From: an uncultured Actinomycetes bacterium
GTDB taxonomy: Bacteria; Actinomycetota; Thermoleophilia; UBA2241
Length of the DNA: 64,000 nt
Direction of reading: 5' to 3'
NCBI GenBank assembly: GCA_963845355.1
Contig: CAWJRV010000041.1
Coordinates: forward strand, 9,235 to 73,234
A program made the position numbers and the translations under genes. Below, piece by piece: positions 1 to 64,000 of the stretch (within the stretch, counting starts at the first letter, position 1; the number at the start of each line of letters is the position of its first letter). Under the pieces are notes generated by a model. That model made no database searches. It was not told the origin of the DNA and saw only the letters and a list, made by a program, of their open reading frames with translations.

Positions 1-99
1 GGTCAAACGCCCCAGCGACGGAGGCGCAGCGCACCGCGCGTGGTGAAACTCGTACGTCGCACGGCACATCACGATCCGTGCCCAGCGACGCGCGACGGG

Positions 100-129
100 T
101 TGCCGCCACCCGACCCGCCCCTCTAGAAT
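100..129 (+). promoter_or_regulatory. candidate sigma70-type promoter TTGCCG-N18-TAGAAT upstream of the flavoprotein / Dlt-like genes
   Basis: TTGCCG at 100-105 and TAGAAT at 124-129 with an 18-nt spacer. Same architecture as the TTGACG-N18-TAGTGT element in front of the cobalamin riboswitch. Confidence 0.35.
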
Positions 130-133
130 CTCC

Positions 134-237
134 TGCAGAACGCCGGTAAGGGAGTCTCGGCTCAGGGCGAGACCAGGGAGCCGGCCAGGGGGCATCTGCA
201 AGGTTCGTCGCACCGTATCCGCGGAGCGACCGACGAA
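134..237 (+). promoter_or_regulatory. structured 5' leader candidate (nested three-stem element plus a second hairpin), class unknown
   Basis: Nested complementary pairs: TGCAGA 134-139 / TCTGCA 195-200, GCCGG 142-146 / CCGGC 181-185, GTCTCG 154-159 / CGAGAC 168-173. A second hairpin pairs TTCGTCG 204-210 with CGACGAA 231-237. I recognise no known riboswitch consensus. Confidence 0.2.
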
Positions 238-265
238 GTCGCGCACCAAAGGCGGAAGGTAACTC

Positions 266-949
266 GTGAGCGTGCGGTTGCTGGGTATCGACTTCAGCCC
301 CAGGCAGGGCAGCAACAGCGGCCTGCTGCTCGACGCCTCGTTCGAGCGGCTGGCCGGCGCCTACCAGGGCGAGGTCACCCACGAGGTCATCCACCTGCGC
401 GACCTGCACCTCGAGTCATGCCGCTACTGCGACGTCTGCGGCAAGACCAGGGACGGTCGCTTCGTGCCCTGCATCATGGCCGCCAAAGACGACGTGCAGT
501 CGGTGCTCGACGCGATGGTCAGAGCCGACGGGCTCGTGGTGGCCACGCCGGTCTACTTCGGGCTGCCGTCCGATCTGTTCTCTTCGTTCATCATGCGCAC
601 GCGGGTCCTGCGCCATCAGGACTTCAGGCTCGCCAACCGGCCGGTGGGGGTCATGGCCATCGCCGCCCGCCGCTCGGGCGGGGCCGAGACGGCGATCATG
701 GCGACCTGGCTGCCGTTCATCCGCAACGGCTGTCTCGTCGTGGGCAACGGCGACGGCACCTGCCAGTTCGGCGCCTACGGCTGGGCCGGTGGGCGGGGTC
801 ACATACTGAGCGACGAGTGGGGCATGGAACAGGGCTACCAGGTCGCCGAACGGGTCTTCACAGTGGCCCGGCTCGTGCAGGCCGGCAGCCGGGCCCTCGA
901 CTTCACGAACCCGATGACCTTCTCCCACACAGCCGGCACGCGTCCCTGA
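266..949 (+). CDS. flavodoxin-like NAD(P)H-dependent FMN reductase / iron-sulfur flavoprotein (Isf-like)
   Basis: 227-aa ORF with a GTG start after a GGAAGG SD. Contains LLGIDFSPRQGSNS and VVATPVYFG flavodoxin-fold signatures and a CRYCDVCG-x9-C cysteine cluster typical of Isf proteins. Confidence 0.8.
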   Translation: MSVRLLGIDFSPRQGSNSGLLLDASFERLAGAYQGEVTHEVIHLRDLHLESCRYCDVCGKTRDGRFVPCIMAAKDDVQSVLDAMVRADGLVVATPVYFGLPSDLFSSFIMRTRVLRHQDFRLANRPVGVMAIAARRSGGAETAIMATWLPFIRNGCLVVGNGDGTCQFGAYGWAGGRGHILSDEWGMEQGYQVAERVFTVARLVQAGSRALDFTNPMTFSHTAGTRP

Positions 950-996
950 CCGCGGCCTTTGCGTCGGCGACGACACGATCCAGAAAGAGAGCGGGC

Positions 997-1257
997 ATGA
1001 GCGACGCCGACACCATCCTCGAGTTCATCCGCGACGAGGCAGTCGACCTGCCCCGCGGGGTCACGATCGACACCGACACCTCGCTGTTCAAAGATCAGCT
1101 CCTCGACTCCATGAGCCTGACCAATCTCATGACCTTCCTCGAAGACGAGTTCGCCATAAGGATCGGCGCCATGGACGTCGTCTTCGAGAACCTCGACACC
1201 GTCAACCACATGCTCGCCTTCATCGCCCGCAAGCGAGAAGCCGCCCGCGGTGGCTGA
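997..1257 (+). CDS. acyl/aminoacyl carrier protein (DltC-like)
   Basis: ATG at 997, in frame within track ORF 418..1257, giving 86 aa. Phosphopantetheine-site-type motif LLDSMSL and a helical carrier-protein layout. Sits directly upstream of an adenylating ligase and an MBOAT. Confidence 0.8.
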   Translation: MSDADTILEFIRDEAVDLPRGVTIDTDTSLFKDQLLDSMSLTNLMTFLEDEFAIRIGAMDVVFENLDTVNHMLAFIARKREAARGG

Positions 1258-1519
1258 GCAGGTCGGCAAGACGGCGACGGGTGAGCGTCCGGACTCAGCG
1301 ACGGTCGAGCGCGCAGAGTCGGCGACAGTCGAGCGGTCCGGTTCGGCGACGGGCGAGCGCACAGAGTCGGCGACGGGCGAGCGCGCCAGGTCCGCGACCG
1401 CCTGGTACATCCTCGGCCTGGGCATCCAGGTGCTGCTCTGGTTTGCGGTCTTCATCGCCATCGCGGCGGCGATCGGCGTAAGCGGGCACCTCACCGAGTT
1501 TCGCTACGTGCGCTTCTAG
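1250..1519 (+). CDS. small single-pass membrane protein with DltX-type C-terminal FxYxxF tail
   Basis: 89 aa. The GTG start overlaps the carrier gene end by 8 nt. Has 4.5 copies of the 8-aa repeat SATxERxx and one TM helix (WYILGLGIQVLLWFAVFIAIAAAIGV). The extreme C-terminus is F-R-Y-V-R-F. Confidence 0.65.
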   Translation: MAEQVGKTATGERPDSATVERAESATVERSGSATGERTESATGERARSATAWYILGLGIQVLLWFAVFIAIAAAIGVSGHLTEFRYVRF

Positions 1520-1534
1520 GCGCGAGGCGGCCCG

Positions 1535-3034
1535 GTGGAGAGCGCGGTAGACAGACTTCTGAGCGGTGCGCGGGCGCAGCCCGAGCGGTCGCTTCTGATC
1601 ACGCCCGGTGGCTCGTACGGCTACGGCGGCTTTGCCCGCCGCGCAGCGTCGCTCGCCGCTGAGCTCGTCGCCGGCGGCCTGCCGCGCGGCGCCCCCGTGG
1701 CGCTGCTGCTCGACGCCTACGACGATTTCTTCATCGCCCTGTTCGCGGTGTGGCTGGCCGGCGGAGTGGCCGTGCCGCTCAACACGACGCTGCCGACCGC
1801 CGACCTCGAGTGGCTGACGGCCAAGTCGCGGCCCGCAGTCGTGCTCACGCCCCCGCGTGACGACCTGCCCGCCTTCACCGCGCCCGGGGCCGGCGGCGCG
1901 GCGCGACGCCTGACGGTCGTGGCCGCCGACCTGCCCGAAGCGCCGCTCGAAGCGCTCGAGGCGCTCGCGCCGGTCGCCCCCGACGAGCTTGCCATGGTCA
2001 TGTTCACCTCAGGCACGACCGGCCGGCCCAAGGGCGTCTGCCAGCGACTGCGCGCCATCAGCGCCAACGCCGGCCTCGTCGCCGACCGGCTCGGGCTCAC
2101 CGTGGACGATCGCATCTTCATCAACACGCCACCCTACTTCACGAGCGGTATCTGCCACTTCCTCACACTCCTGTCCCACGGCGGCGGCACGGCCGCGCGG
2201 AGCGGCTTCTTCTTCGGCTCCGGCCTGCTCGACGAGATCGCCGAGGCGGGCTGCAGCGGCTTCGGCGGGGCGCCGGCGCATCTGGTGCGTGTCGTCGAGC
2301 CCCTCGAAGAGCCGCGGCCGGCCGGCGCCCCGCGGTTCTGGGTCAGCTCGGGCGACCACCTGCCGCTCGACGTGATCGACCACGCGCGGCGCGTCCTGCC
2401 CGGCCTGCTCCTGTTCAACATGTACGGCCTGACCGAGGTGTCGGGCCGCCTCTGCGTGCTCGCGCCGGACGAGCTCGACCGGCACCGGGGCTCGGTCGGC
2501 CGGCCGCTGGACGGGATGACCGTGACGCCCCGAGCGCCTGACGGCGCCCCGCTACCCGTTGGTGAGGTCGGCGAGCTCTCCGTCGCTGGGCCGCTCGTCA
2601 TGCAGGAGTATCTCGACGACCCCGACGTGACCGCGGCGTCGCTCACGCCCCACGGCTTTCGTACCGGCGACTTCGGCCGGATCGACGCCGACGGCTTCGT
2701 CTGGGTCGAGGGTCGCCACGACGACATCATCAAGCGCGGCGGCGAGAAGGTCTCGCTCGTGCACATCCAGGAGGCGCTGCGCGCCCTCGGACTGTTCAGC
2801 GACGTGGCCGTGATCGCCGCCGACGACGAGCTGCTCGGCCGCGTGCCGGTGGCCTTCGTCGTGCCCGCCGATCCAGGCGCCTTTGAACGCGCCACCGTCA
2901 TGCGCGCGCTACGCCGCGCCTTGCCTTCGACCTCACTGCCGAGCCGCCTCGTGGCCCTTTCTGATATCCCACGCACCGGGTCGGGCAAGGCCATCCGCCC
3001 CGAACTGCTGCGTCTCGATCGGAGACCGAGCTGA
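1535..3034 (+). CDS. AMP-dependent synthetase/ligase, carrier-protein loading enzyme (DltA-like adenylation enzyme)
   Basis: 499 aa. Adenylation core motifs are present: FTSGTTGRPKGV, FRTGDFGRID, GRHDDIIKRGGEKV and PRTGSGKAIR. Confidence 0.9.
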   Translation: MESAVDRLLSGARAQPERSLLITPGGSYGYGGFARRAASLAAELVAGGLPRGAPVALLLDAYDDFFIALFAVWLAGGVAVPLNTTLPTADLEWLTAKSRPAVVLTPPRDDLPAFTAPGAGGAARRLTVVAADLPEAPLEALEALAPVAPDELAMVMFTSGTTGRPKGVCQRLRAISANAGLVADRLGLTVDDRIFINTPPYFTSGICHFLTLLSHGGGTAARSGFFFGSGLLDEIAEAGCSGFGGAPAHLVRVVEPLEEPRPAGAPRFWVSSGDHLPLDVIDHARRVLPGLLLFNMYGLTEVSGRLCVLAPDELDRHRGSVGRPLDGMTVTPRAPDGAPLPVGEVGELSVAGPLVMQEYLDDPDVTAASLTPHGFRTGDFGRIDADGFVWVEGRHDDIIKRGGEKVSLVHIQEALRALGLFSDVAVIAADDELLGRVPVAFVVPADPGAFERATVMRALRRALPSTSLPSRLVALSDIPRTGSGKAIRPELLRLDRRPS

Positions 3035-3054
3035 GGATCTACTTCACCTGGCTG

Positions 3055-4362
3055 TTGATACCGGTGGCGCTGGTCGCGCTGCCCGTCTACTGGCTGGCGC
3101 TGCGCCGTGACGGGCACCGGCGCACGTTCATCGTCATCCTCTCGCTGACCGTGCTGGCGGTGCTGCAGCCGGCCTTCGCCGTGGTCGCCGTGGGCCTGGC
3201 CTTCGTCGCCCACCAGATCGTCGAGGCCCACAAGGCGCGGCGCCTGACGACGCGGCGCACGGTCGTCATCGCGGTGACGGTGGCCGTGGTCACTCTGGCC
3301 ATCGGCAAGTACGGACAGGTGATGGTCAATGGGCTGTGGGGTCACGACTGGCTGTGGAGCCATCTCGTCATGCCGCTCGGCATCAGCTACTTCGTGTTCC
3401 GCCTGCTGCAGTACGTCTTCGACCACGTGCGCGGCGTGCTGCACGACAACTCGCTACGCGACCTGCTGGCCTTCATGCTGTTCCTGCCGACCTTCCCGGC
3501 CGGACCGCTCGAGACCTACCAGGGCTTCTACACCAAGCGCAGCCTCGACTTCGATCTCGCGCTCTTCAACACGGGCCTGCGGCGCATCGTCATCGGCTAC
3601 TTCAAGAAGGTCTTCGTCGAGGACCTGGTGATCACGATCTACTTTGGCCCCTACGTCACCCGCGTGCTGCGGCCGGGCTTCAGCTTCTCGAGCGCGCACC
3701 CGTTGCAGGCGAGCGCCTTCTGCGTGATCGTCTTCGTGCGCGCCTACATCGACCTATCGGCCTACACCGACCTCGCCATCGGCTTCGCGGCGCTGTTCGG
3801 CTTTCGCATCATGGAGAACTTCCACTACCCGTTCCTCAGCCAGAACCTGGGCGAGTTCTGGCGGCGCTGGCACATCTCCCTGTCGTCGTGGTGTCGCAAC
3901 AACGTGTACTTCCCGGTCTTCGGCGCGACCCGCAAGGTCTGGCTGGGCCTCTACGCCAGCATGCTGACGATGGGACTGTGGCACTACGTCGGACTCAACT
4001 GGACGCTGTGGGCGCTCTGGCACGGCACCGGCCTGGTGACCGTCAACTGGTGGATGAAGTACAAAAAGCAGCGCCGGCGGACGACCAAGCGCCGGCCGGG
4101 ACCGCTGCAGCAGAGCCTGCGCGCGCCGCTCGGCTACGTCGCGACGTTCTGCTTTGTCGCGCTGGGGTACTCGTTCGTGGGCACGCCGAACATCGTGAAG
4201 GCGTTCGAGGTGCTGCTCGCCGCCCTTGCCGGTCCGTTCGTGTGGCTGGCCGGGCTGAGCCCTTTCGGTATCGGGGCAGTGCTCGCCGCGCTGGCCCTGG
4301 CGGCCGGCGTGGTAGTCGCGGCGAGCGCCCGGCGGCGCCGGCTGGAAGCCGCCGAGGTCTAA
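3055..4362 (+). CDS. MBOAT family membrane O-acyltransferase (DltB/AlgI-like)
   Basis: 435 aa and polytopic. Contains EFWRRWHISLSSWCRNNVYFP with the conserved MBOAT His, plus GLWHY. The TTG start at 3055 is uncertain; GTG at 3064 is the alternative. Confidence 0.9.
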   Translation: MIPVALVALPVYWLALRRDGHRRTFIVILSLTVLAVLQPAFAVVAVGLAFVAHQIVEAHKARRLTTRRTVVIAVTVAVVTLAIGKYGQVMVNGLWGHDWLWSHLVMPLGISYFVFRLLQYVFDHVRGVLHDNSLRDLLAFMLFLPTFPAGPLETYQGFYTKRSLDFDLALFNTGLRRIVIGYFKKVFVEDLVITIYFGPYVTRVLRPGFSFSSAHPLQASAFCVIVFVRAYIDLSAYTDLAIGFAALFGFRIMENFHYPFLSQNLGEFWRRWHISLSSWCRNNVYFPVFGATRKVWLGLYASMLTMGLWHYVGLNWTLWALWHGTGLVTVNWWMKYKKQRRRTTKRRPGPLQQSLRAPLGYVATFCFVALGYSFVGTPNIVKAFEVLLAALAGPFVWLAGLSPFGIGAVLAALALAAGVVVAASARRRRLEAAEV

Positions 4363-4418
4363 GCCGGCGATCGACTGCGTCGTCGCCGCTCAGGCTGGCG
4401 TGACTTCGTAGCGCGCCT
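4363..4418. repeat. copy A of a dispersed 56-nt intergenic hairpin repeat
   Basis: GCCGGCGATCGACTGCGTCGTCGCCGCTCAGGCTGGCGTGACTTCGTAGCGCGCCT fills the gap between the convergent MBOAT and cobC stop codons. It matches 35091-35146 at 51 of 56 positions. It contains the hairpin GGCGA(T)CGAC-TGC-GTCGTCGCC. Confidence 0.7.
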
Positions 4419-5100
4419 AATCGGCGGCGGGCTCGGCGGCCGCGCCCGCGGCGCCTTCCGCAGTCGCTGCGTCGCCGCCGCCCGTGTCGAGCCCGAGCAG
4501 GTGACTCGTGTCGTTGACGAACCGTACGCTCACCCAGCCCGCGCTGGTTTCGAGCAGGCTCAGGCCTCCGTGGCTCGTGGAAAGCGCCCAGTGGCGCTCC
4601 GACGGGACCTGAAGAACGTGATTCAAGATGGTGCGGATCGGACCATCGTGGGAGACCAGGCAGGCGGCGACATGATCACGTTGCACGATCTCCTCAAAGG
4701 CGGCGATCACCCGTTCGCGCACCATCGCAAGCGACTCGCCGCCCGGCAGCGTCGTCTGGAGCGGCTCGCGCGCAAAGGCGGCGGCCAGCGTGCTGTCGCT
4801 GGAGAACTCGTCCCACGAGCGCCCCTCGTAGTCGCCAAGGTCGATCTCGCGCAGGCGGCGGTCGGCCGTCACGTCCACATCGCCGGCCTCGGCCCAGCCC
4901 CCAGCGATCAAACGGGCCGTCTCGAGTGCGCGGGGCAGATCGCTCGCATAGACCGGCATCGGCCCGAGCGGCGCGAGCCGGGCGGCCACACGGCGCGCCT
5001 GGATCGTGCCGAGGGCGGTGAGCCGATGCTCGCTCCAGCCGGTCATGCGGCCGGGGAGATTGCCGGCCGACTGTCCGTGGCGCACCAGGTAGAGCTTCAT
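4417..5100 (-). CDS. cobC: histidine phosphatase family protein, probable alpha-ribazole-5'-phosphate phosphatase
   Basis: 227 aa with the N-terminal MKLYLVRHGQSAGN RHG catalytic motif. It is the last gene of the cobU-cobT-cobS string. Confidence 0.8.
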   Translation of the reverse strand: MKLYLVRHGQSAGNLPGRMTGWSEHRLTALGTIQARRVAARLAPLGPMPVYASDLPRALETARLIAGGWAEAGDVDVTADRRLREIDLGDYEGRSWDEFSSDSTLAAAFAREPLQTTLPGGESLAMVRERVIAAFEEIVQRDHVAACLVSHDGPIRTILNHVLQVPSERHWALSTSHGGLSLLETSAGWVSVRFVNDTSHLLGLDTGGGDAATAEGAAGAAAEPAAD

Positions 5101-5137
5101 AGTCGGACGACCATCACGGGGCGCACCAGAGACGGCG

Positions 5138-5917
5138 TCATAGCCGGACGACCATCACGGCGCCGACCAGCGCCAGCGCTTCGGCCAGCTCGATGCCCAG
5201 TCCGTAGACGTCGCCGGTGAGGCCGCCGAGGCGACGACCGACGAGGGCCTGCACGCCGAGTGCCAGCGCGACGGCGGCCACGGCCAGCAGCAGACCGAGC
5301 GGCGCGTCGAAGACACCGTGAGCGAGCACGCCGACGACCAGGGCGGCAGCGGCGCCGAGCACGACCGCCGTGACCACCGGCCCGTTGGTCGTGCCGGCGC
5401 CGGCAAAGGCCGCGCCGGTGCCCTCGCGCCGGGCGTAGGCGAAGTAGCGCACGTCGAGCGCCGGCAGCACGCGCGCGGCACTCAAGCCGATCAGCAGGCC
5501 CAGGGCGGCGCCGGGGCGCGCGAGCGAAGCGAGCGCGCTCACCTTGACGACCATCACGGCGATGGCCGCGAAGACGCCCATGGCGCCGACCCGGCTGTCC
5601 TTCATGATCTCGAGGGCGCGGTCGCGCGGCGCGCCGCTCAGGTAGCCATCGGCTGTGTCCATGAGGCCGTCGAGATGCAGCGCCCGGGTGCCGAGCTCGA
5701 GGCCGACGATCACGAGAGATGAGGCGACCAGGGGCGTGACCGCGTAGAGCAGCAGGGCGTAGACGCCCCAGCCGACCAGGCCCAAGCCAAGCCCGACCAG
5801 CGGGTAGAGGCCCATGCTGGCCCACAGCTCGGCCGGCGCCACCGCGGCGCCGGGGTCGGGCAGCCGCACGGCGGTCAGGAAGGTGACGGCCAGCGTGAGG
5901 CGGCGCGCGCCGTGCAT
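5138..5917 (-). CDS. cobS: adenosylcobinamide-GDP ribazoletransferase (cobalamin synthase)
   Basis: Polytopic protein starting MHGARRLTLAVTFLTAVRLP within track ORF 5138..6166. The ATG at 5917 overlaps the cobT stop (TGATG). The upstream part of the track ORF is Arg-rich out-of-context sequence. Confidence 0.85.
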   Translation of the reverse strand: MHGARRLTLAVTFLTAVRLPDPGAAVAPAELWASMGLYPLVGLGLGLVGWGVYALLLYAVTPLVASSLVIVGLELGTRALHLDGLMDTADGYLSGAPRDRALEIMKDSRVGAMGVFAAIAVMVVKVSALASLARPGAALGLLIGLSAARVLPALDVRYFAYARREGTGAAFAGAGTTNGPVVTAVVLGAAAALVVGVLAHGVFDAPLGLLLAVAAVALALGVQALVGRRLGGLTGDVYGLGIELAEALALVGAVMVVRL

Positions 5918-7002
5918 CAACGGCGCAGGTCGGAATCGGCCTCGTTGGGGTCGCCGGCCACGCCGGCGCTCTCGAACGTCGCCATCTCGTCGAGGATGCG
6001 GGCGGCCGCGTCGATCAGGCTCATCGCGAGCACCGCGCCGGTGCCCTCGCCGAGTCGCATCTCGAGGTCGAACAGTGGGATCAGGCCGAGCTCGTCGAAC
6101 ACGGCCTGGTGGCCGATCTCGATCGAGACGTGGCTCGGCAGGATGTAGTCGACGGCCTCGTGGCACAGACGCACCGCAGTGAGCACGGCGGCCGCCGAGA
6201 TGAAGCCGTCCATGACGACCGGCACGCGGTTGGCCGCCGCGCCGAGCACGACGCCGGTCAGCGCCGCGATCTCGAGACCGCCGACCTTGGCCAGCACGTC
6301 GAGGGGATCCTTGGGGTCGGGCTTGTTGACGGCCAGCGCCTTCTCGATCACGGCGACCTTGCCGGCCAGCGCCTCGACCGTGATGCCGGTGCCGCGCCCC
6401 GTGACCTTGGCGACCGGCAGCCCGGTCAGCGCCGCGATCATGGCCGAGCTCGCCGTCGTGTTGCCGATGCCCATGTCGCCGGTGGCGATGATGTCGAGGC
6501 CGGAGCGCAGCTCCTCGTCGACCAGGTCGATGCCCACGCCGATCGCCTGCAACGCCTCGTCGCGGCTCATGGCCGGGCCCTGCGCCATGTTGGCGGTGCC
6601 CATGCGGACCTTGTGGTGGCGCACTCCCGCGGCGGCGGAGAGGTCGGCGTTGACACCCACGTCGGTGACCGCCACACGCGCACCGATCTGGCGAGAGAGC
6701 ACGTTGATGGCCGCGCCACCGGCGACGAAGTTCATGACCATCGCCGGCGTCACCTCGGCGGGAAATGCCGAGACACCCTCGGCCACGACGCCGTGGTCGG
6801 CGGCCATGACGGCGACTACCTTGTGCTCGAGCCGGGGCCTCGGCTTGGCGCTGATGCCGGCGAGCTGAATGGAGAGCGCCTCGAGCCGGCCCAGCGACCG
6901 GGGCGGCTTGGTGAGCTGCGCCTGCCGCGCCTCGGCGGCGCTCATGGCAGCCCGGTCGAGCGGCTGGATGCGGGCGATGGTCTGAGCGAGCCGGTCGGTC
7001 AT
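5917..7002 (-). CDS. cobT: nicotinate-nucleotide--dimethylbenzimidazole phosphoribosyltransferase
   Basis: 361 aa. Contains LTKPPRSLGRLE, MAADHGV, GDMGIGNTT and the GEGTGA C-terminal region typical of CobT. AGGAGA SD, and an ATGA overlap with cobU. Confidence 0.95.
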   Translation of the reverse strand: MTDRLAQTIARIQPLDRAAMSAAEARQAQLTKPPRSLGRLEALSIQLAGISAKPRPRLEHKVVAVMAADHGVVAEGVSAFPAEVTPAMVMNFVAGGAAINVLSRQIGARVAVTDVGVNADLSAAAGVRHHKVRMGTANMAQGPAMSRDEALQAIGVGIDLVDEELRSGLDIIATGDMGIGNTTASSAMIAALTGLPVAKVTGRGTGITVEALAGKVAVIEKALAVNKPDPKDPLDVLAKVGGLEIAALTGVVLGAAANRVPVVMDGFISAAAVLTAVRLCHEAVDYILPSHVSIEIGHQAVFDELGLIPLFDLEMRLGEGTGAVLAMSLIDAAARILDEMATFESAGVAGDPNEADSDLRR

Positions 7003-7745
7003 TGGTGGTTCTCCTGTTCTGCGAAGGGGTCGACGGCGAGTGCTTTGAGCTCGAGCGGAAGGCCGGCGACGAGCAGGTAGACCTCGGCGGCCGCCTCGGC
7101 CAGGCGCCGGTTGGCGCGCCCCAGCTCGTCGCGGTAGAGGCGGGCGATGGGATATTCGGGAACGACCCCCAGGCCGACCTCGTTGGACACGGCGATCAGG
7201 GTCGCGCCGGTCTCACGCAGGGCCGCGAGCAGGTCGTCGAGGGCGGCAGTCACGCGCCGCGCGACCGCGTCTTCGACTTCGGCCGCGATGAACGTCTTGT
7301 CGAAGTTACCGAGACCTTCGGGCACCGTGCCCCCCAGATCGCCGGCGGCGAACAGGAGGTTGCTGACCCAGAAGGTGACGCAGTCGAGCAGGAACACGGG
7401 CGCAGCTCCGCGGGTCGCGGCGACCTCGGCGGCGGTGCTGCGCACCGCCGCCGCCACCTCGAGCGGGCACTCCACAGTGCTCCAGGCGGCGGGGCGGCCG
7501 GAGCGGTGCGCGGCCACCCGTGAGGTCATCTCGGGATCGTTTGTCTCGGAGGTAGCGAGGTAGGTGACGCGACCGGCGACCGTCTGAGGAGGCGAAGCCA
7601 CGCGGTGGGCCGCCCGCTGCTCGACGAAGCGCTCCGCGAAGCGCTCGGCGAACGTGCTCTTGCCGCTGCGCGCGCCGCCAAGCACCAGGATGAGTCGAGA
7701 CGGGTCTTTACGTGTTGGAACCACCGCAGCCCTCCCACGAGGCAT
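6999..7745 (-). CDS. cobU: bifunctional adenosylcobinamide kinase / adenosylcobinamide-phosphate guanylyltransferase
   Basis: P-loop LVLGGARSGKSTFAE. The track ORF starts at GTG 7769 inside the riboswitch 3' end. ATG 7745 after GGGAG is more plausible, but the start is uncertain. Confidence 0.85.
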   Translation of the reverse strand: MPRGRAAVVPTRKDPSRLILVLGGARSGKSTFAERFAERFVEQRAAHRVASPPQTVAGRVTYLATSETNDPEMTSRVAAHRSGRPAAWSTVECPLEVAAAVRSTAAEVAATRGAAPVFLLDCVTFWVSNLLFAAGDLGGTVPEGLGNFDKTFIAAEVEDAVARRVTAALDDLLAALRETGATLIAVSNEVGLGVVPEYPIARLYRDELGRANRRLAEAAAEVYLLVAGLPLELKALAVDPFAEQENHQ

Positions 7746-7759
7746 ACATCGCAGTGACT

Positions 7760-7913
7760 CCCGGGCCACGGTGTCCTGGCTTGCCGCTTCGTTCTACTTG
7801 CCGCGCCTTCCCACCCCGCGGGGCAGTGGCGGTGTGCGACGTTCGTCTGCGGTCACAGTTGCGGGGCAGCGCCGGTCTTGCACCGGCTTCCCGCGATCCG
7901 GAAGAACGTCACC
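7760..7913 (-). promoter_or_regulatory. cobalamin (B12) riboswitch
   Basis: The minus strand reads GGTGACGTTCTTCCGGATCGCGGGAAGCCGGTGCAAGACCGGCGCTGCCCCGCAACTGTGACC...GCCACTGCCCCGCGGGGTGGGAAGGCGCGGCAAG...AGCCAGGACACCGTGGCCC. The conserved core, the GCCACTG...GGGAAGGC element and the B12 box lie directly 5' of cobU. Confidence 0.9.
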
Positions 7914-7914
7914 A

Positions 7915-7944
7915 ACACTAGATGACGCCGCGGGGCGTCGTCAA
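7915..7944 (-). promoter_or_regulatory. promoter TTGACG-N18-TAGTGT driving the riboswitch-cobUTSC transcript
   Basis: On the minus strand, TTGACG lies at 7944-7939 and TAGTGT at 7920-7915. The riboswitch begins a few nt downstream. Confidence 0.55.
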
Positions 7945-7970
7945 ACGCGTCGCCGGCGGGTTCGGCGATG

Positions 7971-8639
7971 CTAGATGAGGCGGCGGCGCACCGCCATCGT
8001 GGCCGCCTCGGTGCGGCTCGAGGCGCCGAGCTTGGCGATGACGCTGCTGACGTGCGTCTTTACCGTCGACCTGCTGATCACGAGCCGGTCGGCGATCTCG
8101 GCATTGGACAGCCCGTCGGCGACCAGCGCCAGCACCTGACGTTCGCGCCGCGTCAGGTCGTCGGCGGGATCCTGCGGCTTGGCGACCGCACGGATCAGGG
8201 CTTCGGCGGCTTCGGGAGCCAGCGTTGAGCGGCCCGCGTGGGCCGCCCTGATGGCTTCGGCAAGCTGTTCGCCGGTGGTGTTCTTGAGGAGATAGCCGAT
8301 CGCCCCGGCGCGCAGGGCGTCGTCAATCAGTTGTTCGTCGGAGAAGCTCGTCAGAGCGAGGACTCTCGTCTGCGGCCTCTCGCGCAGGATCTGTTCGGTC
8401 GCCGCGACACCGGTCATGCCGGGCATGACGAGATCCATGAGGACGACGTCGGGCCGGGTCTGCCGGCAGAGCGCGACGGCCGCCGCCCCGCCGTCGGCTT
8501 GCGCGACGAGCTCGAGATCGCCGAAGAGCTGCAGGATGCTCTCGAGCCCGCTGCGCACGAGGGCGTGGTCGTCGGCGATCAGCACCCTGATGGTCGCGGA
8601 CGCCGCTGCAGACCCGCTCTCGTCGTTCACTGGACTCAC
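7971..8639 (-). CDS. LuxR/NarL-family two-component response regulator
   Basis: Receiver domain (IRVLIADDHALVRSGL, DVVLMDLVMPGMTG) plus a C-terminal LuxR HTH (LTRRERQVLALVADGLSNAEIADRLVISRSTVKTH). A GTG start near 8639/8645 is chosen because the track ORF start at 8900 would overlap the kinase gene. Confidence 0.9.
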   Translation of the reverse strand: MSPVNDESGSAAASATIRVLIADDHALVRSGLESILQLFGDLELVAQADGGAAAVALCRQTRPDVVLMDLVMPGMTGVAATEQILRERPQTRVLALTSFSDEQLIDDALRAGAIGYLLKNTTGEQLAEAIRAAHAGRSTLAPEAAEALIRAVAKPQDPADDLTRRERQVLALVADGLSNAEIADRLVISRSTVKTHVSSVIAKLGASSRTEAATMAVRRRLI

Positions 8640-8721
8640 TTCCACCGCCTCACACTCTGACCCATCTTCGACGCGCTGGCCGTTTGTTGCAAATTGCAAC
8701 AAACGGCCAGCGGCCACCACC

Positions 8722-10281
8722 TCACCGCCGCCCGGCCGACCACGTCGTCGTGATCGCGGCTCCCCGACCGATCGCGGTGTCGATCCGCAGGTCGGCGCCC
8801 ACCGCCTCCGCGCGTTCGCGCATGATCCGTAGACCGAGCTGTTCGGGCCCCGCGCTCGAGGGATCGAACCCGCAGCCATCGTCGCGCACCACAAGCTCAA
8901 TGACGTCGTCCGAGCTTGTCAGCGTCACCCACGCCTGACCGGCTTCGGCGTGACGCACCATGTTGTTCAGTGCCTCCTGGGCGATCCGATAGAAGGCGAT
9001 CGTGACGTTGGGGGGCAGCGGCCGAGGATCGCCGACACGGAGCTCGATCGAAGCCCGCGTTCGCGCCTGAGTCGCCTGCACGGCGTGGTCGAGAAGGTCG
9101 CCGAGCGGCGCCTGCGCAAGGGCGCCGGGGCGCATCTCCAGCAGCAGGGTACGCATCTCGGCGAGGGCGCCACGGGTGAGTCGTCGCACGTCGCGCAGAT
9201 TCTCGCGCGCCTGCGTCGGATCGGATTCCGGGGCTCGCAGGAGCGCCTCGGCCTTGAGGCTGGCGGCGAACAGCGACTGCGTCACGGAGTCGTGAAGCTC
9301 ACGGGCGAGCCGGGACCGCTCGGCCGCCACGGCGCTGCGCTCCACCTGCTCCCGCAGCCGGGCATTCTCGATGGCGAGCGCCGCCTGGTCGCCGAACGAC
9401 GATGCCAGGCCGATGTCGTCGTCGCCGAAGCGCCGCGGGCTGCGGTAGGAGAGAGCGATCACTCCCCACACGTCGTCGCGTACGACCAGCGGCACGAACA
9501 GGCAGGCCCCGTGCTGCGGCTGCCCAAGCGTCCCGCCCTCGAGCCCCTGATCGCCGGTTCTCGCGTCGGCGAACGTGGCGGCGGCAAGATCGGGGACGGC
9601 CGCTGCCCGGCGCGTCGCGACCGCCACGCCGATGCGGTCGTCACCCAAAGGCAGACGAGGGGAGCAGACGCCGTCGGGCGAGCCGGCTTCCGCCTCCAGG
9701 CTCAGGCAGCCCGCCGCGGCGTCGAGCCGAAAAAGCCTGCCACCGTCGCTGCCCAGCAGTTGCTGCGCCTGCGTGACGATCTCGAGCAGCAACTCGGAAA
9801 GCGGGCGGTCCGAGTCGAGCACCGACACCTCCTGAAGGCGCTGGAGCTGGTCGGCGAGGGCGTGCAGGCGCGCCGTCGTCGACCGTTCGCGCTCGTAGAG
9901 CTGGTCGAACCGCTGGTACAGGTATCCCAGACCGATCAACCCGGCGCCGGCCAGCGCGCCGAACACGACGAGCGCGACGTTCTGGCTGTTGGCACGGCCC
10001 TGAAGGACCATCGTGAACACGGTCAGTCCCAGGCAGAGGACACCGATGATAACGACGGCGCGCTCCTCGCCGAGCGCAAAGGCGGCCAGCAGGAGGGGCA
10101 GCAGGTAGAGGCCGGCGATCGCATAGCCTGGAATGAGGAGATCGAGGGCAAAGGCGACGGCGACGCCGGCGACGGTCACGACGATCACGAGGTCGCGGCG
10201 CCCCCGCAACCAGACCACGCTCCTTTGCACGCGCGAGAAGCGGCGTCCTGCGAACTTTGCGTCCGACCCCGACCAAGCCAT
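8722..10281 (-). CDS. sensor histidine kinase with TM region, GAF domain and HisKA_3/HATPase core
   Basis: N-terminal TM helices, a GAF-like segment (FVPLVVRDDVWGVIALSY), the H-box ERSRLARELHDSVTQSL and an ATPase region (ALNNMVRHAEAG, VVRDDGCGFD). ATG 10281 is preferred over 10362, which would overlap the divergent crp-like gene. Confidence 0.85.
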   Translation of the reverse strand: MAWSGSDAKFAGRRFSRVQRSVVWLRGRRDLVIVVTVAGVAVAFALDLLIPGYAIAGLYLLPLLLAAFALGEERAVVIIGVLCLGLTVFTMVLQGRANSQNVALVVFGALAGAGLIGLGYLYQRFDQLYERERSTTARLHALADQLQRLQEVSVLDSDRPLSELLLEIVTQAQQLLGSDGGRLFRLDAAAGCLSLEAEAGSPDGVCSPRLPLGDDRIGVAVATRRAAAVPDLAAATFADARTGDQGLEGGTLGQPQHGACLFVPLVVRDDVWGVIALSYRSPRRFGDDDIGLASSFGDQAALAIENARLREQVERSAVAAERSRLARELHDSVTQSLFAASLKAEALLRAPESDPTQARENLRDVRRLTRGALAEMRTLLLEMRPGALAQAPLGDLLDHAVQATQARTRASIELRVGDPRPLPPNVTIAFYRIAQEALNNMVRHAEAGQAWVTLTSSDDVIELVVRDDGCGFDPSSAGPEQLGLRIMRERAEAVGADLRIDTAIGRGAAITTTWSAGRR

Positions 10282-10321
10282 GAGGTGGGGACACCTCCGT
10301 CGGCCCGCACCCTGAAGCATG

Positions 10322-10335
10322 TCGACTGACGTCAA
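10322..10335. promoter_or_regulatory. Crp/Fnr-type operator half-matched palindrome TCGAC-N4-GTCAA upstream of the crp-family gene
   Basis: TCGACTGACGTCAA differs by one base from the perfect TTGAC-N4-GTCAA site at 11201-11214. It lies in the divergent kinase/crp intergenic region. Confidence 0.4.
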
Positions 10336-10397
10336 GGCGGACGGGCCTGTTGGCCCTGCCACCTCATCATAATCCCACCGGGCATATACTCGGCGAC

Positions 10398-11066
10398 GTG
10401 ATCACGGACGACCTCAGACGAGCGCCGCTGTTTGCCGGCCTGACCGACGAGCAGCTCGACAAGCTCGGCGCCATCGCCGCTCCCGTGACGCTGCCTCCCG
10501 GCAGCACCGTCTTCGTGCAGGGCGACCCGGCCGACGCCTTCTACCTGCTGGCCGCGGGCGCCGTGAAGGTCACCAAGGAGTTTCGCGACGGTCGCAGCGC
10601 CACCATCCGCCACGTGCGCGCGGGCGAGGCCTTCGGCGAATCTGTGCTGTTCAACGACACCTACCCGGCGAGCACCGAGACCATGGAGCCTGCGGCCAGC
10701 CTGCTCTACCGCTTCGACACCGGCGAGTTTCGCCGGCTCATGCTGGCCGAGCCCGAACTGGCGCTGTGCCTCATCGCCGCCATGGCCCACCTGCTCGTCA
10801 TGTTGAACCAGCGCGTCGAGGAGCTCCTGCTGCCGGTGCCGGCGCGCCTCTCGCGCTACCTTCTCGATCTGTGCAGCGAGCAGGGCAGTCCGACGCTCTG
10901 CCGCCTGCCGGTCACCAAGCATGAGCTGGCAGCACGCCTGGGCACCGTCCCCGAGACCCTCAGTCGCACGCTCAACCGGTTCGTCGCCGGCGGGCTGGTC
11001 GTGGTGCGCGGCAACAGCTTCGAGCTGCTCAATCCTGCGGCGCTGGAGCGACTCGCGCAACAATAG
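10398..11066 (+). CDS. Crp/Fnr family transcriptional regulator (candidate regulator of the adjacent ferredoxin-cooS unit)
   Basis: cNMP-binding-like beta-roll (APLFAGLTDEQL, VFVQGDPADAFYLLAAGAVKV, AGEAFGE) and a C-terminal HTH (TKHELAARLGTVPETLSRTLNRF). GTG 10398 lies 7 nt after a TATACT -10-like hexamer, suggesting a leaderless start. The alternative is TTG 10350. Confidence 0.85.
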   Translation: MITDDLRRAPLFAGLTDEQLDKLGAIAAPVTLPPGSTVFVQGDPADAFYLLAAGAVKVTKEFRDGRSATIRHVRAGEAFGESVLFNDTYPASTETMEPAASLLYRFDTGEFRRLMLAEPELALCLIAAMAHLLVMLNQRVEELLLPVPARLSRYLLDLCSEQGSPTLCRLPVTKHELAARLGTVPETLSRTLNRFVAGGLVVVRGNSFELLNPAALERLAQQ

Positions 11067-11199
11067 GGCGGGGGCGAACCGACCCGACGCCCACGTCGGC
11101 CGAATCCCGGCCCGGCCTGTCGTCACCGGCTTCTCGTGCGGCTGTTCGACGGAGACGCAATGGCCGCCAGGCCCTTCTGTCGTTCCGCGTACGGCCCCA

Positions 11200-11243
11200 C
11201 TTGACCCAAGTCAAGGGAACGCTGCCCCCGTTGCGGGTACGGT
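11200..11243 (+). promoter_or_regulatory. class II-type Crp/Fnr-dependent promoter: palindrome CTTGACCCAAGTCAAG plus -10-like TACGGT
   Basis: Perfect 16-bp palindrome at 11200-11215 (TTGAC-N4-GTCAA core). TACGGT at 11238-11243 places the site centre about 42 nt upstream of the predicted transcription start. It sits upstream of ferredoxin-cooS and just downstream of the crp-family gene. Confidence 0.5.
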
Positions 11244-11334
11244 GGGTCTGGCGCAGGGACTCCCTGCTCCGACCGTCAAGCCTCGACGTAGCCCGCCGGC
11301 CGGCGGGCTCCTCAGCACGAAAGCGAGCCGCACC

Positions 11335-11724
11335 ATGACCGTAGTGACGCGCAGCATCGTCCACATCGACGAGGAGAAGTGCACGGGCTGCGGCCTGTGC
11401 GTCATGCCTTGCGCCGAGGGCGCCATAGAGATCGTCGACGGCAAGGCCAGGGTCGTCAAAGAAGAGCTCTGCGACGGCGCCGGTTTTTGCCTGGCGGTCT
11501 GCCCCGAGGGCGCCCTGACCGTCGAGCAGCGCGAAGCCCCGGCGTTCGACGAAGACGCCGCTGCAGAGAAGATGGCCGCCAAGCTCGCCGCCGGCGCGAT
11601 CATGACCCAGACCTGCTTCAGCTGCGGCGCCAACGAGATGGACCGCCCGCTGCTGCCGGTGCGCACCAGAGGCGAGAGCACCTGGGTCTGCGTCAAGTGT
11701 CTGCCCGGCCTGATCCACGGATGA
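11335..11724 (+). CDS. 2x[4Fe-4S] ferredoxin-domain protein with C-terminal CxxC...CxxC zinc-ribbon-like extension
   Basis: ATG 11335 within track ORF 10921..11724, giving 129 aa. Contains CTGCGLCVMPC and CDGAGFCLAVCP cluster motifs, then CFSC-x22-CVKC. Its stop overlaps the region just before cooS. Confidence 0.8.
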   Translation: MTVVTRSIVHIDEEKCTGCGLCVMPCAEGAIEIVDGKARVVKEELCDGAGFCLAVCPEGALTVEQREAPAFDEDAAAEKMAAKLAAGAIMTQTCFSCGANEMDRPLLPVRTRGESTWVCVKCLPGLIHG

Positions 11725-11738
11725 CAACGAGGAGGACC

Positions 11739-13622
11739 ATGGAGACCACAGGAACACGCGACAGCCTTCACGGCTCGGTGAACACCATGCTGGAGCGCGC
11801 CCGCGCCGCCGGCGAAGACACCGTCTTCGACCGCATGCAGGCGCAGGGCGAGAAGCGCTGCCAGTTCTGCGAGGGCGGCATTCGCTGCTCGATCTGCTCG
11901 CAGGGCCCCTGCCGCATCACGAGCAAGGCGCCGCGCGGCGTCTGCGGTATCGACGCCGACGGCATGGCCATGCGCGGCTTTCTGCTGCAGAACACCATGG
12001 GCACCGCCGCCTACACCTACCACGCCGGCGAGGTCATGAAGACCCTCGCTCAAGCCAGGCCCGGCGGCACCTACGAGATCAAGGATCAGAGCAAGCTCGA
12101 GCTGCTGGCCCGCGCCGCGGGTGTCGAGCTCGAGCCCAAGGGCACGCTGCCCAAGCGCGTGGCCGACACCATCTGGGCCGAATTCAACCGCGACCATCAC
12201 GAGGAATCGCCGCTGGTCGCCGCCTTCGCGCCGGCGCCGCGGGTCGACGCTTGGCGCAAGCTCGGCGTCATGCCCGGCGGCGTGCTCCACGAAAACAACC
12301 GTGCCACCACGAGCTGCATGACCAACATCGACGGCGACTACGTCTCGCTGGCCGTCAAAGCCCTGCGCCTGGGCATCGCCACCGCCTACGGCGTCCAGGT
12401 GCCGCTCGAGCTCGCCCAGGACGCCCTGTTCGGCACGCCCACGCCGCACGCCATCAAGGTCGACCTCGGCATCCTCGACGCCGGTTACGTGAACATCGTG
12501 GTCAACGGCCACGAGCCCATGATCGGCGCCGCGCTGATCGCCGCCGCTCATGCGGAGGCAGTCCAGGCCAAGGCCCGCGCCGCCGGCGCCAAGGGCCTGC
12601 ACATCGTGGGCAGCATCGAGACCGGTCAGGAGCTCGTTCAGCGCTTCCCCGTCGACGACGTCTTCGTCGGGCTCACCGGCAACTGGCTGAACCAGGAGAT
12701 GGCGATCGCCACCGGCGCCGTCGACGTCTTTGCCGCCGACATGAACTGCACCGTACCGACCCTTGCCTCGACCTGCGCCGCCCACGGCGCGCTGCTCATT
12801 CCGGTGAGCGACCTGATGGGTATCCCGGGCGCCGAGCCGGCCATCGTGTTCGACGCGGCCAAGGCCGGCGAACAGGCCCAGGAGCTCATCGCCAAGGCGA
12901 TCGACAACTACCCGCAACGCGCCGCGCGCGGCAACGGCAAGCCCGCGCTGCGCACCGGCGACGCCGTCGCCGGATTTTCGACCGAGAGTATCCTCGCGGC
13001 GCTCGGCGGCTCGCTCGACCCGCTGCTCGACGTGATCAAGGCAGGCACGCTGCGCGGCGTCGCCGGCCTCGTTAGCTGCACCACGCTGCGCGACTCGGGC
13101 CAGGACAGCAATACCGTGGCCGTCGCCAAGGAGCTCATCAAGAACGACGTCCTGGTGCTCTCGATGGGCTGCGGCAACGCGGCCTGCCAGGTCGCCGGCC
13201 TGCAGGCGCTCGAGGCCAAGGAGCTCGCCGGTCCCGGCCTGAAGGCCGTCTGCGAGCTGCTCGGCATCCCGCCGGTGCTCAGCTTCGGCACCTGCACCGA
13301 CACCGGCCGCATCATGCTGCTGGTCGGCGCCATCGCCGACGCCCTGGGCGTCGACGTACCGGCGTTGCCCGTCGTGGCAACGGCGCCCGAGTACATGGAG
13401 CAGAAGGCCACGATCGACGCCGTCGCGGCGCTGGCCTTCGGCATGTACGTGCACGTCAACCCGGTGCCCTTCGTGACCGGCGCCCCGCGCCTGGTCAAGC
13501 TGCTGACCGAGGACCTGCCCGGCGTGACCGGCGGCAAGCTCGCCGTCGAGACCGACCCGGTCGAGGCCGTCGGCGCGATGCTGGCGCACATCGAGGCGAA
13601 GAGGACGGCGCTCGGGATCTAG
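11739..13622 (+). CDS. cooS: anaerobic Ni-Fe carbon monoxide dehydrogenase catalytic subunit
   Basis: 627 aa from ATG 11739, preceded by GAGGAGGA. The N-terminal cluster region CQFCEGGIRCSICSQGPCRI, GVCGIDADGM, MGCGNAAC and FGTCTDTGR are typical of CooS/HCP-family CODH. Confidence 0.93.
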   Translation: METTGTRDSLHGSVNTMLERARAAGEDTVFDRMQAQGEKRCQFCEGGIRCSICSQGPCRITSKAPRGVCGIDADGMAMRGFLLQNTMGTAAYTYHAGEVMKTLAQARPGGTYEIKDQSKLELLARAAGVELEPKGTLPKRVADTIWAEFNRDHHEESPLVAAFAPAPRVDAWRKLGVMPGGVLHENNRATTSCMTNIDGDYVSLAVKALRLGIATAYGVQVPLELAQDALFGTPTPHAIKVDLGILDAGYVNIVVNGHEPMIGAALIAAAHAEAVQAKARAAGAKGLHIVGSIETGQELVQRFPVDDVFVGLTGNWLNQEMAIATGAVDVFAADMNCTVPTLASTCAAHGALLIPVSDLMGIPGAEPAIVFDAAKAGEQAQELIAKAIDNYPQRAARGNGKPALRTGDAVAGFSTESILAALGGSLDPLLDVIKAGTLRGVAGLVSCTTLRDSGQDSNTVAVAKELIKNDVLVLSMGCGNAACQVAGLQALEAKELAGPGLKAVCELLGIPPVLSFGTCTDTGRIMLLVGAIADALGVDVPALPVVATAPEYMEQKATIDAVAALAFGMYVHVNPVPFVTGAPRLVKLLTEDLPGVTGGKLAVETDPVEAVGAMLAHIEAKRTALGI

Positions 13623-13675
13623 CTACCCGAAGACCATCCCCAAAGCCAGGCCGCCGCAGGCAAGCGGGCGGCGTC

Positions 13676-13728
13676 GGGCTGGGGGGTGCGGGCATGCGCC
13701 CGCACCCCCCAGCCCTCTTTGCGTCTTT
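13676..13728 (+). terminator. rho-independent terminator after cooS
   Basis: 18-bp GC stem (13676-13693 pairing with 13698-13715), a 4-nt loop ATGC, then TCTTTGCGTCTTT. Confidence 0.7.
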
Positions 13729-13854
13729 GATGACGACGGCCGAGTCTCAACGACGGCGCTGGAATCTTGGTCACACCGGCCGAATCGCAGCGTCTGCGGC
13801 CGCGCCTCTGAGACAATGGCGGCCCCGGAAAGTGACGCTCTCCCGGCGGCCGTT

Positions 13855-13993
13855 GACCGGCCCACGGCGCGGTCGAAGATGCTGCGATCGCGCCGCTACA
13901 GCAAGCGGACCGAGCAGGCGTACTGCCTCTGGGTGCGGCGCTTCATCTGCCTTCACAGCCTGCGCCACCCGGCTGAGATGGCCGAACTCGAGC
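13855..13993 (+). pseudogene. N-terminal remnant of an integron-integrase/XerD-like tyrosine recombinase (SAM-like domain only)
   Basis: Track ORF 13816..14202 encodes LRSRRYSKRTEQAYCLWVRRFICLHSLRHPAEMAELE. This matches the conserved R-HYS-RTEQAY-W-rF-fH-rHP-EM N-terminal block of IntI-type integrases. No catalytic domain follows in any frame. Confidence 0.5.
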
Positions 13994-14113
13994 GGGCGCG
14001 ATGGATTCACCGGCGCGACCTACCTCCCCGCCACTACTCGCAAAGGCGTAGGCTGTTGCCGACTCTACTCAGCAGACAGAATCACTGTTGGGCCGAACGA
14101 AGGAGGCGGCGCT

Positions 14114-14734
14114 ATGTCGTCGCAAGGTCCACAACCACACCTCGGCCCCGACCTCCCGCCCGCGGGTATCGTAGCGGAGGAGGGTCGTGTGATTGTCGGT
14201 AAGCAAGAGACGCCCCCTGTCTGCGAGCGACGTCTTCTTTTGCGCGGCGTCGTCCTCACCGTCGTCGGATGGCTCACCGTGCTGGCGTCCCTCGGCGTGT
14301 TGATGTTGGTGTTCGTCGTCGGACGCCATCGCCTCGACCGCGTCGTTGCGCGGGCCGACCCCGCCGGCCCCTTTGCCCATGTGGCGGTCCTCCTTGGGTT
14401 CATCGCCCTTCTGGTCTTGCTGGTGGCCGTGCCGGTCGGTGCCTCGACGCTGCCGGCCACTCAGCGCTTCCGGCGGATGCGTCTCGGCCGGATCGGCATC
14501 ATCGTGGTCTGGCTTGCATGGCTTCTGCTGTCGCTGGCGGGCTGGGCGGGCTCGATTGGACGCCTCTCGCACGCGATGGCCAACGGGGGTTTCGGCACGG
14601 GCCTGCTCCTGGAGTTCCTTCTCGGTGTCTTCGTGGTGGCGGCGGTCGCGGTGCCGCTGCTGGTCAGGGCCACGTTGATCGCCGAACGGAGGGCGGCCAC
14701 ACGCCTAACAAGTGCATCGACCTGCAGCATGTGA
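14114..14734 (+). CDS. hypothetical polytopic membrane protein
   Basis: ATG 14114 after AGGAGG, giving 206 aa with about 5 hydrophobic helices. I recognise no family. Confidence 0.55.
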   Translation: MSSQGPQPHLGPDLPPAGIVAEEGRVIVGKQETPPVCERRLLLRGVVLTVVGWLTVLASLGVLMLVFVVGRHRLDRVVARADPAGPFAHVAVLLGFIALLVLLVAVPVGASTLPATQRFRRMRLGRIGIIVVWLAWLLLSLAGWAGSIGRLSHAMANGGFGTGLLLEFLLGVFVVAAVAVPLLVRATLIAERRAATRLTSASTCSM

Positions 14735-14766
14735 GGCTCGACATTCTGAGGGCAAGGAGGCACCTG

Positions 14767-15252
14767 ATGACCGGGAGCCTGCGGACATCCCTCAGATGGG
14801 CGCTGACGATCAGCGGCGTCCTTGGCCTTCTCTGCTCTGCGTCGATGCTTCTCGTCACCCAGGTGGCGTTCGGCCACAGCACGGCTGCCTTTCACATCCT
14901 GAACAGGCTCCCGTCCTGGATTCAGTGGGGCGCTGCGCCTCCTGCCCCGGTGACCATGCTGATCTTGGGCTCCCTCTGTGCTCTCTTACTGGTCACCGGG
15001 AGATGGCCCATCAGGGCATGCGCGGCTCTGGCAGTCGCCTGGTTCGTCTACGCGCAAGCGGCCTTCGGCCCCGGCAGCAATTGGGCGAAAGAGGCAGAGG
15101 AGGCGTTCGACTACACACCCTTCCACGTCGCTGCACTGGTGAGCGTGACCGTGCTGCTGGCAGTCTCGATCCTCGCACTGGCGATGGCCGCACGCCCGAC
15201 AGGTGTGGTTCAGTCGCCGCTCGTCGACTCGGCTCAGCCGCCACTCCCGTAA
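14767..15252 (+). CDS. hypothetical membrane protein
   Basis: ATG 14767 after AAGGAGG, giving 161 aa with 4 predicted TM helices. I recognise no family. Confidence 0.55.
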   Translation: MTGSLRTSLRWALTISGVLGLLCSASMLLVTQVAFGHSTAAFHILNRLPSWIQWGAAPPAPVTMLILGSLCALLLVTGRWPIRACAALAVAWFVYAQAAFGPGSNWAKEAEEAFDYTPFHVAALVSVTVLLAVSILALAMAARPTGVVQSPLVDSAQPPLP

Positions 15253-15425
15253 GGCTCTCGCACTCGTTGCCGGGTCGTCGCAAGGGTGGAACGTCGAGAA
15301 AGCAACAAGCTGTGCGCGCATCCAGCGGACGCTTCCCAGAGAGGAGTAGTAGACTCCATTCGCGGCCAACGCGCCGCTGAAGCACGAGACGGTGGGCGGC
15401 GACCTCAACATGCGGGGGCGGTAGC

Positions 15426-15833
15426 GTGAGCACGAGCGATGAGCTTGAAGACGCGAAGTATGTCACCGTCTATTGGGTCATCCTCGCCGTGGGCAGCCTC
15501 GCCCTGCTGCTCGGCGGCCTGATCGCGCTCACCGAGTGGGGAGCACTCGGCCACGGCGGCGTGGCGACGCTGGCGGACTCGGGAACCGCCGGGACCCTGG
15601 CCGTAGTCGTCTGGGCCGCCTCCGTTCTGCTCGCCATCTTCGTCGCCATGGTGCAGGGGCGCTGGGGCTGGGTCATCGCGGCGCTGCTGATGCCGCTTGC
15701 CCAGATCGCCTTCGGCGTCTGCGGCCTCAGCGATGTCCACTACGAGCGCCACCGGCAGGTGGGCCAGTACCTCACCCCGGAAGCGCTGGCGCAGGCCGAA
15801 GCCGAGCACGACGGCGGTCGTCGCGCACCGTGA
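15426..15833 (+). CDS. hypothetical membrane protein
   Basis: 135 aa with a GTG start, 3-4 hydrophobic helices and high third-position GC. I recognise no family. Confidence 0.5.
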   Translation: MSTSDELEDAKYVTVYWVILAVGSLALLLGGLIALTEWGALGHGGVATLADSGTAGTLAVVVWAASVLLAIFVAMVQGRWGWVIAALLMPLAQIAFGVCGLSDVHYERHRQVGQYLTPEALAQAEAEHDGGRRAP

Positions 15834-15870
15834 CCGTGTCCGAGGCGGGCTCGGAAGGGGAGCTGTCGCC

Positions 15871-16344
15871 GTGACGCCGCGCAGGCTCGATGCCACCGAC
15901 CTGATGTCGGTCCAACGCCTGATCTACCTGACGGTCGACTCCAGCTACTCGGGCGTCTATCCACCCCGCGCCGTCCAGTACTTCAAGGAGTTCCACTCCC
16001 TCGAGCGCATCCTCGAGAGACAGGCCGTCGGTGAGGTCCTCGTGGTCGAGCGCGACCGCGTCATGGTCGGCACCGGAGCGATCGTCGGCGCAGAGATCAG
16101 CGGCGTCTTCGTCCACCCGCAGTTCCAGAGGCTTGGTATCGGTGGCCAGGTCATGGACGTACTCGAGGACCATGCGCGGGCGGCTGGACGCAAGTCAGTG
16201 CGCCTTGCCGTCTCTTTACCGTCGCGACCTTTCTACGAGAGCCGCAGCTATCACCTGCTCGAAGAGTGTTCCATAGACGTCGGCGAGGGCGAGCGCCTCG
16301 ACTACTGGACGGCGGAGAAGTCTCTTGCCGACGACGCGTCCTGA
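15871..16344 (+). CDS. GNAT family N-acetyltransferase
   Basis: GTG 15871 within track ORF 15697..16344. Acetyl-CoA binding motif VHPQFQRLGIGGQVMDVLEDHA. Confidence 0.8.
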   Translation: MTPRRLDATDLMSVQRLIYLTVDSSYSGVYPPRAVQYFKEFHSLERILERQAVGEVLVVERDRVMVGTGAIVGAEISGVFVHPQFQRLGIGGQVMDVLEDHARAAGRKSVRLAVSLPSRPFYESRSYHLLEECSIDVGEGERLDYWTAEKSLADDAS

Positions 16345-16441
16345 CAGGCACATCGAGCAGACCGGCTCGAGGGCTATGATGCAGGACATAGGGCAGCCGG
16401 GCGGTAGCTCATGTGCAACACCTTCGGCGGAAGAGGTAGCA

Positions 16442-16990
16442 ATGGCTGCTGATCGTGAGGCTTTGCTGGTCCGTCGTCTAGGCCCCGACGACGCCACGGC
16501 GTTCATGGCCCTTCGGCGTGCCGCTCTGCTGGATGCACCGCTCGCCTTCGCCTCCTCGCCAGAGGACGATGCCGCAGGTTCGCGCGAGTTCGTCGAAAAG
16601 GCGCTGGCCGCCTCGGATCAGGCGACGTTCGGCGCCTTCACCGAAGAGCTCGTCGGTATCGTGGGGATCGGCCGGCAGCGACACCTCAAGGCTTCGCACA
16701 AGTGCGAGATCTGGGGCCTGTACGTCAGGCCGGATGCCCGGTCGGTCGGCGTGGGGCGAGCGCTGGTCCTCGAGGCACTCTCCTTCGCCGGCTCACTCGC
16801 GGGCGTCACGCATGTGTATGTGAGTGCGACTGACCGCGCGCCCGAAGCCGCGTCCCTCTACCGAAGCGTCGGCTTTGTCCCGTGGGGGGTCGAGCCGGCT
16901 GCGCTGAAGGTCGGCGAGGTCCTCGTGTCCGAGAGCCACCTGAGCCGGGCGTTGGGCGGTGACATCGTCTCTGGGCGACACGAGACTTGA
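16442..16990 (+). CDS. GNAT family N-acetyltransferase
   Basis: ATG 16442 within track ORF 16325..16990. Motif VRPDARSVGVGRALVLEALSFA. Confidence 0.8.
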   Translation: MAADREALLVRRLGPDDATAFMALRRAALLDAPLAFASSPEDDAAGSREFVEKALAASDQATFGAFTEELVGIVGIGRQRHLKASHKCEIWGLYVRPDARSVGVGRALVLEALSFAGSLAGVTHVYVSATDRAPEAASLYRSVGFVPWGVEPAALKVGEVLVSESHLSRALGGDIVSGRHET

Positions 16991-17233
16991 CTGCTTTGCC
17001 GGCTCAACTCCACGAACGACCTGCACTACGGCGCCGCCGGCTACCCCGAGATCGAGAAGGACTACTACCTGGTCGACGGCCGGCCCAAGCGCTTCTTCGA
17101 CCGCACCGCGGTCGAAGCGCTGTTCGGTGAAGGTTGGCAGACGCTGAGCATGGAGGAGCAGACCATCCATCGCTACGTCCATCCCAAGGTGGTGTGGGAG
17201 ATCGTTGCCGAGGGCTCCGCTCGGCCGGCATAG
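16991..17233 (+). pseudogene. C-terminal remnant of a class I SAM-dependent methyltransferase
   Basis: Open frame without a start codon encoding ...HYGAAGYPEIEKDYYLVDGRPKRFFDRTAVEALFGEGWQTLSMEEQTIHRYVHPKVVWEIVAEGSARPA*. This resembles the C-terminal beta-strands of small methyltransferases. It begins immediately after the GNAT stop. Confidence 0.4.
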
Positions 17234-17325
17234 CAACCTGTTCCGGCGCGTCGATGCGGCGTCTGGCTGACAGGGGGTTCAGAAAGTACCATGTGGCGTT
17301 GAGGCTCGAAGGGGGACCTTGCCCA

Positions 17326-17523
17326 GTGACGACGGAGCGCGACAAGAAGCGTGAGATCGCGACACAGTACCTGTCGATGGTACCGGCAGGGGAAGTGGCG
17401 ACTCCCCAGGCTCGCGGCCACGCGGACTGTCCGTGCCCCAAGCGATGCACGATCCACGGTGAGTGCCACCTGTGCGTGGCCTACCATGGTCGCAAGGGTG
17501 CGCTGCCGCGCTGCGAGCGATAG
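17326..17523 (+). CDS. small Cys-rich protein (DUF6485-like pattern)
   Basis: The C-terminal CPCPKRCTIHGECHLCVAYHGRKGALPRC pattern is C-x-C-x3-C-x5-C-x2-C-x2-YH-x3-G-x-LP-x-C. GTG 17326 after GGGGGA is preferred over the track start at 17134. The family assignment is from memory. Confidence 0.4.
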   Translation: MTTERDKKREIATQYLSMVPAGEVATPQARGHADCPCPKRCTIHGECHLCVAYHGRKGALPRCER

Positions 17524-17559
17524 CGGGCGGCACGCCGTGAACCGCCACCGAGAACAGCC

Positions 17560-18111
17560 ATGAGCGAACGCGAGAAGATGCTCCACGGCGAGCTCTACGA
17601 CGCCGGCGATCCGGCCCTCGTCGAGGCAAGGATCGCCGCTCGCCGCCTCACCCGGCGACTCGACGCGCTCGACCCCGGAGACCAGGCCGGCCGCGAGCGC
17701 CTGCTGCGAGAGCTGCTCGGCGACATCGGCGCCGGCTCGCACGTGGAATCGCCTTTCTTCTGCGATTACGGTGCACAGATCCACCTGGGCGCCCGGGTGT
17801 TCGTCAACATGGGATGCGTGTTCCTGGACGCTGCGACCATCACCCTTCACGACGACGTGCAGCTCGGGCCCAACGTCCAGCTGCTGACATCCGACCACCC
17901 CCGCGACGCCGGCGAGCGGGCAAGCGGTCGAGAGTCGGCGTCGCCGATCTCGATCGGCGCGCGGTCGTGGCTCGGAGGCGGCGTCATCGTGCTGCCCGGC
18001 ATCGAGATCGGCGCCGACGTGGTGGTCGGCGCCGGCAGCGTGGTTACAAAGCCACTCGCGTCGGGCATGGTTGCGGCCGGCAATCCGTGCCGGGCGATCT
18101 CGCGACGGTAG
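17560..18111 (+). CDS. sugar O-acetyltransferase, left-handed beta-helix (Maa/LacA-like)
   Basis: 183 aa. N-terminal MSEREKMLHGELYDAGDPALVEAR, then hexapeptide repeats (IGARSWLGGGVIVLPGIEIGADVVVGAGSVV). Confidence 0.88.
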   Translation: MSEREKMLHGELYDAGDPALVEARIAARRLTRRLDALDPGDQAGRERLLRELLGDIGAGSHVESPFFCDYGAQIHLGARVFVNMGCVFLDAATITLHDDVQLGPNVQLLTSDHPRDAGERASGRESASPISIGARSWLGGGVIVLPGIEIGADVVVGAGSVVTKPLASGMVAAGNPCRAISRR

Positions 18112-18163
18112 GCCCGACTGTGGCCTCATGCCGCGCTCCGGCACCTCGATCAGGAGGTCGCAA

Positions 18164-18685
18164 ATGAAGGCGCTGCTCGTCATCGACGTGCAAGACGGCG
18201 TCTACGCAGAAGACGGGCGCGAGGTCTTCGAAGGCGAGGCGATGATCGCCAGGATCAATCGGTTGATCGCGTCTGCCCGTGCGTCCGGATGCCCCATCGT
18301 GTTCGTACAGCACGAAGACGAGTGGCTGATCGCCGACTCGCCGGCGTGGCAGCTCAGAAGCGGGCTGGACGCCCGGCCCGAGACCGATCTCTTCGTACGC
18401 AAGACTCATGGCAGCGCGTTCCACGACACGTCGCTCAGGGAGACGCTCGAGCGACTCGGCGTCGACGAGGTCGTGCTCTGCGGTCTGCAGTCGGAGTTCT
18501 GCATCGATTCGACGTTTCGTAACGCGGTAGCGCTCGGCTTCGAGGTCGTGCTCGCGGAGGATGCGCACAGCACCTTGGACTCAACGACCTTGTCCGCGCC
18601 GCAGATCATCGAGCACCACAATCGCACGCTCGCAGGCTACGGCCGCGTGGCTCCGGCCGAGTCCGTGTCGTTCGCCACGGACTGA
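18164..18685 (+). CDS. cysteine hydrolase / isochorismatase family protein
   Basis: ATG 18164 after CAGGAGG. Contains ALLVIDVQ, RKTHGSAF and VVLCGLQSEFCIDST with the catalytic Cys context. Confidence 0.85.
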   Translation: MKALLVIDVQDGVYAEDGREVFEGEAMIARINRLIASARASGCPIVFVQHEDEWLIADSPAWQLRSGLDARPETDLFVRKTHGSAFHDTSLRETLERLGVDEVVLCGLQSEFCIDSTFRNAVALGFEVVLAEDAHSTLDSTTLSAPQIIEHHNRTLAGYGRVAPAESVSFATD

Positions 18686-18934
18686 CGGCACTGACGTGCG
18701 CCTGGGCAGAGCGCCCTGTGCAGATGGGCGTGTGCAAAGGGCCCTGCGCAGAGCGCCCAAGGCCCCGATCGGCGCGACCGGAACGCTGCAAGTCAAGCGC
18801 CGGGTTGCAAAACGTGTTATAGTGCCGATAGGCGAGTCAAATAGGCTCGCAGGTTTGCGACGTAACACACCGCATGCTGGCGGTGAGGTTACGTCGTTTT
18901 GTTTTGCCCCAATGGGGTGGAAGGATGAGTTTTC

Positions 18935-19138
18935 ATGGCAGAAGGCAAAGTCAAGTGGTTCAATCCGGACAAGGGCTACGGCTTCATCGAGCGTGAGGAC
19001 GGCGACGATCTGTTCGTCCACTTCTCCGAGATCCAGGGCGAGGGCTTCAAGACGCTCGCCGAGGGTCAGGCCGTCACCTTCACTGAGGCCACTGGCAACA
19101 ATGGCAAGCAGCAGGCGACGCAGGTGCGGCCGGTCTAA
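18935..19138 (+). CDS. cold-shock protein (CspA family)
   Basis: 67 aa with the RNP motifs KGYGFI and DLFVHF. A long, relatively AT-rich 5' UTR lies upstream. Confidence 0.95.
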
Positions 19139-19163
19139 GTACCAGGCCAACTCGCGAGCGCCC

Positions 19164-19201
19164 AAAAGAGGGCGGGCCCGTCCGGGCCCGCCCTCTTTTT
19201 G
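19164..19201. terminator. rho-independent (bidirectional-type) terminator after csp
   Basis: AAAAGAGGGCGGGCCCG-TC-CGGGCCCGCCCTCTTTTT: a perfect 13-bp GC stem flanked by an A-tract and a T-tract. Confidence 0.85.
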
Positions 19202-19265
19202 CGTTCGGGGCCGACGCACAGGGCGATCGAGGGGTGACGGGCGACATGTCAGACCGCAAAGTGCT

Positions 19266-19390
19266 GATCCGTGACGCCGCGGCATAGAGCCGATCCGTGA
19301 CGCCGCGGCATAGAGCCGATCCGTGACGCCGCGGCATAGAGCCGATCCGTGACGCCGCGGCACAGAGCCGATCCGTGACGCCGCGGCACG
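19266..19390. repeat. 26-bp tandem repeat, 4 full copies plus a 19-nt partial copy
   Basis: Unit GATCCGTGACGCCGCGGCATAGAGCC at 19266, 19292, 19318 and 19344 (the last with one T-to-C change), then a partial copy at 19370. There are no spacers, and the unit length is not a multiple of 3. The array ends 14 nt before the GNAT start at 19404. Confidence 0.9.
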
Positions 19391-19403
19391 GGCCTGCCTG
19401 CTG

Positions 19404-19931
19404 ATGCACACCGGCTGCACTATCGTTCTCGCCACAGCGGACCACGTTGCGGCGCTCCCCGACATCGAGTCGAGGGCCGCGGCGCACTTCGCCGGATGGG
19501 CCGTCCCTCGCGCCGTCCTCGCGCAGACTACACCGCTTGCGGTGCTGGCCGCCGCGCAGTCCGCCAGCCGGCTCTGGGTCGCGCTGTCGCGCGCGGGCGA
19601 TCCGGAGGGGTTCGGCCTGGTCGAGCCGCTGGGTTCGCGGCTTCATCTCGAGGAGCTCGACGTGCTGCCTGAGCACGGCGGTCTCGGCATCGGGACGGCG
19701 CTCGTCGACGCCATCGAGCGGTGGGCCCGCGCGAACCGGTTCCGGGAGATCGCGCTGACCACGTTTCGCGACGTGCCGTGGAACGCGCCGTTCTACCAGA
19801 AGCTGGAGTACGAGATCGTCGGCGAGCCCGATCTCGACACCGTGTTTCTGGCGTGGCTCAAGGGTGACGGCGCTCGCGGTCTCGACCAGACGCGGCGGGT
19901 GGTCATGCGCAAGCGGCTGGCCGCCCCCTGA
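19404..19931 (+). CDS. GNAT family N-acetyltransferase
   Basis: 175 aa. Motif VLPEHGGLGIGTALVDAIERWA. Confidence 0.8.
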   Translation: MHTGCTIVLATADHVAALPDIESRAAAHFAGWAVPRAVLAQTTPLAVLAAAQSASRLWVALSRAGDPEGFGLVEPLGSRLHLEELDVLPEHGGLGIGTALVDAIERWARANRFREIALTTFRDVPWNAPFYQKLEYEIVGEPDLDTVFLAWLKGDGARGLDQTRRVVMRKRLAAP

Positions 19932-20057
19932 CGCGTTCGCCGGGCAGAATTGCGCGGAGACGGCTTCATCGTCGCCACCCCGGCACTCTACGAACCGCTC
20001 GTCCAGCTTGTCGAGGAGTAGTCTTGGCGGCATCGGCCGATCGGGGTGGTAAGCACA

Positions 20058-20594
20058 ATGAGCGGGATGAAGATCACGATCCGCAGCGCCGGCCCAGACG
20101 ATGCCGCGGCCATCGCCACGATCCACGAAGCCGCCGTACGCGGCGCGACGGTCGAGGCCTGCTACGGCCAGGCGCAGATCGACGCCTGGGCGCGGCCGCG
20201 CGATTCGTCCCGGCTGCGAGAGCAGCTCAGCTCGCGCCTCTTCTTCATCGCAGCAGCCCAAGGTCAGCCGATCGGCTACGCGCAGCTCGACCCGAAGGCG
20301 GCCACGGTCAGATCCGTCTATGTGCTTCCCTCTCTCGTGCGCCAGGGCGTGGGACGCCGGCTCGTGCAGACCATGCTCCAGGTCGCGCGGGAGGCGGGCG
20401 TCGCGCGGCTTCAGCTCGACTCCTCGCTGAACGCCGTGTCGTTCTACGAGTCGCTCGGCTTTCGCCGGCTCGACGAGGTCGACCACGAGCTGCGAAGCGG
20501 AGCCGTCTTGCGCTGCGTCCGCATGGAATGGCCGCTTGGCGATCCGGAGAGCGATCTGGGGAGCGCTCCGAGGGACAGCGGGACAAGCACGTGA
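20058..20594 (+). CDS. GNAT family N-acetyltransferase
   Basis: Motif VLPSLVRQGVGRRLVQTMLQVA and FYESLGF. The start is uncertain among GTG 20046, ATG 20058 and ATG 20067. Confidence 0.8.
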   Translation: MSGMKITIRSAGPDDAAAIATIHEAAVRGATVEACYGQAQIDAWARPRDSSRLREQLSSRLFFIAAAQGQPIGYAQLDPKAATVRSVYVLPSLVRQGVGRRLVQTMLQVAREAGVARLQLDSSLNAVSFYESLGFRRLDEVDHELRSGAVLRCVRMEWPLGDPESDLGSAPRDSGTST

Positions 20595-21406
20595 CACACG
20601 AGTTCGACGGCAAGCTGTACGCCCAGGCATCGGCCCACCAGAAGGAGTGGGGCGCGAGCCTCATCGACGACCTGCGGCTGCGGGGCTCCGAGAGCGTCCT
20701 CGATCTGGGCTGTGGCGACGGCGCGCTGACGGCTCAGATCGCCGATCTGCTCCCCGACGGAGAAATCGTGGGCATCGACGCGTCGAGGGGCATGATCGAG
20801 GCCACGCGCGCCAACGAGCGCCCCAACACGCGCTTCCTGCTGGCCGACATCGCAGACTTCGAGCTCGGCCGGCAGTTCGACGTCGTCTTTTCGAACGCCA
20901 CGCTGCACTGGATCAAAGACCATCGGCGCCTCTACCGCCACGTCGCCCGGGCGCTGCGCGACGGCGGGCGAGTGCGCTTCAACTTCGCCGGCGACGGCAA
21001 CTGCTCGCACTTCTTCGCGATCGTGCGCGAGGCCATGGCGCGCAACGAGTTCGCCGCCTCGTTCGCCGCCTTCGAATGGCCCTGGTACATGCCATCGGTC
21101 GACGAATATTCCGCGCTGGTGGCAGCGGCCGGTCTGCGGGAGGCCCGGGTGTGGGGCGAGAACGCCGACAGGTTCTTCCCAGATGTACAGGCGATGGTCG
21201 CCTGGGTCGACCAGCCCAGCCTGGTGCCGTTGCTGGCCCACCTCCCAGGCGACCTCAAGGAGACGTTTCGGGACTACGTGGTCGCGCGCATGATCGAGGA
21301 GACCTGCCGGCCGGACGGCAGATGCTTCGAGACGTTCCGCCGCATCAACGTGGCGGCTGTTTCTGCGTGGTCACCCGGCTCATCCCGAACTGACGGTGAA
21401 CCGTGA
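20591..21406 (+). CDS. class I SAM-dependent methyltransferase (trans-aconitate methyltransferase-like)
   Basis: GTG 20591 overlaps the preceding stop (GTGA). SAM motif VLDLGCGDGALT, and FSNATLHW. Confidence 0.8.
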   Translation: MTHEFDGKLYAQASAHQKEWGASLIDDLRLRGSESVLDLGCGDGALTAQIADLLPDGEIVGIDASRGMIEATRANERPNTRFLLADIADFELGRQFDVVFSNATLHWIKDHRRLYRHVARALRDGGRVRFNFAGDGNCSHFFAIVREAMARNEFAASFAAFEWPWYMPSVDEYSALVAAAGLREARVWGENADRFFPDVQAMVAWVDQPSLVPLLAHLPGDLKETFRDYVVARMIEETCRPDGRCFETFRRINVAAVSAWSPGSSRTDGEP

Positions 21407-21503
21407 CCGCACCGGCTGATCCGCCCAAAGCCGATTCGCCCGAAGCGATGTGGGAAGCGTATGGGGGAACGACTGCTGAGTCGAGTCACGGAGATGCCGC
21501 CCC

Positions 21504-22121
21504 ATGAGCGATCACGAGCACTTCTACCAAGCCTATGAGAGCGACACGGCCCCGCCCTGGGACGTCGGTCGCCCGCAGCCCGCGCTGGTCGACGCTGAAA
21601 GGCGCGGCTGGGTGCGGGGCGCCGTGCTCGATGCCGGCTGCGGCACAGGCGAACACGCCCTGCTCTTTGCGGCGGCCGGCCACGACGTCGTCGGCGTCGA
21701 CGTGGCGCCGGCGGCGATCGCGCGCGCCGTCGCCAAGGCGAGCGAGCGCGGCCTGCCGAACCCGCCCCGGTTCGTCGTCGCCGATATCCTGACGCAGCCC
21801 GGCGCGTTCGACGACACTACCTATGACACCGTCGTCGACATGGGGTTCTTCCACACCCTGGACGACGATGAGCGCTCGACCTGGCGCTCGCTGCTCGCGC
21901 GCCTCCTGGCGCCCGGCGGCGGCTATGTGATGCTCTGCTTCTCAGACCTGGAGCCGGGATCGTGGGGCCCGCGGCGCATCTCAGAGGCAGACATACGCGA
22001 GACGTTCGCCGCGGGGGAGGGCTTCGCCGTGACCGACCTGGAGCGGACCGAGCTCCAGACGAACCGCGGCGTCACAGGGGACACGGTGCAGGCGTGGCTC
22101 TCGCGGATCGAGAGGGTGTAG
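21504..22121 (+). CDS. class I SAM-dependent methyltransferase
   Basis: 205 aa. Contains PPWDVGRPQP and the SAM motif VLDAGCGTGEHA. Confidence 0.8.
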   Translation: MSDHEHFYQAYESDTAPPWDVGRPQPALVDAERRGWVRGAVLDAGCGTGEHALLFAAAGHDVVGVDVAPAAIARAVAKASERGLPNPPRFVVADILTQPGAFDDTTYDTVVDMGFFHTLDDDERSTWRSLLARLLAPGGGYVMLCFSDLEPGSWGPRRISEADIRETFAAGEGFAVTDLERTELQTNRGVTGDTVQAWLSRIERV

Positions 22122-22216
22122 GGACCCGGCTCTGCGTCAGGCGAGCGCGACCAGGCGCGGCGGGCGGACCAGCGCGGCGCCGGCGCCCGGCGGGACGCCG
22201 GCCTGAGGTGGTGAGC

Positions 22217-22666
22217 TCAGCCTCCGAGCTCGAGCAGCTCGAACCCGGTCACGGGATCGACGCGGCGAACGGCGTCGCTGCCCGTGAGCTCGATGACGAC
22301 GACCTCACCGATGACCCAGGTCGTGACGCCGCGCCGGATGCAGCCGGCGGTCGTGCGGTCGTCGCGCCCGAAGGCGGCATGCAGGTGCAGGACGGCTCGG
22401 CCCTTCTCGTCGGGAAACAGCGTGCCCACGCCGGCCATCTCGTGGACGCCACGCAGCACGCGCTCCATGGGCTCGATCACGGCTGCCCTGCCGTCGGCGG
22501 GACCTACCACGACGCGGCTGCCGTCGTCGGCGCCGCCGAGGACGATCACCACCGCGCGCAGGACTCCTTCGCGACGGGCCAGCTCCTCGACGGACTCATG
22601 CACCACGTCGCCGTCTTCGAGGCGTATGACGAACACGCGCCCCAGCCCGGCTGCCGAATACTTCAT
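22217..22666 (-). CDS. PPC (DUF296) domain DNA-binding protein
   Basis: ATG 22666 (MKYSAAGLGRVFVIRLEDGD) after AGGGAG. HLHAAFGRDD...GC is typical of the PCC/DUF296 fold. The upstream part of the track ORF is discarded. Confidence 0.7.
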   Translation of the reverse strand: MKYSAAGLGRVFVIRLEDGDVVHESVEELARREGVLRAVVIVLGGADDGSRVVVGPADGRAAVIEPMERVLRGVHEMAGVGTLFPDEKGRAVLHLHAAFGRDDRTTAGCIRRGVTTWVIGEVVVIELTGSDAVRRVDPVTGFELLELGG

Positions 22667-22906
22667 GCCGACGCTCCCTGTGCCGCTCGTTGTGTCGCTT
22701 GCAGTGCCGCTCGTTGGGTGGTTTGTTGTGTCGTTCGTGCTCGCGTCGCCCGCAGGGCTGCCCACTGTACCGTCGCGATACCCGCAGGGCCGCTGCAGGG
22801 GGCCGCCTGGAACGACGCGAGCCCGCATCGTAGCACGGCCGCGGCGAGACGCCGCCGAGACTCAGCCCAACCTGTCGGCGTGGTGCACGTCACGTCGGGG
22901 AGCGTT

Positions 22907-22916
22907 GTGCTAGCGT
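22907..22916 (+). promoter_or_regulatory. extended -10 element TGcTAGCGT, 7 nt upstream of the rlmKL ATG (leaderless-type arrangement)
   Basis: TTGTGCTAGCGT shares the TGTGCTAG(C/T)GT string with the recQ promoter. ATG 22924 follows the hexamer by 7 nt, and there is no SD. Confidence 0.35.
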
Positions 22917-22923
22917 GAACCCC

Positions 22924-25575
22924 ATGACCCACGACGGTGAACCCGCGACCAGCGACCCCGGAGACGCAGATCTCATCTTCTTCGCCACGGCGGCCAGGGG
23001 CGCCGAGTCGCTCCTGACCGAGGAGCTGCGCGCACTGGCGGCGGACGCGGGCTTAGCCCAGCCGACCGTGAGCGAGGAGTGCGGGGGCGCATCGTTTGCC
23101 GGCCCACTGGCGTTCGGTTACCGGGCCTGCCTGTGGTCGCGACTCGCCCAGCGCGTGCTTTTGCAGGTCGCGACGCTGCCGCTCGACGGCGGTGGCGACG
23201 CCTTCTGGGATCGCCTTGCGGCGATCGACTGGACGGCGCATCTGGCGCCCGACGGTACCATGGCGGTCGACTTCGGCGGGCTCGGCTTGACCGTTGGCGT
23301 GACGAACACGCTGTTCGGCGCGCAGCGCACCAAAGACGTGATCGTCGACCAGTTCCGCGAGCGGTTCGGCCGGCGGCCGTCGGTCGATCCGAGCCGCCCC
23401 GACGTGCGGGTGAACGTCTACGTGGGCCGCCGCGAGGCACTCGTCAGCCTGGACCTGACCGGCGAGAGCCTGCACCGCCGCGGCTACCGTGAGGCCGGAC
23501 GTCAGACCGAGGCGCCACTCAAGGAGACGCTGGCCGCGGCTATCCTGATACGAGCGGGCTGGCCGGCCGTGGCGGCTGCCGAGGGCAGCGTCGTCGACCC
23601 GCTCTGCGGGTCGGGGACGCTGCCCATCGAAGCCGCCCTGATCGCCGCCGACGTCGCCCCCGGACTGCTGCGCGCTGCGGAAGCATGGGGGTTCACCGGC
23701 TGGCTCGGACACCAGGCGGGTGTCTGGGATGAGCTGGTCGCGGAGGCGGGCGAGCGCCGCGACGCGGCGCTCGCCCGCCTCCGTGCGGCTCGCGCCCTGC
23801 CTGAGGCAGAGGGCCGTGTCGTGCCGATCGCCTTCGGCTTCGACCGTGACGCGCGGTCCGTCGAGCTGGCCCGCGCCGACGTCGCGCGCGCCGGTCTCGA
23901 GGACCTCGTCAGTATCGAACGCCGCGATCTCGGCGCCTTGACTCGGCCGGCCGACCTTGACGCCTTGACGCGGCCGGCCGACCTTGACGCCGGCGCGACC
24001 GGCCTGGTCGTTGCCAACCCGCCTTACGGACATCGGCTCGGCGCCGACGCGGGCTCGGCATGGCCGGCGGCGGGGAGTGACCGGAGCAGTGGCCGCGGCG
24101 AGGACCGCTCACGCCGCGATCCGGGCGGCAACAGGAGCGGCAACAATGCGGCGACTCTCGCGCCTCCCGACCCGGCTCTGGACGCTCTCTATGCGCTGCT
24201 CGGCGAGCGCATCAGGGCGGAGTTCTCCGGCTGGCGAGCCGCCATCCTGGTCAACGACCTGGAGCTTGGCAAGCGGCTTGGCCTGCGAGCCCGGCGCTCG
24301 AACCACTTCATGAACGGGCCGCTGCATTGCACGCTGCTGCGCATCGACGTCAACGAGCGCGCCGCCGTCCCCCTGCCGAAGCGCCGGCTCACGGCGCCGG
24401 CGAAGGATCGGATGGCGCTGATGGAAGAAAGCCTGGCTCGGCCCCAAGACGATCGGGCGGGAGTTCCGCCCGCCGGCGAAGCGGACGCCCCGAGCGACGG
24501 TCGCGTGGGGTCTCCGTCTCCTTGGACAATTGGCCAAGATCTTGGCCAATTGTCCAACGTACCCGGCACCCCCCAGGCTTTGCCGAAGAGCGCCGCCGCC
24601 GCGGCTGCGCCAACGTCGACCTACTCTGCCGCCGCCGAGCAGTTCGCCAATCGGCTGCGCAAGAACGCGCGCCGCTGGGGCCGCTCCATGCGCCGCGCCG
24701 GCACGACCTGCTACAGGGTCTACGACGCCGACCTGCCCGATTTCGCCGTGGCTATCGACATCTACGAGCGCTGGGTGCACGTTCAGGAATACGCCCCGCC
24801 GCCCGAGATCGCCGAAGCGAAAGCGGCGGGCCGCCTCGCCGAGGCGCTGCGGGTGATCCCCGAGGTCCTCGGCGTCGAGCCCGCCGACGTCTTCCTCAAG
24901 GTCCGCGCCCGCCAGCGCGGTGCCGCGCAATACGAGCGTCAGGCGGCTCACGGCGTCGAGCGGGAAGTCCACGAAGGTGACCTCGTGTTCCTCGTCAACT
25001 TCACGGACTACCTCGACACCGGGCTCTTCCTGTCCGGACGCGAGGTTCGTCGCCTGCTGGGCCAGCTCGCCCCGGGGCAGCGGTTTCTGAACCTCTTCGG
25101 CTACACGGGAACGGCGAGCGTAGCGGCGGGCAGAGGCGGCGCCACGAGCACCACGACCGTCGATCTGAACGCCGGCTACCTCGAGTGGGCCCAGCGCAAC
25201 CTGGCCCGCAACAAGCTCAAGTCGGCGCGCAACGCGGTGGTCGAGGCCGACGTCCTGCAGTGGGTCGACCAGACCGATGAGCAGTTCGGCCTGATCTACC
25301 TCGACCCGCCGACGTTCTCTAACTCGAAGAAGATGGGACGCGCGACCTTCGACGTGCGTCGCGACCACGTCGACCTCATCCGCCTCGTCGCCCGCCGCCT
25401 TCTTGCCCCCGGCGGTGTGCTCATCTTCGCCTGCAACGCGCGGCGCTTTGCGATGGACACCGAATCGCTCGCACGCGACCACCTCCTCAAGGACCTCTCA
25501 CGCGCTACCCTGCCACCCGATTTCGCACGCAGCTCGCGGGCTTACCACGTGTGGCAGATCACGGCCCGAGAGTAA
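22924..25575 (+). CDS. rlmL: bifunctional 23S rRNA methyltransferase RlmKL-like (THUMP + m2G N-terminal module, m7G C-terminal module) with an expanded linker
   Basis: NPPY motif VANPPYGHRLG in the N-terminal half, and YLDPPTFSNSKKM in the C-terminal half. A long low-complexity linker contains a 9-aa tandem duplication and a 36-bp palindrome. In-frame GTG 22915 is the track start. Confidence 0.85.
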   Translation: MTHDGEPATSDPGDADLIFFATAARGAESLLTEELRALAADAGLAQPTVSEECGGASFAGPLAFGYRACLWSRLAQRVLLQVATLPLDGGGDAFWDRLAAIDWTAHLAPDGTMAVDFGGLGLTVGVTNTLFGAQRTKDVIVDQFRERFGRRPSVDPSRPDVRVNVYVGRREALVSLDLTGESLHRRGYREAGRQTEAPLKETLAAAILIRAGWPAVAAAEGSVVDPLCGSGTLPIEAALIAADVAPGLLRAAEAWGFTGWLGHQAGVWDELVAEAGERRDAALARLRAARALPEAEGRVVPIAFGFDRDARSVELARADVARAGLEDLVSIERRDLGALTRPADLDALTRPADLDAGATGLVVANPPYGHRLGADAGSAWPAAGSDRSSGRGEDRSRRDPGGNRSGNNAATLAPPDPALDALYALLGERIRAEFSGWRAAILVNDLELGKRLGLRARRSNHFMNGPLHCTLLRIDVNERAAVPLPKRRLTAPAKDRMALMEESLARPQDDRAGVPPAGEADAPSDGRVGSPSPWTIGQDLGQLSNVPGTPQALPKSAAAAAAPTSTYSAAAEQFANRLRKNARRWGRSMRRAGTTCYRVYDADLPDFAVAIDIYERWVHVQEYAPPPEIAEAKAAGRLAEALRVIPEVLGVEPADVFLKVRARQRGAAQYERQAAHGVEREVHEGDLVFLVNFTDYLDTGLFLSGREVRRLLGQLAPGQRFLNLFGYTGTASVAAGRGGATSTTTVDLNAGYLEWAQRNLARNKLKSARNAVVEADVLQWVDQTDEQFGLIYLDPPTFSNSKKMGRATFDVRRDHVDLIRLVARRLLAPGGVLIFACNARRFAMDTESLARDHLLKDLSRATLPPDFARSSRAYHVWQITARE
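24522..24557. repeat. 36-bp perfect palindrome inside the rlmKL linker
   Basis: TTGGACAATTGGCCAAGATCTTGGCCAATTGTCCAA equals its own reverse complement. It has 16 G+C of 36 in a roughly 70% GC context. It nests the smaller palindromes CAATTG, TGGCCA and AGATCT. Confidence 0.95.
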
Positions 25576-25715
25576 GTACCGCTGCGGGGATGCCGCCGAC
25601 GCGTGACCATGGTGACATCTGCGCAGAAATGCCGCCGCCTGCACGTGACCCGGGTGACATCTGGTCGCGGCCCGGCGCGGCGACCGGCGCGGCGGCCGGC
25701 TCCATCCTGACGATG

Positions 25716-25724
25716 TGCTAGTGT
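25716..25724 (+). promoter_or_regulatory. extended -10 element TGcTAGTGT, 6 nt upstream of the recQ ATG (leaderless-type arrangement)
   Basis: ATGTGCTAGTGT followed by CGTTTC and then ATG 25731. There is no SD. Confidence 0.4.
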
Positions 25725-25730
25725 CGTTTC

Positions 25731-27791
25731 ATGTCGTCTGATCCCCAGCCGCCTCTCGGCGTCGCCGCGGCTGCGCCCCCGGCCGTAACCTCAGTCGCGC
25801 CCTCACGGTCGCCAGCGGCTACCGACGCCACTGCTCCTTCACAGTCGCCGGTCGCCGGCGGCCCCGCTGCTCCCTCGCCGGCGGCTACCGACCCCGCTGC
25901 TCCCTCGCCGGCAGCCGCCGTGCTGCGCAGCGTCTTCGGCTTTCGCGAATTCCGGCCTCACCAGCGCGAGATCGTCGAGCACCTGATCGCGGGCGGCAGC
26001 GCCTTCGTGCTCATGCCGACCGGCGGCGGCAAGTCGCTCTGCTATCAGATCCCCGCCATCCTGCGACCCGGCGTCGCGATCGTCGTCTCGCCGCTCATCT
26101 CGCTCATGAAAGACCAGGTCGACGCGTTGCGAGCCGCCGGCGTACGCGCCGCCTACTACAACTCGTCCCTCGAGGCCACCGAAGCGCGCCGGGTGCTGGC
26201 CCAGCTCCACGGCGGCGAGCTCGATCTGCTGTACGCGGCGCCCGAGTGGCTCATGACCAGCGCCACCCTGGCGCGTTTGCACGAGATCGCCGGCGACTCT
26301 CAGGCGGGTGGCATCGCCCTGATCGCCATCGACGAGGCTCACTGCGTGTCGCAATGGGGGCACGACTTTCGCCCCGAGTACGTGCAGCTCGGGCAGTTGC
26401 GCGAGCTCTTTCCCGGCGTACCTGTCATGGCCTGCACCGCCACCGCCGATCCGCAGACACGCACCGACGTACAGGCGCGCCTGGGTCTCGCCGACGCCCC
26501 CGTCTTTATCACCGGGTTCGACCGGCCCAACATACGCTACACCGTGGTCGACAAGCGCCACCCGCTCGACCAGCTCCTGGCCCTGATCGCCCTGAACAAG
26601 GGCGAGTCCGGCATCGTCTACTGCCTCTCGCGCAAGCGCACCGAAGAGGTCGCCGCTCGGCTGACGGCGGCCGGTGTGCGCGCCGCCGCCTACCATGCCG
26701 GCCTCGCGCCCGCCGAGCGCGACCGCGTGCAGACCGCCTTCGCCCGCGACGAGGTCGACGTGGTCGTCGCCACGGTCGCCTTTGGCCTGGGCATCGACAA
26801 GCCCGACGTGCGCTTCGTCTGCCACTACGACCTGCCCAAGAACCTCGAAAGCTACTACCAGGAAACGGGGCGCGCCGGGCGCGACGGGCTGCCCGCCGAA
26901 GCCTTGCTGCTGTTCAGCCTCGCCGATGCCGCCGTGGCGCACTCGCTAATCGAACGCGGCGGCAATCCCGAACAGGTCCGCATCGAGCTGCACAAGCTCA
27001 ACGCCATGGTCGGCTTCGGCGAAGCCACCACCTGCCGGCGGCGGGTGCTGCTCGGCTACCTCGGCGAGCCGCTCGCCCACGACTGCGGCAACTGCGACGT
27101 GTGCCTCGAGCCGCCCGACACCTACGACGCCACCGAGCACGCCCGCATGGCGCTGTCGTGCGTCTACCGGCTGCGTCAGGGCTTCGGCATCGGTTACGTC
27201 GTCGACGTCCTGCGCGGCAGCGGCAGCGAGAAGGTGTTCGCCCGCGGACACGATCGGTTGAGCACCTACGGCATCGGCGCCGACCTGAGCAAGGACGCCT
27301 GGCAGCAGCTCATCCGCCAGCTCATCCACCGCGGCTACCTCGAACAGGACATCGCCCGCTACTCGGTGCTGCGCCTCACGCCGGCCGCCATGGCGCTGCT
27401 GCGCGGCGACGAGACCCTGGTGCTCGCCCGACCAAGGGTCAAGCTGCCCCGCGAAGCGCGCCGGCGCGCGAACCGCACAAAGGCCGGGGCCGCGGCCAGC
27501 GGCACCCTCGTCGACGTGCCCGTCGAGCTGCGCGAGCCGTCGGCTGCCGAGGAGCGCCTCTTTGCCCACCTGCGCGCCCTGCGCAAGGAGTTGGCCGACC
27601 GCCAGGGCGTGCCGGCGTACATCGTCTTCGGCGACGCCACGCTGCGAGAGATGGCCGCTCGGCGGCCCGGCACAGACGACGAGCTGCTCGCCGTGAACGG
27701 CATCGGAGAGGCCAAGCTCAAGCACTACGGCACAGCCTTCCTCGACGCCATCGACGCCTTCAGCCGAACCGAGGAGCTCGACACGCCGTAG
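25731..27791 (+). CDS. recQ: ATP-dependent DNA helicase RecQ with Ala/Pro-rich N-terminal extension
   Basis: 686 aa. Contains MPTGGGKSLCYQIPA, DEAHCVSQWGHDFRPEY, TATA, the zinc-binding/RQC region (CRRRVLLGYLGE..CGNCDVC) and a C-terminal HRDC (PAYIVFGDATLREMA). Confidence 0.95.
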   Translation: MSSDPQPPLGVAAAAPPAVTSVAPSRSPAATDATAPSQSPVAGGPAAPSPAATDPAAPSPAAAVLRSVFGFREFRPHQREIVEHLIAGGSAFVLMPTGGGKSLCYQIPAILRPGVAIVVSPLISLMKDQVDALRAAGVRAAYYNSSLEATEARRVLAQLHGGELDLLYAAPEWLMTSATLARLHEIAGDSQAGGIALIAIDEAHCVSQWGHDFRPEYVQLGQLRELFPGVPVMACTATADPQTRTDVQARLGLADAPVFITGFDRPNIRYTVVDKRHPLDQLLALIALNKGESGIVYCLSRKRTEEVAARLTAAGVRAAAYHAGLAPAERDRVQTAFARDEVDVVVATVAFGLGIDKPDVRFVCHYDLPKNLESYYQETGRAGRDGLPAEALLLFSLADAAVAHSLIERGGNPEQVRIELHKLNAMVGFGEATTCRRRVLLGYLGEPLAHDCGNCDVCLEPPDTYDATEHARMALSCVYRLRQGFGIGYVVDVLRGSGSEKVFARGHDRLSTYGIGADLSKDAWQQLIRQLIHRGYLEQDIARYSVLRLTPAAMALLRGDETLVLARPRVKLPREARRRANRTKAGAAASGTLVDVPVELREPSAAEERLFAHLRALRKELADRQGVPAYIVFGDATLREMAARRPGTDDELLAVNGIGEAKLKHYGTAFLDAIDAFSRTEELDTP

Positions 27792-27888
27792 CGCGAGATG
27801 CCGCGGCGCGACCGGGCCTTGCCACGACCAATCTGATACGTTTGGCCATGTGCGCGCGTTCGCGCAGCGCCGAGCGGCGGGAGGGGGC

Positions 27889-28014
27889 ATGGACGAGCTT
27901 ACCGGCATTGTCGTGACCGCCAGATCGAGCGGGCCGTTGATCACGTTCCTCGTCACGGCAGTGATCGCGGTCGTGCTGATCGTGATCGCGGTCGTGCTGC
28001 GGCGCCGATCATAG
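27889..28014 (+). CDS. possible 41-aa single-pass membrane peptide
   Basis: ATG after GGGAGGGGG encodes MDELTGIVVTARSSGPLITFLVTAVIAVVLIVIAVVLRRRS. It contains an 18-bp direct repeat, GTGATCGCGGTCGTGCTG x2. It is below the track size cut-off. Confidence 0.3.
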   Translation: MDELTGIVVTARSSGPLITFLVTAVIAVVLIVIAVVLRRRS

Positions 28015-28042
28015 GACAACCACCTACGGCGGAGGGACGACC

Positions 28043-28858
28043 GTGAAGGTCTTCATCAGCATCGACCTCGAAGGGATCAGCGGAGTCTGCCGGCTCGACC
28101 AGATCGAGCACGGCACAAGCGAATGGCAGGACGCGCGCCGGCTCATGCGAGGCGACCTCGACGCCGTCGTCGGGGGCTGTCTCGAAGGCGGCGCCGACGA
28201 GATCGTCATCTGCGACGCTCACGACCATGGCGACAACCTCGACGTCACAGGGTTACCGGCCGGAGTCTCGCTTCTGAGCGGCGGCGGCACGGAGCTGAGC
28301 ATGATGTCGGGCGTCGATGCCGGCGTCGATGCCGCCTTCATGGTCGGCTATCACGCGCGCGCCGGCACAGCGCAGGCGACTCTCGCCCACACCTACCTGT
28401 TCGCCATCACGAACGCCGTGGTGTGCGGCGGGCCGCAGGGTGAGCTCGCCGTCGGCGAGCTCGGGCTGAACGCGGCGGTCGCCGGAGCCTTCGGCGTGCC
28501 TCTCGCTTTCGCCTCGGGCGACGACAAGCTGGCCGCCGAGGCGCAGGCCCTGGTGCCCGGGCTCGAGACGGTCACGGTCAAGGACGGCTTGTCGTGGTCG
28601 GCGGCCCGGCAGCTCGCACCCGATGCGGCGCAGGCCGCGCTGCGCGCCGGAGCGCGCCGGGCGCTCTCCGGGCCGCTGCCGACTCCGCTCGACTGGGACG
28701 GCCGCTCGCTGCGGCTGAGCTTCGGTCGCCCGGACTGGTGCGATCAGGCCGCGGGCTGCCCGGGAGTGACGCGACTCGACGGCCTGACGATCGAGATCCC
28801 CGCCGCCGGCTGGCTCTCGGTCTTCGCCTCGTTCATCGCCTGCACGAACCTCATCTAG
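28043..28858 (+). CDS. M55 family D-aminopeptidase (DppA-like)
   Basis: 271 aa. N-terminal MKVFISIDLEGISGV, and CDAHDHG. Confidence 0.85.
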   Translation: MKVFISIDLEGISGVCRLDQIEHGTSEWQDARRLMRGDLDAVVGGCLEGGADEIVICDAHDHGDNLDVTGLPAGVSLLSGGGTELSMMSGVDAGVDAAFMVGYHARAGTAQATLAHTYLFAITNAVVCGGPQGELAVGELGLNAAVAGAFGVPLAFASGDDKLAAEAQALVPGLETVTVKDGLSWSAARQLAPDAAQAALRAGARRALSGPLPTPLDWDGRSLRLSFGRPDWCDQAAGCPGVTRLDGLTIEIPAAGWLSVFASFIACTNLI

Positions 28859-28920
28859 AGATTCTGGGCGCCCCCGGCGGGCGGTACCGTGTCGACGAGC
28901 CGCTCGCGGCGGGCGGCGCC

Positions 28921-29760
28921 TTATCCGACGAGTCGCCCGCTCGACTCCTCGGCGTCGGGCTCATGGTTGCGCGACAGGTCGTGGGCGTCGTGGCGTGCGG
29001 TCAGCTCGCGCAGGGTCGCGGCGTCGCGCACCGCCGCGCCGCCGACCCCGTTGTCGAAGTAGGCGCGCACGTCGAACTCGTCGGCCGCCCACGAGCGGCA
29101 GGCATTGGCCCAGCGCTGCAGCTCCTCGTCGCCGCCAAAGGCGCCGGTGGGCGGGCGAGCGGGCCCCTGCAGGCGCAGATACACGAACGGCGCGGTGACG
29201 ACGCGCGGCGTCTCGCGGTCGCCCAGGCGGTAGATGCAGAAGGCGATCTCATGGTCGGCCAGCAGATCGTAGATGCGATCGCGAAGCCAGCTCTCATCGC
29301 GAAACTCGAAGGCATAGGACAGGTCGCGCGGCAGCTTGTCGAGAAAGTTGCGCAGCAGGCCGGTGTCGCGGGGAAGGCCGTCGGGAAGCGTGAACACGAT
29401 CGGGCCGAGCGCCCGCTCCAGGCCGCGCACGCGGTCCAGGAACGCGGCCAGAGTCGCTTCGCTGCGGCGCAGGCGCTTCAGGTGGGTGATCTCGCACGGC
29501 GCCTTGACGGCGAACGTGAAGCCCGGTGGCACCGTGTCGCGCCAGCGTTCGATGGTGGCCGCTTCGGGCAGCGAGGAGAAGGTGCGGTCGATCTCGACCG
29601 TGTCGAAGCGAGCGGCGTAGTAGGCCAGCGTGCCGTTGCCGGCAAGACGCTCCGGGTAGAACGACCCGCGCCAGCGCCGGTACGACCAGCCGGAGGTTCC
29701 CACGAAGATCCTGCCGGTCGCCGTCTGAGGCCCGCCGGCGTTCAAGGGTTCGAATGCCAT
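28921..29760 (-). CDS. DUF72 domain-containing protein
   Basis: ATG 29760 (MAFEPLNAG...IFVGTSGWSYRRWRGSFYPE, YAARFDTVEIDRTF). It is the C-terminal 279 aa of the artefactual 1003-aa track ORF 28921..31932. Confidence 0.85.
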   Translation of the reverse strand: MAFEPLNAGGPQTATGRIFVGTSGWSYRRWRGSFYPERLAGNGTLAYYAARFDTVEIDRTFSSLPEAATIERWRDTVPPGFTFAVKAPCEITHLKRLRRSEATLAAFLDRVRGLERALGPIVFTLPDGLPRDTGLLRNFLDKLPRDLSYAFEFRDESWLRDRIYDLLADHEIAFCIYRLGDRETPRVVTAPFVYLRLQGPARPPTGAFGGDEELQRWANACRSWAADEFDVRAYFDNGVGGAAVRDAATLRELTARHDAHDLSRNHEPDAEESSGRLVG

Positions 29761-29822
29761 GCCCCCCTTGTTCCCTGCAGCGCGCGGAACCCTTCGCCCG
29801 ATCGCCAAGTACTTTGCGCCGT

Positions 29823-31202
29823 CTAACGACCGATCAGGCGAGCGGTGAGGTCGGCGCGTTTCGACGGCCGGCCGGTGCGCGCCTCGTAGCGGTCGGCGCT
29901 GCCCATCATCTGCAACGTCAGGTTCACTCCCAGCCAGCGCAGCGGCTCGGGTTCCCAGCGCCGCGAGACGTGACCGACCCACGGCAGACGGGCCAGACCG
30001 TGGTCGGCGCCGGCGATGAGCTCGGCCAGCGTGCGGCCGGCCAGGTTGGTCGTCGCCACCCCGTCGCCGACGTAGCCGCCGGCCCAGGCCATACCCGCCT
30101 GCCTGTCGTAGCCGACCGAGGTGAACCAGTCGCGCGGCACGCCCAGGCAGCCGCCCCAGGTGTGGGTGATGCGAGCGCCGCCGAGGGCTGGAAACAGGGC
30201 CTTGAGCACTGTGTGCAGCTCGCCGAAGACCTCGGGGGCGCGGTCGTACTCGTCGCTCACCTTCGAACCGAAGTGATACGGGGCGCCGCGGCCGCCGAGC
30301 GCGATGCGGTCGTCGGCGGTGCGCATGCAGTAGATCAGCAGGTAACGCTCGTCGCCGAAGACCTCGCGACCCGCCCAGCCGACCTCGTCCCAGAACGATT
30401 GCGGCAGCGGCTCGGTGGCGATCATCACCGAGTACAGCGGCACCCGGTCGCGTGAGTGGCCCGGCAACGTGACGACGTAGCCTTCGAGCGCGTTCACGAC
30501 GATGCCGGCCGTGACCGAGCCGCCCGGCGTGGGCACCTCGCCGGCCTGGAGCGCCAGCGCCGGGGTCTGTTCGTAGATGGTCACGCCCATCTTCTCGACG
30601 GTCTCGGCCAGACCGCGCGCCAGACGCGCCGGGTCGACCGAGGCACAGTGCGGTGAGTACATCGCCCCCAGGCAGCCGTCGACCAAGATGTGCTGCGCGG
30701 TCTCGGCAGCGCCGAGATAGGCGTAGTCTTCGGGCCCAAAACCCCACTCGCGCTCGCTGTCGATCTCGTCCTGCAGGCGCCCGAGCTGAGCCGGTGAGGT
30801 CGCCAGAGTGAGCACGCCGCCCTTGTGGTAGCGTCCGTCGATGCCTTCGTCTGCGATCACGCGGCCGACCTCGTCGACGGTCACGAACATGGCGCGCTGC
30901 ATGGCGATCGCGGCGTCGCGACCGAACTCGGCGGCGATCGTGCCGGGCGAGGCGGCAAAGAAGCTCGAACACCAGCCGCCGTTGCGTCCCGAGGCGCCAA
31001 ACCCGACGATCTCCTTTTCGAGGATGGCGATACGCAGCGAGGGGTCGGCCTTCTTCAGGTAGTAGGCCGTCCAGAGGCCTGTGTAGCCGCCGCCGAGGAT
31101 GGCCACGTCGACCTCGGCGGAGCCGCTCAAGGCGGGACGCGGCGAGAGCTCGCCGGGCACACCGTCGAGCCACATGCTGAACGAGCGATAGTCCTTGCTC
31201 AC
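29823..31202 (-). CDS. FAD-dependent oxidoreductase (DAO family, gamma-glutamylputrescine-oxidase-like)
   Basis: 459 aa with the dinucleotide motif VAILGGGYTGLWTAYYL. ATGA-type overlap with the upstream HEAT-repeat gene. Confidence 0.85.
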   Translation of the reverse strand: MSKDYRSFSMWLDGVPGELSPRPALSGSAEVDVAILGGGYTGLWTAYYLKKADPSLRIAILEKEIVGFGASGRNGGWCSSFFAASPGTIAAEFGRDAAIAMQRAMFVTVDEVGRVIADEGIDGRYHKGGVLTLATSPAQLGRLQDEIDSEREWGFGPEDYAYLGAAETAQHILVDGCLGAMYSPHCASVDPARLARGLAETVEKMGVTIYEQTPALALQAGEVPTPGGSVTAGIVVNALEGYVVTLPGHSRDRVPLYSVMIATEPLPQSFWDEVGWAGREVFGDERYLLIYCMRTADDRIALGGRGAPYHFGSKVSDEYDRAPEVFGELHTVLKALFPALGGARITHTWGGCLGVPRDWFTSVGYDRQAGMAWAGGYVGDGVATTNLAGRTLAELIAGADHGLARLPWVGHVSRRWEPEPLRWLGVNLTLQMMGSADRYEARTGRPSKRADLTARLIGR

Positions 31203-31699
31203 GGCGTCTCCACCCCCCGTTTCTTGAGCGCCTTGATGGCCGCCACGCGAACCGCTTCGTCTCTGTCGCGCAAGGCCTTCGTGATGAGCTCCACCGCTTG
31301 CGGGCCGTCGATCTTGGCGAGCGAGCGCACGGCCAGCAGGCGCACGCCCGAGTCGCGGTCGCGAAGCCCGTCGCTGAGCGCCGGCAGCCCGGTCGGCAAG
31401 CCGACCTCGCCCAGAACGTGGACCGCGTCCTGGCGTTTGCCGGTGTCGCCATGATCGACCACGTCGGCGAGGAACGGCACCGCTGGCTGACCGATCTGCC
31501 GGAAGGCGTCGCGAGCGAGCACCATGTGGCGCGTGTTCTTGGACTGGAAGGTGTCGAGCAGGACAGGCATGCGGCGCTCCAGCGCCAAGCGGGCCTGTTC
31601 GGCGAGCTCGGGGTCCTTTTTGTACTTGCTCGCCCGCAGCAGGCCTTCGACCTGGTTGTGGGCGTCGAGCCTCTCGACATTGGGTCGTCCGATGGGCAT
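31199..31699 (-). CDS. HEAT-repeat protein
   Basis: 166 aa with repeated ...D-x-VR-x-AA-x-ALG/K helical hairpins (DSGVRLLAVRSLAKI, DEAVRVAAIKALKK). Confidence 0.7.
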   Translation of the reverse strand: MPIGRPNVERLDAHNQVEGLLRASKYKKDPELAEQARLALERRMPVLLDTFQSKNTRHMVLARDAFRQIGQPAVPFLADVVDHGDTGKRQDAVHVLGEVGLPTGLPALSDGLRDRDSGVRLLAVRSLAKIDGPQAVELITKALRDRDEAVRVAAIKALKKRGVETP

Positions 31700-31860
31700 G
31701 AGACCGCTCGCCTTTCGGGTCGGTTGCGGCGACGCACGTGGCTCGCCTCTCCTTGTGATTCTACAGCCAGACCGCGCCGACCGCGCGTAGCGCCTCCGAC
31801 CACTCGCCCGGCGTCACGCCGCAACGATCCCGGCCACTCGCCCGGCGCCACGCCGCGGCG

Positions 31861-31866
31861 TACAGT
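31861..31866 (+). promoter_or_regulatory. -10-like TACAGT, 6 nt upstream of the radical SAM ATG (leaderless-type arrangement)
   Basis: TACAGT-GACGGC-ATG 31873 with no SD. It is preceded by two 23-bp direct repeats at 31800 and 31834. Confidence 0.3.
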
Positions 31867-31872
31867 GACGGC

Positions 31873-32856
31873 ATGCGACTCGAGGCCATCCACCTGCTGA
31901 CGACATACCGCTGCACCTACGCCTGCGACCACTGCTTCGTCTGGGGCAGTCCCGAGCAGGAGGGCACGATGACCCTCGCTCAGCTACAGACAGTCATCGA
32001 CCAGGCCGCGGCCGCCGACTGCGCCATGGTCTACTTCGAGGGCGGCGAACCCCTGCTGGCCTACCCGGTCGTGCTGGCCGCCGCCCGCCACGCGCGCGCC
32101 GCGGGTCTCGACGTCGGCGTGGTGACCAACTGCTTCTGGGCGGAGTCGATCGACGACGCCCTGGTCTGGCTCGCGCCGCTCGCCGAGATCGGCGTCGCCG
32201 ACTTCGCGCTGTCGTCCTATGCCTACTTCACGGAGTCGCTCGCCGACGAGACCCACCTGCGCAACGCCGTGATCGCCGCCCGTGAGCTCGACCTGCCGAT
32301 GTCGATCCTCGAAGTCGGCGCGCCGGCCGCGGTGGCCGACCTCGGCGTCGCCTGCGGGGCGCCCGGCGAGATCATGTTCAAGGGGCGGGCGGCGCAGGCG
32401 CTCGCCTGCGGCGAGCGCCTGCGCCGCCCGCCGGACACGCTCACGTCGTGTCCCTACGAGGACTTCGCCGACCCCGGGCGCGCCCACGTCGGCCCCGACG
32501 GCAACCTCCAGCTCTGTCAGGGCATCAGCGCAGGCAACGTCTTCGAGCGCCCGCTCGCCAAGCTCAGCGCCACATACAACCCGCAAGCTCTGCCGGTCGT
32601 GCGCGAGATCCTTGCAGGCGGACCCTGGGAGCTCGCTCAGCGCAGCGGCCTGACTCCCCGCCGGAAGCTCTACGCCGACGAGTGCCACCTCTGCTACGAG
32701 ATGCGCGGTCGCCTGCGCGCGGCGGGTCGCCATCTCGAGGTACTCGCCCCCGACGAGTGCTACGGCGTCGATGTCGGCGGCGGTGACGACGGCCTGGGCG
32801 GGGGCGACGGCGGCCTGGACGGCGGAGACGACGCGACGGCCTGGACGACGACCTGA
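31873..32856 (+). CDS. radical SAM protein with SPASM/twitch-like C-terminal Cys motifs
   Basis: CTYACDHC (Cx3Cx2C) at residues 14-21, and YFEGGEPLL. C-terminal CPYEDF...HVGPDGNLQLCQG...CHLC. Gly/Asp-rich low-complexity tail. Confidence 0.85.
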   Translation: MRLEAIHLLTTYRCTYACDHCFVWGSPEQEGTMTLAQLQTVIDQAAAADCAMVYFEGGEPLLAYPVVLAAARHARAAGLDVGVVTNCFWAESIDDALVWLAPLAEIGVADFALSSYAYFTESLADETHLRNAVIAARELDLPMSILEVGAPAAVADLGVACGAPGEIMFKGRAAQALACGERLRRPPDTLTSCPYEDFADPGRAHVGPDGNLQLCQGISAGNVFERPLAKLSATYNPQALPVVREILAGGPWELAQRSGLTPRRKLYADECHLCYEMRGRLRAAGRHLEVLAPDECYGVDVGGGDDGLGGGDGGLDGGDDATAWTTT

Positions 32857-32995
32857 GGGGCGGTGACTACGCCCTGGGCGGCGGTAACGACTGGAAGACG
32901 TGGGCGACCCCAGCGACGACTCGTGATACGTTCCGAAAGACGCTGATACGGCTCGTCTCGGTCGACGAGCAGCGGGACACACGAGGGAGGCGCGC

Positions 32996-33406
32996 ATGGC
33001 GACCCAACGGCAGACATTCTGGGAGCGGGGCAGCTTCGCGGTCGTGGGCCACACCGCCAGGCGCGCCTTTCCGAAGCTCACCTACAACGCCCTGAAGCGC
33101 TCAGGCAAGACCGTCTATGCCGTCGACCCATCGGTCGCCGAAGTCGAGGGTGACCCCACCTTCGCCGACCTGGGAGCGCTGCCCACGCCGGTCGACGCGG
33201 CTGTGCTGGAGCTTCCCAAGGAAGACACCGCGGCGTGGGTGGCCAGGGTCGCCGACACCGGCATCAAGGCGGTCTGGATCCACCAGCACACCGACACCCC
33301 CGAAGCCCTCGAGCTGGCGCGTCGGCGTGGTCTCGAGGTCTGCGCCGGCACATGCGCCGTCATGTACGTCACGCCCGGCCTGAGTGCCCACTCGCCGCAC
33401 CGCTGA
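32996..33406 (+). CDS. CoA-binding domain protein
   Basis: 136 aa. FAVVGHT..., KTVYAVDP, and VDAAVLELP...GIKAVWIHQ are typical of the YccU/YneT-like CoA-binding fold. Confidence 0.75.
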   Translation: MATQRQTFWERGSFAVVGHTARRAFPKLTYNALKRSGKTVYAVDPSVAEVEGDPTFADLGALPTPVDAAVLELPKEDTAAWVARVADTGIKAVWIHQHTDTPEALELARRRGLEVCAGTCAVMYVTPGLSAHSPHR

Positions 33407-33435
33407 ATCATGCGAGCGCTCGGCAAATACTGACG

Positions 33436-33868
33436 GTGCCGCCGTCCGACGAAGCGCCGCGACCCGCCGATGGCTGGGTGCCGCCCGCACCACCGCCTCC
33501 ACCGGGCGGCTGGGCGCCCCCGGGCGCCGGCGACCCGCAACCCTTCGCGGCGTCCTATGTCCCTCAGCCCGGGGAACTGGAGCGCCTTCATTTTCTCGTG
33601 GCTCTGGGGGCTCTTCAACGGCTCCTACGTCGCGCTGTGGGGACTGCTCCTGTGGTTCGTTCCGATGGGCGCGATCATCTGGGCGATCGTCTGCGGCGCG
33701 AGCGGCAACCGCTGGGCCTGGCAGGGCAAGACGTAGTCGAGCCTCGAGCAGTTCCGCGCCACGCAGCGAAAGTGGGCTTTCGCCGGCCTCGTCGTGGTCC
33801 TCGTGGCGATTGCCGCGCAGATCGTCCTCTTCGTGCTGCTCGCCAAAGGACGCTCGACGGGCGGGTAG
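33436..33868 (+). pseudogene. disrupted Pro-rich / DUF2628-like small membrane protein gene (one frameshift plus one in-frame TAG)
   Basis: Frame A encodes VPPSDEAPRPADGWVPPAPPPPPGGWAPPGAGDPQPFAASYVPQPG. Frame B continues NWSAFIFSWLWGLFNG...NRWAWQGKT-TAG-SSLEQFRATQRKWAFAGLVVVLVAIAAQIVLFVLLAKG. The shift lies in the CCCGGGG run near 33568-33574. High third-position GC persists past the TAG at 33734-33736. Confidence 0.45.
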
Positions 33869-34021
33869 GCGAAAGCGACACGGACGCGGCGCGGACGAGC
33901 GGCCCGCGCGACGCCGACGCGTGCGCAGCGCGCATGGCCGGCGTCTCATGAAGACAGCGGGGCGGAGAGCTCCGAAGAGCTGTCCGCCCCGCTGCACGAG
34001 CAGTGGGTCAGCAGCCTCCCG

Positions 34022-34972
34022 TCAGACCGGCGGCTTGGGTGGCGTCGGCGGTGCTGGAGGCGTTGGGTCGGTCGTGACGGGCGGCGCCGGCTGCGCCGCC
34101 GCGTCCGATGCGGGTTGCGGCGCCGCCTGAGAGGCCGCGGCGGGAGCCGGCGGCGCTGCCTGCGGAGCGGGAGCCGGAGCCGGAGCGGGCGTCGAGGTCG
34201 CCGCGGGAGCCGGCGCGGGAGCCGGCGGCGCTGCTTGCGGAGCGGCTGCCGGAGCCGGTGCGGGCGGTGCTGCCTGAGGAGCCGGAGCGGGCGGTGCTGC
34301 CTGAGGAATCGGCGCCGGAGTCGGTTCGGCAGGCGGCGGTGCCAGGGGAGCCGCTGCCGGAGCGGGCGGCGCCTGCTCAACAGGCGGGGCCGGCGGAGGC
34401 GGAGGCGGAGAGCTGGCCTGAGGTGGCGCGGGCGGCGCCGCGGTGGCCGCCCACGGCGGCGGCGTGGTCGGCGGAACGTACGACGAGCCGCCGGCGGGCG
34501 GTCCGTAGGACGTACCTGTCGCCGGGTCGTACGGCGCTTGGCCGGCCGGCGGGGCATAGGGTGCGAAACCGGCCGGCGCGCCGTAGGTGGCGCCGGCCCC
34601 AGTGCCTACGAAGCGTGCCTCGCCGAATCCGAGGATGGGATAGAACACGAACCACAGCAGCCACAGCCCGATGCCGAAGCCTGCGCCCTTGCCGAAGACT
34701 CTCGCCAAGTCGATCGACACGATGATCGTGACGACCAACTGCGCTATCGGAATGAAGTAGAGGACCACCCACCATATCGGGCGTCCGACGATCTCAAGCA
34801 GAACGACCAAGTTGTAGATCGGGATGATGGCGGCCCAGCCGGGCTTTCCGGCCTTGACGAAGATCTTCCACAACGACGCCACGTAAAGGATGGCGACGGC
34901 CAGCCAGATCAAGAGATAGACGCCCCCGAACAGGCCGCTACCGCTGGCCGCAAACGATGCGACGCTACTCAT
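34022..34972 (-). CDS. DUF5684-like membrane protein with a roughly 190-aa Pro/Ala-rich C-terminal tail
   Basis: 316 aa. The N-terminal WKIFVKAGKPGWAAIIPIYNLVVLLEIVGRPIWWVVLYFIP signature is followed by (A/P)-rich repeats such as QAAPPAPAP. Confidence 0.75.
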   Translation of the reverse strand: MSSVASFAASGSGLFGGVYLLIWLAVAILYVASLWKIFVKAGKPGWAAIIPIYNLVVLLEIVGRPIWWVVLYFIPIAQLVVTIIVSIDLARVFGKGAGFGIGLWLLWFVFYPILGFGEARFVGTGAGATYGAPAGFAPYAPPAGQAPYDPATGTSYGPPAGGSSYVPPTTPPPWAATAAPPAPPQASSPPPPPPAPPVEQAPPAPAAAPLAPPPAEPTPAPIPQAAPPAPAPQAAPPAPAPAAAPQAAPPAPAPAPAATSTPAPAPAPAPQAAPPAPAAASQAAPQPASDAAAQPAPPVTTDPTPPAPPTPPKPPV

Positions 34973-35090
34973 AGACCCTCCTTTGACCGGGTGCTCCGGT
35001 CGACGCGTACGGTCGAATCAAGGCACGCCCTTTCCCCACGACGAGCGCACTCCACCGTATTGTTCGGCCGAAGGGGGTCGCGTCCTTTAG

Positions 35091-35146
35091 GCCGGCGATC
35101 GACTGCGTCGTCGCCGTTCGGGCCGGCGTGACTTCGTGACGCGCCT
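35091..35146. repeat. copy B of the dispersed 56-nt intergenic hairpin repeat
   Basis: GCCGGCGATCGACTGCGTCGTCGCCGTTCGGGCCGGCGTGACTTCGTGACGCGCCT matches copy A (4363-4418) at 51 of 56 positions. As in copy A, it is preceded by a stop-like triplet (TAG here). Confidence 0.7.
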
Positions 35147-35247
35147 GGTGGCGAGCCTCGGGTCGTGTACGAGCCGGGTTCGACGACCCGCCACGAAGCG
35201 GCGTTGCCGGCGCGCTATCCGGCCTCGCCGCGCACGCAGGAGACGGG

Positions 35248-36939
35248 CTATCCGGCCTCGTGGCGCACGCAGGCGACGGCGCGGCCCGCCGCCGCGGCGC
35301 CCTCGCGCAGGCAATCGCCGATGCCGATGCCGTGCAGGTACCCGCCAGCGATCTCGATCCCCGGCAGGTCGGCGATCCCCGTCTCGATCTCGTCGATGAG
35401 CCGCCGGTGACCGACGCGGTACTGCGGCATGCCGCGCGGCCATCTGAAGATGCGCGCGAACAGCGGTTCGGCCTGCAGGCCGACGATGCTCGCCAACTCG
35501 TCGCGTACCAGTCGCACCAACTCGTCGTCGGGCAGCCCGGCCGGCTCCTCACGGCCGGCGCGCCCGACGAACGCGCGCACCAGCACACCATCGGCGGGCG
35601 CGCGGCCCGGGAACTTGAGCGAACTGAAGGTGCCGGCCATGATGCGCCGTTCCTCGGCGCGCGGCACGACGAAGCCAAAGCCGCGGAGCAGGCGCGACAC
35701 GTCGGCTCGCCGGTAGGCGAGCGACACGGTGGCGGTGCTCACGTAGGCGATCGACGCGAGATCTGCGGCCGTCGGCGCGTCGATGTTCTGGAGCAGCTCG
35801 GCCGCCGCGAAGGCCGGTCCCGCCAGAACGACGCCGTCGACGAGCTTCTCGGTGCCGTCCGACAGGCGCAGCCGGTACCGAGGGCGGTCGCCACCGGCGC
35901 GCGAGCTGTCGTCGCCGCGATCAGCCGGCGGGTCGTCGCCGGCGCGCGAAACCGGCGGATCGCCCGGCTCGCACGTCAAGTCGTCGACGCCCAGGCTGAT
36001 TTGCAGGTGGTCGGCCGGCAGATCGGCGACCACCGCGTCGGCCAGGTCGGCGAGTCCGGTTCGAAACGACAGAAAGTAGGAACGTGGGCGGCGAGCGCCG
36101 GCGCCGTTGGGCGCGGCCGCAGATGAAGCTGTCGCCGGGCGCACTGCACCTGACGCCGGGCGCGCTACGCGGGCCCGCGCGCGCCGCCTGCGGATCATGC
36201 CGACGATCAGGCTGCGATGCCGGCGTTCCATCTCGAGGAACATCGGAAAGGTGGCCTGCACGCTCATCTGCTCGGGGTCTCCGGCATGGATGCCGGCCAC
36301 GATCGGCTCGGCTATCTTGGCCAGCGCCTCGCTCCCCAGCCGCCGTCGCACGAACTCACCGAGGCTCTCGTCCCCGTCACCGCGACCGCGCGGCAGCAGC
36401 AAGTCGAGCCCCATGCGCAACTTGCCGCGCCAGCTCACGAGGCTCGAGACCGCGAACGGCACGAGCCGGGTCGGCACCATCAGGATCAGGCCTTCGGGCA
36501 GCTCGTGCAGCCGTCCGCCGGAATAGACGTAGCTCTTGCGGATGTCCTCGTTGGAGTCGAGCAGGCGGTCGTAGATGCCGACGGCACGCGCGAGATCCAT
36601 GGGCCAGGGCTTCTCGACGATGAACGAATCGGGGCCGCCCTCGACGACAAAGCCGTCGATGCGCTCCGTTCTCACCTTGCCGCCAAGGTAGTCGGCGCGC
36701 TCGAACAGGATCCAGTCGAACGGCGGCGCGGCTGCCGGCGGCGGCGCGGCGGCCGGCGGCGCGGCGGCTGGGTCGGCATCGGTCGCGGGCGGGACGGCGA
36801 CCGAAGCGGCGGCGTTACCGGCGGTGTGCGTGGCGGCCGCCGCTGCCGCCGCGCGACGCGCGGTCTCGAGAGCGTGAGCTGCTCCGAGGCCTGCCATGCC
36901 GCCGCCGATCACGGCGATGAGGGGAACGCGGTCGCTCAC
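35248..36939 (-). CDS. hemY: protoporphyrinogen/coproporphyrinogen III oxidase (HemY/CgoX) with Ala/Pro-rich insertions
   Basis: GTG 36939 overlaps the hemH stop (GTGA). Contains IAVIGGGMAGLGAAH, ERADYLGGKVRT and the C-terminal IEIAGGYLHGIGIGDCL. The track ORF extends spuriously to 37581. Confidence 0.88.
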   Translation of the reverse strand: MSDRVPLIAVIGGGMAGLGAAHALETARRAAAAAAATHTAGNAAASVAVPPATDADPAAAPPAAAPPPAAAPPFDWILFERADYLGGKVRTERIDGFVVEGGPDSFIVEKPWPMDLARAVGIYDRLLDSNEDIRKSYVYSGGRLHELPEGLILMVPTRLVPFAVSSLVSWRGKLRMGLDLLLPRGRGDGDESLGEFVRRRLGSEALAKIAEPIVAGIHAGDPEQMSVQATFPMFLEMERRHRSLIVGMIRRRRARARVARPASGAVRPATASSAAAPNGAGARRPRSYFLSFRTGLADLADAVVADLPADHLQISLGVDDLTCEPGDPPVSRAGDDPPADRGDDSSRAGGDRPRYRLRLSDGTEKLVDGVVLAGPAFAAAELLQNIDAPTAADLASIAYVSTATVSLAYRRADVSRLLRGFGFVVPRAEERRIMAGTFSSLKFPGRAPADGVLVRAFVGRAGREEPAGLPDDELVRLVRDELASIVGLQAEPLFARIFRWPRGMPQYRVGHRRLIDEIETGIADLPGIEIAGGYLHGIGIGDCLREGAAAAGRAVACVRHEAG

Positions 36940-37799
36940 AGCACCGCGCCGGGGGGCGAGGCCGCCCGCTGGGCCAGGTAGTCGCCCACGAGATCGGCGA
37001 GCACCGCGATGAAGCCCGGCGAGTCGTTCAGGGCGCGGCAGCGCAGGAAGTCCATACCGCACGAAACGGCGATCTCTCGCAGTTCGATGTCGAGGTCGTA
37101 GAGAGTCTCCACGTGATCTGCGACGAAGCCGAGGGGCACAACCAGAAGCTTCTTCCAGCCTGCCTCGGCGAACTCGCGCACGGCGGTGCCGGCCTCGGGC
37201 TCGAGCCACTCGCCGCCGCGCCGGCCCTTGCTCTGGAAGGCCAGGCGCCAGGTCCCGGGCATGAGGGCGGGCACGAGCCTGGCCGCGGTCTCGCGAAGCT
37301 GGTCGACGTAGGGGTCGCCCGCCGTCACGGTCTCGAGCGGCACGTTGTGGGCGGTGAGCAGCAGCGCGAACTCGCTCGGGTCGGCGCCGTCGATCGTCTC
37401 GTTGATGCGATGGCTGAGCGCCGCCAGGTACCGGGGATCGGCATACCAGCCGTCGACGAACGGCAGCTCCGGGTGGCCGGCCGCCGCCAGGGCCGCGCGG
37501 TAGGCGCCCGACGTGAGCCGCGACGAATACGGCGAGAGGGGCAACACGATGGTGTGGCGCGCGTCGAGCCCGGCCAGGCACTTGGCGACCGTCGGCGCGC
37601 AGTACAGAAAGCCGGGCCGCACGCGCGGGCTTCCGGCGGGCAGCAAGTCCACGTTCGAGGCGAGTCGCGCGCTCAGCGCGAGCTGCAGAGCGGCGGCTTG
37701 CCGTCTGGTCATGTCGGGCAGTGGCGAGCCGCCGCCGATCGCCTGGTAGCGGCGCGCGACCGCCGCCACGACCTCGGGCCGCGGCGAGACGCCCGTCAT
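36936..37799 (-). CDS. hemH: ferrochelatase / coproporphyrin ferrochelatase (N-terminus probably extends to about 37883 through a non-canonical start)
   Basis: RYQAIGGGSPL, LSPYSS and FVADHVETLYDLD are present. In-frame upstream codons encode the conserved first strand VDVALLAFGGPESVADVGRFIAA, but no ATG, GTG or TTG is available there. Confidence 0.88.
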   Translation of the reverse strand: MTGVSPRPEVVAAVARRYQAIGGGSPLPDMTRRQAAALQLALSARLASNVDLLPAGSPRVRPGFLYCAPTVAKCLAGLDARHTIVLPLSPYSSRLTSGAYRAALAAAGHPELPFVDGWYADPRYLAALSHRINETIDGADPSEFALLLTAHNVPLETVTAGDPYVDQLRETAARLVPALMPGTWRLAFQSKGRRGGEWLEPEAGTAVREFAEAGWKKLLVVPLGFVADHVETLYDLDIELREIAVSCGMDFLRCRALNDSPGFIAVLADLVGDYLAQRAASPPGAVL

Positions 37800-37879
37800 C
37801 GCGGCGATGAAGCGCCCGACATCGGCGACCGACTCGGGGCCGCCGAAGGCGAGCAGGGCGACATCGACGGGGGCCGCTC

Positions 37880-38911
<1,032 letters not shown>

Positions 38912-39073
38912 GTCGAAAAGTCTCCGCAGCAGGTCGCGTTCGGTAGGGCGACTCCCATTCTAGCCCTATCGGTGACTGCGGACCGGGCGCCGCGACGGGC
39001 GCGGCGACGGGCGCGGCGTCAGGCGCGGCGGTGGTCGTCGCGACAGGCGCGGCGATGGCCTACGCCGGGATCG

Positions 39074-39427
39074 TCAGGCGCGCGGCCGGTACCCTTCGCT
39101 GAGCGCCGCCCGGCGGCAGGTGCGACACACGGAGACGTGGCGGGCAGTGAGCGGCGAGACCATGTGAAAATGGCCTGCGTGCTCACCGAGATGCTCACCG
39201 CAGAGGTCGCAGCGAGCGTACTCGCGCGACTCGGGACCAAGCGGCTGGGACTGCATTCTGGAGAGGGGCTGATCGGCGGAGGCACTCGCGAGAAGCGACA
39301 ACGCGGCCGGATCGGTCGTTGTTGCGACCGCTGCGCCGGGCGACGGCGTGAGGGCTGCGGGCGCTGAGGCGAGGGCCGCGGGGGGCGGAGCTGGGCGGTC
39401 TGGCGACCGTGCGGAAGCATGTTCCAC
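39074..39427 (-). CDS. hypothetical protein with C-terminal Cys/His-rich (zinc-ribbon-like) segment
   Basis: GTG 39427 after AGGAGA. The C-terminus is CDLCGEHLGEHAGHFHMVSPLTARHVSVCRTCRR. The track ORF start at 39640 lies in the AT-rich promoter island and is less likely. Confidence 0.4.
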   Translation of the reverse strand: MEHASARSPDRPAPPPAALASAPAALTPSPGAAVATTTDPAALSLLASASADQPLSRMQSQPLGPESREYARCDLCGEHLGEHAGHFHMVSPLTARHVSVCRTCRRAALSEGYRPRA

Positions 39428-39706
39428 AATGACACTCTCCTGTCCGGTGGGGGGACCGCCGCCGCGCTTGCTGGGGACCGGCGGCGGAGCGGGGTGTCCG
39501 GAGCGGTGGTCTTCTGGTACCCGGCGATCCGGCCCGGCAAACCCCTCGATGCGCAGGGAAAACGCACGGCCGCCGAGCTTAATATAAGTCACTCCATCAT
39601 GAATATGGCTCTTATCCCTGGCCGTGAGTGGAATAACCAATCCTCATTCGACAGATAACACTAGACTATCCATAATGGGGGTCACCGTCCGCGAGCAGGG
39701 GGAGCA

Positions 39707-40678
39707 ATGACGACGACCACACCCGACATACCGGCCGTGACCGGCGGCGTGCTCCTCTTTCGCAGCTGCCTGATCTCGACCGAGTACCCGGGCGCCGAAG
39801 CGGCCACGAAATGGCTCTTTGAGCGCTTCGGCATCGAGTACACCGTGCATCCCGAGCAGAGCTGCTGCACGGGCCTCGGCTACTACTCCGAGCTGGTGCC
39901 GGTGGCGACTTCGGTCGCCCTGGCCGCGCGCAACGCCTGCGTGGCGGTCGAGGACGGCCATCCCGTCATGAGCTACCTCTGCTCCACCTGCTATGCCATC
40001 AACAAGAAGGCGCGCAACATCCTGCAGGTGCCCGAGTACCGCGCCGACACCAACCGCGCCCTGGCCGGGATCGGCCGCCACTACGACGATCGCGTCGCCG
40101 AGACCGTGCGCCACAGTCACGTTCTCGAGATCCTCTGGGGAGCGCACCACTCGATCCCGGCGCTCGTCGAGCGCCGCCTCGACGGCATCAAGGTCGCGAC
40201 CCACCCCGCCTGTCACTACTGCAAGGTCTTTCCCGACGAGGTCGTCGGCGACGCCGAGAACTTCATGATCCCCGAAGATCTGCTCGACAGCGCCGGCGTC
40301 GTCAAGACCGGCGCCTACAACGAAAAGACGATGCACTGCGGCCGCGGCTTTCGGCAAGGGTTCGTCAACCCCGCCATCTCGATGGCGGTCACCCGCGAGA
40401 AGCTCCGTCACCTCGCCCAGGAGCACATCGACGTGCTCGTCCACATGTGCCCGAACTGCGCCATCCAGTTCGACCGCCATCACGAGATCCTCGAGCGCAG
40501 TTCCGGCGAGGAATACCCATTCGTTCACCTGCATGTACAGCAGTTGCTCGCCCTCGCCCTGGGCGCCGACCCCGACAAGGTCTGCGGCGTCGCGTCGCAC
40601 TCCCAGGACGTCGAGCCGCTGCTCGAGCGCATCGGCGCGCGCGACAGGGTGACCGTGGCAAGCGGGAGCTCCCGATGA
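39707..40678 (+). CDS. hdrB: heterodisulfide reductase subunit B-like protein (two CCG-type domains with variant motifs)
   Basis: 323 aa. The first domain has SCCTG...CSTC, and the second has HPACHYC...MHCGRGF...MCPNC. This is the overall HdrB/GlpC-type Cys pattern, but with CCT and HCG in place of CCG. Confidence 0.8.
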   Translation: MTTTTPDIPAVTGGVLLFRSCLISTEYPGAEAATKWLFERFGIEYTVHPEQSCCTGLGYYSELVPVATSVALAARNACVAVEDGHPVMSYLCSTCYAINKKARNILQVPEYRADTNRALAGIGRHYDDRVAETVRHSHVLEILWGAHHSIPALVERRLDGIKVATHPACHYCKVFPDEVVGDAENFMIPEDLLDSAGVVKTGAYNEKTMHCGRGFRQGFVNPAISMAVTREKLRHLAQEHIDVLVHMCPNCAIQFDRHHEILERSSGEEYPFVHLHVQQLLALALGADPDKVCGVASHSQDVEPLLERIGARDRVTVASGSSR

Positions 40679-43600
40679 GGGCCGGCGTCTTTCTGTGCCA
40701 GTGCGGCGGCAATATCTCCGGGGTCCTCGACCTCGAAGCCCTCTCGCAGGTCGCGCGCCAGCTCGACGGCGTCGTGCACGTCAGCGTCAACCAGTTCATG
40801 TGCGGCACCGAAGGGCGGGCCGACATCGAGGCCGCGGTCGAAGAGCGCGGCCTCGACCACTTCATCATCGGCTCGTGCTCGCGGCGCTTTCAGGGGCCGA
40901 CGTTCGAGCGGATCGCCCGTGAGCTGCGCCTCGGCGAGAACGCCGTCGCCTTTGCCAACCTGCGTGAGGGCTGCTCGTTCATCCACCGGGACGAACCCGA
41001 GAAGGCCCAGAAGAAGGCCCAGAAGATCGTCGCCGCCGCGGTGGCGCGAGCGGTCCATCAGAGCGATTTGCCGCGCTCGCGGACCTTCCTGCACCGTGCC
41101 GCGCTGGTCGTCGGCGGCGGCATCGCCGGGCTGTCTGCCGCCGAGGAGCTCGCCGACGCGGGCATCGAGGTGCATCTGGTCGAGCGCCAGCAGAGCATCG
41201 GCGGCTACATGGCCCGTCTCTCGAAGACCTTCCCGACCGAGGACTGCGCCATGTGCTCGCTGGCGCCGCGCCTTACCAACGCCGCGACCGACTCGCGCAT
41301 CCACGTTCACTCGTTGAGCGAAGTGACCAAGATCAGCGGACCTCCCGGCGAGTTTCGGGCCACGATCAGGCACAAGGCGCGATACGTCAATGAGAAGTGC
41401 GTGGGCTGCGGCGAGTGCGTGCCGGCTTGCCCCGTGAAGGTCAGAAGCGAGTTCGACTTTGGCGTGACCGAGCGCACCGCGATCTCGCGTCCGTTCGCCA
41501 ACGCCGTGCCGGCGACCTTCGCGATCGACCGCAAGGGCTGGTCGCCGTGCAAGACCGCCTGTCCCGTCCACACCTCCGCACAAGGCTATGTGGCCCTGGT
41601 CGCCGCGCGGCGTTTCGACGACGCCTACCGCGTGGCCAGCGACCCCAACCCGTTCCCGAGCGTCTGCGGTCGCATCTGCACCCACGTCTGCGAGACCGAG
41701 TGCACCCGCGGCCAGGTCGAGGAACCGATCGCCATCGCGGGTCTCAAGCGTTTCGTCGCCGACACCGCCATGCCCGCCGAACCGCCCGCGCCGATCCCGC
41801 CCGTGTACGGCGAACGCGTCGCCATCGTGGGCGGCGGTCCGGCCGGCATGACCGCCGCCCGTGAGCTCGCTCGCTTCGGCTACGCCGCCACCGTGTTCGA
41901 GGCGCTGCCCAAGGCCGGCGGCATGCTGCGCGTCGGCATACCCGAATACCGGCTGCCGAAGGATGTGCTCGATCGCGAGATCGAGCACATCCTGGCGCTC
42001 GGCGTCGAGCTGCGCGCGAACCAGCGCGCGGGCTCCGACTTCACCGTCGACTCGCTGCTTGCCGACGGCTACAAGGCGATCTTCCTGGCCACCGGCCTGC
42101 AGGCGAGCAAGAGCCTGCCCCTGCCAGGTCTCGAGCAGCGCGGAGTGGTGCGAGCCGTCGAGTTCCTGCGCGAGCAGGCGCTGGGCCAGTCGCCCACGAC
42201 GGGCAAGCGTGTCGTCGTCATAGGCGGCGGCGATGTGGCCTTCGATGCCGGGCGCACGGCGTTTCGCTGTGGCGCCGAGTCGGTCCATCTGGCCTGTGTC
42301 GAGGACGAGCGCACGCTGCCGGCCTCGAGCGAAGAGCTCGAGGAAGGGCGCGAGGAGCGGGTCGACATAGAGTACGCGCTCATGCCGGTCGAGATCCTCG
42401 GCGCCGACGGCGAGGCGAGCGGCGTGCGCTTCCAGCGTTGCACGCTGGGCGAACCCAACGAGCGGGGCTGGCGGCCGCCGGTGCCCGTCGAGGGCGAGTT
42501 CGTCGAGATCGAGGCCGACACGGTGATCTTCGCCATCGGCCAGGCGCTGGTCGACGATTTCCTCGGTGGCGCCGACGGCGTGGCCGTCGAGAAGGGCCAG
42601 ATCGCCGTCGACCCGGAGACGATGATGACGGGCCGGCCGGCCGTGTTCGCCGGCGGCGACGCCGCCGCCATGGGACCCTGGACCGCCATTGAGGCCATCG
42701 CGGCCGGCCGCCGGGCCGCCCGCGCCATCCACAACTTCCTGCGCGGCGAGCAGATGGTCGCCGTCTGGGACAGCGTGCTCGACAAGGCGAAGATCCCGCA
42801 CACCGATCTGGCGCCGCTCGAGCCGCAGGCACGCCGCATCATGAAGACCTTAGACGGCGTCACGCGGCGCACCACATGGCACGAGGTGCGGCTGGGCTTC
42901 TCAGAGGAGGACGCGGTCGCCGAGGCCGGTCGCTGCCTGGACTGCGCGGTCTGCTCGGACTGCCGTTCGTGCGTGGAGGCCTGCCCGGCCGACGCCATCG
43001 ACTTCGAACAGAAGCCGAGCGAAGAAGAGATCACGGTGGGCGCCGTCATCATCGCCACCGGCCACAAGGAGTTCGACGCCGCGCGCAAGCTGCCCCTGGG
43101 GTTCGGACGGCTGGACAACGTGCTCACCCAGAGTCAGCTCGCTCGCCTGCTGTCGGCCAGCGGACCGACCGGCGGCGAGCTCGTGCGACCGAGCGACGGC
43201 AGCGTGCCCAAGAAGATCTTCATGCTGCAGTGCGTCGGCTCGCGCGACTGCACCTCGACCGGCAACGAACACTGCTCGGCGATCTGCTGCCTGTTCGCCA
43301 CGTTGCACAGCTCGCTCATCATGCAGCACGACCCCGACGCAGAGGTGACGATCGCCTACACCGACCTGCGCGCGCCCGGCAAGGCTCACGAAGAGTACTA
43401 CCGGCTCGTCCAGTCACGCGGCGTGCGCTACGTGCGCGGCCGCATCGCAGAGGTCGTCGAGGAGCCCGACAAGAGCCTGCGGGTGCGACTCGAGGACACC
43501 GTCACTGGGCGCAAGTCCGATGAGCTGTACGACCTCGTCGTGCTGTCGGCCGGCCTCGAGGCAAGTGACGGCACGACCGACATCGCCCGCATCGCCGGAC

Positions 43601-44022
43601 TGCAACAGGGGGCCGGCGGTTTCATCAAGGAATACCATCCCAAGCTCAAGCCGGTCGACACCCAACGATCCGGCATGTTCGTGGCCGGCACGGCGCAGGG
43701 GCCCAAGAGCATCCCCGATTCCATCGCCCAGGCCAAGGCCGCAGCCTCGCGGGTCATGGCCATGCTCTCGACGGGGTTCGTGCTCACGCCGGCTCAAGTG
43801 GCTTCATCCGACGAGAGCGTCTGCATCGGCTGCGGCGTGTGTGAGAGCGTCTGCCCGCAGAGCGCGGCCTCGCTGGTCGGCGACGGCGGCGAGCATCCCC
43901 ACGCGCTCATCGAGGTCAACGCCTGCCGCGGTTGCGGCATCTGCGCGGCGGAGTGCCCGTCGGGCGCGATGACGCTGGGCGGCTTCTCCGACGACGAGAT
44001 CCTCGCCGAGGTGATGATCTGA
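40675..44022 (+). CDS. hdrA: HdrA-like FAD/Fe-S oxidoreductase with an inserted GltD/NfnB-like NAD(P)H-binding module
   Basis: ATG 40675 (ATGA overlap), 1115 aa. HdrA N-terminal Cys domain (FLCQCGGNI) and VVGGGIAGLSAAEEL. Insert: CKTACPVHT...PFPSVCGRICTHVCETECTRG followed by VAIVGGGPAGMTAAREL...GIPEYRLPKDV. It then returns to HdrA (MLQCVGSRD, CSAICC) and ends with two ferredoxin motifs. Confidence 0.85.
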   Translation: MRAGVFLCQCGGNISGVLDLEALSQVARQLDGVVHVSVNQFMCGTEGRADIEAAVEERGLDHFIIGSCSRRFQGPTFERIARELRLGENAVAFANLREGCSFIHRDEPEKAQKKAQKIVAAAVARAVHQSDLPRSRTFLHRAALVVGGGIAGLSAAEELADAGIEVHLVERQQSIGGYMARLSKTFPTEDCAMCSLAPRLTNAATDSRIHVHSLSEVTKISGPPGEFRATIRHKARYVNEKCVGCGECVPACPVKVRSEFDFGVTERTAISRPFANAVPATFAIDRKGWSPCKTACPVHTSAQGYVALVAARRFDDAYRVASDPNPFPSVCGRICTHVCETECTRGQVEEPIAIAGLKRFVADTAMPAEPPAPIPPVYGERVAIVGGGPAGMTAARELARFGYAATVFEALPKAGGMLRVGIPEYRLPKDVLDREIEHILALGVELRANQRAGSDFTVDSLLADGYKAIFLATGLQASKSLPLPGLEQRGVVRAVEFLREQALGQSPTTGKRVVVIGGGDVAFDAGRTAFRCGAESVHLACVEDERTLPASSEELEEGREERVDIEYALMPVEILGADGEASGVRFQRCTLGEPNERGWRPPVPVEGEFVEIEADTVIFAIGQALVDDFLGGADGVAVEKGQIAVDPETMMTGRPAVFAGGDAAAMGPWTAIEAIAAGRRAARAIHNFLRGEQMVAVWDSVLDKAKIPHTDLAPLEPQARRIMKTLDGVTRRTTWHEVRLGFSEEDAVAEAGRCLDCAVCSDCRSCVEACPADAIDFEQKPSEEEITVGAVIIATGHKEFDAARKLPLGFGRLDNVLTQSQLARLLSASGPTGGELVRPSDGSVPKKIFMLQCVGSRDCTSTGNEHCSAICCLFATLHSSLIMQHDPDAEVTIAYTDLRAPGKAHEEYYRLVQSRGVRYVRGRIAEVVEEPDKSLRVRLEDTVTGRKSDELYDLVVLSAGLEASDGTTDIARIAGLQQGAGGFIKEYHPKLKPVDTQRSGMFVAGTAQGPKSIPDSIAQAKAAASRVMAMLSTGFVLTPAQVASSDESVCIGCGVCESVCPQSAASLVGDGGEHPHALIEVNACRGCGICAAECPSGAMTLGGFSDDEILAEVMI

Positions 44023-44564
44023 TGCCGCCCGCACAGCTTGTGGCCGAGCCCGCGCAGCCGGCGCCATCGAGCGCCGTCGCCGGCGACACCGGCGCTGCCG
44101 GCGACGAGACACCGCGCCAGATCGTCGCCTTCTACTGCCGCGAGTGCGCTTACGCCGCCGCCGACGCAGCCGGCAACGCCCGCACCTCGTTGCCGACCAC
44201 CATCCGCAGCATCCTCGTGCCGTGCACGGGCAGGGTCAACCCCCTGCATCTGCTGACCGCCCTGGCCGAGGGCGCCGACGGTGTGTACGTTGCCGGCTGC
44301 CTCGAGGGCCAGTGCCACTACCGCGAGGGCAACTTTCACGCGATCGACCGCGTGAAGTTCTGCCAGCGGCTGCTCGAGTCGGTCGGTGTCGAACCGGAGC
44401 GCGTGCAGATGTTCACCATGAGCGCCGCCGACTCACCGCGATTCGTGGCGGTGGCGCACGCGATGCACCGTGTCATCAGCGACCTGCCGCCGTTGCGCCG
44501 CTCGGACGACGACTTCGGCGAGGCCGCGACGGCCTCGACCGGCGCTGCCGCACAGGGAGCCTGA
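44022..44564 (+). CDS. mvhD: MvhD/FlpD-like (methyl-viologen-reducing hydrogenase delta subunit family) protein
   Basis: ATG 44022 overlaps the hdrA stop (TGATG). IVAFYCRECAYAAAD...LVPCTGRVNPLHLLTALAEGADGVYVAGCLEGQCHY is the family signature. Confidence 0.85.
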   Translation: MPPAQLVAEPAQPAPSSAVAGDTGAAGDETPRQIVAFYCRECAYAAADAAGNARTSLPTTIRSILVPCTGRVNPLHLLTALAEGADGVYVAGCLEGQCHYREGNFHAIDRVKFCQRLLESVGVEPERVQMFTMSAADSPRFVAVAHAMHRVISDLPPLRRSDDDFGEAATASTGAAAQGA

Positions 44565-44565
44565 G

Positions 44566-45012
44566 ATGCCGCTGACCAGGAGGGGCGCAGCGATCTTCGA
44601 GCGGCTGCCCCTGGCGTCTCCCCAGGAGAGCACCGGCGCCATCGGCTGCCTGATCGTGCGCCACGAAGAGCTCTGCATCGGCTGCGGCCGCTGCGTCGAT
44701 TCCTGCCCGTCGGGAGCCAGCAGCAGGGGCACGACCTTCGATCCCCTGCAGATCTTCGACGCACCCGTGGAAACGCGGCGTGGCGCGCTCGGCGCCGCCT
44801 TGCGGCGCATAGCGCGCCACGCCCCGTCGGGCCCCATCGAGGTGCCGGAGCGCGTCACGTCGTTTCGCACGATCGGCTACGACGAGGAGGTCTGCCTGGG
44901 CTGCGGCACCTGCGCCCGCATCTGCCCCACCCAGGCCGCCGAAGCCAGGCCGCTCACCGCCGAGAAGATCCACGAACTCATGGCCGAAGCCACAGAGAAG
45001 GCGGTCCCATGA
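44566..45012 (+). CDS. 4Fe-4S dicluster ferredoxin-domain protein
   Basis: ATG 44566, 148 aa. Contains CIGCGRCVDSCP and CLGCGTCARICP. Confidence 0.75.
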   Translation: MPLTRRGAAIFERLPLASPQESTGAIGCLIVRHEELCIGCGRCVDSCPSGASSRGTTFDPLQIFDAPVETRRGALGAALRRIARHAPSGPIEVPERVTSFRTIGYDEEVCLGCGTCARICPTQAAEARPLTAEKIHELMAEATEKAVP

Positions 45013-47465
45013 GCGCCGCGATCACGGACGCCATCGCCGGCGACACGGCGGCCCTCAAGCCGCTCGTGCTGCTCTGTGAATGTGCCGGCACCATGCCGAA
45101 CATCGACTTCGACGAGCTCGCCATGTTCGCCGACATGAAGGCCGACGTGCTGCGCGGCGTGACGTGGTGCAGCCGCGAGGGCCAGGCCCGGCTGCTCGAG
45201 CTCATGGAGTCTCGAGCCGGAGGCGAGGCCGGCGACGGGCGCCGACTCGTCTTCGCGGGCTGCTCGCAGGACTTCGCCAACCGCCGCTTCAACCGCCTCA
45301 TCCAGCGGGGCCTTGCCATGAGCGTCGCCGACATCCGCGAGGGCTGCGCCTGGGTGCACGGCGACGACGTCGCCGGCGTCACCGACAAGGCCTGTCGCAT
45401 CGTCGACGCCGCACTGACCTACCCTGAGGCTGCCGCCGACAAGCTGGTACGCGAGAAGAGGGTCGACTCCGTGCTCGTCATCGGGGGGGGCGTGGCCGGC
45501 ACCCAGGCCGCCGCCGAGCTCGCCCAGATGGGCCATCACGTGGAGCTCGTTGAGCGCCGCTCGTTCCTGGGCGGCCGCGCCGCGCGCATCGGCACGGTCT
45601 TTCCGACCAACGACTGCGGCCAGTGCCTGCCGACCACCGACGCCCAGGCCGGCACGCGCAAGTGCTTCCATCGCAACGTCGCCATCGACAATCCCAATCT
45701 TCATATCTGGCGGCGCACCACGGTCGAGTCGGTCGCCGGCGAGGCCGGCGCCTTCGAGGTCTCGCTGCGCCGGCTGCCCAACGTCGTCACCGGCGACTGC
45801 GTGGGGTGCGGCATCTGCGAGTCGGTCTGCGAGGTCGCGAACTCGGAAGGCAACGGCAAGGCGATCTACGCTGAGTTCTACGACGGCCGCGTGCAGCGCA
45901 CGGTCGATCTCGAGACCTGCACGTTCTGCGGCGCCTGCGCCGAGGCCTGCCCCGTGGACGCGGTCGACTTCACCCAGTCGCCTGAGCTCACCACCATCCC
46001 GGCCGGAGCCATCCTCACCGCCGTGGGTTGCGAGCCGGCTCCCCAGACGCTCATCGACCACCTCGGCTACGGCCACGACGGCGTCGTCACCCAGACAGAG
46101 CTTGCCGAGCTCATGGACGACTGGCAGGAGCAGTCGTGGCTCGGACGGCGACCGGCTCGCGAGATCGTCATGATCCAGTGCGCCGGCTCCCGCGACCGCC
46201 GCCGGTTGCCCTACTGCTCCCGGCTGTGCTGCATGATCGCACTCAAGCACGCCATCCGGCTCCGCACCCTGTTCCCCGAGATGAAGGTGACCATCTGCTA
46301 TCTGGAGCTGCGCGCCGCCGGCGTGGGCTATGAGAGCTGGTATCTCGAGGCACGCCGCGCCGGCGTGGAGTTCCTGCGCGGCACCCCGCCGAACGTGCAG
46401 TTCGACGAGAAGGGCCGTCCCGTGATCGAGGTCGAGGACATGACGGCCGGCGGCAAGAAGCTGCTGCGGCCCGACCTGGTCGTCCTGTCGACGGGCATGG
46501 TGCCGGCGACCGACGCCGAGCGCATCGCCTCCGTCCTCAAGGTCGATCTCGACGAGGACGGCTTCATCGAGATCCTCGATCGCAAGAACCGCGCCACCGA
46601 GACCACCGCCGAGGGCGTGTTCGTCTGCGGCTCGGCGGCCGGCCCCAAGGCGCTCGTCGAAGTCAATACCGAGGCCTCGGCCGTGGCCAGCGAGATCCAC
46701 AACTTCCTGCTCTCGGCCGGGCGCCGCATGGCGGCCCCCTCGACGGTCGAGGCGGCCGCCTGTGTGGGCTGCGACACGTGCATCACGATGTGCCCGTTCG
46801 GCGCCATCGAGCTGGTCGAACGCCCGGCCGACGAGCCGCGCCCCGCCGAAGTCAAAGACGACGGCAAGCTCGCGGTCATCGACGAGCAGGCCTGCCGCGC
46901 CTGCGGCATCTGCGCCGCGAACTGCCCCGAGATGGCGATAGTCCACAACCTCGACGACGACGCCCTGTTCGGACGACTGGCGATCATGACGGAGGGCGTC
47001 GAGCGGCCGGTGATCGGCTTCTTCTGCAAGGAGTGCGCGGGGGCGGCCATCAGCCTGAGCGGCTTGCGTCACGACGCCTACCCCGAGAACGTGCGGCTCG
47101 TCCAGCTCCCCTGTCTGGGGCGCGTGAGCGCGCTGCACATCGCCGAAGCCGCCCGGCTCGGCGCCGCCGGCGTGTTCCTGGCCGGCTGCGCCGAGGGCCG
47201 CTGCCAGTACCGTCGCGGCGACCTGTCGGCGGCCGATCAGGTCAAGCTGGCCGGCGAGCTGCTTGCGGAGGCCGGCCAGAGCATCCCCCTCGAGCTCTGG
47301 CACCTGTGCGCCGTGGACCGTCACACCGTGGGCCGCCGCATCCGTCACTTCTGCGCCGTCGCGAAAGACCCGGACGCCGCGCGCGCCGCTGTTCCGTCAT
47401 TCGTCGCCTCCGCGACAAGCGGGGCCTGTCAGGGAGGTGAGGACTGTGCCCACATCGGTGGCTGA
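45009..47465 (+). CDS. hdrA: HdrA-MvhD fusion protein (HdrA2-like)
   Basis: 818 aa. N-terminal Cys domain (LLCECAGTM), VLVIGGGVAGTQAAAEL, ferredoxin motifs, and MIQCAGSRD...CSRLCC. The C-terminal MvhD-type segment is IGFFCKECAGAA...QLPCLGRVSALHIAEAARLGAAGVFLAGCAEGRCQY. Confidence 0.85.
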   Translation: MSAAITDAIAGDTAALKPLVLLCECAGTMPNIDFDELAMFADMKADVLRGVTWCSREGQARLLELMESRAGGEAGDGRRLVFAGCSQDFANRRFNRLIQRGLAMSVADIREGCAWVHGDDVAGVTDKACRIVDAALTYPEAAADKLVREKRVDSVLVIGGGVAGTQAAAELAQMGHHVELVERRSFLGGRAARIGTVFPTNDCGQCLPTTDAQAGTRKCFHRNVAIDNPNLHIWRRTTVESVAGEAGAFEVSLRRLPNVVTGDCVGCGICESVCEVANSEGNGKAIYAEFYDGRVQRTVDLETCTFCGACAEACPVDAVDFTQSPELTTIPAGAILTAVGCEPAPQTLIDHLGYGHDGVVTQTELAELMDDWQEQSWLGRRPAREIVMIQCAGSRDRRRLPYCSRLCCMIALKHAIRLRTLFPEMKVTICYLELRAAGVGYESWYLEARRAGVEFLRGTPPNVQFDEKGRPVIEVEDMTAGGKKLLRPDLVVLSTGMVPATDAERIASVLKVDLDEDGFIEILDRKNRATETTAEGVFVCGSAAGPKALVEVNTEASAVASEIHNFLLSAGRRMAAPSTVEAAACVGCDTCITMCPFGAIELVERPADEPRPAEVKDDGKLAVIDEQACRACGICAANCPEMAIVHNLDDDALFGRLAIMTEGVERPVIGFFCKECAGAAISLSGLRHDAYPENVRLVQLPCLGRVSALHIAEAARLGAAGVFLAGCAEGRCQYRRGDLSAADQVKLAGELLAEAGQSIPLELWHLCAVDRHTVGRRIRHFCAVAKDPDAARAAVPSFVASATSGACQGGEDCAHIGG

Positions 47466-48645
47466 GTCCGCCTACGAGACCGTCTTCGCGCTGGCCGAGG
47501 ACTGCCGCCAGTGCTACCAGTGCGGGCAGTGCGTGGGCGCCTGTCCCAGCGGCTTCGACCTGCAGCAGGGGCCGCGACGCATCGTGCGCCTGATCCTCGC
47601 GGGCGACGTCGACGCGCTCCTCGAAGCCGAGGACGTCTGGCGCTGCAGCGAGTGCCGCGCCTGCACCGACGCCTGCCCCATGGAAGTGCCTGTCGCCGAG
47701 ATGATGGCCGCCGTGCGTGCGCTGCAGCGCACGCACGGCGGCGCCCGCTGCGCGGAGCGCGCGGCCGCCGACGTCGCCGACAAGCGCCTGGCGGGTAGTC
47801 CGCGCATCGACAACATGGCGTTCGGCGTCGGCATGGCCACTCGGGGCTACGTCCCCAAGGACGTGGTCGGCGCGGCCGGAGCGGCCGCCAGGATCGTCAA
47901 GGGCATGCTCGACAGGAGCGAGCCGGCGACGAACGGAGTTGCTGCGGCGACGGGCAGCGCGGTCGCGGCGACAGGCGGCGCGGTCGCGCCGCTCGCCGGC
48001 ACACCGCTCTACGCCGGCTGCGCGCTGCCCCAGGACCGCGAGGCGCATGCCTTGACCCACAAGGTCGCCCGCGACCTCGGGCTGCCCCTCGTCGAGGCCG
48101 GCGACGCCGGCTGCTGCGGCCATCCCACCCGCGGTCAGGCCGCGGCCAAGTTCGCGAGCGACGAACCGGTCGTCACGGCCTGCCCGGCCTGCGACCAGGG
48201 CCTGCGCGAATCGGGTCTCACCACCACACCGCTCTGGCAGGTGCTCGTGGAGCACGCCGAACGCAGCGGCCGCACGCTGCGCGCGGTGCAGCCCGCCTTC
48301 GTCCCATACGTCGGCTGCCTGAGCGCGCGCGGCCCCGCCCTGAGCTCGCTCGGCACGGCGGCCACGCTCGCCGGCGCCTCGATGCAGATGAGCTACCCGT
48401 CGTTGCACGCCGGCTGCTGCGGCGCCCTCGGCGGCATGTACCGGGGCGCGACCGAGGCGGTCGTCAAACTGATCGCCTTCGCCCAGAGCAAGAACGCACC
48501 CATCGTCACGCCGTGCCTGCTGTGCCGCGACAACGTCAGGTCGGCCGTTCGCAAGCACGGCGGCAACACCCCGGTCTACTTCTGGCCCGAGTTCTTCCAG
48601 GCCGCCGGTCCCGCCGAGCCGTCCCAGGGAGACGCCGATGACTGA
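47446..48645 (+). CDS. HdrC-HdrB fusion (HdrD-like) protein with two canonical CCG domains
   Basis: GTG 47446 after GGGAGGTGAGGA. The N-terminus has CYQCGQCVGACP and CSECRACTDACP. The C-terminus has CCGHP...CPAC and CCGALGG...CLLC. Confidence 0.8.
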   Translation: MPTSVAESAYETVFALAEDCRQCYQCGQCVGACPSGFDLQQGPRRIVRLILAGDVDALLEAEDVWRCSECRACTDACPMEVPVAEMMAAVRALQRTHGGARCAERAAADVADKRLAGSPRIDNMAFGVGMATRGYVPKDVVGAAGAAARIVKGMLDRSEPATNGVAAATGSAVAATGGAVAPLAGTPLYAGCALPQDREAHALTHKVARDLGLPLVEAGDAGCCGHPTRGQAAAKFASDEPVVTACPACDQGLRESGLTTTPLWQVLVEHAERSGRTLRAVQPAFVPYVGCLSARGPALSSLGTAATLAGASMQMSYPSLHAGCCGALGGMYRGATEAVVKLIAFAQSKNAPIVTPCLLCRDNVRSAVRKHGGNTPVYFWPEFFQAAGPAEPSQGDADD

Positions 48646-49369
48646 ATCACCACAAGACAAGGGCGCCGACGGCGCGGCCGTGAAGCCGCCGGAAGCGCCA
48701 CCCGACGCCGCCGAGCCGGTGCGCGTCAACCCCTACGCCGTCATCGCCGAGGGCGAGTTCCACGAGCGCCCGCAGGCGCGCATGGACCTCGTCACCCGCA
48801 TCACGAGCGACCCCCGCATGCACGACCACAAGGACGGTTTTCTGTCGTGCCTGCAGTGCGGCGTGTGCACCTCGGGCTGCCCGGCGGCGCGCTTCACCGA
48901 CTACTCGCCGCGCGACATCGCCCGGCGCGCCTACGAGGGCGACCCCTCGCTGCTCGAAGACGACAGCGTCTGGTACTGCTTCTACTGCTACACCTGCCAG
49001 AGCCGCTGCCCGCGCAAGAACAGCGTGGCCGTCGTGAACCAGGTGATCCGCAGCATGCAGGTCGAAAGCGGCTACGGCATCAAGCATGTGGAGATGTTCG
49101 CCGCCTGGGGCCAGCAGTTCTACGACAAGGGGATGGGCGGCACGCCGAACGTGTTCTTCAGCGACATCGCCGAGGCCTGGGGACCCAAGTGGAAGGCGTT
49201 CATCGCCAACCGCGACGCGCTGCGCGAGGAGATCGGCGTGGGCGGCATGTACCCCTCGGATGCCGCCGTAGCCGAGGTGCGCACCGTCATGGAGCAGACC
49301 GGCTTCAAGGCCCGCCTCGAGAGCCTCGGCGCCTGGGGCGGCCACCGGCCTGACGACGACCAGGAGTAG
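48638..49369 (+). CDS. hdrC: heterodisulfide reductase subunit C-like protein
   Basis: 243 aa. Contains CLQCGVCTSGCP and CFYCYTCQSRCP. It overlaps the preceding gene by 8 nt. Confidence 0.8.
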   Translation: MTESPQDKGADGAAVKPPEAPPDAAEPVRVNPYAVIAEGEFHERPQARMDLVTRITSDPRMHDHKDGFLSCLQCGVCTSGCPAARFTDYSPRDIARRAYEGDPSLLEDDSVWYCFYCYTCQSRCPRKNSVAVVNQVIRSMQVESGYGIKHVEMFAAWGQQFYDKGMGGTPNVFFSDIAEAWGPKWKAFIANRDALREEIGVGGMYPSDAAVAEVRTVMEQTGFKARLESLGAWGGHRPDDDQE

Positions 49370-49394
49370 CGTAGCGACGTCACCCGCGCCCGCC

Positions 49395-49403
49395 TGCTAG
49401 AAT
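49395..49403 (+). promoter_or_regulatory. extended -10 candidate TGcTAGAAT upstream of the MoaD/ThiS-like gene
   Basis: CTGCTAGAAT at 49394-49403, followed by the hairpin GCCCCGCGCC-GTG-GCGCGGGGC and a GAAGGAG SD. Confidence 0.3.
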
Positions 49404-49464
49404 CGGCCGAGATGCCCCGCGCCGTGGCGCGGGGCGCCCGATCGAACGCGAAGGAGTGGTCTCC

Positions 49465-49731
49465 GTGGCAAAGGTGCGCGTCAAGCTTCCGCTCGGCGTC
49501 ACATACCCCGACCCGCAGAAGGAGGTCGAGTGCGAGGGCGCGACCGTCGAAGAGGTCATCACGGCCGCCATCGCCGCCGAGCCGCGGCTCGAACCCCGCA
49601 TCTACAAGGACGGCAGGCTCTACGTGGGTGTGTTCGTGAACGACCGTAACATGCGCGCCCTGGGTGGCCTCGAGGCGCCCGTGTCCGACGGCGACGTGAT
49701 CCGCGTCCTGCCGCCGATCGCCGGCGGCTGA
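49465..49731 (+). CDS. MoaD/ThiS-family ubiquitin-like sulfur-carrier protein (C-terminal GG)
   Basis: Ends ...DGDVIRVLPPIAGG. GTG 49465 lies 8 nt after GAAGGAG. The track start at 49456 lies within the SD. Confidence 0.75.
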   Translation: MAKVRVKLPLGVTYPDPQKEVECEGATVEEVITAAIAAEPRLEPRIYKDGRLYVGVFVNDRNMRALGGLEAPVSDGDVIRVLPPIAGG

Positions 49732-49790
49732 GCCGCCTGCGCCACCCCCGCCCCAGCCTCACCGACGAAAGCCAGAAGGACGGCTCCCCG

Positions 49791-50708
49791 ATGACCGACT
49801 TCTCCGACTCGCAGCAACAGCTTCGCGACCTCGCCGCCGAACGCGACGCGGTCATCCTGGCGCACAACTACCAGCGCCCCGAGGTACAGGACGCGGCCGA
49901 CTTCGTGGGCGACTCGCTGGAGCTCGCCCGCAAAGCCGCCGCCACCGACGCCGCGGTGATCCTCTTCTGCGGCGTGCACTTCATGGCCGAAACGGCGAAG
50001 ATCCTGTCGCCGGGCAAGACCGTGCTCATGCCCGACACGCGGGCCGGCTGTCCGATGGCCGACATGGTGACGGTCGAAGGCCTGCGCGCCCTCAAGGCAC
50101 AGCACCCCGACGCCGCGGTCGTGGCCTACGTCAACACCAGCGCCGACATAAAGGCCGAAGTCGACGTCTGCTGCACGAGCGCCAACGCGCCCGACGTCGT
50201 GGCCACCATCCCGGCCGAGCAGCCGATCATCTTCGTGCCCGACCGCAATCTCGGCGACTGGGTCGCCGGTCGGACCGGCCGCACCAACATGATCATGTGG
50301 AACGGCTACTGCCCGGTACATGAGGAGATGACCGCGGCCGAGGTGAGCGCCGCCCTGGCCGCGCACCCCGACGCGGAGCTCATGGCGCACCCCGAGTGCA
50401 ACCACGAGGTGCGCGCCCTGGCGACCGTGATCACCAGCACGTCGGGCATGTTGCGCCACCCGGCCACGAGCGCGGCGCACAGCTTCGTCGTGGCGACCGA
50501 GACGGGCCTGCTGCACCGCCTGCGCAGCCTCTATCCCGATCGCGAGTTCGTGCCGGCCGCACGCGGCGCGGTGTGTCCGAACATGAAGCTGACCACGCTC
50601 GACAAAGCGATCCAGGCACTCGACGAGGGTCTCAACGAGATCGTGGTGCCGCCCCGCATAGCGGCGCGGGCGCTGGCCGCGGTCGAACGCATGATGAAGG
50701 CGACGTAG
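49791..50708 (+). CDS. nadA: quinolinate synthase
   Basis: 305 aa. Contains ILAHNYQ, FCGVHFMAETAKIL, AYVNTSA, HPEC and CPNMK. Confidence 0.95.
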   Translation: MTDFSDSQQQLRDLAAERDAVILAHNYQRPEVQDAADFVGDSLELARKAAATDAAVILFCGVHFMAETAKILSPGKTVLMPDTRAGCPMADMVTVEGLRALKAQHPDAAVVAYVNTSADIKAEVDVCCTSANAPDVVATIPAEQPIIFVPDRNLGDWVAGRTGRTNMIMWNGYCPVHEEMTAAEVSAALAAHPDAELMAHPECNHEVRALATVITSTSGMLRHPATSAAHSFVVATETGLLHRLRSLYPDREFVPAARGAVCPNMKLTTLDKAIQALDEGLNEIVVPPRIAARALAAVERMMKAT

Positions 50709-50728
50709 GGTCCCAAACGGGTATCCCG

Positions 50729-51013
50729 ATGGCCATGGCCCATCGACGCGACGATCTCGAGACCATCCCCGGCATCGGCCCGAACATGGCCGCCCACCTG
50801 CGGCGGCTCGGCATCGACAGCGTCGCCGGTCTGCGCGGGGAGAGCGCAGAGGCGCTCTACGAGCGCGACCGCGAGCTCGCCGGCGGCAGCCTCGACCCCT
50901 GTGTGCTGTACACCTATCGCTGCGCCGTCTACTACGCCTCGAACGACGTGCACGACCCCGTGCTGCTCAAGTGGTGGAACTGGAAGGACCGGCGCCCCTC
51001 GTCAGCTGCCTAA
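50729..51013 (+). CDS. helix-hairpin-helix domain protein (pathogenicity-locus/Cdd1-like family)
   Basis: ATG 50729, 94 aa. Contains [20 protein letters not shown]...[13 protein letters not shown]. Confidence 0.65.
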
Positions 51014-52107
51014 CGCCACTCGCCCCGCGCCGCCGGCTCCTGCTCTGCCACCTGCAACACCGCCGCCCCGCGGATACCGTCGTGCTTGAGGGCGATCAGG
51101 GCGTCGTTGGCCTGCTCGAGCGGAAAGACCTGGATCTCGGCGGTGATGGGGATCTGGGCCGCCAGGTGCAGCAGGTCGGCGGCGTCGCGGCGGGTCGAGT
51201 TGGTCACGCTGCGCACCACGCGCTCGCCGTAGAGCAGCGGGTAGTCGATGGCCGGCACCGGCGACGAGTAGATGCCGCCCATGGCGATCGTGCCGCCCTT
51301 ATCCAGGACGCGCAGCGCGTCGATCACGAGCTCGCCCGCCGGCGCGAAGTCGATGGCCGCGTCGAGCTTGACGTGTGGGTCGTCGCCGGGCTGCTCGCCC
51401 GCCTCGCCGGCCCACACGGCGCCCAGCTCGAGGGCCAGACGGCGGTGGGCTTCGCCCCGCGTGAAGGCGTAGACCTCGGCGCCCCAGTAACGCGCGATCT
51501 GCAGGCAGATGTGAGCGGCCGCACCGAAGCCGTACAGGCCCAGGCGGCGGCCGGCGGCCGCACCGGGGCCCGGAGGTCCGCCGGCCGCCTCTCTGCCGTG
51601 ACCCCAGGGCACGAGACCCGCGACGCGCAGCGAGCGATAGCCGATGATGCCGGCACACAGCAGCGGCGCGGCGGCGAGGTCGGACAGGTCCTGGTGCAGC
51701 GCGTAGCTGAAGGCCGCGGGCGCGACCACGTACTCGGCAAAGCCGCCGTCGACGTCCCAGCCGGTGAACGTCGCGGCCTCGCAGAGGTTCTCGTCGCCGC
51801 GCCGGCAGTAGCGGCAGGTGCCGTCGGTCCAGTGCAGCCAGGGCACCCCGACGCGATCGCCCACAGCGTACTGGGTGACGCCGGCGCCGAGCTCGGCGAC
51901 GACGCCGACGATCTGGTGTCCGGGCACCACCGGCGACTTGTGCGGCGGCAGCTCGCCCTCGCTCACGTGCAGGTCGGTATGGCACACCCCGCAGGCGTGC
52001 ACGGCGATCAGGATCTCGCCCGGACCGGGCTGCGGCCGCTCGAGCTCTGCGAGCTCGAGCGGCCGCTCCTCGATGGGCTTCGGCTGGCGCAGCAGCATGG
52101 CTCTCAT
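51010..52107 (-). CDS. zinc-dependent alcohol dehydrogenase (MDR family)
   Basis: ATG 52107 after GGAGG. Contains [26 protein letters not shown] and LYGFGAAAH. The upstream part of track ORF 51010..52689 is discarded. Confidence 0.9.
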
Positions 52108-52214
52108 GAACGGCCTCCGAACGTCGCTGCGCGAATCATACCCACCGCGCGACGGCGGCTGACTCACCCCCCCGGAACCTGCCGAGCTTGGCGCACGTGG
52201 CTTGCGGAGCGCCT

Positions 52215-53024
52215 CTACGTCAGCACATCCTTGCGACTGAACACAAGCCATGCGGCCGCGAGCGCCGCGCCGCTCGTCGCGGCGTAGGTGAGCACGGCCT
52301 GCCCGATGGGATGCCAGTAGATCGGATAGCGGAACAGGTTGACGAACACCCACCGGTACGACGAGTACGTGTAGGGCTTCATGAAGTCGAAGACGCTGAA
52401 GGCGTTGAGCACGGAGAGCACCGTGAACACGGCGATAGCGATCGTCGCCGCGGTCAGGCTCGAGTCGGTGAGCGTCGAGATGAACAGCGCCAGCGAAAGC
52501 GAGCAGACCGCACCGGCGACCACGATCAGGTAGGCGACCGCGATCAGCGCCAGCGCGTGGGGCACGCTCAGCGAGGTGCCCGACAGCGTGACGAGCGGTC
52601 GCAGGCCAAAGGCCAGCGCTCCGGCAGCGAGCGCGACCAGCGCCACTAGAGCCGCGCCGGCGGCGGCGTAGGCCACTGCCATCGTCCACTTGGTGAGCAG
52701 CACGCCGGTGCGACTGACGGGGCGCGTCATCCAGGTCTTGAGCGTGCCCGATTCGGCTTCGCTCGCCACCGACGAGGCGCCTCCCATGGCGGCGATCAGC
52801 GGCAGCAGGAACGACGACAGGGCAAGCAGCGTCGAGAGCATCACGAGCAGGCCGTTCGTGCTCACGTGGGCGACGAACGGCGGATCGCCTGAGTCCTGCG
52901 GGCGGGGCTTCTGCAAGGCGCCCGCGGCCACCACGATCAGCGGCACCAGCACGAGGCCCAGCCAGCCGATGTAGGTGCGCTTCTGATTCAAGATCTTGGC
53001 CAGCTCGAGGCGAAGCGAGCGCAT
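52215..53024 (-). CDS. ABC-2 type transporter permease
   Basis: Starts [21 protein letters not shown] with 6 TM helices. It is a paralogue of the next gene, with the same 269-aa length and a similar [10 protein letters not shown] / FRDPIYWHPI motif near the C-terminus. Confidence 0.75.
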
Positions 53025-53118
53025 CGGCTGCGTCCCTTCCAGTGCGCCTCGGCGCGGTCTCGCGGTCGCGCCGCGCAACACGGCGGTCACGGCCCTTGGC
53101 AGCGCCCTTGTACGATCG

Positions 53119-53928
53119 CTAGGTAAGGATGTCCTTGCGCCGGAAGATCAGCCACGAAGCGACCAGCAGCACGGCGACCGTGGCGCCGTAGGTGAGCAGC
53201 GCCTCGCGGATCGGATGCCAGTAGATCGGGTCGCGGAACAGGTTGGTGAAGGCCAGGTCGTAGCTCGTGAACGTGTAGGGCTTCATGAAGTCGAAGTAGC
53301 TGAAGCCGTTCAGGATGGTCAGCACGACGAACACGACCATGGCGCTGATGGCGGCCGTCAGGCTCGAGTTGCTGAGCGTCGACACGAGCAGCGCCAGCGA
53401 GATCGTGCACAGCAGGGCGCACAGGATCAGCAGGTTGGCCAGCAGGATACGTTCGAGCCCGGCGGAGATGCTGATGGTCGTGGCGTCGAGGGTGACGAGA
53501 GGGTGGATGCCGAACACGAGCCAGCCCGCGACAAGCCCGCCGAGACCGACGAGCACCATGCCCACGGCCACGTAGAGCACGGCCACGCCCCATTTCGAGA
53601 ACAGCACCCCGGCGCGCCCCACGGGACGGCTCATCCAGGTCTTCATGGTGCCCATCTCGGCCTCGCCGGCCAGCGGGTAGGCGCCGGCCATCGAGGCGAC
53701 CAGCGGGAACAGAAAGAACGACAGGGCGCCGATCGCCGCCAGCGGCACGAAGATGCCGTTGTTGGCGATCGCGGCGAAGAAGGGTGGACCTTCGCCGGGC
53801 GCAGGCCTCGAGCTCGACAGGTCGAGCGCCAGAACGATCAGCAGCGGTACCGCCAACAGGCCCGCCCAGCCGACGTAGGTGCGCCGCTGAAAGAGGATCT
53901 TCAGGAACTCTCGCCAGAGACTGCGCAT
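53119..53928 (-). CDS. ABC-2 type transporter permease
   Basis: 269 aa. Starts MRSLWREFLKILFQRRTYVGW and is polytopic. Confidence 0.75.
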   Translation of the reverse strand: MRSLWREFLKILFQRRTYVGWAGLLAVPLLIVLALDLSSSRPAPGEGPPFFAAIANNGIFVPLAAIGALSFFLFPLVASMAGAYPLAGEAEMGTMKTWMSRPVGRAGVLFSKWGVAVLYVAVGMVLVGLGGLVAGWLVFGIHPLVTLDATTISISAGLERILLANLLILCALLCTISLALLVSTLSNSSLTAAISAMVVFVVLTILNGFSYFDFMKPYTFTSYDLAFTNLFRDPIYWHPIREALLTYGATVAVLLVASWLIFRRKDILT

Positions 53929-53930
53929 CG

Positions 53931-55079
53931 CTAAGCCTGGCCTTGCGCCCCGGCGGCCGACGATTGGGCGGGGTCGGGGTCGGCATCCGCCGCCGGGCCG
54001 GACGCCGCCGGCCGCTCGCCGCGGTCGGCGTCGACGTCGGAGCTCTGCGTGAGCTCCAGGAAGTAGTCTTCGAGGCCCTGCTCGACGGCCGGCACCACGG
54101 CGCGCACGTCGATGCCGTCGGCGACCAGCCGCCGCACGAGCTCCGGCACCCCCTCGTCGCCGGCCCGCACGACGACATAGCCCTCATCCCAGCTCACGGC
54201 CTCGGCGCCGAACAGGCCGCGCGCCGTCTCGAAGGCCTTCTGCTGGTCGGCGGTCATCACCTTGACCGCCTCTTCGCGGGGCCGCAGCGTGGCCACCGGC
54301 CCCTCGATCACGGTGCGACCCCGGTTGATGATCGCGGCCCGGTCGCAGACCTGCTCGACCTCGTGCAGCAGATGCGACGACAGCAGCACCGTGGTGCCGC
54401 CCTTGCCCAGCTCGCGCACCAGCTCGCGGACGTCCTTCATGCCCTGCGGGTCGAGGCCGCTCGTGGGCTCGTCGAGGATGATCACGTCGGGCCGCCCGAG
54501 CAGGGCGTTGGCGATTCCCAGGCGCTGCTTCATGCCGTGCGAGAAGCCGCCGACTTTGGTGTCGCCGCGAGCCAGCAGGCCGACGATGTCGAGCACCTCA
54601 GAGATGCGCTGCTCGCTGACCTCACCGCCGGCCGAACCGATCAGCCGCAGATTACGGCGGGCGCTCATGTTGGGGTAGAAGGCGGGTACCTCGACGAAGC
54701 CGCCCAGGTGACGCAAAGCGGCGACCCTTGCCCCGGGCACACGGTGACCGGCGACCTCGGCGTAGCCGCTCGTCGGGAAGATGAGGCCGAAGATCATGCG
54801 GATCGTGGTCGTCTTGCCGGCGCCGTTGGGACCGAGAAAGCCGAACACCTCGCCGCGGCAGACCGTGAGATCGAGGTGATCGACTGCCAGCAGCTTGCCG
54901 AAGCGCTTGGTCAGGCCGTGGGTGGCCAGCACGACGGGGCGATCGTCGCACGTCTGCGTCGGCGTCAGACCGGCGGAGTCAGCCTCGCCGACAACCGCGG
55001 GCGGCGCTGTCGCGCCGCCCGCGTCCGTCTCGTTCGTGCCGCTACGCGCCGCCCCGGACTCCTGGCCTTCGCCGGTCAT
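53931..55079 (-). CDS. ABC transporter ATP-binding protein
   Basis: Walker A GPNGAGKTT, signature FSHGMKQRL, Walker B VIILDEPTSGLD. Low-complexity N- and C-terminal extensions. Confidence 0.9.
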   Translation of the reverse strand: MTGEGQESGAARSGTNETDAGGATAPPAVVGEADSAGLTPTQTCDDRPVVLATHGLTKRFGKLLAVDHLDLTVCRGEVFGFLGPNGAGKTTTIRMIFGLIFPTSGYAEVAGHRVPGARVAALRHLGGFVEVPAFYPNMSARRNLRLIGSAGGEVSEQRISEVLDIVGLLARGDTKVGGFSHGMKQRLGIANALLGRPDVIILDEPTSGLDPQGMKDVRELVRELGKGGTTVLLSSHLLHEVEQVCDRAAIINRGRTVIEGPVATLRPREEAVKVMTADQQKAFETARGLFGAEAVSWDEGYVVVRAGDEGVPELVRRLVADGIDVRAVVPAVEQGLEDYFLELTQSSDVDADRGERPAASGPAADADPDPAQSSAAGAQGQA

Positions 55080-55085
55080 CCCCGG

Positions 55086-56423
55086 TTACTGCAGGCTGCC
55101 GGCGATCTGGTTCAGGTCGCTCCAGGGCACGAAGCCGGCGACGATCACCCGCACGTCGCCTTGCCGGAACGTGATGACCGAGCCCAGCTCGGTCTGCAGC
55201 CTGGTGGCGGGCACCCCGTTGACGGTCGCCTTGCCGATCGCCGAGAGTTGACCGAGCTGCTGCTGGAGCTGCGCGTCCTGGGCCGTCGTCGTCTTTGTCT
55301 CGACGACCAGCACCGTGCCGAAGCCGGTGCCGTAGTCGAGCACGGCGGTCGGATGCTTTCCGAGAGCAGCGATCATCTTTGCCTGTTGGGTCGTGGGGCT
55401 GCCGATAGCGGCCTGCGCCTTGGCGGCCGTCGGCGTGACGAACGCCCCACGGAAGGCGATGCCGGCGGGAGTCGACGACGGCGTCAGCAGGAACGGCGCC
55501 TTGGCCTTGGCCTGCGTCAGGGTGAGAAGCAAACGATGGGCTGCTCCGCCCTTGGCCTCGATGCCCGACTTGGCGGCTGTGCCACGCACCGGCGCTCCCT
55601 GCGCCGCGCCCGGCGTGCTCACCTGCTTGTGGACGACGGTGGCGCCGCTCGGCGGGGTGAAGCTGAAGAGGCTGTTCGAGATGGGCGCGAAGGACACCGT
55701 CTTGAAGCCGGCCGACATGACCGCGCTGCCGTCGCCCTTCGCGAAGACCTGCACCCGCAGCGGCACCCAGCGATGCCCGTCGATGGCCACCCGCACTGAA
55801 CCGAAGGCGGTGACCGGCGAGGTCGGCGTGAGCGTCAGCGTGTAGGTCTGCCGGCCCGCGACCACAGACTGCCCGGTGACGCTGAGCGTGGCGTTGGGCG
55901 AGATCTTCTGGATGAGCGCGGCGATGGCCGTGGCCGGGTCGACGCTCGCCTCCGGCGACGGCGAGAGCGACGACGCAGGAGCGCCCGCGCGGCCGTGCGC
56001 GCCGCCCGCAGGAGAGTACTGCGTGGCCGTGCTGGTCATCGAGTCCCAGGTCCAGATAGTGGCGCCGTTGAACACGGCGACGAAGTCGCCGCCCTGGCCC
56101 TGCGACTCGAGACGCGCCTTGCCGTTCTGAGCCCAGACCCGGCCGGACCCTCCGGTGAGCAGCGACGAGAGCCCCGCCGGCGTCTGGTTGCCGCCCAGCG
56201 ACGACAGCAGCGAGCTGCTGCCGAGAAGGTCGTTGCTCCAAGCCACATCGCCGCTGACCGCGGTCGTGCCCTGAGCCCTGGTGGCGACGTTCTGCAGGAG
56301 CTGCGAGACGGTGATCGACGGAAGGCTCGACGGGCCCTGCGCGCCGGCCGTCACGACACCGACGATCAGCACTGCGGCCAGGACGGCTCCCGCGACGATG
56401 ATGACGAGGGTTCTGCGACGCAT
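55086..56423 (-). CDS. secreted/anchored LolA-like (lipoprotein-carrier fold) domain protein
   Basis: ATG 56423 after GAAGGAG. Signal-anchor MRRRTLVIIVAGAVLAAVLIVGVV. ARLESQGQGGDFVAVFNGATIWTWD and TYTLTLTP are typical of LolA/RseB-like open barrels. The family assignment is moderate. Confidence 0.6.
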   Translation of the reverse strand: MRRRTLVIIVAGAVLAAVLIVGVVTAGAQGPSSLPSITVSQLLQNVATRAQGTTAVSGDVAWSNDLLGSSSLLSSLGGNQTPAGLSSLLTGGSGRVWAQNGKARLESQGQGGDFVAVFNGATIWTWDSMTSTATQYSPAGGAHGRAGAPASSLSPSPEASVDPATAIAALIQKISPNATLSVTGQSVVAGRQTYTLTLTPTSPVTAFGSVRVAIDGHRWVPLRVQVFAKGDGSAVMSAGFKTVSFAPISNSLFSFTPPSGATVVHKQVSTPGAAQGAPVRGTAAKSGIEAKGGAAHRLLLTLTQAKAKAPFLLTPSSTPAGIAFRGAFVTPTAAKAQAAIGSPTTQQAKMIAALGKHPTAVLDYGTGFGTVLVVETKTTTAQDAQLQQQLGQLSAIGKATVNGVPATRLQTELGSVITFRQGDVRVIVAGFVPWSDLNQIAGSLQ

Positions 56424-56571
56424 CCCGAACAGCTCCTTCACCTGTGGCTCCCAGCTTCTGCGTCGGTCCGCGCAGCCGCCGCTGTCCCCCCGATACACTC
56501 CCCTCTCAGGCCTTGTTCCATGTTTGCCCGCAATCGGAACGTCGGCCGGCAGCCAGACGCGCCGAGTCCTG

Positions 56572-57030
56572 TCAGTTCTCCAGGCGCACCGTGTAGCGCT
56601 CGACGCCGTCGGCATGCCAGTACTTGTCGTAGAGGTGGCGCGCGTCGGCGCCGTCCAAAGCCAGCCAGTAGACCCGCGACCAGCCACTTGCCCGGCCCAG
56701 ATCGACGACCGCCTCGATGAGCCGGCGCCCGATACCGCGGCCGCGAGATTCGGGCCGCACGTAGAGGTCGTCGAGAAGGCAGCTCAGGTGCTCGCTCCAG
56801 GTGTGCAGGTGCAGCACGTAGTCGGCGAGCCCCACCATTTCGCCGTCCTCGACGGCGACGAGGCAGCCCACCGGCGCGGCCTCGTCGCCGATGCGGCGCC
56901 AGTTCGCACTTGCCACACTTTCGGGCAGCCGGACGCCGTGGAAGGCGTTGAAGTCGGTCCACAGCCTGCGCCACTGGGCTTCGTCGGCGGCGACGGCCGC
57001 CCGTATGATGAGGTCCGGTTCAGGCTCCAT
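56572..57030 (-). CDS. GNAT family N-acetyltransferase
   Basis: ATG 57030 after GGAGG. Motif VRPESRGRGIGRRLIEAVVDLG. Confidence 0.8.
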   Translation of the reverse strand: MEPEPDLIIRAAVAADEAQWRRLWTDFNAFHGVRLPESVASANWRRIGDEAAPVGCLVAVEDGEMVGLADYVLHLHTWSEHLSCLLDDLYVRPESRGRGIGRRLIEAVVDLGRASGWSRVYWLALDGADARHLYDKYWHADGVERYTVRLEN

Positions 57031-57188
57031 GGCCTCCGACCGACACTCTCGCGCGCTGGAGGCCGGCCCGGACGGCCGCCCTCTCACAGCGGCCATCCTA
57101 CCAGCCCGCACCCTTCGGGCGGCCCTTCTTTGACAGCCGCCCACCCCGGCGGTACGTTTGTCGTACGAGCATCACAAAAGGGGGTGTG

Positions 57189-58060
57189 ATGAGCTCCGCG
57201 ACCTGCCACGCTCTCACCGTCGACCTCGAGGACTGGCACCAGCTTTCGTATCGCCACGTCACGGGAGACTGCTGCGCCACGACGGGCAACGTCGTCACCG
57301 ATACGCACCACATCCTCGCTCTGCTCGCCCAACTCGATCTGCACGCTACGTTCTTCGTGGTGGGACTGGCGCCACCGCGTTTCCCGGCTTGGTACGCAAG
57401 GTGGCCGCGGCCGGCCACGAGATCGGCGGCCACACCTGCGACCACGAGACCCTCTACTCCATGACGCCCGACGACTTCAGAGCCGACATCGAGCGCTCGC
57501 GGGCCCAGTTACAGGACCTGACCGGCCAGCCCGTGATCTCGTTCCGCGCTCCGGCATTCTCGGTCGGGAGCCTGCCCAACGACTCGTTCTTCGAGGCCCT
57601 CGCCGCCGTGGGCTTCGAGTGCGATTCCAGCGTGTTTCCGGTAGCCGGCCTGCGCTACGGCATCCCCGACGCGCCCCGCTACCCGTTCGTCGTGCAGACC
57701 GCGAGCGGGCCGATCCACGAGTTCCCCCTGGCGACCTGGGACCTGGGCGGCCGCCGGCTGCCCGTCGCCGGTGGCACCTGTTTTCGGTTTCTGCCGGGCG
57801 CCGTCCTGGAGTGGGTCGTGGGTGACCTCGATGCCGGCGGCCATACGGCGACCTTCTACTTTCATCCCTACGAGTTCCACCACGGCCTGCTGCATCTGTC
57901 GAGGCTGACCTGGCACGATCGCCTGCAAGCCATGTACGTCAAGCGCCTCGTCCTGCACAACCTGTTCACCGGGTCGGTCTGCGAGCGCTGGGAGACGCTG
58001 CTTGCCGCGCACCGATTCCTTCCCCTGGGAGAGATCCATCGCAATGAGCACAACGACTGA
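57189..58060 (+). pseudogene. polysaccharide deacetylase (NodB + DUF3473-type), apparent 1-nt frameshift
   Basis: The N-terminus ALTVDLEDWHQL...ATFFVVGLAPPRFP is in the frame of track ORF 57186. The remainder, GLVRKVAAAGHEIGGHTCDHE...FRAPAFS..., is in the frame of ORF 57158..58060. The junction lies at TTCCCGGCTT 57381-57390. Confidence 0.7.
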
Positions 58061-58721
58061 CGAATCGGTCCGCCGGCGCTTTGAGCGCGACGCCCGGAGC
58101 TTCGACGCGATCTACCGCATCGACCGCTCCTGGTTCTCACGGCGCTTCAACCAGGTCTTCCGCAAGGCGATCTTCGAGCGCTACGACATCACGTTCGCCG
58201 CGGCGGGGGCCGTCACGGGCAAGGACGTCCTCGACGTGGGCTGCGGGTCGGGCGTGTACGCCGCCGACTTCGCCCGCCGCGGCGCGCGGCGCGTGGTGGG
58301 CGTCGACTTCTCGCCCAACATGCTGGCCCTCGCCGAGCAGGAGGCGGCCGCTCAGGGGGTCGCCGACCACTGCGAGTTCCGTTGCGAAGACTTCATGAAG
58401 TCGGATGCCGATGAGAGCTTCGACGTGAGCATCGCCATGGGCGTCTTCGACTACCTGCCCGAACCGGCGCCGTTCCTGCGCAAGATGGCTGCGCAGACGA
58501 ACGCCAGGGTCATCGTCTCGTTTCCGGGACATTCGCTCGTGCGCGAGCACCTGCGCACACTGCGTTACCGCCTGTCGGGCAGAGGCTCCGTCTTCTTCTA
58601 CACGCGAACCGACGTCGAACGGCTGGCGAGCGAGGCGGGCTTGCAGCGCAGCAGGATCGTCCCCATCGAGTCGTCGGGCAGCGGCTTCGTGCTGGTCGGC
58701 GAAGGCCGGCACGACGTGTAG
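58044..58721 (+). CDS. class I SAM-dependent methyltransferase
   Basis: ATG 58044. SAM motif VLDVGCGSGVYA. It overlaps the deacetylase 3' end by 17 nt. Confidence 0.8.
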   Translation: MSTTTDESVRRRFERDARSFDAIYRIDRSWFSRRFNQVFRKAIFERYDITFAAAGAVTGKDVLDVGCGSGVYAADFARRGARRVVGVDFSPNMLALAEQEAAAQGVADHCEFRCEDFMKSDADESFDVSIAMGVFDYLPEPAPFLRKMAAQTNARVIVSFPGHSLVREHLRTLRYRLSGRGSVFFYTRTDVERLASEAGLQRSRIVPIESSGSGFVLVGEGRHDV

Positions 58722-58736
58722 CGAGCGGCCGGCCCG

Positions 58737-60002
58737 CTACTGCAGCGTCATCACGTAGGCCTTCCAGCCCGAGTAGAAGCTGCCCCAGGACACGCCCAGG
58801 TCGGCGCGGACCGTCTGCTTGACGGCCGGGCCGCTCAGCGAGCCGTCGGCGACATCGACGAAGAAGCGCTTGAGCGTGGTCTGACCCCAGCGGGAGAGGA
58901 CGTACTTCACGAGCGCGCCGCCCTCGAGGTAGGCGAGCGTCACGCGGGCCATGCGCATACCGGTCCACAGATTGGGGTCGGCGAAGGTCGCCAGCAGCGG
59001 CATGCTGCGATTGCCGGCGGCCACCTCGACGCGTAGCGGGTAATAGCTGCGAGCGCCCTCGACCGCGGTCGCCAAGCCCTCGAGCAGTAGCGGCGGGGCG
59101 TGAGCCGTGTTGTAGAACCAGCGCCAGGTGAGCGTGTGAGTCACCTCGTGGGCCAGCATGTGCTCGGTCCACGGGTCGGCCGGCGTCAGCGCCGAGGCCA
59201 GCACGCCGACGTCGGTCGGCCACCAGCGCTTGCTCGAGGTCGTGTCGGGCAGCCGGGCGAAGAAGCGCTCGTTCGCGAGAGTCTTGTTTTGGCCGAGGTA
59301 GTGGCTGACCTCGGCGGGAGTCGAGTACAGCATGATGACGATGGTCCGATCGCCCGTGACCCCCAGCGTGGCGGCGACGTCGGCGCGGGCGCGCGGCATA
59401 TCGCCGGCGAGCTCCTCGGCGAGCGGCCGCCAGCTTTCGTCGAACACCACCACGGCGCCGTGGGCGTCGATCGCACGGGGGCTGCGGAAGGCCATGAGAT
59501 ACTCGTCGCGGATGCCGGCGGGCGACTGGTCGCCGGTGGCGACCAGTCGCCCGCCGGCGCGCTCGACGACCAGGAGCCGCTCGGCCACGATGCGCTGGGG
59601 CGGCCCGGCTCCGTAGGGCCGCCCGACGAGCTCCACGTCGAAGGTCGGGGGTTGTCCGCTGGGTGTGACGACGGCGTGCAGACCGCTCCAGGGGATCGGC
59701 GCCAGACGGCCGTACAGGTCACGAAGGGCCTGGCGGGCGGCGCTCCCCCTTGCGGGCAGCGCCGCTCGCCAGGCGGCCGCGCGGTGCGTCTCGAGGGCCG
59801 GCAGGGCGGCGTCGATCCAGCGCCGCACGTCGCTCGCGCCCACGGTCGGCCGCGAAGGCGCCGACGAAGTGGTGCTCGCGCCGTGCGACGGCGCACGAAA
59901 GGCTTCGACAAAGCCCCACGCCGAGAGGGCGCCGAGCGCGACGATGAGCACCGCGAGCAGCGACAGAGGGATCGAACGACCGAATACGCGACGGACCTGC
60001 AT
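58737..60002 (-). CDS. membrane-anchored putative zinc metallopeptidase (peptidase MA-like HExxH...EGLA)
   Basis: ATG 60002 (MQVRRVFGRSIPLSLLAVLIVALGALSAWGF). Contains HEVTH within MLAHEVTHTL and a downstream LLLEGLATAVEG. Confidence 0.55.
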   Translation of the reverse strand: MQVRRVFGRSIPLSLLAVLIVALGALSAWGFVEAFRAPSHGASTTSSAPSRPTVGASDVRRWIDAALPALETHRAAAWRAALPARGSAARQALRDLYGRLAPIPWSGLHAVVTPSGQPPTFDVELVGRPYGAGPPQRIVAERLLVVERAGGRLVATGDQSPAGIRDEYLMAFRSPRAIDAHGAVVVFDESWRPLAEELAGDMPRARADVAATLGVTGDRTIVIMLYSTPAEVSHYLGQNKTLANERFFARLPDTTSSKRWWPTDVGVLASALTPADPWTEHMLAHEVTHTLTWRWFYNTAHAPPLLLEGLATAVEGARSYYPLRVEVAAGNRSMPLLATFADPNLWTGMRMARVTLAYLEGGALVKYVLSRWGQTTLKRFFVDVADGSLSGPAVKQTVRADLGVSWGSFYSGWKAYVMTLQ

Positions 60003-60281
60003 GGTCTCAGGGTAGCATCTGCGACGAACGGCGGCACAGCGGCGACAAGGTGAGCGCCGCGAGTCGCAGAGTGTGAGAGGCAAGGTAGTGCGAAGTTCAG
60101 GTGACGCTGATTCCCGTCCATGCTTGGTCGAACGGCATCCCGGCGCTCGCCACGGGCGCCGCGGGACGTGTCATACTGCTTCACATGCAGCAGATCTCCG
60201 CTCCCCTCGGCACCGGACTGAAGATCCCCGGCGGTCGCGCTCACGTGCGGTCGGCCGTCGCGTGAGCCCGGGGCCCGGCAC

Positions 60282-61229
60282 ATGATCCCGGTCTTCTTTC
60301 ATCTGGGGCCGATCACCGTCTACAGCTTCGGCGTGATGGCCGCGGCTGCGCTCGTGGCCGCCTGTTATGTGGCTTACCGCCTGCTACGCACCCGGGGTGT
60401 GTCGTTCGAGTTCGCCTACGAGCTGCTGTTCGTCGCCGGCATCGGCGGCTTCGCCGGAGCGCGTATCTACTACCTGATCCAGCACTGGGCGGCCGTCAAG
60501 GGCGACCTGTTCCACAACACCTTCAGCGGCTCGGGCTTCACCTGGTACGGCGGCCTCATCGGCGGCTTCATCTGCGTCGCTCTGTGGAGCCGGTTCCGCC
60601 ACGTGCCTTTGGGCCTCATGGCGAACGCCGCCGGTCCGGCGGTCGCCATGGGCTACGCCGTCGGGCGCATCGGTTGCCTGCTCTCGGGCGACGGCGACTA
60701 CGGCAGCCCTACGAAGTCGTTCATCGGCATCGCCTTTCCGCACGGCACGGTGCCGACCCCTCCGGGCATCAAGGTCTGGCCCACCCCGCCCATGGAGACG
60801 ATCACCATGCTCATCGTCTGCTGGGTGCTCTATCGCATGGCCAAAAAGCCGCAGCCCGGCTGGTATGTGTGGGGCTGGTTCATGGTGCTGGCCGGCGTCG
60901 AGCGCTTTCTGATCGAGTTCATCCGCCGCAATCCGGTCGTCTTTCTGGGCCTGCGGACGACGCAGTGGGAATCGATCGTCAGCGTCGCGATCGGTGTCGC
61001 GGTCATCGTCCTGGTGCGTGGTCGGGAGCCCGTCGAGACGTCGCTCGTGCCGGCCGGCGGCGGGTCGCTGCCCGGCAAGGCGGAGCCGGCGGGCAGAAGC
61101 GCGGCCGGCAAGGGCGAAGTGGCCGGTAGGGGCGGCTCGGCGGGTAAGGGCGGCTCGGCCGGGAAAGGCGGCTCAGCAACCGGGGCGCCTGCCCGCAAGC
61201 AGTCGAAGAATGGGCACACCCGTGCCTGA
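60282..61229 (+). CDS. lgt: prolipoprotein diacylglyceryl transferase with repeat-containing C-terminal tail
   Basis: 315 aa. Contains GARIYY, FTWYGGLIGG and GRIGCLLSGD. The C-terminal tail carries GGSAGK x3. Confidence 0.9.
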   Translation: MIPVFFHLGPITVYSFGVMAAAALVAACYVAYRLLRTRGVSFEFAYELLFVAGIGGFAGARIYYLIQHWAAVKGDLFHNTFSGSGFTWYGGLIGGFICVALWSRFRHVPLGLMANAAGPAVAMGYAVGRIGCLLSGDGDYGSPTKSFIGIAFPHGTVPTPPGIKVWPTPPMETITMLIVCWVLYRMAKKPQPGWYVWGWFMVLAGVERFLIEFIRRNPVVFLGLRTTQWESIVSVAIGVAVIVLVRGREPVETSLVPAGGGSLPGKAEPAGRSAAGKGEVAGRGGSAGKGGSAGKGGSATGAPARKQSKNGHTRA

Positions 61230-61248
61230 CTTCGGCGTGCGCCGGTCT

Positions 61249-62031
61249 TCAGCCTTTTGCGGGCACGGTCACCAGTAGCAGGGGACAGGGCGCGTCTTTC
61301 AGGATGCCACGCAGCACGGTCGAGTGACCCTTGGTGAACACGCCGCCCCAGGCCAGCACGATGAGATCGGCGGCCAGGCGCCTGGATTCGCTCACGATGA
61401 CCTCCTGCGGGTCGCCTACGCGCACGACCGTGCGGTGCTTGCCGCCCTCGGGGCAGGTGGCGAAGCGCATCGTGAACTCCTCGTGCCACGACGACCACTC
61501 GTACTGCTCCTGATCGACCATGCGCGGAGCCGGCAGGCTGCCGGGTTCGTCGGGCGTGTCGGCAGTGCCGACGTGCACAACGACGATCTCGCGCCCTGGC
61601 CGGCAGAAGACCTCGTCGGTCAGGCGCATCGCCGCGGAGCTCGAGGGGCTGCCCTCGAGAGGCACGACGATGCGGCGCAGCGCGGTGATGGGCCGCATGC
61701 CGGGACGCATGACGAACAGGGTCTGCGTGGCGCGGGTGAGGAGGGCGTCGGCCTGGTGGCCGACGCCCTCCTCACCCGCGCCACGCACCATGAAGGCGAT
61801 GACGTCGTCGTCGGTGGCGGCGGCCATGATCTCGTCGGCAGGATCGCCGATCGCCTCGCGCACCTCGGTATTGGTGGTGAGCCGGGCGGGCAGCTCGAGC
61901 GCGGGAGCCTCGGCTGAGGGCTTGACGTACAGGCCGCGCAGCGGCCAGCCGCTGGCGTGGGCGAGCACCCGCGCCGAGGTCAGCAGCTCCTTGCCGTCGG
62001 GTCCAAGGTCGAGTGCGACCAGCAGGTTCAT
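61249..62031 (-). CDS. universal stress protein (tandem Usp domains)
   Basis: 260 aa with two alpha/beta Usp-like halves (IVVPLEGS, DLIVLAWGG). ATGA overlap with the upstream GH65 gene. Confidence 0.7.
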   Translation of the reverse strand: MNLLVALDLGPDGKELLTSARVLAHASGWPLRGLYVKPSAEAPALELPARLTTNTEVREAIGDPADEIMAAATDDDVIAFMVRGAGEEGVGHQADALLTRATQTLFVMRPGMRPITALRRIVVPLEGSPSSSAAMRLTDEVFCRPGREIVVVHVGTADTPDEPGSLPAPRMVDQEQYEWSSWHEEFTMRFATCPEGGKHRTVVRVGDPQEVIVSESRRLAADLIVLAWGGVFTKGHSTVLRGILKDAPCPLLLVTVPAKG

Positions 62032-64000
62032 CGCTCCTCCTCCCAGACGCCCCGGCGGCGGCGAAAACGATGCTCGCCCGCTTCGAGGCGGCGCGTACGG
62101 CGACCGATGACCACCGTCGCCGGCACGTCGACTATCGTGACGTCGAGCTCGCCCGGGCGAACACTGACACGCAGCCGCGCGCCCCGAAAGCGTAGCGCAA
62201 ACGACAGCGAGGTCCAGTCTTCGGGCAGGTGCGGGTCGAGCACGAGAGCCTCATCGTGGCGCCGCACGCCGCCGAAACCCATCACCGCCGCCTGCCACAA
62301 GCCGCCCATGGTCGCCATGTGCAGGCCGCGCGCCGCGTTGCCCATGTTGTCTGAGAGATCGACTTCGGCGGCCATGCGAAAGGCCTCGACGGCGAGCCTG
62401 ACGTCGCCGAGGCGGGCGGCGAGGGCGGCGTGGATGCCCGGCGACAGCGAGCTGCCGTGGCTGGTGATCGGCTCGTAGTAGCGCAGGTTGGCGAGCGCCA
62501 CGTCGGGCGGGATCTCGTCGGGCAGCACGTGGCAGAGCATGACGACGTCGGCCTGCTTGACGACCTTCGACTTGAGCGTGACCTCGCGGCCCAGCAGAAG
62601 GTCGGCCGCCATCGGGCGGGCGGCCAGCGCGGCCGGGTCGACGTCGTCCATCTCGTAGAAGCCGTCGAACTGCTCGTAGAGCCCTGTGGCCGGATCGAAG
62701 CCGTCGACCAGCGCGCCGGCGACGATACGCCAGCTCGTGAGCTCGGCGGGCGTCAGGCCCAGACGCTCGCCGAGCACGGCCGCCCTGTCGGGAGCGCGTT
62801 CGGAGAGCCAGGCGTAGGCATCGAGGGCACGCTCGATGTTGTAGCGCGCCAGCACGTTGGTGTAGGCGTTGTCGTCGACGCCCTCGTGATACTCGTCGGG
62901 GCCCACGACCATCGGGATGTGGTAGCGCCCCAGCTCGTCGCGGCTCGCCCGCGAGACCCAGAACCGCGCCGTCTCGAGCAGCAGCTCGACGCCCATGTGC
63001 TCGAGGAAATCGTCGTCGCCGGTGCACTTCCAGTACTCCCAGGCGGCCCAGCCGACGTCGGCCGATATGTGATGCTCGAGCAGGCCCGAGAGGATGGGGA
63101 TCATCTCGCCGTGGGCGCCGATGCCGTACGGCGGCGTGGTCTCGACCCCCTTGTCGGCCGACTCCCAGGGAAACAGCGCCCCCTTATGGCCCATGTCGCG
63201 GGCCTTCCGGCGGGCGCCGTCGAGGTTGCGGTAGCGGTAGGCCAGCAGCGTGCGGGCGGTCTCGGGGTGCGTGTAGATGAAGAACGGCACCACGAAGATC
63301 TCGGTGTCCCAGAAGACGTGGTTGAAGTACGACAGGCCCGACAAGCCGCGCGCCCCGACCGAAACGCTCTCCTTGTCGGGGTGGGCCGTCGCCATCATGT
63401 GGTAGCTCGAGAAGCGCAGGGCGAGCTCGGCCTTGGGATCGCCGCCGACCGAGATGGCGGTGTCGGCCCAGCGTTCCCGCCAGGCCTCGACGTGGCGTGC
63501 CAGAAGCTGGTCGAACCGGCGCGCTCGGCTTGTTCGAGGGTGTCCAGCGCGCTTCTCGTCGCCGGTGGGCGGCTGGCCGACGAGCGCACGACCGCTATGC
63601 GGTCGATGGTCGCCGGCTCGTCGCGGTCGAGCCGCCCGCCGATCACGTCACGCGACTGTTCGAGGTAGCGCATCACCGGCGAGCCGATCGCCGGCTTGGT
63701 CGAGACCGCCAGGGTGTGGCCGCCGCCCTTGCGACCCTTGGTGCGCACCACGAAACCGGTGCCGTCGAGCGAGGTCAGCGAGGCTTCGTAGACCGGGCCG
63801 CCGGCGTTCGACAGGCCGACGCAGGCCTCCCACACGAGGCGTCCGCAGAAGTCTTCGGGGCTCGCTTCGGCCCGCAGGACCATGACCGCGCGATCGGCGA
63901 GCGAGGCAAAGCGCGCCGTGCGCACGCGCACCGTGCGCCCCACGCGATCGCGCTGGCGCCAGTAGCGAAAGACGATCCCCTGGCTCATGTCGAGCACCCG
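62028..64000 (-). pseudogene. GH65 glycoside phosphorylase (kojibiose/trehalose/maltose phosphorylase family), 5' end outside the window, apparent 1-nt frameshift
   Basis: The catalytic half in ORF 62028..63398 contains FWDTEIF, LFPWES, ADVGWAAWEY and DDNAYTN. The N-terminal half is in ORF 63395..63997. The expected ...QAERAG-FDQLLARHVEAWRERW... needs one extra T at GGTTCGAC (plus-strand AA at 63514-63515). Confidence 0.75.

Follow-up and report, generated by a model that had tools for sequence, protein, structure and literature searches.

A seven-gene Hdr/Mvh-type operon with two unequal HdrA subunits in an uncultured soil Actinomycetota bacterium, a candidate NAD(P)H-fed electron-bifurcating complex

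NADH-fed, Hdr-type electron bifurcation to ferredoxin and a protein disulfide (DsrC) is carried out in Desulfovibrio by FlxABCD-HdrABC, in which FlxD is MvhD-like. HdrA2B2C2 of Methanosarcina is built on a type Ia HdrA and is F420H2- and ferredoxin-dependent. The HdrL proteins were originally defined as HdrA/glutamate-synthase fusions with mvhD as the next gene (PMC2702500) and were later renamed type III HdrA, the use of NAD(P)H there being a prediction only; in a model of the archaeal type III protein the insert lies in the ferredoxin-reducing arm, and a block of ferredoxin together with entry of electrons from NADH was proposed (PMC12054007). HdrL of Desulfobacterium autotrophicum and type III HdrA of ANME-1 and Bathyarchaeota have been predicted from genomes only. 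Of the two FADs in the fused HdrA pair of class II benzoyl-CoA reductase, one bifurcates electrons and the other does not (preprint 10.64898/2026.04.10.717634), and in the Bfu-type transhydrogenase StnABC the GltD-like domain of StnC was shown experimentally to be a non-bifurcating NADPH entry to a separate bifurcating module (PMC10482914).

In the window, by which we mean the whole stretch of 64,000 nucleotides that was analysed, seven abutting genes (g1-g7) occupy positions 39707-49369 of the + strand, with a strong GC3 coding signal throughout. Gene calls and domain matches confirmed the seven-gene Hdr/Mvh-type cluster with two HdrA paralogues that a first-pass annotation had recognised, and the domains that it had proposed for annotation (CCG, FlpD, Pyr_redox_2 and Fer4_20) were all found. 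The features, with the genes in their order from g1 to g7, are as follows.

39550..39700, no strand: AT-rich intergenic island (about 50% GC) 5' of g1, from the composition profile; genome background about 70% GC
39648..39676, + strand: promoter-like site TCGACA-17-CATAAT, about 30 nt ahead of the g1 ATG; consensus match only
39707..40678, + strand: g1, HdrB-like, 323 aa; two Pfam CCG matches, E 2.8e-15
40450..48850, no strand: approximate recombined tract (g2-g6 cassette), with an affinity opposite to that of its flanks by sliding nucleotide identity against loci L031 and L028
40675..44022, + strand: g2, HdrL / type III HdrA, 1115 aa; HdrA core split by an NAD(P)H-FAD-2x[4Fe-4S] module
41536..42939, + strand: GltD/NfnB-like insert, g2 aa 288-755 (468 aa); the HdrA alignment breaks at aa 287/756
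42295..42306, + strand: pyridine-nucleotide specificity position, C-V-E-D, g2 aa 541-544; predicted NADH-type
43303..43305, + strand: g2 Leu877, at the HdrA K409 position (bifurcating-flavin hallmark) by alignment to 5odc_A
44022..44564, + strand: g3, MvhD-type [2Fe-2S] adaptor, 180 aa; Pfam FlpD E 1.8e-42, NF045873 124 bits
44566..45012, + strand: g4, 2x[4Fe-4S] ferredoxin-like, 148 aa; two Pfam Fer4 matches, motifs about 55 residues apart
45009..47465, + strand: g5, HdrA-MvhD fusion (type Ia HdrA), 818 aa; FlpD at aa 668-757
47437..48645, + strand: g6, HdrD-like HdrC-HdrB fusion; HdrC-type 2x[4Fe-4S] domain, two complete CCG motifs; start uncertain, with GTG candidates at 47437, 47446 and 47458
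48638..49369, + strand: g7, HdrC-like, 243 aa, 8 invariant Cys; 5odc_C E 3e-19

The gene junctions had been annotated as overlapping throughout. This holds for g1/g2 and g4/g5 (ATGA), g2/g3 (TGATG), g6/g7 (8 nt) and g5/g6 (20-29 nt, according to the start taken for g6), but not for g3/g4, which are separated by one base. The AT-rich promoter island was borne out, its promoter-like site being the sole sigma-70-like match in 38900-49900 (mean of 0.4 in shuffled sequence). Overlapping junctions and one promoter-like site were counted in favour of a single complex, as was the tally of modules, with exactly two each of the HdrA, MvhD, HdrC and HdrB types; no transmembrane segments were predicted in the operon proteins, in favour of a soluble one. 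Our preferred reading, held with about even confidence, is that the operon encodes a single complex of the Hdr type, asymmetric and soluble, which would take electrons from NAD(P)H and bifurcate them.

The operon shares with methanogen MvhAGD-HdrABC (5ODC, 9SFI, 8RVU, 7BKB) the full range of Hdr subunit types as well as MvhD, and the presence of two copies per module fits the dimeric core of the latter. In contrast to the methanogen complex, the operon has no MvhAG, Fdh or Fmd, its halves are non-identical, it includes a fused NAD(P)H module, and the host is a bacterium with no CoM/CoB pathway in view. A further difference lies in g1, which aligned over its full length with HdrB 5odc_B (E 8.5e-39). 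Of its two CCG sets, the proximal one is canonical (C21, C53, C54, C92, C95) and the distal one a variant (C169-x-x-C172 ... H210-C211 ... C248-x-x-C251), the CCG cysteines and H210 being invariant in 60 homologues; as the distal set has H-C and not C-C, g1 may not share the chemistry of HdrB, which counts against the preferred reading. Every subunit gave a domain or structure-sequence match, a point in favour, and NCBIfam equivalog cutoffs were missed throughout the operon, with 326 bits for g1 against NF041780 (cutoff 450), 466 bits for g5 against its best match, NF040770 HdrA2 (cutoff 1100), and 203 bits for g7 against NF041890 (cutoff 270). g5 aligned to 9sfi_A and 5odc_A, has every cluster of HdrA, those of both ferredoxin domains among them, and, like Methanosarcina HdrA2, carries a C-terminal MvhD fusion. 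Unlike in HdrA2B2C2, its partner is an HdrD-like fusion in place of separate HdrB2 and HdrC2, and a second HdrA (HdrL) is always co-encoded with it, also in the distant HdrL loci and at L085, an orthologous operon in which g4 is fused with MvhD. In g6, 18 of 18 cysteines of four predicted clusters, including the ten CCG cysteines, are invariant or nearly so among 35 homologues, and its AlphaFold2 model (pLDDT 82.5) was matched by Foldseek to EtfD 9ojn (E 4e-7), then LutA, then HdrC. The CCG part of g6 has diverged so far that its profile does not match that of g1 significantly (hhalign probability 0.2), which was counted against.

The proposed relation of g2 to HdrL was found to fit, with a GltD-type module inside the inserted ferredoxin domain and mvhD as the next gene (PMC2702500, PMC12054007); like the ANME-1 type III genes, g2 is clustered with further hdrA genes (PMC12054007). 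Its residues 2-287 and 756-1111 align with methanogen HdrA (640 residues aligned, E 1e-173), and homologues of 1112-1118 aa with 65-93% identity are present in many MAGs. The insert, first put at about 450 aa, carries Fer4_20 and Pyr_redox_2 domains between both cluster motifs of HdrA's inserted ferredoxin domain, and the reported Fe-S motif CGRICTHVCETEC and GGGPAG are in the g2 translation. Taken alone, its best PDB matches were 9bov_A (E 3.6e-111), NfnA 9n5u_A, StnC 8oh5_C and NfnB 4ylf_B, the first three through their GltD-like domains, which relates it to StnABC, NfnABC and NfnAB. Both the rank of StnC among the three best matches and the place of the insert in the ferredoxin-reducing arm, as modelled for archaeal type III HdrA, were counted in favour. 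The insert is genuine and not a chimera, since its junctions are identical across 66 independent assemblies and the L085 operon cleanly lacks exactly aa ~298-754 of g2. The same insert-less operon implies that the core can work without the fused NAD(P)H module, a point against. The nearest full-length HdrL relatives are 39-43% identical to g2, many of them being about 1500 aa long with a second flavin domain and the hallmark Lys kept; HdrL1 and HdrL3 of D. autotrophicum are selenoproteins, whereas g2 has no selenocysteine. Neither the constant order of the seven genes, which opens with HdrB and closes with HdrC, nor the dimorphism of NADH and NADPH cassettes is described for HdrL or type III HdrA.

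Judged by their aligned residues, the two HdrA subunits are not equivalent. At the K409 position the g2 homologues have Leu in 61 of 66 and Leu, Val or Ala in all 66, with Lys in none, and the E356 equivalent of g2 is Ala823. Archaeal type III proteins have both hallmark residues, K409 and E356 (PMC12054007), in contrast to the Leu and Ala of the g2 clade. g5 retains Lys413 at the K409 position (Lys in 55 of 56 homologues), and this difference between g2 and g5 was counted in favour of the preferred reading. At the E356 position g5 has Ala, with Glu at -2 and +1, and thus just one of the two hallmark residues, which counts against. Lacking both K409 and E356, the HdrL core probably takes in electrons rather than forming a second site of bifurcation. 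The D-C-x-x-C cysteines, which reportedly serve an inter-protomer cluster in the 2017 methanogen HdrA structure, are retained in both g2 and g5, a further point in favour.

An unequal HdrA pair has a counterpart in class II benzoyl-CoA reductase, an analogy that was also counted in favour. BamBCDEFGHI (2026 cryo-EM preprint) likewise has bifurcation hallmarks at one FAD only, an HdrBC-fusion subunit (the high-potential exit there), an MvhD-type adaptor and a pyridine-nucleotide input module. Its two HdrA units, however, form one polypeptide, whereas g2 and g5 are separate; its NADH module is HydBC/NuoEF-like and the operon's GltD-like; and its low-potential exit is the tungsten AOR-type BamB, none of that kind being found near the operon. 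In contrast to StnABC and NfnABC, the recipient module is HdrA-type and not HydBC-type, and the motif is C-V-E-D instead of Y-R-R. FlxABCD-HdrABC is similar in concept, but the operon has no flxABC, its NADH site is fused into HdrA, and no dsrC lies nearby.

The sequences show the gene content, domain architecture, motif states, conservation and synteny; for the preferred single complex, we infer its formation, subunit pairing, electron path, direction and acceptor and, from homology, bifurcation and disulfide reduction. It would be a cytoplasmic Fe-S flavoprotein complex with about two dozen (~25) Fe-S clusters and three FAD, on the plan of the dimeric (HdrABC-MvhD)2 core of methanogens, its two halves having diverged. 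One half would hold HdrL (g2), MvhD (g3) and probably HdrB (g1) with HdrC (g7), the other HdrA-MvhD (g5) and the HdrD-like g6, while g4 would be a connector or dedicated ferredoxin. The FAD of the GltD-like module would be reduced by NADH (NADPH in Y-R-R variants), and electrons would pass through the two [4Fe-4S] clusters of the module to the split inserted-ferredoxin clusters of HdrL, from which MvhD-type [2Fe-2S] centres would relay them to the g5 FAD. At this FAD, with its bifurcation-hallmark lysine, the pair would be split, one electron going uphill through the intact ferredoxin domains of g5 to ferredoxin, the other downhill along HdrC-type clusters as far as the non-cubane clusters of a CCG subunit, where a disulfide or other high-potential acceptor would be reduced. 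The reaction may go in reverse. The first-pass interpretation was thus supported in part. The acceptors of CCG subunits need not be disulfides, as BamD of class II benzoyl-CoA reductase (ETF partner) and EtfD illustrate.

The synteny survey that had been suggested covered 79 species-level MAGs, in which about 60 loci are complete and show the seven-gene order. All 79 loci are from MAGs, mainly from fens, bogs, sediments and digesters, with hosts in Thermoleophilia/Gaiellaceae, Acidimicrobiales, Dormibacteria and one Binatia; the operon is present in several soil and peat phyla. Flanking genes vary by lineage and the order is constant in four lineages, which was counted in favour and supports the description of the complex as self-contained. 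In the window the operon is preceded by hemY/H/E and followed by a MoaD/SAMP-like gene, NadA, Cdd1, ADH and ABC-2 transporter genes; none of these called neighbours showed a domain of a hydrogenase, Fdh, Flx, MetFV, DsrC or a lipoate-binding protein, as had been claimed. The lack of a hydrogenase partner is confined to the window; in the ten Dormibacteria loci mapped, hoxEFUYH, a gene without a Pfam match that may encode a protease, and hypA stand immediately ahead of the operon, with PFOR upstream of the Hox-type [NiFe]-hydrogenase genes. The proximity of these ferredoxin-linked enzymes, and of CooS in the window, was counted in favour, as was the recurrence of HdrL with MvhD and a second HdrA at the distant loci L081 and L084. 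No thiol/disulfide carrier gene is consistently linked to the loci, which was counted against. No published description of the operon was found in the literature searched, in agreement with the first-pass annotation.

It is possible, though unlikely, that the operon encodes two separate enzymes: HdrL-MvhD-HdrB-HdrC, an NAD(P)H:disulfide reductase with or without ferredoxin, and an HdrA2B2C2-like g5/g6/g4 enzyme that might use F420H2 by analogy with Methanosarcina. F420 is made by Actinomycetota and Chloroflexota. Such a division is suggested by the type Ia nature of g5, with HdrA2 its best NCBIfam match, by the contiguity of g4-g5-g6 with g1 and g7 at the operon ends, and by the view that type Ia HdrABC may do without a partner HdrA and bind F420 near FAD (PMC12054007). 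However, g2 and g5 always occur together, even at L085 and the distant HdrL loci, g2-g6 travel as one recombination cassette, no F420-binding domain (FrhB/FdhB type) was detected in Pfam/NCBIfam matches, and g2 alone, without K409 and E356, would be a poor candidate for a bifurcating enzyme.

Quite improbable in our view is a bifurcating or confurcating complex in which g6 and/or g1 pass electrons to ETF, quinone or another non-disulfide acceptor. In its favour, the fold predicted for g6 comes closest to that of mycobacterial EtfD and next to LutA; in class II benzoyl-CoA reductase the high-potential electron goes to BamD, which is HdrBC-like, and ETF has been identified as partner (preprint 10.64898/2026.04.10.717634); the gene immediately 5' of the HdrD-HdrL cluster at L081 encodes ETF-QO; and g1 has a non-canonical distal CCG. 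Yet g1 and g7 score close to canonical HdrB and HdrC of the methanogen type, the CCG cysteines of g6 are conserved as described above, thioredoxin-fold genes adjoin the distant HdrL genes at L082 and L083, and ETF genes are absent from the flanks of the 79 clustered loci. We regard as very unlikely a non-bifurcating NAD(P)H-dependent disulfide (or ferredoxin) reductase for thiol/redox homeostasis in oxygen-fluctuating soils, its clusters serving as wires. The host lineages are usually considered aerobic, the flanks are housekeeping genes (heme, NAD, Suf), HdrL lacks bifurcation hallmarks, and a GltD-like module by itself can be a plain NAD(P)H input. Against this stand K409 and the full cluster set with both ferredoxin domains in g5, the mainly fen, bog, sediment and digester origin of the loci, the CooS, PFOR and hydrogenase among the neighbours, and the seven subunits and ~25 clusters, which far exceed the needs of simple disulfide reduction.

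The NAD(P)H link of the preferred complex could be sharpened. All five aligned PDB relatives (9bov_A, 9n5u_A, 8oh5_C, 4ylf_B and 5jca_L) have Y-R-R at the specificity position, three of them being described as NADPH-binding in published papers, and the C-V-E-D found there in g2 points to NADH. Among 66 orthologues about 34 are acidic-type (mostly C-x-E-D) and 31 have Y-R-R, so that about half are predicted to be NADPH-type. Near relatives bear the opposite motif type through the recombined g2-g6 cassette, with identity crossovers against L031 and L028 at ~40.1-40.5 kb and 48.7-48.85 kb. By per-gene amino-acid identity and sliding nucleotide identity, g2-g6 were exchanged while g1 and g7 follow the genome backbone; this fits a single HdrBC pair formed by g1 and g7 and was counted in favour of the preferred reading.

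The seven co-directional genes of the Hdr-like operon (g1 to g7) were borne out at 39707-49369 of the window by GC3-guided gene calling and domain matches, as the first-pass annotation had proposed. Its further claim that all the genes overlap had to be amended at one junction: from g1 to g7 the junctions are ATGA, TGATG, a one-base spacer without overlap between g3 and g4, ATGA, a 20-29-nt overlap and an 8-nt overlap. No membrane-spanning segments were predicted in g1-g7. Against a window GC content of ~70% by composition, the region ahead of g1 contains the following features.

Directly upstream of the operon: AT-rich island, 50% GC, by composition
39648-39676: sigma-70-like site, TCGACA-17-CATAAT, inside the 50% GC island, sole match in 11 kb

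A GC-rich hairpin 3' of g7 was considered as a terminator and set aside, being no better than chance against shuffled sequence (z = 0.63). The terminator scan of the operon region gave nothing useful, and no RNA elements were found near the operon by Rfam.

The first HdrA, g2 (1115 aa), aligns to methanogen HdrA as two blocks: aa 2-287 pair with HdrA residues ~5-291 and aa 756-1111 with ~289-644, a contiguous stretch in HdrA. In g2, the 468 residues between the blocks carry Fer4_20 and Pyr_redox_2 domains. This insert matches the GltD-like domains of 9bov_A, NfnA (9n5u_A), StnC (8oh5_C) and NfnB (4ylf_B/5jca_L) with E values from 1e-111 to 1e-77. An assembly chimera at the insert junctions, a possibility raised in the first-pass annotation, was ruled out by two observations. 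Full-length homologues of g2 are numerous (1112-1118 aa, 65-93% identity), those with a named source belonging to MAGs of Gaiellaceae, Thermoleophilia, Actinobacteria and Candidatus Dormibacteria, and an orthologous operon at 7243-13310 of L085, a contig of 58% GC with a g1 of 80% identity, encodes a first HdrA (642 aa) that is 67-74% identical to the g2 core and cleanly lacks exactly residues ~298-754. Shared by numerous independent homologues and discretely absent from L085, the insert is a discrete biological module and not an assembly artefact. The MvhD and ferredoxin of L085 are fused into a single 286-aa protein. Its second HdrA is split over two gene calls, perhaps because of a frameshift.

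A locus scan at one genome per species gave 79 loci, all MAG-derived, from Thermoleophilia/Gaiellaceae, Acidimicrobiales, Dormibacteria (some labelled Chloroflexia) and one member of the Binatia, with sources that include fens, bogs, palsa, SPRUCE peat, Danish soils, lake sediment and anaerobic digesters. The order g1-g2-g3-g4-g5-g6-g7 was found by tblastn mapping in all sufficiently long loci (~60). The whole clade collapsed to one representative at 50% clustering, and the next full-length HdrL-type proteins were just 39-43% identical.

Among the remaining subunits, g1 (323 aa) carries a pair of CCG domains and can be aligned to methanogen HdrB over its whole length. Its proximal CCG motif is canonical, whereas the distal motif, C-x-x-C ... 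H-C ... C-x-x-C in all 60 homologues, has H-C in place of the C-C of the canonical C ... C-C ... C-x-x-C. Directly 3' of g2, across the TGATG junction, g3 is an FlpD/MvhD protein (Pfam E 1.8e-42); it is followed by g4, a 2x[4Fe-4S] protein, and by g5, an HdrA with a C-terminal MvhD domain (FlpD at aa 668-757 by Pfam), while g7 is an HdrC. An HdrC-like ferredoxin domain and two CCG cysteine sets, both complete but compact, were found in g6, whose AlphaFold2 model (pLDDT 82.5) matched mycobacterial EtfD best, then LutA and then HdrC; from this domain pattern and these fold matches g6 was therefore assigned as an HdrD-like fusion. Profile-profile comparison of its C-terminal half with g1 (hhalign) returned a probability of 0.2, giving no sequence-level proof of homology to HdrB, and the CCG assignment of g6 rests on the cysteine pattern, the Pfam CCG match and the fold search. 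Both g2 and g5 retain the full HdrA set of Fe-S motifs (N-terminal domain, D-C-x-x-C, C-x3-C-C, and the inserted and C-terminal ferredoxin domains), with cysteines invariant in alignments of 66 g2 and 56 g5 homologues. The Fe-S cysteines of g2, g5, g6 and g7 are all invariant or nearly so.

Comparison with known systems placed the operon with the HdrL/type III HdrA clusters. The name HdrL goes back to 2009, when it was given to an HdrA fused to a glutamate synthase, bearing an NADH site and encoded ahead of mvhD (PMC2702500), and a 2025 survey of archaeal HdrA termed this architecture 'type III' and the HdrA-MvhD fusions 'type Ia' (PMC12054007). The operon resembles the former both in the GltD/NfnB-like module, which lies within the inserted ferredoxin domain of g2 (alignment split at aa 287/756), and in the mvhD directly downstream (g3), while g5 resembles the type Ia HdrA of HdrA2B2C2 in its C-terminal MvhD fusion. 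The ANME-1 type III gene sits among several further hdrA genes (PMC12054007). No published description of the seven-gene operon was found in the literature searched. To our knowledge, no HdrA with a fused NAD(P)H module (HdrL, type III) has yet been purified or studied by enzyme assay.

In contrast to HdrABC-MvhAGD, which acts on CoM-S-S-CoB, the operon scored below every NCBIfam HdrA, HdrB and HdrC equivalog cutoff: 326 bits against 450 for g1 (HdrB), 703 against 1100 (HdrA2 model) and 627 against 1400 (HdrA model) for g2, 466 against 1100 (HdrA2 model) for g5, and 203 against 270 for g7. Furthermore, the MvhAG hydrogenase or Fdh of that system has no counterpart here, since hydrogenase or Fdh domains were not found in the called neighbours at 35.2-54.9 kb. 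Within the same interval there was no flxABC, metFV, membrane QmoC or BamB-type tungsten subunit, and thus none of the partners of FlxABCD-HdrABC, MetFV-HdrABC-MvhD, QmoABC or class II benzoyl-CoA reductase adjoins the operon. The sHdr systems differ in having a short HdrA without ferredoxin domains, where g2 and g5 are long with four ferredoxin-type motifs, and in the gene order hdrC1B1A-hyp-C2B2 with lbpA/dsrE/tusA, neighbours that were not found here; the sHdr HdrA 6tjr_A matched only the flavin core of g2 and g5.

The two HdrA subunits proved to be unequal at the residues associated with bifurcation. K409 and E356 (M. thermolithotrophicus numbering) have been proposed as markers of the bifurcating HdrA flavin and are conserved in all archaeal type III proteins (PMC12054007). 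The K409 position is that of the N5-contacting Lys in methanogen-type bifurcating HdrA. In contrast to the archaeal proteins, g2 has Leu877 at K409 and Ala823 at E356 when aligned directly to 5odc_A, and not one of the 66 clade members of g2 has Lys at the K409 position. The second HdrA, g5, carries Lys413 there, a lysine found in 55 of 56 homologues, while its counterpart of E356 is Ala366, whose neighbours at -2 and +1 are Glu. Distant HdrL relatives retain the Lys, and the insert-less orthologue of L085 has the same Thr-Leu-His variant as g2; the Lys has therefore been lost specifically in the first HdrA of operons of this type, independently of the insert.

Differences were also found in the nucleotide site of the insert. 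After the second Rossmann strand, alignment placed C-V-E-D in g2 of the window and Y-R-R in 9bov_A, 9n5u_A, 8oh5_C, 4ylf_B and 5jca_L. We take Y-R-R at this position to be the 2'-phosphate site of GltD/NfnB/StnC-type modules, and a change of its two arginines to acidic residues is a textbook mark of NADH preference in Rossmann folds. The g2 module of the window is predicted to be of the NADH type, unlike those NADPH-dependent modules; the GltD-like domains of StnC, NfnA and NfnB have been described as NADPH-binding (StnC: PMC10482914). The acidic type occurred in about 34 of 66 orthologues, covering the window's own group, further Thermoleophilia, all aligned Dormibacteria, Acidimicrobiales and Binatia, and Y-R-R in 31 of the 66, all from Thermoleophilia/Gaiellaceae or unclassified Actinomycetota MAGs.

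The distribution of the two types was not congruent with the genomes that carry them. The locus nearest to the window in its flanks, L031, shares 97% amino acid identity in NadA, 96% in the alcohol dehydrogenase (ADH), 89% in hemH, 87% in g1 and 93% in g7, yet its g2-g6 are just 56-77% identical and of the Y-R-R type. The opposite pattern was seen in L028, with 93% identity in g2 and 85% in g6 but 90% in NadA, 83% in ADH and 74% in hemH. Sliding nucleotide identity placed the crossovers at ~40.1-40.5 kb (3' part of g1) and ~48.7-48.85 kb (5' part of g7), which delimit the following tract.

~40450-48850: recombined g2-g6 tract, from comparison with L031 and L028

This incongruence between flanks and core requires recombination. 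Judged from these sequence comparisons, g2-g6 behave as an exchangeable cassette while g1 and g7 stay with the genome backbone, and their joint retention favours a partnership between g1 and g7. Close relatives carry either an NADH-type (C-x-E-D) or an NADPH-type (Y-R-R) cassette.

The surroundings of the operon were annotated from GC3-based calls with Pfam on concatenated proteins. Upstream, on the opposite strand, lie hemE, hemH and a protoporphyrinogen/coproporphyrinogen-oxidase-like gene, and downstream a MoaD/SAMP1-like small protein, NadA, a Cdd1-family protein, the alcohol dehydrogenase and an ABC-2 transporter, none of which explains the operon. The hemEHY and NadA genes were rejected as a functional context, because they accompany the operon in one Thermoleophilia subgroup only. 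Farther away, in what seems to be a Thermoleophilia genome, lies another set of genes.

10350-13622, + strand: Crp/Fnr-family regulator, 2x[4Fe-4S] ferredoxin and CooS, ~26-28 kb upstream of the operon

CooS is the catalytic subunit of anaerobic Ni-CO dehydrogenase (TIGR01702, 737 bits against a cutoff of 478). The CooS and ferredoxin genes indicate that the organism has ferredoxin-linked anaerobic enzymes, and CooS can either supply or draw on low-potential ferredoxin near the Hdr operon.

Flanks in other lineages were compared by clustering the flanking genes and scanning representatives. In a second Gaiellaceae group the operon lies between sufC, sufB (with an intein) and sufD on the upstream side and PII with an ammonium transporter on the downstream side, and in Acidimicrobiales between GH1 and GH94 genes upstream and a pair of ABC exporter genes downstream. 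In 10 mapped Dormibacteria loci the operon is preceded by a co-directional run that ends ~150 nt before g1 and encodes PFOR, a DHODH-like flavoprotein, ferredoxin, HoxE, HoxF, HoxU, the small and large subunits of a [NiFe]-hydrogenase, a possible protease and HypA.

L045-L048, L052, L054-L056 and L070 (Dormibacteria loci), ~1-9000 in each, co-directional with the operon: PFOR-Hox run, its possible protease without a Pfam match

As the flanks are unlike across lineages, the operon is not embedded in one known pathway, in agreement with the first-pass annotation, which consistent embedding would have refuted. The same annotation's statement that there is no hydrogenase partner holds for the window and fails in Dormibacteria, where the Hox-type [NiFe]-hydrogenase genes precede the operon. 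The Dormibacteria context suggests a link between the operon and NAD(H), ferredoxin and H2. Downstream of the operon, Dormibacteria have PPK2 (scanned) and Nudix, acetate kinase and phosphoketolase genes (read by eye). The SufB intein is of the LAGLIDADG type and was seen at 2390-4912 (+) in L014 and also in L018 and L066, the protein measuring ~840 aa against ~470 aa.

Four distant HdrL loci (39-43% identity) were inspected as well. L082 (3029-7792) has HdrB, HdrL and thioredoxin; in L083 (1096-6751), HdrL is preceded by a DsbH-like thioredoxin-fold gene and by two genes of the MvhD type, of which one has Fer4 domains as well; L081 (4648-16246) has ETF-QO, HdrD, HdrL, MvhD, a Fer4 protein and a two-flavin HdrA; and L084 (1-9415) has a CCG protein, a 1495-aa HdrL, MvhD and a 978-aa HdrA.

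Flavin-based bifurcation of the Hdr type is textbook knowledge in methanogens and known in some strict anaerobes. The gene content of the operon amounts to exactly two of each Hdr module, which fits a dimeric methanogen core with two diverged halves. In the likeliest mechanism, in which the subunits form one complex, the GltD-like module of the HdrL would take electrons from NADH (NADPH in the Y-R-R cassettes) and pass them through its own two clusters and the clusters of the split inserted ferredoxin domain, and MvhD-type centres would relay them to the FAD of g5. There bifurcation would send one electron to ferredoxin via the intact ferredoxin domains of g5, with g4 as a putative connector or acceptor on this branch, and the other through HdrC-type clusters to a CCG subunit and on to a disulfide or other high-potential acceptor. 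NADH (-320 mV) lies midway between ferredoxin (~-500 mV) and a disulfide such as CoM-S-S-CoB (~-140 mV). Parts of this path have precedents: the GltD domain of type III proteins was placed beside the inserted ferredoxin domain and proposed to block ferredoxin access and feed in NADH electrons (PMC12054007), the GltD-like domain of StnC was shown experimentally to let in NADPH electrons without bifurcation and to pass them to a bifurcating module separate from it (PMC10482914), and class II benzoyl-CoA reductase has a fused HdrA pair with one bifurcating and one non-bifurcating FAD, the high-potential electron being carried by an HdrBC-fusion subunit (preprint 10.64898/2026.04.10.717634).

Three rival explanations were weighed. 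Two separate enzymes could be encoded in one operon. The high-potential acceptor could be something other than a disulfide, for instance ETF or quinone; here the neighbours of distant HdrL genes hint faintly in both directions, with thioredoxin-fold genes beside some and ETF-QO beside another. The operon could also encode a non-bifurcating reductase for redox homeostasis, and would then be of modest interest; the lysine-less g2 and the lysine-bearing g5 must both be considered here. A bolder reading, short of probable, is a hitherto unrecognised class of asymmetric Hdr complex in which the hallmark-less HdrA, with its recombination-swappable NADH/NADPH module, would serve as the input half only and the HdrA-MvhD protein would bifurcate, providing soil and peat lineages with low-potential ferredoxin. 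The earlier interpretation of the operon is partly supported and now sharpened, its function being a proposal drawn from sequence.

If this asymmetric bifurcation were correct, Gaiellales-like Thermoleophilia, Acidimicrobiales, Dormibacteria and Binatia, which are abundant and nominally aerobic, would make low-potential ferredoxin with electrons of NAD(P)H, or of H2 by way of Hox, the uphill step being paid for by a thiol or another high-potential acceptor. It would account for how these bacteria supply CODH, PFOR or hydrogen metabolism with reduced ferredoxin in waterlogged soils and offer a tractable bacterial model for the division of labour between two HdrA units. The operon is in any case a compact, highly conserved and apparently self-sufficient HdrL system across four major uncultured soil and peat lineages, and it presents natural experiments in NADH-type and NADPH-type cassettes on near-identical genomic backgrounds, in an orthologue without the insert (L085), and in the clear asymmetry of the hallmark lysine between its HdrA subunits.

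A further set of neighbours was seen in L001/L071, a relative of 82% identity, where a ComA-like (phosphosulfolactate synthase) gene, a PF04060 'FeS' protein and a NifS-like cysteine desulfurase lie just downstream of the operon at 18833-21490 (-), a set that may hint at sulfonate or thiol cofactor synthesis. The ComA-like gene scored 255 bits against a cutoff of 280, and L001 and L071 are the same contig, so that this neighbour is known from one genome. As a pointer to a coenzyme-M-like thiol it was dropped for both reasons, the single genome and the score below the family cutoff.

Several other genes of the window were recorded. The MoaD/SAMP1-like (ThiS family) gene at 49456-49731 (+), 86 nt past g7 and ahead of nadA, is present in L002 and L028 and missing from L031 despite an otherwise near-identical flank. 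Between hemE and the operon promoter, an ORF of at most 188 aa at 38950-39640 (-), a doubtful gene, has a zinc-ribbon-like C-x-x-C ... C-x-x-C end; it had no family match and failed the GC3 filter, and L001 has three extra genes at this position, including a radical SAM gene. The genes cobU, cobT, cobS and one for a CobC-like phosphatase (4417-7745 (-)), a set for cobalamin lower-ligand attachment, are preceded by a cobalamin riboswitch (7746-7917 (-), 85.8 bits). At 266-4362 (+), an FMN reductase-like gene, a small, putative carrier-protein-like gene (by eye, no Pfam match), an AMP-binding enzyme and an MBOAT acyltransferase together resemble a D-alanylation or lipid-acylation module.
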